Positions 1 to 32,000 of a DNA stretch of 32,000 bases are shown here, piece after piece (the stretch's first letter is position 1; each line of letters opens with the position of its first letter). Source of the DNA: Candidatus Saccharimonadota bacterium (lineage in GTDB: Bacteria > Patescibacteriota > Microgenomatia > UBA1406 > GWC2-37-13). The notes under the pieces were generated by a model. That model was not told the origin of the DNA. It searched no databases and saw only the letters and a list, made by a program, of their open reading frames with translations. Where the stretch lies: assembly GCA_001790095.1 (NCBI GenBank), contig MGBH01000001.1, positions 1,110,001 to 1,142,000 on the forward strand. The letters run 5' to 3'. The position numbers and the translations under genes are program-made.

Positions 1-2
1 TG

Positions 3-512
3 ATTCAAGCATTTCTCAAAGATAAAGGATTTACAAAAGATGAGATCTCATCATCAAAGATATCGGTGTCAACTATTTATAAACAGAATCCAAACGGTTA
101 CGGAGTGACCGATGAGGTCTCTTCATATGAAACGAAATCAACAGTATACGTAAGAACAAATAAAGTATATAAGGTTGATGAAGGAACCAATCTTCTTCGG
201 AGATTTTGTGAGGAAAATAATATCGAACTTGCTGATGCATCCCCGGATTACACTTATTTAAATTTTGAATCAGAGAAGATCCCCCTTTTACAAAAGGCGA
301 TTGAGGATGCACAAAAAAGAGCACACGCTCTGGTCAATGCGACAAAAGGAGTATCGCGAACATCAATCGGGAAGATCTTAAGTGCAGAGCAAGGAGTATT
401 TCAAGTCAATGGAGCAAATGACAACAGCGTATCAGACTACGGAAACTTTGATACCTATTCGATCCGCAAAACCATCCGTGCTACTGTCAGTGTAGAGTTT
501 GCTGCAAATTAA
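3..512 (+). CDS. SIMPL/DUF541-like protein, 5' end truncated by window edge
   Basis: Reading frame is open from base 3 (IQAFLKDKGFTKDEISSSKISV...), so the GTG at 66 is probably not the true start. The stretch LLQKAIEDAQKRAHALVNATKG...GKILSAEQGVFQV resembles the SIMPL-domain core. Recognition by eye only. Confidence 0.5.
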   Translation: MQAFLKDKGFTKDEISSSKISVSTIYKQNPNGYGVTDEVSSYETKSTVYVRTNKVYKVDEGTNLLRRFCEENNIELADASPDYTYLNFESEKIPLLQKAIEDAQKRAHALVNATKGVSRTSIGKILSAEQGVFQVNGANDNSVSDYGNFDTYSIRKTIRATVSVEFAAN

Positions 513-737
513 TTATCGGGGTTGTCCTAATTTCCCTTCATATATAATAGTTTCTTCATCTGTTCCATGAGGATAAACTGCAATTTTTTGTTGGGCATAG
601 TTGAGCATAATCATGGCATAAGGAAAAAGAGCATCTAAATGAATACGATCTTCAGGAGTGAATGGTACGTAAATTTCATCGGTTATTCCATTTGCCCCTT
701 GAATCTTCACACGTTGACGAGTATTTCTCTCAACCAT
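513..737 (-). CDS. small hypothetical protein (74 aa)
   Basis: Intact ORF on the same strand as, and downstream of, the DNPH1-RHH gene. No recognisable motif. Its stop abuts the stop of the convergent SIMPL-like gene (512/513). Confidence 0.4.
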   Translation of the reverse strand: MVERNTRQRVKIQGANGITDEIYVPFTPEDRIHLDALFPYAMIMLNYAQQKIAVYPHGTDEETIIYEGKLGQPR

Positions 738-795
738 TTTGTTGTTTAAGTAGTAAAGAAGTAATACAAATATTGTAGGGGAGTTTGATAGAAAG

Positions 796-818
796 CGTTA
801 TGCATCACCGTTATGCAT
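796..818. repeat. exact 10-nt direct repeat CGTTATGCAT-CAC-CGTTATGCAT
   Basis: Copies at 796..805 and 809..818. The second copy spans the stop codon of the RHH-domain gene. Each unit contains the palindrome ATGCAT. Confidence 0.8.
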
Positions 819-1380
819 GTTTTTCCATATCGCTCTGAATAAGATGTCTTAAATATACTGATTTAGGAAGCTTTTTTTTACGTGATACTTTTTCAAGATA
901 AGATGCGATTTCTGAGGTGATATAAAAGGTGAACCTACTATCAGCTGACCCCTGTGCATAGTTTATAAAATCTTCAATAATATCTTGTAGCGTTGTCAAA
1001 GAATACTTCTCGCAGATAACTTTTTCACTTGAATGGTGTACTAATAATGATGGAGGATCTCCTTCAGAGTAAAGAATAAGCACCGTTTTATTAAACTGTA
1101 GCGCAAGAGAAATCTCATATCCTACACTGATGCTAGGAAATGAAGCCTCAACTACCATAAAATCACAGCCGCCTATCCATTTTTCTAGATTGTCATGAAA
1201 TTTCATCCTGTCCTCTCTTTTTTCAAGACGGATTTCTTCTTCTGTAGATTTGACGATGTGGTCTGATAAGACTTGATGATTCTTATCAAGAAGAATTTTA
1301 ATGATTTTTAAGTAATTATGAAGATACTGTTTTTTTCCAACAATTGATGCAGTGAAATATACCTTCATATATGCTGTCAT
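811..1380 (-). CDS. DNPH1/Rcl-like (nucleoside 2-deoxyribosyltransferase fold) domain fused to a C-terminal ribbon-helix-helix (CopG-like) domain
   Basis: N-terminal KVYFTASIVGKK and CDFMVVEASFPSISVGYEISLA match the DNPH1 signatures IYFCGSIRGGR and VVAEVTQPSLGVGYELG. C-terminal RFTFYITSEIASYLEKVSRKKKLPKSVYLRHLIQ has the beta-strand, helix, helix pattern of RHH_1. Confidence 0.6.
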   Translation of the reverse strand: MTAYMKVYFTASIVGKKQYLHNYLKIIKILLDKNHQVLSDHIVKSTEEEIRLEKREDRMKFHDNLEKWIGGCDFMVVEASFPSISVGYEISLALQFNKTVLILYSEGDPPSLLVHHSSEKVICEKYSLTTLQDIIEDFINYAQGSADSRFTFYITSEIASYLEKVSRKKKLPKSVYLRHLIQSDMEKHA

Positions 1381-1431
1381 TATACTCTTTCTTAACTATA
1401 TGTAAAATTATGTTGATCTATTGATTTCACA

Positions 1432-1458
1432 AATAATCGTATTTCAGAGACGATTATT
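1432..1458. promoter_or_regulatory. perfect 9-nt inverted repeat AATAATCGT-N9-ACGATTATT next to TATAAT (1461..1466)
   Basis: Read directly from the sequence. It lies in the divergent region between the DNPH1-RHH gene and the HAD gene. Confidence 0.35.
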
Positions 1459-1483
1459 GCTATAATTATTTTTTGAATCCTTA

Positions 1484-2143
1484 TTGAGCCAAATTATGTA
1501 TATATCAAAATATAAAGCAATAATATTTGATTTTGACGAGACGCTCGTTGCGTCTTATAAGGTAAAATGGGCGCAGCATCAAGAGACTGCAAAAAGGTTT
1601 TATGGGGTACATTTGACGGAAGAAAAGATCCGGAAATATTGGGGTATGCCATTTGAGCCGATGATAAGTATTTTTTATGAACATAAAGACGCGGCAGAGA
1701 ATATGATGAAAAATTACCACTCACTTGATAAGCTTTATCACAAAAAACCTTATAAGGATGCGATCTCTGTCCTTGATTTTTTACACACAAAGTCATACTG
1801 GTTGGGTTTGGTTACTTCGATGACGAAGGAATCAGTTATTCAAGACATGCAAGAGTCGGAGATGCCATATAAAAACTTTGATTATATACAAGGGTCAAAA
1901 GACTCAGATCATCATAAACCAGACCCTCGGGTATTTGATTATCTGATCAGGAAACTAGAAAGAATCAATATCAAACGGGATGAGACGTTGTATGTGGGTG
2001 ATGATATTCGCGACATGCAAGCTGCAATGGGCGCAGGTTTAGCTTTTGTTGCTATCCCAAACGGTCTTACCTCAAAGGAAGAGTTTATGAATAATAAAGC
2101 GATATGCATAGATACACTTTCTGATTTGATAGTATCTACATAG
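1484..2143 (+). CDS. HAD-superfamily hydrolase (phosphatase)
   Basis: Motif I IIFDFDETLV, motif II VTSMTK, a conserved K, and motif IV VGDDIRDMQAAMGAG. Start could be TTG 1484 or ATG 1496. Confidence 0.8.
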   Translation: MSQIMYISKYKAIIFDFDETLVASYKVKWAQHQETAKRFYGVHLTEEKIRKYWGMPFEPMISIFYEHKDAAENMMKNYHSLDKLYHKKPYKDAISVLDFLHTKSYWLGLVTSMTKESVIQDMQESEMPYKNFDYIQGSKDSDHHKPDPRVFDYLIRKLERINIKRDETLYVGDDIRDMQAAMGAGLAFVAIPNGLTSKEEFMNNKAICIDTLSDLIVST

Positions 2144-2183
2144 ATTAGATATATATGATAAATAGCCTAAATAGATAGAAGAA

Positions 2184-2191
2184 GGTATAAT
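2184..2191 (+). promoter_or_regulatory. GGTATAAT -10 box, 5 nt upstream of ATG 2197
   Basis: Same octamer GGTATAAT as at 24306..24313. Alternative reading: GAAGG at 2181..2185 acts as a weak SD. Confidence 0.35.
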
Positions 2192-2196
2192 AAACT

Positions 2197-3084
2197 ATGA
2201 ACAAAAAGCTTGGATTTATTTCGTTGTTTATCACCAGCGTTTTATTCAGTACTTACGGTATTTTCAGCCGTTTTCTCAGCAAGCAATTAACTGTTTTTCA
2301 ACAGCTTTCATTCAGATACAGTATCGGTATTGTGATGATCCTCGTCATCATCTTTTTCATTAAAAAACAGTCATTTCATATCAAAAAATTCTTTAACCTA
2401 AAAATAGGTTTTTTTGCTCTCCTCATTCCGATATCCTTTTATTTTTTTATTAAGGCTTTCCTTGAATCAAAGCTATCGGTCTCAATCTCCGGATTTTACG
2501 CGGGTACCATTTTAAGCTCTCTCTTTATTGGGTATTTTTTCTTAAAAGAAAAAATTACTCACAATGGTTTAATGGGGTTTATATTTATCGTATTTGCATT
2601 TATCTTATTAAACAACCTAAATCTTCAAGAGATTACCAATATTGGTTTGATCTGGGGACTTATCTCAGGAGTCGCCTATGGAATGGCTAACTTTATTAAA
2701 AAGAATTCGGGTAAATTCTCAAAAGAAGAAGTTCTTTTGATCTTATCTACTTCTACAGCAGTCTTTATGCAGATTTTATCATTCGTCAATAAAGAAGCTT
2801 TACCTGTTCAGATTTCATCTATAACTTTGATAAATCTTTTTTTATTTGTAGCTGTGGCTCTATCGGCCGAGTACTTGACCATCTTAGGTTTTAGGAACTT
2901 CGATCTGTATCTGGGGTCAATTATACTTTCACTTGAGATAGTCTTTACCATTTTTGTTGGTATTATATTTTTCAAAGAGTTCCCAACGAACTTTGAATTG
3001 ATTGGAATACTCTTTATCATAATCTCCGTTGTTCTGACCAATCTGCCTGTTAAAACAACCATGAAATATCGGGTGAAGTCGTGA
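2197..3084 (+). CDS. EamA/DMT-family membrane transporter
   Basis: About 10 hydrophobic segments arranged as two halves, typical of EamA repeat proteins. TGA stop. Confidence 0.7.
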   Translation: MNKKLGFISLFITSVLFSTYGIFSRFLSKQLTVFQQLSFRYSIGIVMILVIIFFIKKQSFHIKKFFNLKIGFFALLIPISFYFFIKAFLESKLSVSISGFYAGTILSSLFIGYFFLKEKITHNGLMGFIFIVFAFILLNNLNLQEITNIGLIWGLISGVAYGMANFIKKNSGKFSKEEVLLILSTSTAVFMQILSFVNKEALPVQISSITLINLFLFVAVALSAEYLTILGFRNFDLYLGSIILSLEIVFTIFVGIIFFKEFPTNFELIGILFIIISVVLTNLPVKTTMKYRVKS

Positions 3085-3934
3085 GGAGGACTATCCCAAG
3101 AAGTGCGGTTACGATTCCATATATCTGTTGTTTGGTCAACGGATCTTTGAAGATGATATAAGACATAATGACAAACAGAATAGGAGCAGCGCTTGCGATG
3201 GGAGCCACAATACTGCTTGCATTTGGGAGAGATAAACCATAGTTAAGGGCAAAGTCGCCTGCACGTATAAGCAAACCAACCATAAAGACAGCAAATATCA
3301 CTCGTTTATCTTTTGGAAAAGCAAACCTCTCTCCTCGTTTTTTGATGAATAAATAGATTATGGGAAAACATGCCGTTGCAATAAAGCTTGGTAAAAACCA
3401 ATTATATTTTTCAATCAAAATCCTTGAAAAGGTGAAATAGATTGATAAGAAAACCATTGCGATGAGGGCAAACATTACCCCCCTGTCCAATATTTTTTTT
3501 GATCCAAGAATCTTTTTAAAGTCAACAGTGCAGAGAGACACCCCTAGAAAAATAATTGCAATAAAAACAGTTTGGATAAGTGTAATCTTGTCCCCATATA
3601 CAAACACCGATAAAACCAATACAACAGCAGGAAAAGCCTGGATAATGATCCCAACTAGGGGAGCGCTTGAAAGACGAAATGCTTCGCTGACAAGTACATT
3701 TCCGAGGACGTAAAGCACCCCCAAAAAGATATTAAATGTCAACATCGGCAAGGTGATCGCGTCGATATTATGAGGGGCAAATGGAATGATCAACAAGGAT
3801 AAAAAGAAACTAAAAAAGAAGACCCAAAATGTTGTGAGATTCGCACCGATTTTTCTCGTTGCGATGATGGTAAATAAATCTCCCGTACCCCAACCGAAAA
3901 AAGTAATGAGTGCTAAAATAATTGCTAAACCCAT
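3050..3934 (-). CDS. EamA/DMT-family membrane transporter
   Basis: About 10 TM segments with a two-repeat layout. 3' end overlaps the convergent EamA gene by 35 nt. Confidence 0.7.
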   Translation of the reverse strand: MGLAIILALITFFGWGTGDLFTIIATRKIGANLTTFWVFFFSFFLSLLIIPFAPHNIDAITLPMLTFNIFLGVLYVLGNVLVSEAFRLSSAPLVGIIIQAFPAVVLVLSVFVYGDKITLIQTVFIAIIFLGVSLCTVDFKKILGSKKILDRGVMFALIAMVFLSIYFTFSRILIEKYNWFLPSFIATACFPIIYLFIKKRGERFAFPKDKRVIFAVFMVGLLIRAGDFALNYGLSLPNASSIVAPIASAAPILFVIMSYIIFKDPLTKQQIYGIVTALLGIVLLTTSPDISWLF

Positions 3935-3940
3935 ATCTTA

Positions 3941-4651
3941 TTATATAGCTTTTGAATGCTTAAGATATGCTTGAGGATTACTCAAAAACGCCCCTGCTTG
4001 ATTCACAAGATCGGTTATTGTTTGAGCTTTTGCAGCACCTTTTTCAAAAAAGTTTAAAACAGCAAAAAAACGGTCCTGTTTTGTGTCGCCTTTTGTATCA
4101 TCGTCTATATACTTATAAAGAGGAATAAGTACATCAAAGTAAGGCGGGTTATAGGCTAGTCCATATGCTCCTTTTCCCGAATCATCTGTGATATCTTGTG
4201 GCAGATTATGATCCTCTTGTCTTTCTAATCGTTGCCAAGGATGGTAACTCAATAACTCATTTCTTAGTTCGGGAGAAGCGTGGCGAAGAAGTCCTTGAAA
4301 AAGGAAACTGTGTTTACCGTCGCCATGTGCGCTTTCTTTGATTTGGGTAGTTAAATCTTCAAGAGTCTGGGGTTTTGTTGCTTGCTCCAACAAATACTCA
4401 CTTATTGCTTTTTCAGGCCATGGACAACCATTAGAAAATCCTATCATAAAGCGCTGTTTTAAAGCTAATAAAGTATCAGGAAGTATAGGATTTTGGTTAT
4501 CAATAGGCACTTCAATATGTGCATTACTCAAAATCTTTTGAAGAGTTTTTATATAAAAAGGTTTTTGTTTTTTGGTTACAGGAGAATAGAAAGAATCATC
4601 CATGATTACGCGACCATCACCATGTATTCGACCAGGAAATTCCTTTGGCAT
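3941..4651 (-). CDS. hypothetical protein (236 aa), soluble, no recognised domain
   Basis: Long intact ORF with protein-like composition, 6 nt upstream of the EamA gene on the same strand. TATAAT (4658..4663, minus strand) lies 6 nt upstream of its ATG. Confidence 0.5.
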   Translation of the reverse strand: MPKEFPGRIHGDGRVIMDDSFYSPVTKKQKPFYIKTLQKILSNAHIEVPIDNQNPILPDTLLALKQRFMIGFSNGCPWPEKAISEYLLEQATKPQTLEDLTTQIKESAHGDGKHSFLFQGLLRHASPELRNELLSYHPWQRLERQEDHNLPQDITDDSGKGAYGLAYNPPYFDVLIPLYKYIDDDTKGDTKQDRFFAVLNFFEKGAAKAQTITDLVNQAGAFLSNPQAYLKHSKAI

Positions 4652-4701
4652 GTATATATTATATCATAACTATAGGATAATATCCAAATCGGAGAAAAAT
4701 T

Positions 4702-4710
4702 TGTTACAAT
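4702..4710 (+). promoter_or_regulatory. extended -10 TGTTACAAT, 6 nt upstream of ATG 4717
   Basis: Read directly from the sequence. No SD lies between the box and the start codon. Confidence 0.4.
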
Positions 4711-4716
4711 ACCTTT

Positions 4717-5226
4717 ATGAAAATTGGAGTATTATCTGACACTCATGATCAGCGAGATAATATTGCTGCTGCTGTCAAAATATTAAACAAACACAAAGTT
4801 GCTCTTACAGTTCATTGCGGCGACTGGGTATCTCCATTTACTCAACGGTTTTATCAAGATTTAAAGTGTCCAATCAGGGGTATCTTCGGTAACAATGACG
4901 GAGACAAATACTACCATACTGTTTTTGCTAAAAAAATGAAACATAACATCGAATTTGCCGGTACAACCCTTTCACTTACTGTTTCGGGTAGAAAGATCTT
5001 TGTATATCACGGTGAAGACGATGCTATTACGGAATCGTTGGTACGATCTAATATATATGATGCGGTTTTCCACGGTCACACCCATATAGCAACAAACAAA
5101 ACAATCGGTAAAACACTTTCCTTAAATCCTGGAACACTCATTGCCTATACAAGAGAGCAAATCCAAGGAGTAAGCTGTGCGGTCTATGACACGTCATCAA
5201 ATACAGCGATCATTATACGGATTTAA
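4717..5226 (+). CDS. YfcE/MJ0936-family metallophosphoesterase
   Basis: Calcineurin-like motifs in order: LSDTHD, HCGDW, GNNDGD, HGHTH. Confidence 0.85.
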   Translation: MKIGVLSDTHDQRDNIAAAVKILNKHKVALTVHCGDWVSPFTQRFYQDLKCPIRGIFGNNDGDKYYHTVFAKKMKHNIEFAGTTLSLTVSGRKIFVYHGEDDAITESLVRSNIYDAVFHGHTHIATNKTIGKTLSLNPGTLIAYTREQIQGVSCAVYDTSSNTAIIIRI

Positions 5227-5229
5227 TAT

Positions 5230-5892
5230 ATGAGTGAATTTCCTCGCAAGTATCCTGATAATCTAGCGTTTGTTGCCGCATCGCGTGCAGTGTCTTTTCG
5301 CGAAATAGTCTCGCAGAGTCAATCAAGAGGTATTGTCTCGGAGATACAGACAAAAAATCAGATTCTTAATCTTATGACGCCCGCTTCTATTTTGAGTCAA
5401 CCAAATCGCGATAAGCGCATTATCACGCCGGATAAATACCCAGATTTTGAAACGCTTCTTCGGGATAGACAGGCTATTCGAGATCTAATACTTGTACCAA
5501 AAAGAGCAGATGAGGTACAAACAGAATACGAACAAATGACCCACGAAACGTTTGTTCAAATTGTCACCGATCATTATTTGCACGGAGAACCGATGGCTCT
5601 TGTCAATGAACTATATCCGTCAAATCTGCCAGGAGGCGTTTTTCAGTACGTGCTTTGGATCGCTAACAGGTCAACGTCAGATGATCTTATTGCAGAATGT
5701 ATCGCACAGATATTGGGTCTATCGGAAGCATCTCCAGACAGGCTTATCATGTTTGAGCGATCAAACGACCTCTCAGCGACAGAGTACATACGTGCGGCAG
5801 TACCCCAATATCGACACATCCACATATGGACAGATAAGCCGCTTATTTCTTCTCATTCTTTCGATCAAGCTTATCAAGACCCAAACCTTTGA
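5230..5892 (+). CDS. hypothetical protein; possible degenerate HIT/GalT-like fold
   Basis: Intact ORF 3 nt after the phosphoesterase gene. NELYPSNLPGGVFQYVLWI and the C-terminal YRHIHIW loosely resemble HIT-type HxHxH motifs. Weak recognition by eye only. Confidence 0.45.
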   Translation: MSEFPRKYPDNLAFVAASRAVSFREIVSQSQSRGIVSEIQTKNQILNLMTPASILSQPNRDKRIITPDKYPDFETLLRDRQAIRDLILVPKRADEVQTEYEQMTHETFVQIVTDHYLHGEPMALVNELYPSNLPGGVFQYVLWIANRSTSDDLIAECIAQILGLSEASPDRLIMFERSNDLSATEYIRAAVPQYRHIHIWTDKPLISSHSFDQAYQDPNL

Positions 5893-6151
5893 CTCCGAAA
5901 TAGACGATAAATGCAATGACAAAAAAATCAATAAGAACACTTAAAAAATGTCCATACATAATCTTTGCTTTAAAAAAGGGAATATATGCGTTTTCTAAAC
6001 CCCTAGTGCTTCCCAATATAAGACCGAGGAATGGATTTATAATATCAGTGAGAAATGATGAGACGACCTTGGTGACCGAACCTCCCAAGATAAATCCGAC
6101 AGCAAACCCAACAACTCCCCGTTCTCTGATAAACTCTACAAATCCTTTCAT
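5843..6151 (-). CDS. mscL: large-conductance mechanosensitive channel MscL
   Basis: MKGFVEFIRERGVVGFAVGFILGGSVTKVVSSFLTDIINP is the canonical MscL N-terminus and TM1. Size about 100 aa with two TM segments. Confidence 0.85.
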   Translation of the reverse strand: MKGFVEFIRERGVVGFAVGFILGGSVTKVVSSFLTDIINPFLGLILGSTRGLENAYIPFFKAKIMYGHFLSVLIDFFVIAFIVYFGVKGLGLDKLDRKNEKK

Positions 6152-6185
6152 AAGAATATAAAAAAATATAATAACTCAATCTATA

Positions 6186-7010
6186 TTATTCCTTTTTTTT
6201 TGCAATTATCAAGACCGCTTCACCGGTAAAAAAGATTTTGTTTAGAAGAGAGAGGATATTAAAGTATATTTTTTTGATCAGCGGATACTGTTTTCTCTCA
6301 TCATCCTCAAACCGTAAAAATACGACCTCATATTTATTCTCATATAGATATTGCATGAGGTATTTTGTGTTGAAATGCCATACATGTTCATTGGGAAGAA
6401 GTGACTCCCAGTACTTCTTACGTATTTTAAAGATGATATTGTCGGTATTGGGGGTGCCGACGATGAGAGTTCCACCTTTTTTCAGCATCTTACGTATCAA
6501 GACAAACTCTTTGTTTATATCAGGTATATGTTCAAGGACATGATTATAGATGATACAGTCATATGTCTTATGATATTTGACTATACGTGATCGTAAAGTC
6601 CCGTGATATATATTTTTTTTCAATTTTCTCTTTGCTGCAAGATATGCTTTTTTGTTTGGTTCAATTCCAAATACATTAAAACCTTTACTCTTAAGAAGCG
6701 CTAATAAAATACCCGATGAACACCCTACGTCAAGTACAGATCCCTTTTTTGGTGCATAAGATTGAACGGTTTTGACAAGCGGTTCAAACAGTCTTTTAAA
6801 TTCTTTTTTTCGTGATTCGTAGTCTTGGATCTTTGTAATAGAGGGATCAAATTTTTTATTTTTTTTTGAAGGAAATGTCTTTAATAATTTACAACGCTCA
6901 CATATACCAATGATGGTGCCTTCATAATCTTTAAACACAGTCTCATTTTTATACAGGATATATTCGTTAAATAATGATTTTTTTCTACAAACACAGGAAG
7001 ATCTAATCAT
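6186..7010 (-). CDS. class I SAM-dependent methyltransferase with N-terminal Cys-pair (zinc-ribbon-like) segment
   Basis: Motif I VLDVGCSSGILL, post-I FGIEPN, and LKKGGTLIV. N-terminal C-x-C ... CERC pairs. Confidence 0.8.
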   Translation of the reverse strand: MIRSSCVCRKKSLFNEYILYKNETVFKDYEGTIIGICERCKLLKTFPSKKNKKFDPSITKIQDYESRKKEFKRLFEPLVKTVQSYAPKKGSVLDVGCSSGILLALLKSKGFNVFGIEPNKKAYLAAKRKLKKNIYHGTLRSRIVKYHKTYDCIIYNHVLEHIPDINKEFVLIRKMLKKGGTLIVGTPNTDNIIFKIRKKYWESLLPNEHVWHFNTKYLMQYLYENKYEVVFLRFEDDERKQYPLIKKIYFNILSLLNKIFFTGEAVLIIAKKKE

Positions 7011-7666
7011 GGTAGGGGAGTCAAAACTTTTTTCAATGATGAAAAAGCACGGTCTATCTCATAATCGTTTAAAATGATGGTAAATTCAGTGTAGGTCGAT
7101 GCGACCTCAACTACATTGATACCCTCCCACTCCAATGTTTTTAAGATATGTCCGTAGACGCCCGGGGTATCGACAGTCTCAACAGGTAGTCTTATGGTGA
7201 TAGAGGAAAGACGATCGAAAGAGGCGACATGCTTCTCATCTTTAAAACTTTTTTCAATTGATGGTTGCAGATCTTTGCTTACGATAAGAGTGGTTTCAAA
7301 GACTCCTTGAGTAATGATGAGAAAATATTTTTGTTCATTTCTCATTTTTTCAAAAAAATGGTCCCGCTTTTTTATAAAAGAATCTGAGTTGGCATAGGTT
7401 ATCTCCATAAGATTGGATCGGACGATCATGTCGGGCATCTGTTTAAAAACCCATGTTTTTTTTCGTACCCGCTTTATCTTTGCAGCATACCGTTTTAAAG
7501 CCATGATAATTGCGCCTGTTTGAATACTCTTATATACTTTTTTTTCTATATCCCCTTTCATTAAGCGAGCAAGGGATGAATAGTTTATTATTCCCCTCAT
7601 CATTCCTTCTTCAAGAAGAGTTGATTTTTTGATAAGTTCTTCAACAACCTCACTGATCGTAATCAT
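7007..7666 (-). CDS. ACT-domain-like protein (function unknown)
   Basis: C-terminal PGVYGHILKTLEWEGINVVEVASTYTEFTIILNDYEIDRAFSSL resembles aspartokinase-type ACT domains. ATGA start/stop overlap with the downstream methyltransferase. GAGG lies 11 nt upstream of the ATG. Confidence 0.45.
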   Translation of the reverse strand: MITISEVVEELIKKSTLLEEGMMRGIINYSSLARLMKGDIEKKVYKSIQTGAIIMALKRYAAKIKRVRKKTWVFKQMPDMIVRSNLMEITYANSDSFIKKRDHFFEKMRNEQKYFLIITQGVFETTLIVSKDLQPSIEKSFKDEKHVASFDRLSSITIRLPVETVDTPGVYGHILKTLEWEGINVVEVASTYTEFTIILNDYEIDRAFSSLKKVLTPLP

Positions 7667-7737
7667 AATGCTTTGTACCTCTGAGTCCAGTTTAGCAGGA
7701 CGAAGTGGTGTTCAAATCTTAACATTTTATATAGATT

Positions 7738-7765
7738 TTGTCAATTTTTATGAAAAATTGTACAA
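7738..7765. promoter_or_regulatory. near-perfect palindrome TTGTCAATTTTT-ATG-AAAAATTGTACAA
   Basis: Core CAATTTTT (7742..7749) and AAAAATTG (7753..7760) form a perfect 8-nt inverted repeat with a 3-nt spacer. The flanks extend it with one bulge. It lies in the 146-nt divergent region. Confidence 0.35.
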
Positions 7766-7812
7766 ATAGAGATTATCGCCTTACAATAGTAACTTCATAA
7801 TTTTATAGAGAT

Positions 7813-8697
7813 ATGGTCTCACAGAAAGAGTTTACAAAATACATACAAAAAGCAGAGATCGGAGACATGGGTGGAGATATTGTTGGTTGTGTCTTGACAA
7901 GTGAAATGATAAATCCATTGTTTAGAGATAAGTTAAAACCCTTTTTTGATTCATTAAGTCAAGATATTACAGGTTATGCATCAAAAACACACAGTGAAAT
8001 GTTACCAAAAGAAGCTTTTGAACTTGAAGATACTTTTTTTGCTGGTAATAGTGCTATCTTTTTTGCAGCTGATGAGCAAAATGAAGTGATACCGGTTGGA
8101 CATGCATCATGCGTTCCTCTTTATGCAACAGACAACTTGCGAGTGTATGAATTTGGAGGGTGGTATGTAAAAGATGAATATCGGCATCACCGATTAAATG
8201 GTATGACGATCGGCGAAACCGTTGGTCTTTCAGCGATAGAACAAACCCAGCTAAACTGTCAGCACGATGAAGTTCAACCAGTGATAATCGCAACAGTCAA
8301 AAGACAAAATAGTTTAAAAGGCTTACAGCATCTTGGCTTTATAGTAGATAGCTTTCATAAGAGGCCTTATACTACTGCGTTGACCTGTTCATGTGCAACG
8401 TCGTCAGAACACTTTGGTTGCAATGCTTGTTTACACAGAAGAGGTCCAGAAAATGGCGAGAAGCATAGTATAGGCATGGGTGGTATAGGATATGAATTTG
8501 TACCTATTACTATCCCAAATGGAACTGATGTAAAAAAAATTCCCTGTTCTCTCCTTGTTCATGAATCATCGGCAATAGATACATTTGAAGAGAGAATGAT
8601 GGAAAGCTTTGAAGGAGGTCAGTATGAGGGGGTTATTACAAATACTATAATGCGTCAAATGGGAAATCAGCTACAGAAGGATGGAAACATCGTATAA
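7813..8697 (+). CDS. hypothetical protein, possible GNAT-like acyltransferase with Cys cluster
   Basis: VYEFGGWYVKDEYRHHRLNGMTIGETVGLSAIEQ resembles the GNAT beta4-alpha3 (motif A) region. Followed by CSCATSSEHFGCNAC. Low-certainty call. Confidence 0.4.
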   Translation: MVSQKEFTKYIQKAEIGDMGGDIVGCVLTSEMINPLFRDKLKPFFDSLSQDITGYASKTHSEMLPKEAFELEDTFFAGNSAIFFAADEQNEVIPVGHASCVPLYATDNLRVYEFGGWYVKDEYRHHRLNGMTIGETVGLSAIEQTQLNCQHDEVQPVIIATVKRQNSLKGLQHLGFIVDSFHKRPYTTALTCSCATSSEHFGCNACLHRRGPENGEKHSIGMGGIGYEFVPITIPNGTDVKKIPCSLLVHESSAIDTFEERMMESFEGGQYEGVITNTIMRQMGNQLQKDGNIV

Positions 8698-8707
8698 AAT
8701 ATGAACT

Positions 8708-9781
8708 ATGAACAATAATTTAGTAGATGTATTTATTAAGCTCGTGCAAATTGATTCTGTGACAGGATATGAAAAGAAAATAACTGACTTTTTAGTCTCT
8801 TATCTCAAGGGAATGGTTGATATAGTGAAGAAAGATAGCTATGGTAATGTGTATGCACGAATAGATGGAGAAGGAAAGCCTATTTTTTTTGCTTCTCATA
8901 TGGATACAGTTGAGCCAGGTAGGGGCATTAAGCCGAAGATAAAAAAAGGATATATTGTTTCAGATGGAACTACGATCCTTGGCGCCGACAATAAAGTTGC
9001 TATTGCAGGCATGTTGGAAATAGCAAGGTTGATAAAGAAGAGTAAAGTCTTACACCGGCCAGTTGAGTTTCTGTTTACATTATCTGAAGAAGTTGGAAAT
9101 TATGGAGCGATTAATTTTGACTATAGCATGCTCCGATCAAAATTAGGTTACTGTTTTGATACGTCAAGGCCTGTTGGGACGATCGTAGATGCTTCCCCTT
9201 TTTATGAAAGGTTTGACATAATCATAAAAGGGAAAGCAGCTCATGCTTCATTACCGGAACAGGCCAATAATGTATTGTTTTTTCTCGCTTCGTTATTAAA
9301 AGAAGTACCTCTTGGGCAACTGGATGAAGACACTATTTTGAACATAGGTGTTTTGCAAAGTGGACATGTAAGAAATACTATTCCAGGAGAACTCACTTTT
9401 AAAGGAGAGATACGGAGTTTTGTCGAATCATCGCTTCTTCATCATAAGGAGATTGTATTAAAAAAAATACACCAGCTGGTAAAAAAATATAATATGCAGA
9501 TAGTCTGCGAATTTGTAAGAGAAAACCCCGGATACAAACACACAGATAAAGAATCGTTGAGGGCGATCAAAAACATAGAAAAAAAGATGAGTCTTTGTGG
9601 TCTGAAGCCAAAGATAGAAAGCGTATGGGGAGTGTCGGATGCAAACATTTTTAATGAAAGGGGACTTATCTGTTTTAATCTTGGAGACGGCACAGAACAT
9701 CCTCATACTACAAATGAAAGGATTAGTATTTCTCAACTCATGACCTTGGCGCGATTGATGACCCAACTTATTATGCCATGA
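8708..9781 (+). CDS. M20-family metallopeptidase (PepT-like tripeptidase)
   Basis: SHMDTVEPG, LGADNKVAIAG and LSEEVGNYG match the M20 metal-binding and catalytic motifs. Confidence 0.8.
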   Translation: MNNNLVDVFIKLVQIDSVTGYEKKITDFLVSYLKGMVDIVKKDSYGNVYARIDGEGKPIFFASHMDTVEPGRGIKPKIKKGYIVSDGTTILGADNKVAIAGMLEIARLIKKSKVLHRPVEFLFTLSEEVGNYGAINFDYSMLRSKLGYCFDTSRPVGTIVDASPFYERFDIIIKGKAAHASLPEQANNVLFFLASLLKEVPLGQLDEDTILNIGVLQSGHVRNTIPGELTFKGEIRSFVESSLLHHKEIVLKKIHQLVKKYNMQIVCEFVRENPGYKHTDKESLRAIKNIEKKMSLCGLKPKIESVWGVSDANIFNERGLICFNLGDGTEHPHTTNERISISQLMTLARLMTQLIMP

Positions 9782-9784
9782 TAT

Positions 9785-10867
9785 ATGAATAACTTAATTG
9801 ATTTTGTTCAAAAACATAATAAAGAATGTGGGATTGACGCTTTGTTTATATCGAATTTTTATAATATTTTATATCTGACGGGTTTTAAGACACTTTCACC
9901 TCATGAGCGTGAAGCGTTTCTTCTTATTACCCAAAAAAATGCTTACCTTTTTAGTGATGGAAGATATCATGAAAATTTTAAAGCTCAAAATTCAGATAGC
10001 ATCGAATATAGATTGCTTACCTCAGAAAAGTCATTGAAAAAACATTTAGAGGAGATTGTATACGAAGAAGGAATCACAAAGCTTGGATTTGAGAGAGAGG
10101 ACCTTAAGTTTTATGAGTATGAAGTTTTTCAAAAATCTTTATCTGTTGAGCTAGTGCCACAAGATAAAACAATACTTAAAATGAGGATGGTTAAACAAAG
10201 GAGAGAAATTGAGTATATAGAGAAAGCATGCAGAGGGGGAGATATGTGTTTAAAAGATATAGTTCCACTTATTAAAGTGGGAATAACTGAGAAAGAGATA
10301 GCGTGGAAGATTGAAAAATGGATACGAGAGAAAGGGTATGAAGTTGCTTTTGACCCCATAGTGGCTATAGATGCAAGTAGCGCCCTCCCTCATTACGACA
10401 CACAAAGTGGTAATGGTTATGTCAAAAATCGCTCTATTATCCTCATTGATATGGGGGTAAAGTATCAGGGCTATAACTCAGATATAACTCGCATGTTTTT
10501 CATGGGGAGCCAACCCGATGAAGTCAGACGTGTTTATCAAACACTTCTTGATGCTCAAGTAAAAACAATTCAACATATCTCAAAAGCAAAAAAATTATCT
10601 GAGATTGATGTGTTTTGCCGGAATAAAGTTACAGTATCAGACTATTCACATTCAACTGGTCATGGAATAGGCCTTGAAGTGCATGAGTACCCCAAAATTT
10701 CATCCCTTTCTCAAGATGTTTTGAAGGTAGGTAGCGTCTTTACCATTGAGCCGGGTATTTATATACCAGGCAGATGGGGTATGAGGATAGAAGATACTGT
10801 GGCTATTGAGACGAGTGATCAGATTCTGGTTTTGACGAGGTATCCGAAGGAGCTATGTCTTCTTTAG
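9785..10867 (+). CDS. M24-family Xaa-Pro aminopeptidase/dipeptidase
   Basis: IDMGVKYQGYNSDITR, HSTGHGIGLEVHEYP, EPGIY, RIEDTV; creatinase-like N-domain. Confidence 0.85.
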   Translation: MNNLIDFVQKHNKECGIDALFISNFYNILYLTGFKTLSPHEREAFLLITQKNAYLFSDGRYHENFKAQNSDSIEYRLLTSEKSLKKHLEEIVYEEGITKLGFEREDLKFYEYEVFQKSLSVELVPQDKTILKMRMVKQRREIEYIEKACRGGDMCLKDIVPLIKVGITEKEIAWKIEKWIREKGYEVAFDPIVAIDASSALPHYDTQSGNGYVKNRSIILIDMGVKYQGYNSDITRMFFMGSQPDEVRRVYQTLLDAQVKTIQHISKAKKLSEIDVFCRNKVTVSDYSHSTGHGIGLEVHEYPKISSLSQDVLKVGSVFTIEPGIYIPGRWGMRIEDTVAIETSDQILVLTRYPKELCLL

Positions 10868-13800
10868 GTTTATTATCTTCAATTTTCATCTCTTGTGCAG
10901 CTTCAAAATGTTTCTCTTCTTCTTTAGGTTTTGCCTTTTTGAGTTCGACCAACTCTTCGTCATCTTTTGATTTTTCTTTCAATTTTTCTGTAATCTGTCT
11001 TTCCATCTCTTTCATCTCTTTAACGTGTTTTGCTGCTTCAAGTTTTGCTTTAAGATATACAGCAAGCTCTTCTCCCTTTAGATTATTGATAAGGAAGATA
11101 GGTAAGATATATCCCAGGTCATCAACTCCTTGAGCCTTTAATTTTTCATCAGGTGACATGAGTTTGTTAAGGGTGTTGGTGATAAAGACGATGTCTTGAT
11201 CGACCCATTCCTCACGAGAAGAAAGATTTTCTGATACCGGCACCTCTCCTTTTTCATACTGTGAAGTCCACATTTTCTTCACCTCTTCATAGTCTTCTAT
11301 AGATACGCTAGGCGGAATAGAAAGAGTTTGTTCAATATGTTTTTCCGGTTCGGTTACGAGCGGAGTTTGAGTTGAGATGATTTTCTTTACCTGCTCTTCT
11401 TTGAGGTTTTCTTTTTCTGCAATTTTCTTGATGGTGTCTTTATCTGCAACTGCTACTTTTGCAACTTCCTTGATGACGGTAATCACTTTTGTTTTTTCAA
11501 TACCTGTTTCTTTACAGACATTGGTTATGATCTCAGCAGGGGTAGCTACTTGTTGGTTGAGTATCGGTGTATTGGCAACACGGTCAACCTCTTTTATCAC
11601 CGACTCAACTTTTTCTCTACTTATCCCCGTGGCTTGATAAATCTGATTTATTGTCTGTGTTTTAAACGAAGAAGATGAGGTGGTAGATGGGGCGGATGCA
11701 GAGATAGAGTTTTTATATGAGGCGAGAACTGTTTGTACCTGAGAGGAGGATGCGCTGGTATTTTTTGCAATGGTATTGACCATGTTGCTGTTTGATGCAA
11801 CTGAACTGACAAATGAACTATTTACTGATTGAGAAGAGGATATGGATGGTGAGTATGCAGAGACGGTGTTGATGCTTTTAGTTGCTTGGGCAACATTTTG
11901 GACATTTTGATTGAGTGAGCTAATGACTGACTGTATTTGAGGAGAGGAGACGTTGGTATTTTTTGACACTGTGTTGACAAGGCTACTATTTGCAGCAACA
12001 GAGGAGAAAAACGAATTGTTTACTGAAGATATTTTGTCTTGTGAAACATTTGCTTTGTATGATACAACCTGTGTAAGGGATGAGGTTTGAGGTACTGTCC
12101 GCAATAGTTCTTCTCGGCGCGTAGTCTGTTCGATGTGGGATGATGAGATGGAGGAGAGGATCTGTTTTGCCATGCGGTCTTCTTTTATGGTACGGTTGAA
12201 GAGTTCGGTGCGGATATTCATGAATTTCTGTCTTTCGGTTGGAGTCTCTGCTTTGGTTGGTTGAGAAAGGAAATCTAAATTTTTTCGAATAGTTTCATTT
12301 GATTGTTTATTTGTCTCAAAACGGGCGATATCAGTGATCTTATTCATAGAGAGATTCAAAGATTTACTTATTTCCTCTGTTTTTGTTTTTTTGATTTCCT
12401 CCATAGTCTCAAGACGTACTTTTATTGGTACTTCTACTTCATGAGGTAATTTGAGTGCTGTACCAGTTGAAGATGGAGAGGGCATGGGGGAGGAAGGTGG
12501 CGGTTTTGGTCCGGGAGCACCCCTTGTCTGATCATACATAGACATAAGGATATTTTTCATAGCATATATTCCATCACAGCAATAATCACGGAAGATACGA
12601 AGAAGCCACCATGGGAAAAAGGTCACAGCCCACAGCATGATGAGTGTAATGATGTATTCTGCAAATGTATCGACATAGTTTCCGTTATTTAAAGCAGACA
12701 ACTTTTGTAGATTGACCTGGGCAGGTCCTCCATAAGTGATATTGATACCCGTAGGGTAGATATATCCGACAAGATTGTTCACGCGCGAAAAATCAAAAGG
12801 AAATGGAATGCCTCGTTTCCAGATAGTGGCAAGACCTCCCAAAAAAAGGGCAAAGAGAGGTCCGTAAAAAACCCACTGGAAAAATACGCCAATCCAGATC
12901 CAACCGATATTGCGGATAAATACAAACGGCATAAGAAGAGCCAGGAACGGAGCGACAAATACAAGAAACCACAGAAGGATTTTTCTTAAAATAAGCATGA
13001 TTCCCATGACGTAGTAGGTAACATTGGTTATCTTAAGAAGTACGATTTCAGAACCCACCGCTTCACGTACTTTGTAATTTAGATCGCGGCATCCTACAAA
13101 ATCAACATAACTTTGTTCTTGTGAGACTGACCCGGTAAAGTAAATATTAAAAAGCTTGTCTCCTCCTAAGGTCTCAACAAAGAACTTCATGATGATCTCT
13201 GACATCTGAATGATAAAGATAGTCAGAGCATAAGAAAATAAAATATACAGGAGTCCCATCACGATCTTTGATATGATAGGCCAAACCTGTACTCTTAATT
13301 GGAAGTTTGCCTGTTGTCCGATGATAAGTCCTATGCCAAAGAGAGCAGATACGAGTATAAATAGAAAAAGCGCCACATTTTTTGTTGCATCCCATATGAC
13401 ACGAATGGTTGGGTGATTATCTATTGCGCTTTTACTTATGGCCCAGTAGATAAACTGGCGGGCTCTTTCATTTGATTTTCCTTGAGTTGTCACTTCCTCA
13501 TCAAGCGCCCAGTAATGATTTTTGAGAGGGTTTTTCATGAACTCAGAATAACTTGTTACGCAGGTCTCATTGAAGCTTGTATATGCATCTTTTAGTCCGG
13601 TTGGACAGTTGCCAAGATGAGAAGCTGTTGAACAAGGAAGCGGATCATAGGCGCCTTGGATAGCAGCAGTACTTGAAGAAGAACCACCACCGCCACCACC
13701 ACCACCTCCACCACCACCACCTCCATCATCATCGTCATCTCCACCTCCACCATCACATTCACACAATTCGTTTATATCATCTGTTTCTGTACAACCATCA

Positions 13801-13982
13801 GCGCCATCCGCACAAGTGCCACATACGCGTCCACGTCCACACTGTCCTCCTCCTATAGTATGGCATTCATTCCAATCTCCACACGTGGCTGCTTGAACAA
13901 CATGATTTGTATATGGTATGACTTTAAGCATGAGAGAAAGAACAAGCATCACGCAAAAAAAAACGGGAAAAAATCTCCTCAT
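10803..13982 (-). CDS. 1059-aa polytopic membrane protein; candidate VirB6/TrbL-like channel component with a long repetitive C-terminal tail
   Basis: Signal peptide, Cys-rich module, G14-D5-G4 tract, at least 6 TM segments in the region around residues 200-470, a Pro-rich linker (GAPGPKPPPSSPMPSPSS), then Ser-rich 66-aa repeats and a K/E-rich tail. The VirB6-like call is inferred from architecture and from the neighbouring PrgI/VirB4 genes. An in-frame ATG at 13988 is an alternative start. Confidence 0.6.
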   Translation of the reverse strand: MRRFFPVFFCVMLVLSLMLKVIPYTNHVVQAATCGDWNECHTIGGGQCGRGRVCGTCADGADGCTETDDINELCECDGGGGDDDDDGGGGGGGGGGGGGGSSSSTAAIQGAYDPLPCSTASHLGNCPTGLKDAYTSFNETCVTSYSEFMKNPLKNHYWALDEEVTTQGKSNERARQFIYWAISKSAIDNHPTIRVIWDATKNVALFLFILVSALFGIGLIIGQQANFQLRVQVWPIISKIVMGLLYILFSYALTIFIIQMSEIIMKFFVETLGGDKLFNIYFTGSVSQEQSYVDFVGCRDLNYKVREAVGSEIVLLKITNVTYYVMGIMLILRKILLWFLVFVAPFLALLMPFVFIRNIGWIWIGVFFQWVFYGPLFALFLGGLATIWKRGIPFPFDFSRVNNLVGYIYPTGINITYGGPAQVNLQKLSALNNGNYVDTFAEYIITLIMLWAVTFFPWWLLRIFRDYCCDGIYAMKNILMSMYDQTRGAPGPKPPPSSPMPSPSSTGTALKLPHEVEVPIKVRLETMEEIKKTKTEEISKSLNLSMNKITDIARFETNKQSNETIRKNLDFLSQPTKAETPTERQKFMNIRTELFNRTIKEDRMAKQILSSISSSHIEQTTRREELLRTVPQTSSLTQVVSYKANVSQDKISSVNNSFFSSVAANSSLVNTVSKNTNVSSPQIQSVISSLNQNVQNVAQATKSINTVSAYSPSISSSQSVNSSFVSSVASNSNMVNTIAKNTSASSSQVQTVLASYKNSISASAPSTTSSSSFKTQTINQIYQATGISREKVESVIKEVDRVANTPILNQQVATPAEIITNVCKETGIEKTKVITVIKEVAKVAVADKDTIKKIAEKENLKEEQVKKIISTQTPLVTEPEKHIEQTLSIPPSVSIEDYEEVKKMWTSQYEKGEVPVSENLSSREEWVDQDIVFITNTLNKLMSPDEKLKAQGVDDLGYILPIFLINNLKGEELAVYLKAKLEAAKHVKEMKEMERQITEKLKEKSKDDEELVELKKAKPKEEEKHFEAAQEMKIEDNKPKEDIAPSDTSSKPESDHSSQ
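13683..13754 (-). repeat. (GGN)14-(GAY)5-(GGN)4 trinucleotide low-complexity tract inside the 1059-aa gene
   Basis: The plus strand reads ACC/GCC/TCC triplets x14, ATC/GTC x5, then TCC/ACC x4, encoding G14 D5 G4. Confidence 0.9.
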
Positions 13983-14008
13983 ATATTCATGATAATTGAA
14001 ATCAGATT

Positions 14009-14037
14009 AATTGACAATAGAATGTAATAAAGATATT
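14009..14037 (+). promoter_or_regulatory. sigma70-like promoter candidate: TTGACA, 17 nt, TATTAT, in the divergent intergenic region
   Basis: TTGACA 14009..14014 and TATTAT 14032..14037. A second -10-like TATATT (14041..14046) sits 7 nt before ATG 14054. On the opposite strand, TTGTCA (14010..15), 17 nt, then TATCAT (13987..92) faces the 1059-aa gene. Confidence 0.35.
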
Positions 14038-14053
14038 ATTTATATTAAGCATT

Positions 14054-16045
14054 ATGAATATAATGAAAAACAAAACGATTTTATTTATAGCCTCAATTTT
14101 TTATATTTTAGTTTTATCACTCAATATTCCACCTGTTAAGGCAGAGACAATACAAGGGATTGATATGAAATGTTTGACTGGTATCTATTGCGACTCTGAT
14201 GGTGCTGATTGTCAAGGTCCGGGAGTAAAATATCACAGGGAAAAAATTAGTTTAAAAACAGGAGACACTGTTCCTGACGGAAAAGAAACATATATTATTC
14301 TATGTCTAAGCGATTTAAAACCAGCCCCAGACGGTACGCGGACGATGTGTACGACAGGTAATTCTGCAAAGGATATTGCTTTTTTTAATCAGGACAACCT
14401 AAGTGATATTAAGAATAGAGTTAATGGGTATGATTTTGAAAAGATAGAAGACCTTGACCCGGATCCACCGACAAGGTATGGCAATACAAAGATACGACAT
14501 GGGTTATGGACTGAGGATGGATCAACAAGAAAATGTTCTGAAAGCGATTGTTCCGGTGAACCGATCATCGCCTCAGGCGGCACTATCGGAGTCTGGCAAT
14601 GGGAAGATTTCATTCCGACAAACTCAGGTCAAGATGCAGAGGGAAACGAGAAAACACCAACCCATATGTGGTATCGGGCATATGAGACAGATCCACAACC
14701 TACTCAAATTCCAGGCGCAGGGCCAGGAATTGACGCTTCACAAAAACTTGGAGGATTAGATTTTGAGAAACTTGTTCTTGCTCCAGATTCAGCAGATTGT
14801 GTAAGTATATCGTGGGATCCGGAGGGGCGTATTTTTGATGCTCAGACTCTTGAACCCATAAAAGGAGCTAGAGTGGAGCTTCATGTTAAACAGAAAGACG
14901 GTCTATATAGATTTATGACGAGAGACGATTTCGTTAATCTTAACTTTATTAATCCTCAGATAACAAGCGCTGATGGGGCATTTACATACCTTGTTCCGGA
15001 TGGCGACTATAAACTAATAATGTATCCACCTAACGGATATTCATTTCCGACAGAAACATCATATGTAAATCCCGCCTATCTTCAAGCATACTGGAATCTA
15101 TACCCAAGCCAAACAGGAGTAGAGATTATTCAGAGGGGGAAAATACAACATAGGGATATTCCCCTTTTTTCTGCAACAAGAAAAGAGATTCGCGATCCTA
15201 TTTTAATGGGAACAACAACCCGAAGCAACGGGATAGATGGCTCATTGATTGTTGAGGGTACTGTTTCTCACCCTCTTACGAAAGTGATTGCCCATTCATA
15301 TAAAGTGGGTAAAGATAATCCAAACAGTAAAATATCTTATCGGCCAGTTGGTTCAGTTCAAGCTGATAAAATAGGTAAGTTTAAACTGATTATAAACCAA
15401 AACGACTTTGCGCAAGATGAGTTCTTCGGAGAATTGGAACTGAGTAAATATAACTATCAAACAAAATCCTTTAGTATCGTAAATGCTAAAAAACAATCAT
15501 TTGAGCCTCTTCCTACATATCTTGAGGGTTATGCTTATGATGAGAGCGGTAAAATAATACCGAATGCAAAGATAGAGATTCACGTTGGGTTCTCAAAACA
15601 GCCATATACATGGACTACAGCAGACGATAAGGGATATTTTAAAATCGAAAAACAATACCTTCCCAACATACCATATGAGATACAGTATAAATCTTCAAAC
15701 GGTTCGGTGGTAACTTCTACAACTTCAAAGTTTATTACGCAAAATCAATCATTCATTACCTCAAATAAGATCAGTCTGTATGGTGAGGCACCCTCATCAA
15801 ACCGTACGAAAAAACAATCAGAAACTGCTGGAAAGGATTTAACCTCTTTGAACCTTCAAAAAAGTGGAAGCGGTAACAATATGTCTAGTCAAAGTCAAAA
15901 AAATATTGCATCTTTTAATCCAAGTAAAAGTAATGCAAACCCTCTTATTCTTATTTTTATTCTTCTCATAATTCTTTTAAGTGGAGTGGCAATGGGAATA
16001 CTTCTCTATATGAAGAATAAACAATCCTATACTTCAAAGTGGTAA
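14054..16045 (+). CDS. secreted, C-terminally membrane-anchored surface protein with Cys-rich N-domain and carboxypeptidase-regulatory-like beta-sandwich domains
   Basis: Signal peptide ...NIPPVKA/ET. GRIFDAQTLEPIKGARVELHVKQKDG...DGAFTYLVPDGDYKL and GYAYDESGKIIPNAKIEIHVG...DDKGYFKI are CarboxypepD_reg-like strands. C-terminal TM segment LILIFILLIILLSGVAMGILLY is followed by KNK. Confidence 0.65.
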   Translation: MNIMKNKTILFIASIFYILVLSLNIPPVKAETIQGIDMKCLTGIYCDSDGADCQGPGVKYHREKISLKTGDTVPDGKETYIILCLSDLKPAPDGTRTMCTTGNSAKDIAFFNQDNLSDIKNRVNGYDFEKIEDLDPDPPTRYGNTKIRHGLWTEDGSTRKCSESDCSGEPIIASGGTIGVWQWEDFIPTNSGQDAEGNEKTPTHMWYRAYETDPQPTQIPGAGPGIDASQKLGGLDFEKLVLAPDSADCVSISWDPEGRIFDAQTLEPIKGARVELHVKQKDGLYRFMTRDDFVNLNFINPQITSADGAFTYLVPDGDYKLIMYPPNGYSFPTETSYVNPAYLQAYWNLYPSQTGVEIIQRGKIQHRDIPLFSATRKEIRDPILMGTTTRSNGIDGSLIVEGTVSHPLTKVIAHSYKVGKDNPNSKISYRPVGSVQADKIGKFKLIINQNDFAQDEFFGELELSKYNYQTKSFSIVNAKKQSFEPLPTYLEGYAYDESGKIIPNAKIEIHVGFSKQPYTWTTADDKGYFKIEKQYLPNIPYEIQYKSSNGSVVTSTTSKFITQNQSFITSNKISLYGEAPSSNRTKKQSETAGKDLTSLNLQKSGSGNNMSSQSQKNIASFNPSKSNANPLILIFILLIILLSGVAMGILLYMKNKQSYTSKW

Positions 16046-16056
16046 ACAATAAAAAC

Positions 16057-16800
16057 TTATGAGTGATGGGGGTGTTTACCGTGGGTTTTTTTATGAGTAA
16101 AATAGGTATTCTTTTTTGAGTAAATCAAGACAGCTGCTGCAGTAAGTAAAAAAAGGCCTCCTGCTATAGAACCAATATTTTTTGGAATATCAAAACCGGA
16201 TTGCGGCAATGCGGTTGGAGGAGGAGGGGGGGGAGAGGTTGGAGCAACAGGACATACACATGAAACCTCTTCAGGACATGTTTGTGCGCGGCAGTAGCCA
16301 GATGTTTGTCCGCTTGCGATATAACAATATAAACCACTCGGACATTCTGAAGAACTGGTACAGGTGTTGTTACAGACAGGGACGGGGGTTGGGCTTGGAG
16401 TTGGTGTCCACAATGTACACAACTCCGTTGATCCAGACTCAGCCGCTATTATTTTGAATACCACAGTTGCATATATACCTGTGCCGGTAAATCCAGCAGT
16501 ATTAGTGCCGGTAAACAGAAGTTTTCCTGTGCCCTGTGATGTGTCGACCGTAACGCTGTTCATAGCAGCTCCTGGAGCCGAGCTTACATATTCAAGGAAC
16601 TGCGTATCATAGGTCATTCCTGTTTGGATGGTGTTTATAGTTGCCCCCTGTGTATCCATGTTTACGGTAAAGGTGACTTCTTGTCCGCGTGAAAGTTCTC
16701 CTGATGGAGGAACGAGCTCAAATCGTACTGCGAAAGCAGATGGAGCTGATACAAAAAAAGCTATTATAAAAAATAAAGACACTCCTAGTTTTTTCACCAT
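16057..16800 (-). CDS. cohesin-like surface protein with Cys-knot module and LPxTG-type (LPQSG) sortase sorting signal
   Basis: Signal peptide ...SAFA/V. FELVPPSGELSRGQEVTFTVNMDT...LEYVS...ATVVFKIIA resembles a cohesin fold. Then a CxxxC-rich segment, PPPPPP, LPQSG, a hydrophobic stretch and a KKN...H-rich tail. Confidence 0.65.
   Translation of the reverse strand: MVKKLGVSLFFIIAFFVSAPSAFAVRFELVPPSGELSRGQEVTFTVNMDTQGATINTIQTGMTYDTQFLEYVSSAPGAAMNSVTVDTSQGTGKLLFTGTNTAGFTGTGIYATVVFKIIAAESGSTELCTLWTPTPSPTPVPVCNNTCTSSSECPSGLYCYIASGQTSGYCRAQTCPEEVSCVCPVAPTSPPPPPPTALPQSGFDIPKNIGSIAGGLFLLTAAAVLIYSKKNTYFTHKKTHGKHPHHS
16226..16233 (-). repeat. C8 homopolymer (G8 on plus strand) in the cohesin-like gene, just 5' of the sorting-signal codons
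   Basis: Coding strand is TCT CCC CCC CCT CCT CCT CCA ACC GCA TTG CCG CAA (S P P P P P P T A L P Q). An unusual G/C run for this AT-rich sequence. Confidence 0.9.
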
Positions 16801-16854
16801 ATCCTCATCATAATATACCTTTTTTTATTTCACAAGAGCCAAATGCGCTTTTTT

Positions 16855-16863
16855 TGTTATAAT
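16855..16863 (+). promoter_or_regulatory. extended -10 TGTTATAAT, 10 nt upstream of ATG 16874
   Basis: Read directly from the sequence, in the divergent region between the cohesin-like and DUF5667-like genes. Confidence 0.4.
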
Positions 16864-16873
16864 AAGCGTACGT

Positions 16874-17416
16874 ATGATAAAAAAGTTAGCTATATTGTTG
16901 TTGGCATTTCTCTTTATTGTTCCGGCCTTTTTTTACATTATTACTACTTCATATTCACAATCGATCACTTTGTCTGAAAAAAAAGTAATATATGATCTGC
17001 CTTATGCAGGGATACTTCCTGATAATCCGTTTTATATTTTGAAACAGATGCGTGATATTGTGATTGAGCTGTCCACAAGAGATCAGATGAAAAAAGCGGA
17101 AATACTTCTCTTATCTTCAGATAAAAAGATACACATGGCTCTTCTTCTTGCTAAAAAAGGTAAAAGCAAACTGATGATTGATACTTTGACTCAAGCAGAA
17201 GAGCAGTCTCTGCGGATTCCAGGCCTTATAACAAGTTCAAAAAAACAAGGAGTTGGTCCTAAAGAAGGATTTGTATATCGACTAAAACTCAGCAATGTAA
17301 AACATCGAGAAGTGATAGAAGAGCTCATCAAGAACCTGCCGCAAGGCAAGGAAAAGGAGATGGGTATAATCTTTGATTTGAACAATAAAATAAGAAAACA
17401 GCTTGATACGTTATAA
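16874..17416 (+). CDS. DUF5667-like membrane-anchored protein
   Basis: N-terminal TM segment, then LPDNPFYILKQMRD, the hallmark P-x-x-P-F-Y-x-L-K motif of DUF5667 proteins common in CPR genomes. Confidence 0.55.
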   Translation: MIKKLAILLLAFLFIVPAFFYIITTSYSQSITLSEKKVIYDLPYAGILPDNPFYILKQMRDIVIELSTRDQMKKAEILLLSSDKKIHMALLLAKKGKSKLMIDTLTQAEEQSLRIPGLITSSKKQGVGPKEGFVYRLKLSNVKHREVIEELIKNLPQGKEKEMGIIFDLNNKIRKQLDTL

Positions 17417-17460
17417 AGAATTGTATTTTGTGCAATTGTTTGATATATTATTTCTTCTAA

Positions 17461-17466
17461 AAGGAG
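17461..17466 (+). promoter_or_regulatory. Shine-Dalgarno sequence AAGGAG for rpsA
   Basis: AAGGAG lies 6 nt upstream of ATG 17473. It shows that canonical RBSs exist in this genome, in contrast to the SD-less genes listed in the findings. Confidence 0.6.
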
Positions 17467-17472
17467 AACCAC

Positions 17473-18576
17473 ATGCCTAAAAAAACAAAAACCAAATCAA
17501 CCAAAGAAAAGGAGGTCATACCAAGCGGAGTTCATCCGATGGAGTTGCTGCTTCAAAAGACAAAATCTATCAAACTAAAGAAAGGAAACGAGATAGAAGC
17601 TTCAATCATATCAATCTCTAAAAAAGGAGCCCTTTTTGATATAGGAGCAAAAGCATATGCAGTTCTGGGAGAAAAAGAATTAAAAGAAATCTCAACCTAT
17701 TTACCTTATCTTAAAGCAGGCGAAAAGGTGCAGGCACGTATCATATCAGAGGAATCAAAAGAAGGCTTCCCCGTTCTATCGCTGCGGAAGTTTTTTGAAA
17801 AAGGAAAGTGGGAGATACTTAAGATAAAAAAAGAAAAAGAAGAAGAAATAGAAGTAGTATGTGGTGAATATGGCAAGGGAGGAGTATTTGTCGATTTTAT
17901 GGGTATTCGAGGTGTAATTCCTAAAATTCAGCTTACCGAAGACTTTCTCCAGAGTCCCGAGAAGCTTAATGGCCAAAAGATCAAAGTAAAAATTTTAGAG
18001 GTTGACGAAAAAAAGAACCGCCTTGTTGTCTCGCAAAAAATAGCAGCTCTTAAAATATCTCAAAAAGAACTTCTTGAGGGATTTGAAAAGATTGAGGTAG
18101 GAAAGACATATAAAGCAAGCGTGCTTGGAGTTTCTGAGTTTGGTATCTTTTGTGAAGTGGTTGGAGTAGAGGGACTTATCCATATTTCGGAAATCTCTTG
18201 GGAGAAAGTGTCAGACCCTTCCGTATTTGCAAAAATCGGTGATAAAATTGACGTCGTGGTTGTTGAAAAAAATATAAATGATCTCAAATTAAACCTGTCA
18301 ATCAAACGCTTAAGTCAAGATCCATGGGAAAGCATCGATGAAAAATATCCCAAAGACAAAGAAGTTAAGGGAGAAGTAGTAAGACAAGAAAGATATGGAT
18401 ATTTTGTTCGACTTGAGCCAGGAATAGAAGGTCTTGTTCACATAAGTAAGCTCACCGGCAAAGAAGATCTTAAGCTCGGGTCAACAATCAAAGCCTTTAT
18501 TGAAAAGGCAGATAAAAGGTCAAGGAAGATGAGTCTTATTCTTACACAAAAGGAAAAGCCGGTAACATATAGATAA
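17473..18576 (+). CDS. rpsA: 30S ribosomal protein S1 (four S1 domains)
   Basis: Repeated S1/OB motifs: G..I.A.I..I...GALFDIG, GGVFVDFMGIRGVIP, FGIFCEVVGVEGLIHISE, YGYFVRLEPGIEGLVHISK. Confidence 0.85.
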   Translation: MPKKTKTKSTKEKEVIPSGVHPMELLLQKTKSIKLKKGNEIEASIISISKKGALFDIGAKAYAVLGEKELKEISTYLPYLKAGEKVQARIISEESKEGFPVLSLRKFFEKGKWEILKIKKEKEEEIEVVCGEYGKGGVFVDFMGIRGVIPKIQLTEDFLQSPEKLNGQKIKVKILEVDEKKNRLVVSQKIAALKISQKELLEGFEKIEVGKTYKASVLGVSEFGIFCEVVGVEGLIHISEISWEKVSDPSVFAKIGDKIDVVVVEKNINDLKLNLSIKRLSQDPWESIDEKYPKDKEVKGEVVRQERYGYFVRLEPGIEGLVHISKLTGKEDLKLGSTIKAFIEKADKRSRKMSLILTQKEKPVTYR

Positions 18577-18590
18577 AGTTTTTTCATTCT

Positions 18591-18618
18591 TTATACTTTA
18601 TACTTAATACTCTATACT
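18591..18618. repeat. four tandem heptamers TTATACT TTATACT TAATACT CTATACT
   Basis: Read directly from the sequence. The last unit supplies TATACT (18613..18618), 6 nt upstream of the ATG at 18625. Confidence 0.85.
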
Positions 18619-18624
18619 GATTGT

Positions 18625-19461
18625 ATGGAGCAGCATCCGATCCCCAGACAAATCACTTCTTTTGAGTATAAACTGATTGGTTTTATGACGCTAAAACAGT
18701 TTATATATCTGGTCATATTTATACTCTTAGCGTATACTGTATATGCAGTTTTTCCCATACCGCTTCTCAACATACTTTTAGCAATAGGTGTTGGTTTGCT
18801 TGGGATAGGTCTTGCCTTTGTTCCAATCAACGACAGACCGCTTGATGTATGGATAAGAAATTTTTGGAGACGCTTGACTTCGCCTACGCAGTATTTTTAT
18901 CACAAAAACAACCCTCCCATCTCTATTTTTCAAAATCTTTACTTTGTTGCAGATCCTCATAGAGTCGTTGCTCATGTTGAATCTGCAAAAATGCTGTCAA
19001 AATATCTAGCTTCAACAAAGCAGGTAATGATCCCAAATATGAGGAAACAGCAGATACAAAAAACAGTCATAAGTCCCCTCAACACTCTTCGTGTTTTCCC
19101 TCCGTCCAAAGGCTCAGGGAGTACTTCAAAACCAATGCTTGTAAATCCTGCGGCGCTCACTCAGCCGGTAGGATCTAGCTCAGGAGAAAAAAAGCCTTTT
19201 TTTGTAGGAGAGATAAAAAACAACAAACATATCTCTCTTCCCGGCATACTGATATATGTAAAAGATATAAATAATACTCCTGTGAGGCTTCTTAAGACAA
19301 ATCCGCATGGTATATTTGCAACCTATAATCCACTCCCTATGGGAGAGTATTCATTTGAGATGAAGGATCCAAAGAACATCTATTTTTTTGATACAATGAA
19401 AATACAGATCAAAAACACAAACAAAGACAATATTGAAATTATGTCTAGGGAAATGCTATAA
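18625..19461 (+). CDS. PrgI-family (VirB3-like) membrane protein fused to a C-terminal beta-sandwich domain
   Basis: IPRQITSFEYKLIGFMTLKQFIYLV followed by two TM segments and INDRPLDVWIRNFWRRL matches the PrgI family pattern. C-terminal LPGILIYVKDINNTPVRLLKTNPHGIFATYNPLPMGEYSFEM is CarboxypepD_reg-like. Confidence 0.6.
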   Translation: MEQHPIPRQITSFEYKLIGFMTLKQFIYLVIFILLAYTVYAVFPIPLLNILLAIGVGLLGIGLAFVPINDRPLDVWIRNFWRRLTSPTQYFYHKNNPPISIFQNLYFVADPHRVVAHVESAKMLSKYLASTKQVMIPNMRKQQIQKTVISPLNTLRVFPPSKGSGSTSKPMLVNPAALTQPVGSSSGEKKPFFVGEIKNNKHISLPGILIYVKDINNTPVRLLKTNPHGIFATYNPLPMGEYSFEMKDPKNIYFFDTMKIQIKNTNKDNIEIMSREML

Positions 19462-19493
19462 AAATTGATTAAATTGTATTTCTTGTGATTTGG

Positions 19494-19532
19494 AATTTGT
19501 TTGTAATTTGTTATTTGTAAATTGTAATTTGT
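19494..19532. repeat. tandem heptamer array AATTTGT(ttgt)AATTTGT TATTTGT AAATTGT AATTTGT
   Basis: Read directly from the sequence. It includes an exact 11-nt direct repeat TTGTAATTTGT at 19501..19511 and 19522..19532. Degenerate ATTGT/TTTGT units extend back to about 19462. Confidence 0.85.
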
Positions 19533-19537
19533 ATTAT

Positions 19538-20191
19538 ATGCCCGTTACAAAACCCGTTTCACCAGTCAAAGCATCTACTCAAAGCTTTATTGAGGTCGAA
19601 GATGTAAAAGACGATGTATTATTACTTAAGGATTTTTCAGCAGCAATTGTGATTGAGGTTGGTGCTGTCAACTTTTGGCTTTTGTCAGCTGAGGAACAGA
19701 CATCGACTATATATGCATACGCAAGCCTTATCAACTCTCTTTCATTTCCAACCCAGATCCTTATTCTTTCAAAAAAAATGGATATATCTTCATACCTTGA
19801 GTATCTAGAAACGAAGATAAAGATGAAGAAAGACGATCTTATGAGAGTAAGGCTTGAGAGTTATAAAGAATTCATCAAAACGATTGTCAAAAAGAATAGC
19901 GTATTGGAAAAGAAATTCTATTTTGTTGTGCCGTTTTCTCCTCTTGAGCTTGGTATATCTGGGGTTTCATCAGGCCTCAAAAAAGAATACGTCATTGCTC
20001 GGGCCAAAACAGCTCTTTATCCCAAACGGGACCATCTACTTCGTCTTTTGGCAAAGATAGGTTTGAGGGCAACCGTCATGCAAAAACAAGAACTTGTCGA
20101 ACTTTTCTATAATCTATACAATCCATCATCAACCGGTCGGATGCTTGCTCCGATTGATAGTTATACTGACGTTATCATGACAAGTAACTAA
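19538..20191 (+). CDS. stand-alone protein resembling the N-terminal (non-ATPase) domain of Gram-positive VirB4/Tn916-ORF16-type conjugation ATPases
   Basis: STQSFIEVEDVKDDVLLLKDFSAAIVIEVGAVNFWLLSAEEQTSTIYAYASLINSLSFPTQILILSKKMD follows the pattern (I.dg.i....y..ilev.piNf.L.S.eEq..i...f..fL..l....Qi). Start is taken at ATG 19538, because the TTG at 19490 would translate the repeat array. The stop lies 1 nt before the virB4 ATG. Confidence 0.5.
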   Translation: MPVTKPVSPVKASTQSFIEVEDVKDDVLLLKDFSAAIVIEVGAVNFWLLSAEEQTSTIYAYASLINSLSFPTQILILSKKMDISSYLEYLETKIKMKKDDLMRVRLESYKEFIKTIVKKNSVLEKKFYFVVPFSPLELGISGVSSGLKKEYVIARAKTALYPKRDHLLRLLAKIGLRATVMQKQELVELFYNLYNPSSTGRMLAPIDSYTDVIMTSN

Positions 20192-20192
20192 T

Positions 20193-21926
20193 ATGGCAAA
20201 TTCAAAAGTCACTCCTCCAAGCGGTACACAAAACGTTGCCTCGGTTATGGCAAAAGGGACAGTAACAGTAAAAGACCTTATTGCTCCGTCATTTGTTGAG
20301 GTAGATTTCACTCATCTAAAGATCGATGAAAAGTATTACCGGACGTTATATGTAACTGGATATCCGCGATATGTCTCTGCCAACTGGCTATATTCTCTCA
20401 TTACCTTTGATCATCCTCTGTATTTATCTATGTATATATACCCAACAGAATCAAAATCTATTCTTGATGAATTAAAGAGAAAGATCGCGGAGATGGAGGC
20501 AACTATTGAAGCTGAGGTTAAAGCGGGTAAGGTAGTTGATCCGACAGTCCAAGTAGCTCTTGATGACGCTCTTGCTCTTCAGGCTGAACTTGCCAAGGGG
20601 GCAGAACGATTTTTCCAATTTGGTCTTTATATCACGATTCCCGCCGACACGAAAGAAGAGCTGGAATCTGTTACAAAAGAGGTTGACTCTGCACTTTCCT
20701 CAATTCTTGTGACAGCAAGGCTGGCCATACTTGAGATGGAGGAAGGATTTAAGTCAACTATGCCGATGTTTTGCGACAAACTAAGCGTTTGGCGCAACAT
20801 GGATACGACATCTCTTGCTACAACATTTCCTTTTGCAACAGCTTCTCTTACTCGAAATGAAGGCATTTTATACGGTATTAATCAACACGATGGCAGTCTT
20901 ATCATCTTTGATCGTTTTACTTTAGAAAATGCAAATTCAGTCATACTGGGTAAGTCCGGAGGTGGAAAGAGCTTCTTTGTAAAACTTGAGGCCTTAAGGC
21001 TTCTTATGATGGATGTTGATGTTATCATCGTTGATCCAGAAAACGAATATCGCAAGCTGACCGAGACGATGGGTGGAGAATTTGTCGTATTCTCAACAAC
21101 ATCTCAATACAAGATAAACCCCTTTGATCTTACGACCGATCATCCCGAACCGGATGAGCTTTCCAACAAAATATTAGATCTTCACTCACTCATGAAGGTT
21201 ATCATGGGCGATCTTACTCCAGCTCAAGACGCTCTTCTGGACCGCGCTCTGGTTTTGACATATCGTGAAGCTGGTATTACACAAGATCCCACAACTTTCA
21301 AAAACGATGCTCCTCTTCTTGAAGATTTATATAAGATTTTCATGGGTATGGAGACTCCTGAGGCAAAAGAAATGGCTGGTCGATTAGAAAAATTTGTCAT
21401 GGGGTCTGCTGCTGGTATTTTTAACCAAAAATCTAACTTTGATATAAAAAACCACTTCACGGTTTTTGGCATACGGGATCTTGAGGAGAACCTTCGTCCG
21501 GTTGCCATGTATATCGTACTTGATTATATTTGGAATACAGTGAGGCGAGGAGAAGTAAAGAAGAGAGTACTTATTGTGGATGAGGCATGGTATCTCATTA
21601 AACACAAGGACTCAGGCGCATATCTGCATAATTTTGCAAAGCGAGCACGTAAATATCATCTCGGTTTGACGACTATCACTCAAGACGTTGAAGATTTTCT
21701 TGCAACAGAGGAGGGTAAAGCCATAGTTACCAACTCAAGTTTACAGATCATACTAAAACAGTCCACAGCCGCAGTGGATAAGATTACCGAGACCTTCTAT
21801 CTCACCGGAGGAGAAAAACACTTTCTTCTTTCAGCCGGAGTAGGCGAGGGACTTTTCTTTGCTGGTCAATCTCACGTGGGTTTTCGCGCAATTGCATCAG
21901 ATGAAGAGCGAGGACTTATCGAATAA
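20193..21926 (+). CDS. virB4: VirB4/TraC-family type IV secretion ATPase
   Basis: Walker A VILGKSGGGKSFF, Walker B RVLIVDEAWYL, TTITQDVEDF. N-domain YYRTLYVTGYPRYVSANWLYSLI...LSMYIYP is typical of the CagE/TrbE/VirB4 family. Confidence 0.85.
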   Translation: MANSKVTPPSGTQNVASVMAKGTVTVKDLIAPSFVEVDFTHLKIDEKYYRTLYVTGYPRYVSANWLYSLITFDHPLYLSMYIYPTESKSILDELKRKIAEMEATIEAEVKAGKVVDPTVQVALDDALALQAELAKGAERFFQFGLYITIPADTKEELESVTKEVDSALSSILVTARLAILEMEEGFKSTMPMFCDKLSVWRNMDTTSLATTFPFATASLTRNEGILYGINQHDGSLIIFDRFTLENANSVILGKSGGGKSFFVKLEALRLLMMDVDVIIVDPENEYRKLTETMGGEFVVFSTTSQYKINPFDLTTDHPEPDELSNKILDLHSLMKVIMGDLTPAQDALLDRALVLTYREAGITQDPTTFKNDAPLLEDLYKIFMGMETPEAKEMAGRLEKFVMGSAAGIFNQKSNFDIKNHFTVFGIRDLEENLRPVAMYIVLDYIWNTVRRGEVKKRVLIVDEAWYLIKHKDSGAYLHNFAKRARKYHLGLTTITQDVEDFLATEEGKAIVTNSSLQIILKQSTAAVDKITETFYLTGGEKHFLLSAGVGEGLFFAGQSHVGFRAIASDEERGLIE

Positions 21927-21946
21927 TATATTATAATATCTGCCAT

Positions 21947-23341
21947 ATGAAGATACGAACCCGCATTGCCCCGTCTCCAACAGGAAAGGATGTACATGTT
22001 GGATCGGTCGCAACAGCTCTCATGAATTTTGCATGGGCCAAAAAGCATAACGGACAGTTTATTGTTCGCATTGAAGACACTGACCAAAGCAGATTGGTTT
22101 TGGGCGGAGAAAAGAAGATGCTTGAGACATTGGAATCCATTGGACTGCACGCGGATGAGTCGCCTATTATGGGTGGACCATTTGCTCCATACAGACAATC
22201 CGAAAGACTCTCAATCTACAAGAAATTCGCTCAAGATCTTATATTGACAAATAAAGCGTATTATTGTATATGTACACCTGAAAGACTTGGTGAAATGCGC
22301 CAAAAACAGCAATCATTAAAGCAGATGCCTAAATACGATAGGCATTGTTTAACTCATCAAAAAGAAGTAATACAAAAGATTGAAAAAGGAGTACCCCACG
22401 TCATACGGCTACTTATGCCTGAGAAAATAATCACATTTCACGATCTCATAAGAGGTGATATAACTATTGATACGAATAATCTTGACGATCAGGTGCTTTT
22501 GAAATCAGACGGCTTTCCAACATATCATCTTGGCGTTGTGGTTGACGATCATCTCATGGAAATTACTCACATCATAAGAGGAGAAGAGTGGCTTCCTTCA
22601 ACACCAAAACATATCATTTTGTTTGAGGCGTTTGGTTGGAAAGCTCCTGAGTTTGCCCATGTTTCAGTCCTTCGCAATCCTGATAAATCCAAACTTTCAA
22701 AAAGGAAGAATCCTGTGTGGACAAGCGAATATATTGAAAAAGGGATTCTCAAAGAAGCGCTTCTTAATTATTTGTCTTTGATGGGATGGAGTCATCCGGA
22801 GGGAAAAGAAGTTTTTACGCTTGAAGAATACATCAAAGTATTTGATATAAAAGATGTACAGACGACTGCTCCGGTATTTGATCCAATAAAGCTTGAATGG
22901 ATGAACGGCATGTATATAAGACAATCTCAGACCTCAAATCTTAAATCTCAAATCTATGAATTTTATAAAGGAAAATATTCGGAGGAAATGATAGAAAAAA
23001 CTATTCCCCTTATAAGGGAGCGAATAAAAAAACTTTCAGATTACGAGCCGATGTGCGAATTTTTATTTTCCACTCCGCAAGTTTATGAAGTTGATTTTGG
23101 AAAATATAAAGACCTGCTTATCTCTATGCATCAATCATTAATGTTGGTTGCTGATTGGAAGGCGCTTATAATTGGAGCGGCAATGGGTGAACTTGCAAAA
23201 GATAAAGGGGTCAAAAACAGCGAATTTTTTATGGTTTTGCGCGCTGCTATGACAGGTAAAAAAATCTCCCCACCTCTTAATGAGTCCATGGAGTTATTAG
23301 GGAAAGAAGAATGTCTATTGAGACTTCAAAAACTCCGATAA
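21947..23341 (+). CDS. gltX: glutamyl-tRNA synthetase
   Basis: RIAPSPTGKDVHVGSVATAL (HIGH-type), FIVRIEDTDQSR, KLSKRK (KMSKS). Confidence 0.9.
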   Translation: MKIRTRIAPSPTGKDVHVGSVATALMNFAWAKKHNGQFIVRIEDTDQSRLVLGGEKKMLETLESIGLHADESPIMGGPFAPYRQSERLSIYKKFAQDLILTNKAYYCICTPERLGEMRQKQQSLKQMPKYDRHCLTHQKEVIQKIEKGVPHVIRLLMPEKIITFHDLIRGDITIDTNNLDDQVLLKSDGFPTYHLGVVVDDHLMEITHIIRGEEWLPSTPKHIILFEAFGWKAPEFAHVSVLRNPDKSKLSKRKNPVWTSEYIEKGILKEALLNYLSLMGWSHPEGKEVFTLEEYIKVFDIKDVQTTAPVFDPIKLEWMNGMYIRQSQTSNLKSQIYEFYKGKYSEEMIEKTIPLIRERIKKLSDYEPMCEFLFSTPQVYEVDFGKYKDLLISMHQSLMLVADWKALIIGAAMGELAKDKGVKNSEFFMVLRAAMTGKKISPPLNESMELLGKEECLLRLQKLR

Positions 23342-23349
23342 AGAAAATC

Positions 23350-24246
23350 TTAATAGTAAGTTTTTTGCCAATGAGGGTCGGTTTGGACCGTTAAATCGAG
23401 AAATACTTTTTTTCCAACTGCCAGTGCAATTTCTTTTCTTGCATAGCTTCCGATCTCTTTTATCTTTCTTCCTTGAGTTCCAATAAGCATTTTTTTATAG
23501 CGATTATCTGTAGTGAGTATTCTGGCTTTGATAAATTTAGTTCCATTTTTCCGTTCAATTATTTCGTCAACAATTGCGGTTGTCGTATAAGGGATTTCCT
23601 CACCCATCATAAGAAAGACCTTTTCCCGGATGAGTTCTGCGACAAATATTTTACTGTCAATGTTAAGAAGAGGATAGACTCCCTTTTGTTGCTCTTCAGA
23701 CAAGACCCCCCCTTCTTGCCGATTTTTTTCAGGAATAAGTTCAAAGATTCGCTGGATAAGTGGTTTGACATGAGTTTGATTAAGTGCAGATATAAGAAAG
23801 ACGTCTTTAAATTCATCTTCCATAAATTTATATTGAGGAAGATAGGTAGGTTCGGGCTCATCAATCTTATTAATGACAAGAATTTTAGGTTTATCTATTT
23901 TTCGAACAATTCCGAGAACCTTTGCTTCCTCAAAGTCGCGTTTTCTGGAATGATCAACCATATAGATAACAAGATCAATTTCTTCATGGAGCGCTTGAAA
24001 TGTATTTTGATTTATTCTTTTTGAGAGACTGTCTTCTGCTTTACCAAAAATACCCGGAGTATCAATAAAAATGATGGTACCTTTTTCGTTTTCATACAGA
24101 GCTTTTATAGGAAAGCGGGTAGTTTGAGGTTTGGGTGAGGTGATTGCTACCTTTGTTCCTATCAAGTTGTTTAAGAAAGTAGATTTGCCAACATTAGGCC
24201 TACCAATAAGTAATATCTTGCCCTGTTTGGTTTTTGTCTTTGTCAT
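23350..24246 (-). CDS. era: GTPase Era
   Basis: G1 GRPNVGKST, G3 DTPG, G4 NKID, and a C-terminal KH domain (LIGTQGRKIKEIG). Confidence 0.9.
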   Translation of the reverse strand: MTKTKTKQGKILLIGRPNVGKSTFLNNLIGTKVAITSPKPQTTRFPIKALYENEKGTIIFIDTPGIFGKAEDSLSKRINQNTFQALHEEIDLVIYMVDHSRKRDFEEAKVLGIVRKIDKPKILVINKIDEPEPTYLPQYKFMEDEFKDVFLISALNQTHVKPLIQRIFELIPEKNRQEGGVLSEEQQKGVYPLLNIDSKIFVAELIREKVFLMMGEEIPYTTTAIVDEIIERKNGTKFIKARILTTDNRYKKMLIGTQGRKIKEIGSYARKEIALAVGKKVFLDLTVQTDPHWQKTYY

Positions 24247-24253
24247 GTTATGT

Positions 24254-24262
24254 ATTGTAGCA
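24254..24262 (-). promoter_or_regulatory. extended -10 element TGCTACAAT for era, 7 nt upstream of its ATG
   Basis: The reverse complement of 24247..24262 reads TGCTACAAT ACATAAC followed by ATG. No SD lies between. Confidence 0.4.
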
Positions 24263-24282
24263 GATTATGTATACTTCTTTTA

Positions 24283-24313
24283 TTCAGTTTATTTTCAGCC
24301 TAATCGGTATAAT
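24283..24313 (+). promoter_or_regulatory. direct repeat TTCAG-N6-TTCAG (11-nt period) plus TATAAT; candidate response-regulator box and promoter of the two-component operon
   Basis: TTCAG 24283..24287, TTTATT, TTCAG 24294..24298, 9 nt, TATAAT 24308..24313, 7 nt, ATG 24321. The same architecture occurs at 26021..26052. Confidence 0.5.
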
Positions 24314-24320
24314 GGGATTC

Positions 24321-24995
24321 ATGAGAATACTTGTTGTGGAGGATGAACACAGGATCGCAAACGCAATCAAAAAAGGCCTGGAACAAGAAACGTATGCGGT
24401 GGATGTAGTATATTCGGGGAATGACGGATATGATCTTGCTTCAACCGAGGATTATGATCTAATAATCCTTGACCTTATGCTTCCGGGGATGGATGGGATA
24501 ACCATATGCAAGCAGCTTCGAAAAGATAGTATCCATATACCAATTTTAGTATTAACCGCAAAAGGACAGATCCAAGACAAAGTAATAGGTTTAAATGCGG
24601 GAGCTGATGATTATCTGACCAAACCGTTTGCGTTTGAAGAACTTCTGGCTCGTATCCGTGCGCTTACTCGTAGACCAAGAGCTTCTATCAATGATACATT
24701 AAAAGTTCATGACCTTGAATTGAATCCAACTTCATTCCAGGTTAAACGGGGAGACATTTCTTTACATATATCAAACAAAGAATTTGCACTTCTGGAATAT
24801 TTGATGAGGAACGCAGATAAGATTCTGACTAAAGACCAGATAATAGCTCATGTATGGAACTATGATGCCGACATACTGCCCAACACCATAGAAGTATATA
24901 TTCGTAAGCTCCGCAACAAGATAGATCTTCCCTTTCCAGACAAAATGCAGCTAATTCAGACTGTTCGAGGCTTTGGGTACAAAATTACAACTTAA
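24321..24995 (+). CDS. OmpR/PhoB-family response regulator
   Basis: MRILVVEDE, DLIILDLMLPGMDG, LTAKG, and a winged-helix C-terminus (IEVYIRKLRNKID...TVRGFGYK). Start is placed at ATG 24321; the ORF-track start at 24267 adds a non-homologous hydrophobic leader. Confidence 0.85.
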   Translation: MRILVVEDEHRIANAIKKGLEQETYAVDVVYSGNDGYDLASTEDYDLIILDLMLPGMDGITICKQLRKDSIHIPILVLTAKGQIQDKVIGLNAGADDYLTKPFAFEELLARIRALTRRPRASINDTLKVHDLELNPTSFQVKRGDISLHISNKEFALLEYLMRNADKILTKDQIIAHVWNYDADILPNTIEVYIRKLRNKIDLPFPDKMQLIQTVRGFGYKITT

Positions 24996-24996
24996 T

Positions 24997-26016
24997 ATGT
25001 TTCAAAACGCACGCGTCACACTAACTGCATGGTATCTTCTCATCATTATGGTCATAAGTCTCTCATTTAGCATTGTGTTGTATAGGGGGATGGTCAAAGA
25101 GGTAGAGAGATTTGCGCGCATGCAGCAGGTACGGATGGAAAGACGCGTATTTGATAACGGACCCTTTGACCCTGCATTTATCCAGACGATTGAGATTCAA
25201 GACGTGGACCTTGTTCGAGAGATAAAAATGAGGATACTTACGATTCTTTTCATAATCAACGGCTCAATATTTTTCATAGCGGGAGGATTTGGATATGTTT
25301 TGGCTGGTAAAACGCTCAATCCAATAAAACAAATGATGGATGAGCAGAACCGTTTTATAAGCGATGCGTCGCATGAGTTTAGGACTCCGCTTACATTTTT
25401 AAAGACAGCGATGGAGGTACACCTTCGGAATAAAAAAGCAGTATTAAAAGATGCAAATCTTCTCATTTCAGAGAGCATAGAAGAAGTAAACAGGCTTCAG
25501 GCATTGTCTGAAGAACTATTGCAGCTTACCCAGTACGAAAAACCAAACGGACATATGAAACAAGAAACAATTTCATTGTCTGAGGTAGTAAAACAGGCTA
25601 TAAAAAAAGTCGAGCCATTAGCTAAAAAAAAGAACATAATTATTTCATCTCGTTTGCTCGATATACATATAAAAGGAAACATCTATGCGCTTTTAGATTT
25701 ATTTGTTGTAATACTTGATAATGCCATCAAATACAGTCCTTCAAAAAGCCGCGTAGATATACACAGCAAACAAAAAGACAAATACAGCGTTATTTCAATA
25801 CAAGACAGCGGAATTGGTATTAAGAAAAAAGATCTTCCCCATATTTTCGATAGATTTTATCGTGCAGATACGGCACGGACAAAAACAAATGAAGGTGGTT
25901 ATGGTTTAGGGTTATCAATCGCAAAAAAGATCATAGATTGTCATCAAGGCTCAATTCACATAGAAAGCACTTTTGCAAAAGGCACAAAAGTTGTCATGCA
26001 ATTTGTGACCGTTTAA
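24997..26016 (+). CDS. sensor histidine kinase (two TM segments, HisKA + HATPase_c)
   Basis: H-box FISDASHEFRTPLT, N-box LDNAIKYS, D/G-box QDSGIGI...FDRFYR, G2 GGYGLGLSIAK. ATG 24997 lies 1 nt after the regulator stop. Confidence 0.85.
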   Translation: MFQNARVTLTAWYLLIIMVISLSFSIVLYRGMVKEVERFARMQQVRMERRVFDNGPFDPAFIQTIEIQDVDLVREIKMRILTILFIINGSIFFIAGGFGYVLAGKTLNPIKQMMDEQNRFISDASHEFRTPLTFLKTAMEVHLRNKKAVLKDANLLISESIEEVNRLQALSEELLQLTQYEKPNGHMKQETISLSEVVKQAIKKVEPLAKKKNIIISSRLLDIHIKGNIYALLDLFVVILDNAIKYSPSKSRVDIHSKQKDKYSVISIQDSGIGIKKKDLPHIFDRFYRADTARTKTNEGGYGLGLSIAKKIIDCHQGSIHIESTFAKGTKVVMQFVTV

Positions 26017-26020
26017 TTAT

Positions 26021-26052
26021 TTCAGTTAGTTTTCAGTTCTATTATTTATTAT
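26021..26052 (+). promoter_or_regulatory. direct repeat TTCAG-N6-TTCAG plus TATTAT; candidate response-regulator box and promoter of the MFP-ABC operon
   Basis: TTCAG 26021..26025, TTAGTT, TTCAG 26032..26036, 10 nt, TATTAT 26047..26052, 9 nt, ATG 26062. Confidence 0.5.
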
Positions 26053-26061
26053 TTTTTATAT

Positions 26062-27378
26062 ATGAATTTTTCGCTTCTTATAAGAGTTAAATTTTTTTTG
26101 ATAAAACAACCCCTCATCATCAAACTTTTTTTCCTCATAATAATGATTGCGGCGGGAGGATTTATGGTCACTTCTTTTACTAACAGTAAAAAAACAACAC
26201 TGCAATATCAGACGGAAAAAGCAATAAAAGGAACTCTTATTGTAAGCGTCACAGGTTCAGGACAGGTTTCAACATCCAACAATGGAACAGTATCAACATT
26301 AGCTACAGGAGTAGTCTCAAAAGTATATGTCAAAGATGGAGACGAGGTAAAGGCGGGAGACAAGATTGCAGAGGTTGATTTGGATTTGCAAGGTCAACAA
26401 AACGCTCAGACAGCCCTGTCAAGTTATCAAAGCGCAAAAAACAACCTCGATACTGCAAAGGCCAATATGTACTCATTACAATCTACTATGTTTACCAACT
26501 GGGATGCATTCATGAAAATCGCGCAAAACGGTACGTATCAGTATGAAGACGGAAGTCCAAACAACATAAACAGAGCTCTTCCCGAGTTTCATATCGCAAA
26601 TGACAATTGGTTGGCTGCAGAGGCTAAATATAAAATACAGCAAAATGTGGTAAACCAATCTCAAATTGCATTAAGCGCTGCATGGTCTTCTTATCAACAG
26701 ACCTCACCAATCATATATGCTCCCATTTCAGGCACAGTCTCTGGTCTTTCCTTGCAGAGCGGGTCTGTGATTGTCGCAAATACCAGTACTTCAAATAGTG
26801 CTCAAAGTGCAACAAAGATTGCCTCAGTTAAAACAAAAGCGCTGCCGACCGTATCTATTAATTTAACTGAGATTGATGTGCCTAAAATTGATCTTGGCGA
26901 CAAGGCAACAGTGACATTCGATGCTTTTTCCGACAAAACATATACGGGTACAGTCATCAGCATCGATACTGCAGGAATAGTTTCCTCAGGAGTGACTACC
27001 TACCCCGCCGTAATCAAACTTGATGTTGAGTCAGACTCAATTTTACCCAATATGGCAGCTTCAGCCAACATAATAACAGCCACGAGAGACGATGTACTTC
27101 TTATCCCTTCCTCAGGCGTAAAGACACAGACAGACGGTGAAGCTTATGTACAGGTCATGAAAAATGGCAAACCTGTTGATATAACGGTTGAGGTAGGGTT
27201 ATCGTCTGATACTCAGACAGAGATTTTGTCAGGAATCTCTAAAGGGGACGTAATAATTATTGGTACTACACCGGTCACAACAAAAGGCGGTCAGGGTTCA
27301 AATACCTCACAATCTCCTTTTAGCAACTTTGGCAGTGGAAGCGGAGGAGTTAGGGTAGGAGGATTTGGAGGCCGATAA
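26062..27378 (+). CDS. HlyD/MacA-type membrane fusion (periplasmic adaptor) protein
   Basis: N-terminal TM anchor; lipoyl-like motif VSKVYVKDGDEVKAGDKIAEVD; coiled-coil hairpin; second half of the barrel-sandwich PISGTVSGLSLQSG; beta-barrel domains. Gly-rich C-terminal tail. Confidence 0.75.
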   Translation: MNFSLLIRVKFFLIKQPLIIKLFFLIIMIAAGGFMVTSFTNSKKTTLQYQTEKAIKGTLIVSVTGSGQVSTSNNGTVSTLATGVVSKVYVKDGDEVKAGDKIAEVDLDLQGQQNAQTALSSYQSAKNNLDTAKANMYSLQSTMFTNWDAFMKIAQNGTYQYEDGSPNNINRALPEFHIANDNWLAAEAKYKIQQNVVNQSQIALSAAWSSYQQTSPIIYAPISGTVSGLSLQSGSVIVANTSTSNSAQSATKIASVKTKALPTVSINLTEIDVPKIDLGDKATVTFDAFSDKTYTGTVISIDTAGIVSSGVTTYPAVIKLDVESDSILPNMAASANIITATRDDVLLIPSSGVKTQTDGEAYVQVMKNGKPVDITVEVGLSSDTQTEILSGISKGDVIIIGTTPVTTKGGQGSNTSQSPFSNFGSGSGGVRVGGFGGR

Positions 27379-27384
27379 TTTGCT

Positions 27385-28107
27385 ATGAATAACAAACCTA
27401 TTATCCAGACAAAACATCTTTGTAAAATTTATAAAACTGATGTTGTTGAGACGATTGCTCTCTCTGATGTTTCTTTTCAAATAAACAGGGGTGAATTTGT
27501 GGCTATTATGGGTCCATCTGGGAGTGGTAAATCTACTCTTATGCATATTTTAGGCGCTCTTGATCTTCCAACTTCTGGAGAGTATTTACTAGATGGGGAA
27601 ATAGTAAATAAACTCAAAGATGAAGAGTTGGCAGATATAAGAAATAAGAAAATTGGATTTGTATTTCAAGCCTATAACCTTCTTCCTCGTACGACTGCAA
27701 TGAAAAATGTCATGTTGCCGATGAGATATGCTGGTGTTGTGTATGAGGAAAGACAAGAAAAAGCAAGAAAATTTCTTGAGTTGGTTGGACTAGGCGATAG
27801 GTTAGAACACACATCAAATCAACTATCAGGTGGTCAACAGCAAAGAGTTGCAATCGCACGCGCTCTTGTTATGAATCCCACCATTTTGCTTGCTGATGAA
27901 CCAACGGGGAATATTGCGTCCGTTCAGGCCGAAGAAGTAATGTCTCTGTTTCAAAAATTAAACGAAGAGGGTCATACGGTTGTTATGATCACTCATGAAC
28001 AAGATATTGCCGCCCATGCCAAACGCATTATTCATGTGAAAGACGGTACCATCATTGGCGATGATATAAATCACAAGCAAAAAAAAGTTATTGCTTCAAA
28101 GAAATAA
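27385..28107 (+). CDS. MacB/LolD-type ABC transporter ATP-binding protein
   Basis: Walker A GPSGSGKST, Q-loop, signature LSGGQQQRVAIARAL, Walker B ILLADEPTG, H-loop ITHE. Confidence 0.9.
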   Translation: MNNKPIIQTKHLCKIYKTDVVETIALSDVSFQINRGEFVAIMGPSGSGKSTLMHILGALDLPTSGEYLLDGEIVNKLKDEELADIRNKKIGFVFQAYNLLPRTTAMKNVMLPMRYAGVVYEERQEKARKFLELVGLGDRLEHTSNQLSGGQQQRVAIARALVMNPTILLADEPTGNIASVQAEEVMSLFQKLNEEGHTVVMITHEQDIAAHAKRIIHVKDGTIIGDDINHKQKKVIASKK

Positions 28108-28109
28108 AT

Positions 28110-29333
28110 ATGGATTTATTTGAGCTATTTATTGAGAGTTTAGGTACTCTCACTCTAAACAAAACTCGTACAGGACTGGCGATCTTAGGTATTGTCATTG
28201 GAATTGGTAGTGTGATTGCTCTTGTTTCTTTGGGACAAGCAAGTCAACAAGCAATTGAATCACGCATTGAGTCGTTAGGATCAAATCTATTAACCATTCA
28301 ACCTGGATCAATACGGCAAGGAGGGGTAGTAGGGGCAGCAGGAGGAAGAACCTCTCTGAGTCTTGATGATGCTAAGGCGATTGCATCATCTCCACAGATT
28401 ACAACGATAGATAAAGTATCGCCTGAGTTTTCTCGAAGAGCTCAAGTGACCACAGGAGGAAGTAATACAAACACTCAGATAATCGGCGTAACTGTGGTTT
28501 ATTCTGAAGTTCATAAAGTAAACATGTCATCCGGTAGCTTTATTTCACAGCGGGATGTTGACATTATGAATAAGGTGGCTGTTGTGGGTCCGCAGGTGGT
28601 ATCTGATCTCTACGGAGACGGGGCAAACCCTATTGGTCAAAATATAAGAATTGAGGGTCAGACATTGAGGATCATTGGAATAACCGAGGCTAAAGGGGGG
28701 ACTGGTTTTCAGAACCAAGACGATGTTATTTATGTGCCATTAACAACAGCACAAAAACAACTTTTTGGAGTGAATTATTTAGGATCAATTGCTCTTGAAG
28801 CCAAAAGCGCCGAGGTGATGAGTAATGCTCAAAATGAAGTAGGCTATTTTCTCTTAAACCGCCACAAGCTTACAGATCCAACACAGGCGGACTTTTCCAT
28901 TTTTTCACAGCAGGACATATTAAATACGGTGACTTCAACCACTGGTACTTTTACGACACTTCTTGCTGGTATCGCTGCCATATCTTTGCTTGTTGGAGGA
29001 ATTGGAATAATGAATATTATGTTGGTGACCGTGACTGAACGGACACGGGAGATTGGTCTCCGGAAAGCTTTAGGTGCAAAAAAGAAAATTATAACAACAC
29101 AGTTTTTACTTGAGTCAATTATTCTTACATTTACTGGTGGTATTGTTGGAGTAGGATTGGGAGTTTTTGCTTCATATGTTATCTCCCGTTTGACCAGTTC
29201 ACCGTTTGTTGTTTCGCTTAGTTCAATATTGCTTGCGTTTATGGTATCTGCAGGCATTGGTATTGTATTTGGTTGGTATCCAGCTCAAAAAGCAGCAGGA
29301 CTTCAACCTATAGAAGCACTTCGGTATGAGTAA
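28110..29333 (+). CDS. MacB-type ABC transporter permease (MacB_PCD + FtsX domains)
   Basis: TM1, then a large extracytoplasmic domain, then three TM segments with TERTREIGLRKALGA, the FtsX-family hallmark. Confidence 0.85.
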   Translation: MDLFELFIESLGTLTLNKTRTGLAILGIVIGIGSVIALVSLGQASQQAIESRIESLGSNLLTIQPGSIRQGGVVGAAGGRTSLSLDDAKAIASSPQITTIDKVSPEFSRRAQVTTGGSNTNTQIIGVTVVYSEVHKVNMSSGSFISQRDVDIMNKVAVVGPQVVSDLYGDGANPIGQNIRIEGQTLRIIGITEAKGGTGFQNQDDVIYVPLTTAQKQLFGVNYLGSIALEAKSAEVMSNAQNEVGYFLLNRHKLTDPTQADFSIFSQQDILNTVTSTTGTFTTLLAGIAAISLLVGGIGIMNIMLVTVTERTREIGLRKALGAKKKIITTQFLLESIILTFTGGIVGVGLGVFASYVISRLTSSPFVVSLSSILLAFMVSAGIGIVFGWYPAQKAAGLQPIEALRYE

Positions 29334-29357
29334 AAATTATAAATTTATTTTTTTATT

Positions 29358-29786
29358 ATGAAAACTAATCAAATCTTTCTATTTCTCTCTTTATTCATTA
29401 TTGTTGGAGCAATTGCATTTTATGGCGGAATGAAATATCAGGAAAGCAACCAAAGAAATAATTTCCTTAATAATTTAAAAGGAGGGGGAGCGCCTGGTAT
29501 GCTTGGACGCACTACAGGTCAAAACGGTAACAGAGTAGGTTTTCGTCCAGTAAACGGAGAGATCATCAGTACGGATGATAAATCTATAACAGTAAAAATG
29601 CCAGATGGTAGTAGTCGGATTGTGTTTATAAATGATAAAACCATAATTAATAAGGCTGAAACTGCATCTAGGGAGGATTTGAAGTTAGGAGTAAAGGTAG
29701 CAGTATTTGGAAATATGAACACAGATGGAAGTATGAGCGCCCAAAACATACAACTAAATCCAATAAATAGCAGAAGGGAGAACTAA
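29358..29786 (+). CDS. small membrane-anchored protein, DUF5666-like OB/beta domain
   Basis: N-terminal TM segment, Gly/Asn-rich linker, then GEIISTDDKSITVKMPDGSSRIVFINDKT...GVKVAVFG. Last gene of the ABC operon. Confidence 0.5.
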   Translation: MKTNQIFLFLSLFIIVGAIAFYGGMKYQESNQRNNFLNNLKGGGAPGMLGRTTGQNGNRVGFRPVNGEIISTDDKSITVKMPDGSSRIVFINDKTIINKAETASREDLKLGVKVAVFGNMNTDGSMSAQNIQLNPINSRREN

Positions 29787-29789
29787 CAG

Positions 29790-30281
29790 TTATCTTTTCA
29801 CTACCTTGCCACCATTTGTCTCATCATAACATTCAGGGATGAGACTTATGGGATATGAAGGATAAGGGGCAAGAGATGAACAGGAGATGGTACCATTGCC
29901 GTCAGCAACTATCTTCCATACCCCTTCCTGTTTTATTGCAAAGAAGTACCCTCCACCTGTCTCGCTTGATTTTTCTCTGACTCCTCCTGATGCATAGGTT
30001 CCATCATTTTTACTTATAGTGACTTCAATCTCCATATTTTCCCATTTATTCTTTTGGATAAGTGCTTGTTTTATTGCCTCACTATCATCTATGGTAGAAG
30101 TAGTGATTGTTGGAGCGATTGAAGATGAAGAAGAGTTGATAGGTGTTTGAGTAATTGCGGGGGAAGTCGTGGGGATTAAGGAACTAGCAGGATTTGCACG
30201 CATAGTTCCTAGCTTATAAGCAGTTATGCCGACTCCTAAAATAATACTTGCTGTTAAGAAACCAACAAAAAAATTCTTCAT
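29790..30281 (-). CDS. membrane-anchored hypothetical protein with Ser/Thr-rich linker
   Basis: N-terminal TM segment, S/T/P-rich spacer, and a compact C-terminal domain with two Cys. No family recognised. Confidence 0.5.
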   Translation of the reverse strand: MKNFFVGFLTASIILGVGITAYKLGTMRANPASSLIPTTSPAITQTPINSSSSSIAPTITTSTIDDSEAIKQALIQKNKWENMEIEVTISKNDGTYASGGVREKSSETGGGYFFAIKQEGVWKIVADGNGTISCSSLAPYPSYPISLIPECYDETNGGKVVKR

Positions 30282-30295
30282 ATATCTTTATTCTA

Positions 30296-31036
30296 TTACA
30301 CTTCAATAAACTTTGCCAAGTACATAATGATAATTCCGAGTATAAAAAACAAAAATGATAAGAAAGACTTATATAAATTAGTTTCTTTTCTCATCTCTGG
30401 GATAAGATCGGTTGTGGCAATATAGATAAACCCGCCTGCCGCAACAGGAAGCAGGTAAAAGGTAAAATGTTCAACTCTGGACGCTGCAAAGTAACCAATC
30501 ACTCCTCCAAATACCGCAGTTAAGGCTGTCATGAAGTTGGCAAATAATGCTTTTTTTCTCCCGAAGCCTGCATATAGAAGTACACCAAAATCTCCAATTT
30601 CCTGGGGAATTTCATGGAGGGCTACCGCTAAAGTAGTCACTACACCAAGATGAAAACTTGTTAAAAAACTTGCCGCTATGACAAGACCGTCGATAAAATT
30701 ATGGATACTATCACCGATCAGATTCATCAAACCAAACGTATGAACTTTACATACTCCTTTGTGACAGTGTCTCCAGTGCAATAATTTTTCAAGGATAAAG
30801 AAAAAAATGAAGGAGAGTAAGACAAACAAAAATAGATTTCCATCTTGATATAGTTCCTGCGCTTCAGGAAGGAGATGTAGAAAAGCTCCGCCAATCAGTG
30901 CTCCGGCTGACAGAGAGACAAGAAGGATGAGGATTTTGTGCAGGGTTTTTTCTTTCATGACAAGAGTTATCACTCCAATCAAAGACCCAGCGCTGACAAC
31001 CAAGTTTGCTAAGATTATTGAAAATAAAATATTCAT
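30296..31036 (-). CDS. ZIP-family (ZupT-like) metal transporter
   Basis: HNFIDGLVIA and HEIPQEIGDFGVL are the ZIP signature helices. About 8 TM segments. Confidence 0.85.
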   Translation of the reverse strand: MNILFSIILANLVVSAGSLIGVITLVMKEKTLHKILILLVSLSAGALIGGAFLHLLPEAQELYQDGNLFLFVLLSFIFFFILEKLLHWRHCHKGVCKVHTFGLMNLIGDSIHNFIDGLVIAASFLTSFHLGVVTTLAVALHEIPQEIGDFGVLLYAGFGRKKALFANFMTALTAVFGGVIGYFAASRVEHFTFYLLPVAAGGFIYIATTDLIPEMRKETNLYKSFLSFLFFILGIIIMYLAKFIEV

Positions 31037-31047
31037 TTAAAAAATAA

Positions 31048-31494
31048 TTAGTAACAGTTTTGACAAAGGCCGAAAAACTCAAGTGAATGACGATGTATTT
31101 TATATTGGGTTTTCTTTTTCAACTGCAAGGCAAAGTAGTTTTCATCTTTAAAAAATATTTCTTCCACTTTCCCGCATTTATCACATATGATGTGGTGGTG
31201 GTGATTGTTTTCTTTCACCGCTTCAAATCTTTTTTTTCCGTCACCAAACTCAATCTGTTGGATACATCTCAGATTTAATAATAATTTTACTGTTCGGTAT
31301 ATAGAGACGGTGTCAGTGTATACATCATTTTTTTTCAGCTGATTCATGATCTCTTTTATGGTGAGAGGAAATTTAGTTTGAAGTAATATTGTAGATATTG
31401 CTTTTCTTGGTTTAGTTAAACGATTTCCTCTTTGTTTTATAACAGCGATTGTTTTCACTGCGATTATTATTGCAAACCATTTGCAATATGTCAA
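31048..31494 (-). CDS. Fur-family metalloregulator (probably Zur)
   Basis: RLTKPRKAISTILL (winged-helix DNA-binding region), HHHHIICDKCGKVEEI and CQNC (structural Zn site). Start uncertain: the track start is TTG 31494, and an in-frame GTG at 31458 gives a more typical N-terminus (MKTIAVIKQRGNRLT). Confidence 0.8.
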   Translation of the reverse strand: MTYCKWFAIIIAVKTIAVIKQRGNRLTKPRKAISTILLQTKFPLTIKEIMNQLKKNDVYTDTVSIYRTVKLLLNLRCIQQIEFGDGKKRFEAVKENNHHHHIICDKCGKVEEIFFKDENYFALQLKKKTQYKIHRHSLEFFGLCQNCY

Positions 31495-31503
31495 GTAGAG
31501 GGA

Positions 31504-31740
31504 TTATGTATATTTTGATATTTCAAATATTTTACTTGGTTTTTTACCTCCCTTAAGTAATCGTATTGCTTGGGGAGAAACATGGAAATAAGCAGATAAG
31601 ATCATTTTTACTTTTTGATTGGCAGCTCCTTGTTCTGGTTTTTCTTTTACTCCGATTTCAAACTGATCTTCTGACTTTTTAATCAAAAAATCCTTGCTTG
31701 ACTGAGGCTGCACCTTTACTTTTATTAAGACTTGGTTCAT
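31504..31740 (-). CDS. DUF167 (YggU-like) protein
   Basis: IKVKVQPQSSKD...EIGVKEKPEQGAANQKVKMILSAYFHV...IRLLKGGKKPSKIFEI fits the DUF167 pattern (V.P.a....i......l.v....P..G.AN..l...L...l). Confidence 0.65.
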   Translation of the reverse strand: MNQVLIKVKVQPQSSKDFLIKKSEDQFEIGVKEKPEQGAANQKVKMILSAYFHVSPQAIRLLKGGKKPSKIFEISKYT

Positions 31741-31746
31741 GCCGAC

Positions 31747-32000
31747 TCATAGAAATAATAAGCTAAAAAAAACCATTATCATTCCACTAATCACTCCTAA
31801 GATGGCTTTATGTCCTTGACCATCTCGGAAACAGGCAGGAAGAAGTTCATCAAAGCTTATATATACCATAATACCCGCAACAAGAGAGAAAACATAGGCA
31901 AGTATATTTTGATTAAGATGTGGTTTTAAAAGAAAATAAGCGATAATAGCTCCAATAGGCTCAGCTGAACCCGAAATAAATGCATATTTAATGGCCTTTC
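31747..32000 (-). CDS. second ZIP-family metal transporter, C-terminal part only (N-terminus beyond window)
   Basis: My own translation of the reverse strand gives ...SGSAEPIGAIIAYFLLKP...VAGIMVYISFDELLPACFRDGQGHKAILGVISGMIMVFFSLLFL* (stop TGA at 31747..31749). This is typical of a ZupT C-terminus. Confidence 0.65.
   Translation of the reverse strand, partial: KAIKYAFISGSAEPIGAIIAYFLLKPHLNQNILAYVFSLVAGIMVYISFDELLPACFRDGQGHKAILGVISGMIMVFFSLLFL

Follow-up and report, generated by a model that had tools for sequence, protein, structure and literature searches.

Chromosomal type IV secretion systems (T4SSs) of Patescibacteria derive from monoderm conjugation machinery, and a survey of 3,035 genomes found the relaxase to be absent from most clusters (PMC12102498). 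In that survey, Patescibacteria VirB4 proteins formed a monophyletic clade nested in MPF-FATA, TrsD and PrgI were frequent partners, VirB2-like pilin genes were often arrayed near the T4SS loci, and VirB6 was scarce in Microgenomatia (PMC12102498). In Southlakia epibionticum ML1, a Saccharibacterium, the T4SS locus SEML1_0006-0019 is essential for epibiotic growth (PMC10633639), and the T4SS and its pilins are required independently of comEC (PMC12857230). Proteins that combine at least five hydrophobic helices with large hydrophilic domains have been described as "extended VirB6" (PMC12857230). The preliminary description of the locus reported here had regarded systems of this kind as suspected and not mechanistically described; they had in fact already been surveyed (PMC12102498) and found essential in S. 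epibionticum (PMC10633639).

The window, that is, the whole 32-kb stretch of DNA analyzed here, contains eight ORFs between positions 10803 and 21926, all at the coordinates assigned to them earlier. T4SS-type genes encode a PrgI/VirB3 protein, a TrsD-like protein, a VirB4 ATPase, and a 1059-aa polytopic protein linked to VirB6. Genes outside the T4SS core are interspersed among them, encoding a 663-aa beta-sandwich protein, an LPxTG-type cohesin-like protein, a DUF5667 protein, and RpsA, and this inventory of four T4SS-like components with interleaved surface, DUF5667, and rpsA genes was borne out by ORFs and profile scores. Among the 33 ORFs scanned in the window, there was no relaxase, VirD4-type ATPase (T4CP), VirB1-like hydrolase, integrase, or replication protein, in line with what had been stated before, and no VirB2-like T4SS pilin (PF18895). 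The window also lacked a VirB8-like gene. The flanking genes were housekeeping genes, namely gltX, era, and the M24 peptidase gene, as already noted in the preliminary description, together with an M20 peptidase gene, a two-component system, and a MacAB-type exporter. Composition and GC content were uniform, with no break across the locus. A conjugative element (an ICE or plasmid of the MPF-FATA type) was rejected on the lack of relaxase, coupling protein, integrase, and replication functions in the whole window.

Taken together, the locus probably belongs to the Patescibacteria-specific T4SS lineage, which arose from the conjugation machinery of monoderms and is no longer linked to a relaxase. 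The earlier reading was right at its core: the T4SS is chromosomal, lacks DNA-transfer genes, resembles those of episymbiotic CPR bacteria, and is not an ordinary conjugative element. Like the described Patescibacteria-clade systems, the locus is chromosomal, with a VirB4 of MPF-FATA ancestry, adjacent TrsD and PrgI/VirB3 genes, a VirB6, and housekeeping neighbors, and within the 32-kb window it carries neither relaxase nor coupling protein. It differs from them in lacking a pilin array and a peptidoglycan hydrolase, in having a very divergent, extended VirB6 with a tail of ~570 aa in Microgenomatia, where VirB6 is reported as scarce, and in the LPxTG-type cohesin-like and CnaB-like beta-sandwich proteins that accompany this VirB6.

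The PrgI/VirB3-like protein of 278 aa (18625..19461, + strand) matched PF12666 with 38.1 bits (cut-off 27) over residues 5–91. It has two transmembrane (TM) helices followed by an uncharacterized C-terminal extension of ~180 aa, and its gene sits immediately upstream of TrsD-VirB4. The TrsD-like protein of 217 aa (19538..20191, + strand) is a detached N-terminal segment of VirB4, collinear with the starts of VirB4 profiles. Its start had been placed at TTG 19490, giving a 233-aa ORF, and was corrected to ATG 19538. The 233-aa ORF matched positions 101–279 of VirB4_plasma with 48 bits and positions 24–171 of CD1110, and was matched weakly by the TrsD profile (E 0.021). The TrsD-like protein covers the first ~170–280 positions of VirB4 profiles, and the 577-aa VirB4, whose gene follows after a gap of 1 nt, begins at CD1110 position 180. 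In two relatives, TrsD and VirB4 form a single ORF (814 aa in L048 and 834 aa in L056), an observation beyond published accounts of Patescibacteria T4SSs, and elsewhere among the related loci the split is kept, the two genes either overlapping by 4 nt or lying a short gap apart.

The VirB4 ATPase (20193..21926, + strand) is of the monoderm (MPF-FATA, CD1110-like) type, scoring 406 bits against NCBIfam conju_CD1110 (cut-off 325), 100.6 bits against Pfam P-loop_TraG, and 22.2 bits against CagE_TrbE_VirB (cut-off 21). Both Walker A (GKSGGGKS) and Walker B (LIVDEAW) are intact in its translation. The nearest solved structure was the C-terminal domain of Thermoanaerobacter VirB4 (4AG5, E 6e-45), and R388 TrwK gave a weak sequence match to the ATPase domain. 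The profile searches thus agreed with the earlier calls of a bona fide VirB4, a PrgI/VirB3-like protein, and a VirB4 N-domain-like protein. We confirmed 591 VirB4 relatives among the genome-contig candidates. Within the best 80 of these, VirB4 identity ranged from 53% to 93%, PrgI-TrsD-VirB4 were adjacent in nearly all loci (the PrgI and TrsD clusters each occurred in 70 of the 80), and every credibly labeled named record was a CPR MAG, including Roizman-, Gottesman-, Woese-, Daviesbacteria, and others. Plainly wrong "Gammaproteobacteria" labels are attached to several of the binned MAGs among the VirB4 relatives.

We compared the locus with the MPF-FATA set, comprising CTn2 of Clostridioides difficile (with CD1110 as VirB4), pCF10 Prg/Pcf, pIP501 Tra, and pGO1 Trs. 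Common features are a VirB4 above the CD1110 cut-off, a PrgI-type VirB3, a TrsD-type protein, and the lack of an outer-membrane core. The LPxTG surface proteins PrgB, PrgC, and TraO serve Gram-positive conjugation systems. Putatively wall-anchored, LPxTG-type surface proteins likewise accompany the channel here, although the surface proteins of this locus are not homologous to PrgB, PrgC, or TraO. Unlike MPF-FATA conjugation systems, the locus has no relaxase, T4CP, or oriT context within the window and appears not to lie on a mobile element. Moreover, the relatives of the window have VirB2-like pilins, whereas Gram-positive systems are without them (PMC12857230).

The 1059-aa protein (10803..13982, − strand) comprises a signal peptide, an ectodomain in which three Cys are conserved, a membrane core of five helices, and a ~570-aa cytoplasmic tail. 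It had no Pfam or NCBIfam match of its own, with no TrbL match even at E ≤ 1; therefore, the earlier "VirB6-like" label was only a guess. That guess was backed by fold comparison and by family-level Pfam matches. The conserved ectodomain and VirB6-like core (aa 105–487; 12522..13670, − strand), delimited by alignments, AF2, and Foldseek, gave an AF2 model with five long helices (pLDDT 72, pTM 0.71). The five best Foldseek matches in the PDB were all TrwI/VirB6 of R388 (prob 0.98–1.0), and the next had a prob of 0.11; the TrwI matches, made with a model of medium confidence, are weak in absolute terms (E 0.02–0.05, TM 0.31–0.45). Of 50 family members, 20 matched Pfam TrbL/VirB6 (PF04610) at E ≤ 0.01 (best 3.5e-7), and this was the only Pfam family to recur among the 50. 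One member (P0199) reached 26.0 bits against a cut-off of 25.9 and covered profile positions 3–189 of 215. At E < 1e-3 the family profile retrieved 1290 representatives, of which 268 reached E < 1e-30, and polytopic proteins with the same first two helices were encoded 5–9 kb upstream of virB4 in other Microgenomatia. These sequence and model comparisons support the assignment of the 1059-aa protein as a putative, very divergent extended VirB6. Going beyond published accounts, this family may be the VirB6 that has been reported as scarce in Microgenomatia.

The R388 Trw T4SS (PDB 7O3V, 8RT9, 8RTD, and 7O41), with a TrwI/VirB6 pentamer at the stalk base and TrwK as VirB4, supplies the best structural match of the five-helix core, at a sequence identity of 12–13%. 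Being of the diderm type, it includes an outer-membrane complex as well as VirB5, VirB8, and a coupling protein, and its TrwI has no long cytoplasmic tail, unlike the 1059-aa protein. The polytopic core followed by a large C-proximal hydrophilic region resembles the described "extended VirB6" proteins, but no similarity of the tail to any family described so far was detected. Family alignments revealed in this tail a conserved C-terminal cytoplasmic domain of ~115 aa (approximately aa 885–1000; 10983..11330, − strand; SVSxEDYEEVKKMW...LKAKLEAAK), which had no Pfam match and matched no known family, and which is kept in family members that are only 27%–31% identical in the core. The tail also contains variable Ser/Thr-rich repeats.

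The surface protein of 663 aa (14054..16045, + strand; 660 aa from ATG 14063 in the NCBI record) was analyzed with AF2 and Foldseek. A signal/TM helix is followed by an N-domain that contains Cys and by three beta-sandwich domains in tandem; a disordered Ser/Asn linker then leads to a TM anchor at the C-terminus. The protein has no LPxTG motif and ends in a plain TM helix (aa 627–652 of the model) after the linker. CarboxypepD_reg scored 30.8 bits, below the cut-off of 32.3. The best PDB folds for the AF2 model (pLDDT 77, pTM 0.71) were the Gram-positive pilins BcpA, EbpC, EbpB, and the GBS 2b backbone pilin, together with the B domains of SdrD (prob 0.95–0.99, E 1e-6 to 1e-4, with a global TM of only 0.10–0.25). 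Judging from this model, the protein resembles sortase-assembled pilins and MSCRAMM adhesins in fold only.

The cohesin-domain protein of 247 aa (16057..16800, − strand) matched PF00963 with 33.2 bits (cut-off 24.1), and its homologue in L084 with 24.6 bits. Besides a Pro/Thr linker, it contains an 8-Cys insert specific to the lineage and, at the C-terminus, a putative sortase-type sorting signal formed by LPQSG, a TM/hydrophobic stretch, and a basic tail, in keeping with the description of a cohesin-like protein with an LPQSG motif. The anchor models scored below their cut-offs (Gram_pos_anchor 15 bits against 20; TIGR 14.7 against 15.9). An LPx[TS]G or PPTSG motif with a TM stretch and a K/R tail is kept across 58 distinct homologues, 37 of them with LPxTG/LPxSG and most others with the PPTSG-type variant. 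The survey of Patescibacteria T4SSs reported no adhesins detected and did not mention the two surface proteins (PMC12102498). Cys-rich modules with similar spacing had been noted in all three large extracytoplasmic proteins and taken as a sign of a common disulfide-stabilized surface assembly. Three Cys-rich stretches do exist, but they are spaced differently and resemble one another no more than expected by chance. The common assembly is not supported: the stretches in the 1059-aa and cohesin-like proteins are inserts confined to a few close relatives. Only 5 of the 58 cohesin-like homologues have the Cys-rich insert, and the insert of the VirB6-like protein (aa 33–103; 13674..13886, − strand), an 8-Cys stretch followed by an Asp/Gly run, was found only in the window and L088 among ~70 homologues.

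In relatives, the VirB6-like, 663-aa, and cohesin-like genes form a triad. Its three genes directly follow one another in 39 loci, arranged in two main orders, and have at least seven different neighbors per side. Of 55 loci, 47 had the cohesin-like gene no more than 6 kb upstream of the VirB6-like gene, and a 663-aa homologue adjoined the VirB6-like gene in 36 of the 41 loci with enough flank. Beyond ~45% identity (L081, L083, and L086), the two partners were not seen alongside the VirB6-like gene. The M24 peptidase gene is a conserved neighbor too (41/52 loci); therefore, part of the conservation of the triad could be plain synteny among fairly close relatives. The surface proteins had been expected to co-occur with virB4, but their partner is instead the VirB6-like gene: of 26 loci with an upstream flank of 6.5 kb or more, only 3 had virB4 within reach of the latter, as did 2 of 12 with ~9–10 kb on both sides, and virB4 was usually more than 10 kb away. 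The link to the motor thus rests on homology and on pilin neighbors. Genes of the T4SS_pilin family (PF18895), a very large family with more than 1310 matches, occurred near the VirB6-like gene in 11 of 26 loci with enough flank, at 2–5 kb in L084 and L085. Triad contiguity, the pilin pairs and comM often found alongside it, and the usual distance from virB4 go beyond published accounts. The locus had been called dispersed, yet it is more compact than most relatives, whose two halves sit apart, and this compact arrangement is specific to its lineage. Unlike in most Microgenomatia loci, virB4 in the window is not beside dnaA/dnaN.

Two modules can be proposed. PrgI/VirB3, the TrsD-like protein, and VirB4 would form a cytoplasmic-membrane motor, in which TrsD, the N-terminal part of VirB4 as a separate gene, is probably translationally coupled to it. 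By analogy with solved T4SS structures, hexamers of VirB4 would bind VirB3 at the membrane and supply the energy for assembly and transport. In R388, the VirB6 pentamer serves as the base of the pilus and stalk. The extended VirB6, the membrane-anchored 663-aa protein, and the putatively wall-anchored cohesin-domain protein would make up the channel and surface module, in which the surface pair may form the wall-spanning or host-contact part with a role like that of PrgB, PrgC, and TraO. In most relatives, this second module appears to lie beside a VirB2-like pilin pair and comM, away from virB4. In the lineage of the window, a rearrangement would have brought the modules next to each other, separated by the DUF5667 and rpsA genes, and the pilin genes probably lie in another part of the genome. 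Judging from Tn-seq in a Saccharibacterium, the function is most likely contact-dependent transfer of macromolecules between epibiont and host rather than plasmid or ICE conjugation.

Other explanations must be weighed against this T4SS. The locus might be a machine for DNA or RNA uptake or exchange, with the VirB4/VirB6 apparatus and its pili importing host nucleic acid, like archaeal Ced or Helicobacter ComB. Such a role would fit comM, which encodes a Mg-chelatase-like competence helicase: of 26 loci, 12 have this gene adjacent to the surface/VirB6 module, and in 19 of 39 it is the first gene upstream of the triad. The window itself, however, has no comM. The VirB6 tail contains repeated helical modules with faint Bac_DNA_binding and HTH matches, but these are far below threshold. 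VirB4 also matches CedB and CedD, but so weakly that it fails both equivalogs (55.9 bits against a cut-off of 700 and 29.6 against 600), and the conjugation-type CD1110 model fits far better. Nucleic acid import would also be in keeping with comF, recG, and radA in the T4SS loci of class ABY1 (PMC12102498) and with a 2026 preprint that proposes host-RNA feeding through T4SS-like tubes; against it, the T4SS of S. epibionticum is essential and comEC is not (PMC12857230). We consider this explanation unlikely.

Still less likely is that the triad is an independent cell-envelope module, for example for adhesion or wall organization, which is unrelated to T4SSs and came to lie beside virB4 by chance rearrangement. 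The rarity of virB4 near the triad, the missing profile match of the 1059-aa protein, and the low TM-scores of its fold matches would be expected of such a module. Its five top PDB folds are nevertheless all VirB6, TrbL/VirB6 is the sole recurrent Pfam family, VirB2-type pilin genes are frequent beside the triad, Microgenomatia otherwise appear to be without VirB6, and the polytopic proteins upstream of virB4 in other Microgenomatia have the first two helices in common with it. A decayed or domesticated integrated conjugative element that no longer works is very improbable. It would account for the lack of relaxase, T4CP, VirB1, VirB8, and pilin in the window and for the VirB4 "split" over two genes; but the split is conserved and replaced by a single ORF in two lineages, all ORFs of the locus are intact with their catalytic motifs, conservation follows the host lineage over the 53%–93% identity range, the neighbors are housekeeping genes in a region of uniform composition, and a cultivated relative has a homologous system that is essential to it (PMC10633639, PMC12857230).

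Returning to the Patescibacteria-specific T4SS, we tentatively suggest, as a possibility that falls somewhat short of even, that Roizmanbacteria, and perhaps Microgenomatia, have a bipartite system with a motor island (VirB3-TrsD-VirB4) and a contact island, the latter comprising the VirB2-like pilin pair, ComM, the membrane-anchored CnaB-like protein, the putatively sortase-anchored cohesin-domain protein, and the extended VirB6 with its conserved cytoplasmic tail. If so, the two surface proteins would give the Patescibacteria T4SS its first candidates for parts that span the wall or adhere to the host, and a partner such as the 663-aa protein, the VirB6 ectodomain, or a pilin could bind to the cohesin domain. 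Nucleic acid would then be suggested as the cargo by the linkage to ComM and by the faint HU/HTH-like modules of the tail.

The divergent VirB6-like and 663-aa genes are separated by an intergenic region of 71 nt (13983..14053) with back-to-back promoter-like sites, and the total number of such sites in the region is not above chance. Both are consensus matches only: TTGACA-17-TATTAT at 14011–14039 (+), the best in the region with 11/12, and TTGTCA-17-TATCAT at 14017–13989 (−). The DUF5667 protein of 180 aa (16874..17416, + strand; PF18915 33.3 bits, cut-off 27) is membrane-anchored, and its part in the machine is uncertain, as it has no independent T4SS link. The rpsA gene encodes four S1 domains. 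In relatives, the DUF5667 gene accompanies rpsA, and it is located 6.5 kb from the VirB6 module in L084 and L085. Within the VirB6-like gene, the Gly run of the insert corresponds to an ACC tandem repeat at 13683–13725.

Eight intact genes were found between positions 10803 and 21926 of the window. They encode, in order, a polytopic VirB6-like protein of 1059 aa (10803-13982, minus strand), a 663-aa surface protein (14054-16045, plus), a cohesin-domain protein of 247 aa (16057-16800, minus), a DUF5667 protein (16874-17416, plus), rpsA (17473-18576, plus), a PrgI-family protein (18625-19461, plus), a TrsD-like protein of 217 aa (19538-20191, plus) and a VirB4 of 577 aa (20193-21926, plus). The PrgI, VirB4, cohesin and DUF5667 assignments made in the preliminary description all exceeded the curated Pfam or NCBIfam cut-offs (PF12666, 38.1 bits against 27; conju_CD1110, 406 against 325; PF00963, 33.2 against 24.1; PF18915, 33.3 against 27), and the translated VirB4 contained both Walker A (GKSGGGKS) and Walker B (LIVDEAW). 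The claimed absence of DNA-transfer genes was also borne out: the 32-kb window contained no relaxase, coupling ATPase, integrase, replication protein, peptidoglycan hydrolase or T4SS pilin, and its remaining genes had ordinary functions, among them M20/M24 peptidases, gltX, era, a two-component system, a MacAB-type exporter, EamA transporters, MscL and Fur. For the pilins, Pfam searches of small ORFs and tblastn with 35 pilins from related loci yielded none in the window, and among the 120 matches listed in a pilin-profile search, none was assignable to the source genome. The two-TM ORF at 5843-6151 is MscL.

VirB4 relatives were present by the hundreds in CPR MAGs; the closest Roizmanbacteria reached 93% identity, and other Microgenomatia went as low as 53%. 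In nearly all of the best 80 of 591 confirmed relatives, PrgI, TrsD and VirB4 were adjacent, the PrgI and TrsD clusters each being represented in 70 of the 80 loci. The 217-aa protein matched the CD1110 VirB4 model at positions 24-171 and the mycoplasma VirB4 model at positions 101-279, and the 577-aa VirB4 begins at CD1110 position 180. Moreover, TrsD and VirB4 formed a single continuous ORF in two Microgenomatia relatives, loci L048 (390-2834, 814 aa) and L056 (1877-4381, 834 aa). Because of this collinearity and the fusion in L048 and L056, 'TrsD' can here be identified as a separately encoded N-terminal segment of VirB4. The gap between the two genes is 1 nt in the window, and most relatives have a 4-nt overlap or a gap of a few nucleotides; the split is an old, conserved fission and no pseudogene.

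The start of TrsD was placed at ATG 19538, and the TTG start at 19490 in the ORF list, which lies inside the spacer 19462-19537, is probably wrong. This AT-rich spacer of 76 nt, from the PrgI stop to the TrsD start, carries ~4.9 copies of TTTGTAA. The corresponding spacer was 2-10 nt long in close relatives and 45-93 nt in some more distant ones, and the 76-nt form is a lineage-specific insertion. DUF5667, rpsA, PrgI, TrsD, VirB4 and gltX were co-oriented with short gaps and no convincing terminator between them, which makes co-transcription of the T4SS genes with housekeeping genes plausible. The PrgI/VirB3 protein has a C-terminal extension of ~180 aa (residues ~95-278; window 18900-19461) with a beta-rich look and weak SdrD_B/Y_Y_Y matches, which should be cytoplasmic given the two TM helices; this C-terminus in isolation matched nothing significant in Pfam. 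PrgI homologues in other Microgenomatia loci are usually longer, with a cluster median of 352 aa and lengths up to ~500 aa.

The 1059-aa protein itself had no match in Pfam or NCBIfam, and its family profile gave only chance-level matches to PDB sequences, with no VirB6 among them. A word-index protein search recovered just 68 close relatives, mostly truncated, so an exhaustive profile search was needed to establish the family size. With a profile of the conserved core (residues 105-487, alignment A1), this search returned 1290 cluster representatives at E<1e-3, of which 268 passed E<1e-30; lengths were mostly 700-3000 aa. Pfam TrbL/VirB6 was matched at E<=0.01 by 20 of 50 family members (best 3.5e-7) with no other family recurrent, and for one member the match, spanning profile positions 3-189 of 215, attained the TrbL/VirB6 gathering score. 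The AlphaFold model of the core (pLDDT 72, pTM 0.71) consisted of an N-terminal ectodomain followed by five long helices. When this model was compared with the PDB, the top five matches were all R388 TrwI/VirB6 chains (probability 0.98-1.0, E 0.02-0.05, TM 0.31-0.45, ~300 aligned columns), and the next match had a probability of 0.11. Thus the VirB6-like assignment of the preliminary description gained support from the Pfam matches of the family and the TrwI/VirB6 fold, and found none in a profile match of the protein itself. Evidence from its family points to a divergent, extended VirB6 as the identity of the 1059-aa protein.

The protein begins with a signal peptide and an ectodomain in which three Cys are conserved, followed by five TM helices and a Pro-rich linker. 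Next come conserved helical motifs and Ser/Thr-rich repeats that vary, and towards the C-terminus a conserved ~115-aa domain precedes a Lys/Glu-rich end. With five TM helices, the N-terminus would be outside and the C-terminus inside, as in VirB6. This layout is the same as that termed 'extended VirB6' in a review (PMC12857230). The ~115-aa domain was kept even in members with just 27-31% core identity; neither the isolated tail nor this domain matched anything significant in Pfam. In the cytoplasmic tail (window 10983-12520) a short helical module, TGI[S/E]xxKVxxVIKEV, recurs, and there are two repeats of ~40 aa each that are rich in Ser/Thr/Asn; faint sub-threshold Bac_DNA_binding/HTH_9 matches were seen in the tail and also in the homologue P0070.

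VirB6 homologues have been described as 'scarce' in Microgenomatia, 'suggesting extreme sequence divergence' (PMC12102498), and the 1059-aa family would fit well as the VirB6 that this survey could not detect there. In other Microgenomatia lineages, polytopic proteins of 400-580 aa are encoded 5-9 kb upstream of virB4 (loci L041:3178-4722, L035:4011-5762, L029:28-1278, L062:2448-4181, L075:3564-5213, L080:3993-5543, L036:863-2383 and L070:3715-5340). The 1059-aa family has the first two TM helices in common with these proteins (E 1e-11 to 4e-4). A weak TrbL match was seen in one of them and a weak TrbC/VirB2 match in another; they are probably a shorter form of VirB6. In two distant members of the 1059-aa family, clpB follows the VirB6-like gene directly or after one intervening gene (L081:4629-7244, L086:5460-8288).

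To describe the neighbourhood, a metagenome scan provided 80 loci centred on VirB6-like homologues of 59-79% identity, and genes were counted only where the flank sufficed. The cohesin-like gene was located within 6 kb upstream of the VirB6-like gene in 47 of 55 loci, a 663-aa homologue nearby in 36 of 41 and an M24 peptidase downstream in 41 of 52. A pair of T4SS_pilin genes (PF18895) was near in 11/26 loci and a ComM-type gene in 12/26. The preliminary description had made co-occurrence of the surface proteins with virB4 a check on its reading; synteny pointed instead to the VirB6-like gene as their partner, with virB4 near it in just 3 of 26 loci (2 of the 12 with ~9-10 kb on both sides). 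In 39 loci the VirB6-like, 663-aa and cohesin-like genes followed one another without interruption; there were two main orders, and each side had at least 7 different neighbours. At VirB6-like identities of about 45% or less, the cohesin-like and 663-aa partners were not adjacent to the VirB6-like gene.

The commonest layout was pilin, pilin, comM, 663-aa (-), cohesin-like (+), VirB6-like (+), M24 (-). DUF5667-rpsA-PrgI-TrsD-VirB4-gltX replaced pilin-comM only in the close relatives of the window (L001-L003, L018, L087, L092, L097, L106 and L107), and virB4 adjoins dnaN/dnaA elsewhere in Microgenomatia, indicating that two islands which are separate elsewhere have come together in the lineage of the window. 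The VirB2-like pilin genes (PF18895) adjoining the ComM/Mg-chelatase gene and the three contiguous genes occur in pairs or triplets (L084:230-1561; L114, L116, L134, L136, L161 and others) and are of two distinct subtypes, one with a conserved CxVDGVPTLKC motif. In two Roizmanbacteria loci (L012:18573-20249, L016:18532-20208), the gene immediately upstream of the cohesin-like/VirB6-like pair encodes a protein of 558 aa that has a coiled coil and, judging by its sequence, probably a SpoIID-like domain; it could be a wall-remodelling partner in place of VirB1.

The cohesin-like family has a conserved C-terminal LPx[TS]G (or PPTSG) motif followed by a hydrophobic segment and a basic tail, which makes a putative sortase-type signal, with anchor HMM scores under the cut-offs. 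In the model of the 663-aa protein (pLDDT 77, pTM 0.71), an N-terminal helix precedes an N-domain that contains Cys; three beta-sandwich domains follow, and the chain ends in a disordered linker and a TM helix. Its best PDB matches were the Gram-positive pilins BcpA, EbpC, EbpB and the GBS 2b backbone pilin, and SdrD B domains; since the 663-aa protein lacks an LPxTG motif, it resembles these proteins in fold only. The isolated N-domain matched nothing significant in Pfam. The 663-aa protein has an identical counterpart in Candidatus Roizmanbacteria bacterium RIFOXYB2_FULL_38_10 (GCA_001790045.1, MGBF01000001.1), on whose contig the window would span about 1.110-1.142 Mb. Genes of 558 aa adjoining virB4 or the cohesin-like gene in relatives were considered as divergent 663-aa homologues and rejected, being a PBP2-like transpeptidase and the SpoIID-like protein. 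From the conserved linkage and the predicted folds, we infer that the part of the machine that spans the wall or contacts the host may be made up of the 663-aa and cohesin-like proteins. Gram-positive conjugation systems have LPxTG proteins, which are the functional counterpart proposed for the two surface proteins.

A common Cys-rich module had been suggested for the three large extracytoplasmic proteins, and the comparison did not uphold it. Cys spacings differed between the VirB6-like insert [5,7,5,2,6,9,1] and the cohesin-like insert [3,5,5,10,4,5,1], and pairwise alignments of the three stretches were no better than shuffles, the score of the best pair being reached in 57 of 2000 shuffles, with no correction for the 10 comparisons made. 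The inserts were also lineage-limited: the 8-Cys insert of the VirB6-like protein was present only in the window and the related locus L088, and that of the cohesin-like protein in 5 of 58 distinct homologues. Each family has conserved extracytoplasmic Cys of its own: the VirB6 ectodomain keeps three, the 663-aa family four.

In a survey (2025) of 3,035 Patescibacteria genomes, VirB4 was detected in 2,417, nearly all of them in a single clade within the monoderm MPF-FATA class, with TrsD and PrgI/VirB3 as the commonest partners (PMC12102498). Most of these T4SS clusters had no relaxase and coupling-protein homologues were rarely near virB4; the genes were chromosomal, often adjoining dnaA/dnaN, VirB2-like pilin arrays were frequent, and no adhesins were detected in the survey (PMC12102498). 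Tn-seq of Southlakia epibionticum revealed that the bacterium cannot grow on its host without the T4SS and its pilins (PMC10633639; review PMC12857230). The main reading of the preliminary description, a chromosomal, non-conjugative T4SS of CPR bacteria for host interaction, was therefore correct, as systems of the same kind are described in PMC12102498 and PMC10633639; the T4SS of the window is real and of an already published kind, not new.

The best-supported view is that the machine is a pilus-forming, contact-dependent translocation apparatus. Sequence or predicted fold identifies the ATPase with its detached N-domain, VirB3, the core of VirB6 and the architectures of the surface proteins; by analogy with solved T4SSs and Saccharibacteria genetics, the T4SS parts would assemble and act in host interaction. 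A role of the machine in nucleic-acid uptake is a live alternative, for which the comM linkage, the faint HU/HTH-like modules in the VirB6 tail and hints in the literature speak; however, Ced models fit poorly, and the T4SS is essential independently of comEC (PMC10633639; review PMC12857230). Neither tRNA genes nor Rfam families were found in the window. That the locus is a decayed ICE is unlikely, GC content being uniform over it. It is likewise unlikely that the genes around the VirB6-like gene are an unrelated envelope module.

Compared with published work, the increments are the proposed VirB6 assignment of a large Microgenomatia family, its conserved surface-protein/pilin/comM neighbourhood, the fused and split TrsD-VirB4 forms and the lineage-specific merging of two islands. 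Few machines are known that CPR bacteria cannot do without in their epibiotic life, and the T4SS is one of them; Microgenomatia is one of the largest CPR classes, and VirB6 had appeared absent from it. A parts list of a divergent VirB6 and two surface proteins, often with pilins and comM, is now concrete for complex prediction and co-expression tests, and also serves the cryo-ET reading of tubes at epibiont-host contacts. The general picture published in 2023-2025 is unchanged by the locus.

Promoter and terminator scans were at chance level overall. The best promoter-like match of the region, by consensus match only, was in the 71-nt gap (13983-14053) between the divergent VirB6-like and 663-aa genes, where a second such match on the opposite strand overlaps it back to back. 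The M24 peptidase and VirB6-like genes are convergent, and their 3' ends overlap by 65 nt (window 10803-10867). Many MAG records with close VirB4 relatives (L001, L003, L006, L008 and others) are titled 'uncultured Gammaproteobacteria/Pseudomonadales bacterium', and these labels are evidently wrong.

Follow-up and report, generated by a model that had tools for sequence, protein, structure and literature searches.

PhoB of E. coli acts at the pho box by class II activation, is modelled as a head-to-tail dimer, and belongs to an autoregulated two-component operon. In Staphylococcus and other Firmicutes, the OmpR-family pair HssRS controls the adjacent MacB-type exporter HrtAB through a direct repeat, and HrtAB detoxifies an envelope-acting compound. 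The yknWXYZ genes depend on sigma-W, and we know of no adjacent OmpR-type system that drives YknXYZ or Spr0693-0695 through the box described below. CPR/Patescibacteria have very small genomes and few regulators, and to our knowledge almost no genetic tools exist for them; as a consequence, hardly any of their regulatory circuits have, as far as we know, been defined.

The streptococcal CiaR box has the sequence NTTAAG-N5-TTTAAG and is separated by 10 nt from the -10 hexamer that follows; its critical positions are the T, the A, and the final G (PMC3091779). One account classes HrtBA as a MacB-like pump (PMC9271180), and another associates the MacAB-like pumps of monoderm bacteria with resistance to both antibiotics and antimicrobial peptides (PMC5768738). 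Literature searches yielded nothing relevant on two-component systems of CPR/Patescibacteria/Microgenomates with MacB or efflux, on a TTCAG direct repeat, or on DUF5666.

The 32-kb window, by which we mean the whole stretch of DNA analysed, contains a two-component system followed by a MacB-type exporter operon, each preceded by the same direct repeat. Judged from the sequence, the OmpR-family regulator encoded alongside most probably uses these two boxes as its operators, through which it would control both its own gene and the exporter.

The two-component and exporter genes

The features of the locus are listed in Table 1. The regulator, kinase, membrane-fusion protein (MFP), ABC ATPase, and FtsX-type permease named in the first-pass annotation are all confirmed by Pfam, and its small membrane protein is a DUF5666 protein.

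Table 1. Features of the regulator-exporter locus, in window positions
Feature	Position	Strand	Basis or remark
Box A	24283..24298	+	Exact match; predicted binding site in the regulator promoter for the neighbouring OmpR-family regulator itself
P_A -10 hexamer TATAAT	24308..24313	+	9 nt past box A, 7 nt 5' of ATG
OmpR/PhoB-family response regulator, 224 aa	24321..24995	+	Pfam Response_reg, Trans_reg_C
Sensor histidine kinase, 339 aa	24997..26016	+	Pfam HisKA, HATPase_c
Box B	26021..26036	+	Exact match; 5 nt past kinase stop codon; predicted regulator site, exporter promoter
P_B -10 hexamer TATTAT	26047..26052	+	Off consensus; 10 nt past box B, 9 nt 5' of ATG
Membrane-fusion (HlyD/MacA-like) protein, first exporter gene	26062..27378	+	Pfam HlyD_D23, HlyD_3, Biotin_lipoyl_2
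ABC ATPase, MacB/LolD/FtsE-type nucleotide-binding subunit	27385..28107	+	Pfam ABC_tran 1.2e-36
MacB-type permease	28110..29333	+	MacB_PCD PF12704 3.8e-42, FtsX PF02687 1.2e-21
DUF5666 protein, N-terminal membrane anchor, last operon gene	29358..29786	+	Pfam DUF5666 8.9e-07

The regulator begins MRILVVEDE and is composed of a Response_reg domain (PF00072, 7.9e-33, residues 3-113) and a Trans_reg_C domain (PF00486, 1.2e-24, residues 148-221). In its translation, the phospho-acceptor Asp51 lies in IILDLMLP, and E7/D8 and the K of LTKPF are also present. The gene starts at ATG 24321 rather than at ATG 24267 of a longer ORF, because all orthologues align from residue 1 and the box alone is conserved upstream. 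The recognition helix, NTIEVYIRKLRNKI, spans residues ~187-200. The closest solved DNA-binding domain is that of CovR (3RJP, 3.8e-22), followed by those of ArlR (6KYX, 1.6e-16) and PhoB (1GXP, 2.4e-16), and the winged-helix domain also matches DrrD in the PDB. The regulator scores under every NCBIfam equivalog cut-off, and no model named CiaR is among the 25 NCBIfam matches listed for it.

The kinase gene begins 1 nt past the regulator stop codon. Hydropathy and a 75-sequence alignment give the kinase two transmembrane helices (~9-29 and ~78-102) and an outside loop of ~48 aa. The protein is without a HAMP domain and carries the H-box SHEFRTPLT. Bce-type flux-sensing modules pair a BceB-type 10-helix permease with an intramembrane-sensing kinase whose outside loop is very short. 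Such a module was rejected here, given the size of the kinase loop and a MacB-type permease with a single MacB_PCD between its first helices.

The best-scoring named subfamilies are those for heavy metals (CusRS/CopRS/CztRS; RppA/NrsR), yet all remain below cut-off (TIGR01387, 244.5 against 279.2; TIGR01386, 146.6 against 292.55), and membership was rejected. The idea of a metal was prompted by these matches, by boxed cupredoxin genes in 3/9 loci, and by a neighbouring ZIP gene. A metal signal is unsupported: the sensor loop has no His, Cys, or Met that is conserved in the 75-sequence alignment, and ZIP genes carry the box in 0/4 cases.

The membrane-fusion gene immediately precedes the ATPase gene. 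Its product matches PF16576 (2.9e-13) and PF13437 (2.4e-08), as well as the NCBIfam models RND_mfp and MacA (92.9 and 71.6 bits, respectively), both under cut-off. The best NCBIfam match of the ATPase is the N-terminal part of MacB, and the permease matches MacB (5GKO, 1.6e-61) and S. pneumoniae Spr0695 (5XU1, entry 5XU1_M, 7.9e-37) in the PDB. ATPase and permease are separate genes, split as in Spr0694/0695; the E. coli MacB equivalog NF007826, in which ATPase and permease are fused, has a cut-off of 966 bits and gives scores of 254 and 234. The DUF5666 gene begins 24 nt past the permease and is without a box of its own in the window. It follows the permease in the large majority of exporter-carrying loci.

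The two boxes and their conservation

Box A consists of TTCAG (24283-24287), TTTATT, and TTCAG (24294-24298), and box B of TTCAG (26021-26025), TTAGTT, and TTCAG (26032-26036). The two direct-repeat units and their 11-nt period, claimed for both sites from the first reading, are borne out by the letters, as are the distances to the -10 hexamers and from these to ATG 24321 and ATG 26062 (Table 1). TTCAG-N6-TTCAG occurs exactly twice in the window when both strands are scanned, each time on the forward strand. Dinucleotide shuffles gave a mean of 0.15 matches, and at least two matches in 0/100 shuffles. Allowing one mismatch adds no further site in the window, against 3.9 expected. With a weight matrix built from related loci alone, boxes A and B score 22.4 and 21.5 bits, and the next best window position scores 8.9.

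Both promoters appear leaderless, an arrangement that is general in this genome. The repeat had been said to occupy the -35 position; this holds for the upstream unit alone, the box as a whole extending from about -37 to -22. At 16-18 nt spacing, the best match to TTGACA is at most 2/6 at both promoters. A canonical sigma-70 -35 element hidden in the box was rejected, since a consensus scan yielded fewer promoter-like sites than shuffled sequence did and none using these -10 hexamers. Comparable promoters of these genomes have no -35 signal in general, so its absence here is not evidence of activator dependence. No terminator-like site was found between the kinase gene and the exporter genes, and transcripts from P_A may therefore also read through into the exporter.

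The comparison set comprises 80 related Microgenomates (CPR) loci, each covering 6 kb on either side of an orthologue and together 844 kb, with regulators that are 65-77% identical. The order RR-HK-MFP-ABC-PERM-DUF5666 is syntenic in most of them. The box is conserved in these orthologous regions, preceding the regulator gene in 75/80 loci and the membrane-fusion gene of the exporter operon in 52/56; a recognisable box is missing at the respective sites in 5/80 and 4/56. The regulator promoters have a perfect TATAAT in 70/75 cases, a gap of 9 nt between box and -10 in 49/75, and 6-9 nt from the -10 to the start codon in 63/76. At the exporter promoters, box and -10 are separated by 10 nt in 34/52 cases; the hexamers resemble TAnnnT, and a perfect TATAAT is seen in just 3/52.

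Degenerate matches to the box in the 844 kb number 166 on the forward strand, of which 131 precede the regulator gene or come just after the kinase gene, and 11 on the reverse strand. A motif frequent regardless of promoters had been named in advance as evidence that would count against the proposal; two sites in 32 kb and this strand bias in related loci speak against such a motif. The regular expression used to find boxes inflates the information content at unit positions. When the loci are anchored on the -10 alone, the profile is unbiased and weaker (0.4-1.2 bits/position), and the only conservation it displays is a pair of TTTTCAG blocks spaced at 11 nt.

The box is found at 62/65 leaderless TATAAT promoters of regulator genes. 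Among other leaderless TATAAT promoters of the same loci it is found at 2/81, both of which drive MFP and DUF5666 genes, and a general promoter element was rejected on this comparison. Control genes rarely carry the box (permease 0/55, kinase 2/80, ATPase 2/59), and the DUF5666 gene has its own in 8/52 loci. The box stays with the MFP promoter where genes intervene between kinase and MFP (L042, L043, L061, L075, and L076), and still precedes the exporter in L078, where the exporter genes come before the regulator gene. The same box is present in Firmicutes-like contigs whose RR-HK pair is only distantly related and whose ABC transporter differs from the one here, again 5' of the regulator and of the transporter.

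Co-variation of the box, which had been suggested as a check in orthologous loci, takes two forms: sites A and B of one genome change together, and the box changes with the regulator's recognition helix. A departure from TTCAG/TTCAG at site A is accompanied by a departure at site B in 15/15 cases, against 9/37 otherwise (Fisher p = 3e-7), and the unit variants CTCAG and TTAAG are each common to both promoters of a genome. Of the 24 genomes that carry a CTCAG unit, 22 have GY at recognition-helix residues 195-196, whereas a CTCAG unit accompanies non-GY regulators (R[NK] type) in 1/53 (p = 6e-16, not phylogeny-corrected). These statistics take genomes as independent despite their kinship; both GY and non-GY types are found inside lineages labelled Gottesmanbacteria. 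Two RH-type regulators, in L057 and L062, have TTAAG at all four units.

Proposed circuit and alternative readings

Conservation and co-variation together support the first-pass prediction of an autoregulated sensor system whose regulon includes the adjacent exporter. In the proposed circuit, the co-transcribed membrane kinase would phosphorylate the regulator upon a signal that is probably an envelope-acting stress. The phosphorylated regulator would then occupy each box as a head-to-tail dimer whose two monomers take one TTCAG unit each, one helical turn apart. Since 9-10 nt separate the end of the box from the -10, the downstream monomer would adjoin RNA polymerase, in the manner of PhoB or CiaR. 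At P_B, with its weak -10 (TATTAT), binding would be needed to turn on the operon encoding the MFP, ABC ATPase, MacB-type permease, and DUF5666 protein, and with it export of a presumed substrate. P_A, with its perfect TATAAT, would provide basal expression of the sensor pair, to which binding would add feedback, most likely positive. Both transcripts would begin at the ATG or within a few nucleotides of it.

We infer activation rather than repression, and the weak exporter -10 is a better argument for it than the missing -35. The boxes could instead be repressor operators bound by the same regulator, occupancy of -37 to -22 blocking RNA polymerase until the signal relieves repression, notably at P_A as negative autoregulation. 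The box does overlap the core promoter. Moreover, the perfect TATAAT of P_A may fire without an activator and comparable promoters work without a -35, which leaves no obvious need for an activator there. However, the systematically weak -10 hexamers of the exporter promoters (3/52 perfect) are a signature of activator-dependent promoters, and the fixed 9-10 nt to the -10 and the co-directional repeat match the activators PhoB and CiaR (PMC3091779). A repressor would also tolerate varied positions and either strand, whereas strand and spacing are nearly invariant here. Repression is accordingly considered unlikely.

It is considerably more doubtful that the repeat is a promoter element read by some other factor, such as a lineage-specific -35/UP-like element or the site of a different transcription factor, its position beside the two-component genes being incidental. 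The promoters of these organisms are indeed unusual, being leaderless and without a -35 consensus. Such a factor does not account for the box in just 2/81 other leaderless TATAAT promoters, both of the same operon family, for a box sequence that changes with regulator residues 195-196, or for recurrence of the box in Firmicutes-like contigs, beside a distant RR-HK pair and another ABC transporter. Chance occurrence of a short repeated pentamer in two AT-rich intergenic regions, conceivable for a motif of just 10 specified bases in a genome of ~37% G+C, is practically negligible, as no shuffle gave two matches and chance cannot yield conservation over 80 loci at fixed distance and strand.

A wider interpretation can be advanced tentatively. 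An ancient regulator-exporter cassette may be common to CPR and Firmicutes and include the TTCAG-N6-TTCAG code with its pair of promoters, one for the regulator's own operon and one for a neighbouring ABC exporter. Residues 195-196 of the recognition helix would have co-evolved with the first base of the unit, and in Microgenomates the cassette may command an envelope regulon. Candidate members are the MacB-type pump, DUF5666, an FMN-binding protein with ApbE, a Spy/CpxP-like helical protein, an S9-type hydrolase, and a cupredoxin. If so, that regulon would be small and lineage-wide and could be read directly from metagenomes, and the circuit would be among the first to be defined in CPR organisms that have not been cultivated.

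The locus allows a cis-element, a likely regulator, and core targets to be assigned from sequence alone across a superphylum-level group, with recognition-helix position 195-196 as a built-in candidate specificity determinant. The circuit is also a potential marker of an active envelope-stress state in metatranscriptomes of CPR-rich communities.

Relation to known systems

The regulator shares with CovR and ArlR the helix pattern NxVxVYIRxLRxK, a likeness confined to whole-domain similarity. The operators and regulons of CovR and ArlR differ from those of the window system.

On the exporter side, the order of MFP, separate ATPase, and MacB_PCD/FtsX permease is that of Spr0693-0694-0695 in S. 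pneumoniae and of YknXYZ in B. subtilis. The fourth gene differs, being DUF5666 here and not YknW. In HssRS-HrtAB, likewise, an OmpR-family regulator and kinase adjoin a MacB-type (FtsX-fold) ABC exporter. In contrast to the window operon, HrtAB has neither a membrane-fusion protein nor a DUF5666 partner; the HssR repeat is of different sequence, and haem is not implicated in the window system.

The boxes had been called pho-box-like, which applies to their geometry and not to their sequence. As with PhoB, the two units have an 11-bp period, and the pair ends ~10 nt short of the -10, where it stands in for a -35 element. The pho units, CTGTCAT, are unrelated in sequence to TTCAG, and the regulator lies under the PhoB family cut-off (TIGR02154, 206.7 against 296.2; NF007546, 158.7 against 471). 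No phosphate-related genes are present, and membership of the pho regulon was rejected.

The closest sequence is the CiaR box. Both are direct repeats of a pentamer or hexamer with an 11-bp period, 10 nt upstream of a TATAAT-like -10, and the positions critical in CiaR (T, A, and final G) are invariant in the Microgenomates box. TTAAG units occur in several related genomes, including all four units in L057 and L062. Where the published recognition helix alone is compared, VVEVYVSKVRKKL of CiaR resembles TIEVYIRKLRNKI of the window regulator (PMC3091779). The two systems differ in the central base, which is C and not A in most genomes including the window, so that the units, (T)TTCAG, are one base off. 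Further differences are the 9 nt that separate box and -10 at the autoregulatory site; the host, a CPR bacterium; and the target, a MacB-type exporter instead of htrA and small RNAs. As the arrangement recurs in dozens of uncultured Microgenomates, the circuit is almost certainly a self-regulating stress switch, classical in kind and newly recognised in this lineage; its mechanism is that of the textbook, and it adds a member rather than a principle.

Box sites and genes of the locus

The first-pass annotation described two direct repeats of TTCAG, box A ahead of an OmpR-family regulator gene and box B ahead of a membrane-fusion protein (MFP) gene. Re-reading of the sequence confirms both boxes, their spacings, the -10 hexamers and the start codons. 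TTCAG-N6-TTCAG matches only these two sites on both strands of the 32-kb window, and allowing one mismatch adds no site there, versus about 4 expected. Dinucleotide shuffles of the window contain 0.15 matches on average and never reach two. A weight matrix built from other genomes only assigns 22.4 bits to box A, 21.5 to box B and 8.9 to the next-best window position.

Features of the locus, and genes or contigs with the box in related loci (L numbers; the higher ones include metagenome contigs)
Feature	Position	Strand	Basis or context
Era-like GTPase, divergent	23350-24246	-	Pfam
Likely Era-like GTPase promoter, TACAAT	~24254-24259	-	7 nt before ATG 24246
Box A, TTCAG-TTTATT-TTCAG	24283-24298	+	Sequence; then 9 nt to -10
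-10 of P_A (regulator-kinase promoter), TATAAT	24308-24313	+	7 nt, then regulator ATG at 24321
OmpR-family regulator	24321-24995	+	Pfam Response_reg + Trans_reg_C
Histidine kinase	24997-26016	+	Pfam HisKA + HATPase_c
Box B, TTCAG-TTAGTT-TTCAG	26021-26036	+	Sequence; then 10 nt to -10
-10 of P_B (exporter promoter), TATTAT	26047-26052	+	9 nt, then MFP ATG at 26062
HlyD-family MFP	26062-27378	+	Pfam
ABC ATPase	27385-28107	+	Pfam
MacB_PCD + FtsX permease	28110-29333	+	Pfam
DUF5666 protein	29358-29786	+	Pfam
ZIP-family metal transporter	30296-31036	-	
FMN_bind lipoprotein gene, then ApbE (candidate)	L021:3160, L027:3203, L054:3223, L065:3077, L067:3263		Box ahead in 5/6
Secreted helical protein (candidate)	L017:11460, L030:7683, L046:7788, L056:4498, L058:8835		Box ahead in at least 4/8
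S9/S33-type hydrolase (candidate)	L030:9136, L056:5079, L058:7739		Box ahead in 4/23; elsewhere inside operon
Cupredoxins (candidate)	L036:7718, L076:1142		Box ahead in 3/9
Second-class contigs	L097, L103, L106, L121, L130, L140, L145, L146, L155, L157, L191, L199		

A single nucleotide lies between the regulator stop codon (TAA, 24993-24995) and the kinase ATG, so translation of the two genes may be coupled. Judged by orthologue alignments, the longer reading frames from ATG 24267 (regulator) and TTG 24973 (kinase) do not mark the true starts. No terminator-like structures were found between genes of the locus. The predicted MacAB/YknXYZ-like nature of the exporter operon is borne out by its Pfam domains and by the match of the permease to the solved structures of MacB (1.6e-61) and the S. 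pneumoniae MacAB-like permease Spr0695 (7.9e-37).

The kinase is minimal, with two membrane helices, a poorly conserved outside loop of ~48 aa and no HAMP domain. Over 75 orthologues (residues 1-105, window 24997-25310), its first transmembrane helix (MF.SARLKLTAWYLLIIM) is at least 90% conserved and the loop is variable, with indels, hinting that the kinase may sense in the membrane or via a partner, for example the pump, and not via the loop. The regulator and kinase miss every equivalog cut-off of NCBIfam; among named families, the heavy-metal Cus/Cop/Czt subfamily and RppA/RppB score highest, followed by PhoB. The idea of a metal signal finds no support in the NCBIfam scores, the kinase sensor loop or the box counts.

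The 74-nt divergent intergenic region (24247-24320) is also where the Era-like GTPase gene probably has its promoter, of leaderless type; box A sits just upstream of that promoter on the opposite strand. In most related loci Era does not adjoin the regulator; any cross-effect would thus be specific to the source genome of the window.

Conservation and specificity in related loci

A regulator query against one genome per species returned 267 relatives, and the comparisons use the best 80 of the 267 (65-77% identity). Nearly all of these 80 are MAGs labelled Microgenomates or Patescibacteria, including Roizman-, Woese-, Gottesman-, Curtiss-, Shapiro-, Collier-, Ames- and Levybacteria. For the other window genes, the closest locus is that of a Roizmanbacteria MAG, L008 (88% for the ATPase, for example). 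The order regulator-kinase-MFP-ATPase-permease-DUF5666 is kept in about 56 of the 80 loci. In the window, just 24 nt separate the permease and DUF5666 genes. In L003-L006, L010, L050 and L077 (~11,000-12,100), an S9-type hydrolase gene sits between these two genes, inside the exporter operon. In the window, L003, L005, L033 and L136, a ZIP gene lies ~0.1-4 kb from the genes of the regulator or exporter.

A degenerate box, [TC]T[CA]AG-N6-[TC]T[CA]AG, is located upstream of the regulator start in 75 of the 80 loci, 48 of which have the exact TTCAG-N6-TTCAG. Between box and -10 there are 8-11 nt, most often 9 (49 loci), and 70 of the 75 box-bearing promoters have a perfect TATAAT as their -10. 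Anchoring the loci on the -10 without the motif reveals two TTTTCAG blocks, 11 nt apart, and no other upstream conservation in that alignment. Ahead of the MFP gene, 52 of 56 loci carry the box, with a 10-nt gap in 34 of the 52; the -10s there are of a weaker TAnnnT type, and only 3 of 52 are perfect TATAAT. The box stays at the exporter promoter when 0.5-2.5 kb of other genes intervene between kinase and MFP (L042, L043, L061, L075 and L076), and in L078, whose exporter operon precedes the regulator. Conservation in orthologous loci, a check proposed by the first-pass annotation, is thus found at both promoters.

Nor, in the window and the related loci, is the motif frequent irrespective of promoters. 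Besides the two window sites, 844 kb of related loci contain 166 degenerate boxes on the + strand and 11 on the - strand, and 131 of the 166 lie ahead of the regulator gene or just past the kinase gene. Among promoters of like style (TATAAT, 5-10 nt, start codon, ORF of at least 80 aa), the box occurs at 62 of 65 regulator promoters versus 2 of 81 others (one MFP, one DUF5666 gene), and hence these organisms do not carry it at promoters in general. Control genes carry it in 0/55 (permease), 2/80 (kinase), 2/59 (ATPase), 0/6 (Era) and 0/4 cases (ZIP; window, L003, L005 and L033).

Only 6-9 nt separate the -10 from the start codon at both promoters (in 63 of 76 regulator promoters), so the mRNAs from P_A and P_B are probably leaderless. 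About half of the window genes, essentially operon-first, have a TATAAT-like -10 ending 5-12 nt before the ATG (starts 2197, 3934-, 4651-, 4717, 13982-, 16874, 18625, 21947, 24246-, 24321 and 26062, for example), and no Shine-Dalgarno sequence was seen at these genes. In the source genome, mRNAs without a leader thus seem to be the rule.

The boxes also co-vary, as the first-pass annotation had suggested checking. Some genomes have CTCAG or TTAAG units, and variants are common to both promoters of one genome. With genomes treated as independent and phylogeny ignored, site B departs from TTCAG in 15/15 cases where site A does, versus 9/37 (Fisher p = 3e-7), and individual variants are shared between the sites (CTCAG, p = 5e-6; TTAAG, p = 2e-4). 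The recognition helix reads EVYI[RK][NKS]LR with TTCAG boxes and EVYIGYLR with CTCAG units. A CTCAG unit is present in 22 of 24 genomes whose regulator has GY at residues 195-196, versus 1 of 53 others (p = 6e-16, again treating genomes as independent). In the two genomes whose regulator has ...SVEVYIRHLRSK, all four units read TTAAG. Overall identity does not divide GY from non-GY regulators (68.6% inside a group, 66.6% across groups), and MAGs labelled Gottesmanbacteria include both. Position 196 aligns with PhoB R201, a residue that contacts bases in the PhoB-DNA complex.

Further candidate targets and a possible sister module

Several other Microgenomates genes bearing the box are candidate regulon members by sequence: FMN_bind/ApbE, the secreted helical protein, the hydrolase, cupredoxins and DUF5666, which has its own box in 8/52 cases when not directly behind the permease. 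The helical protein, of ~160 aa, contains LTxxQ-like repeats and is Spy/CpxP-like by eye, with no Pfam match. Each of these extra candidates is either exported or anchored in the membrane, in keeping with a response directed at the envelope.

A metagenome scan for TTCAGC-N4-TTTCAG-N9/10-TAnAAT returned at least 120 stretches, and the downstream ORF was read at each match listed. Among the matches listed, this ORF is the regulator in 23, an MFP gene in 3 and a DUF5666 gene in 1; about 19 of these 23 regulators are Microgenomates orthologues (60-75% identical), and the rest are 36-46% identical and on other contigs. A second class, which was unexpected, comprises at least 12 contigs; their G+C content is 34-64%, and several come from human gut. 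Their order is a 37-43% identical regulator, kinase, box, ABC ATPase, ABC-2 permease, GldG-like protein (ABC_transp_aux) and DUF4340 protein, usually with another box ahead of the regulator, and their recognition helix is ENHVEVYIGFLRKKL. Boxes at both regulator and transporter point to the same DNA code and two-promoter logic outside CPR, suggesting a Firmicutes-like sister module.

Proposed circuit and known systems

The comparative evidence strongly supports the predicted autoregulated sensor pair, in which an OmpR-family direct-repeat operator would control its own operon and the adjacent ABC exporter. The phosphorylated regulator would bind each box as a head-to-tail dimer, which would bring its downstream monomer alongside RNA polymerase, 9-10 nt from the -10. 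P_B has a poor -10 and would depend on this binding to switch on the exporter operon; P_A has a perfect -10 and would combine basal sensor expression with autoregulation. We infer activation from the systematically weak exporter -10 and the fixed PhoB/CiaR-like geometry. The -35 match is at most 2/6 at P_A and P_B, but this is no argument for activation, because 80 like-style promoters of related loci have no detectable -35 consensus either, and TGn in only 16.

A search of the available literature found no description of a two-component system, such a box or such an operon in CPR/Microgenomates. The interest is moderate: mainly, CPR bacteria gain a regulatory circuit open to testing, together with a clear specificity pair of protein and DNA.

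The proposed circuit adds a well-delimited new member to a familiar class, the OmpR-family direct-repeat operators. The label 'pho-box-like' holds for the arrangement, but not for the sequence, whose units are TTCAG, nor for the regulator, which by NCBIfam scores is not a PhoB. In sequence, the boxes come closest, among described operators, to the CiaR box of streptococci, NTTAAG-N5-TTTAAG (PMC3091779); the window unit differs as (T)TTCAG, in which T, A and G do not vary, and the window helix reads TIEVYIRKLRNKI. Among solved DNA-binding domains, those of CovR, ArlR and PhoB are the nearest. The exporter is a split MacB-type pump with adaptor, like YknXYZ or Spr0693-0695 (PMC5768738). A Bce-type module is ruled out by the permease domains and kinase architecture. 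The nearest functional parallel is HssRS-HrtAB, in which an OmpR-type pair drives a MacB-fold detoxifying pump through a direct repeat.
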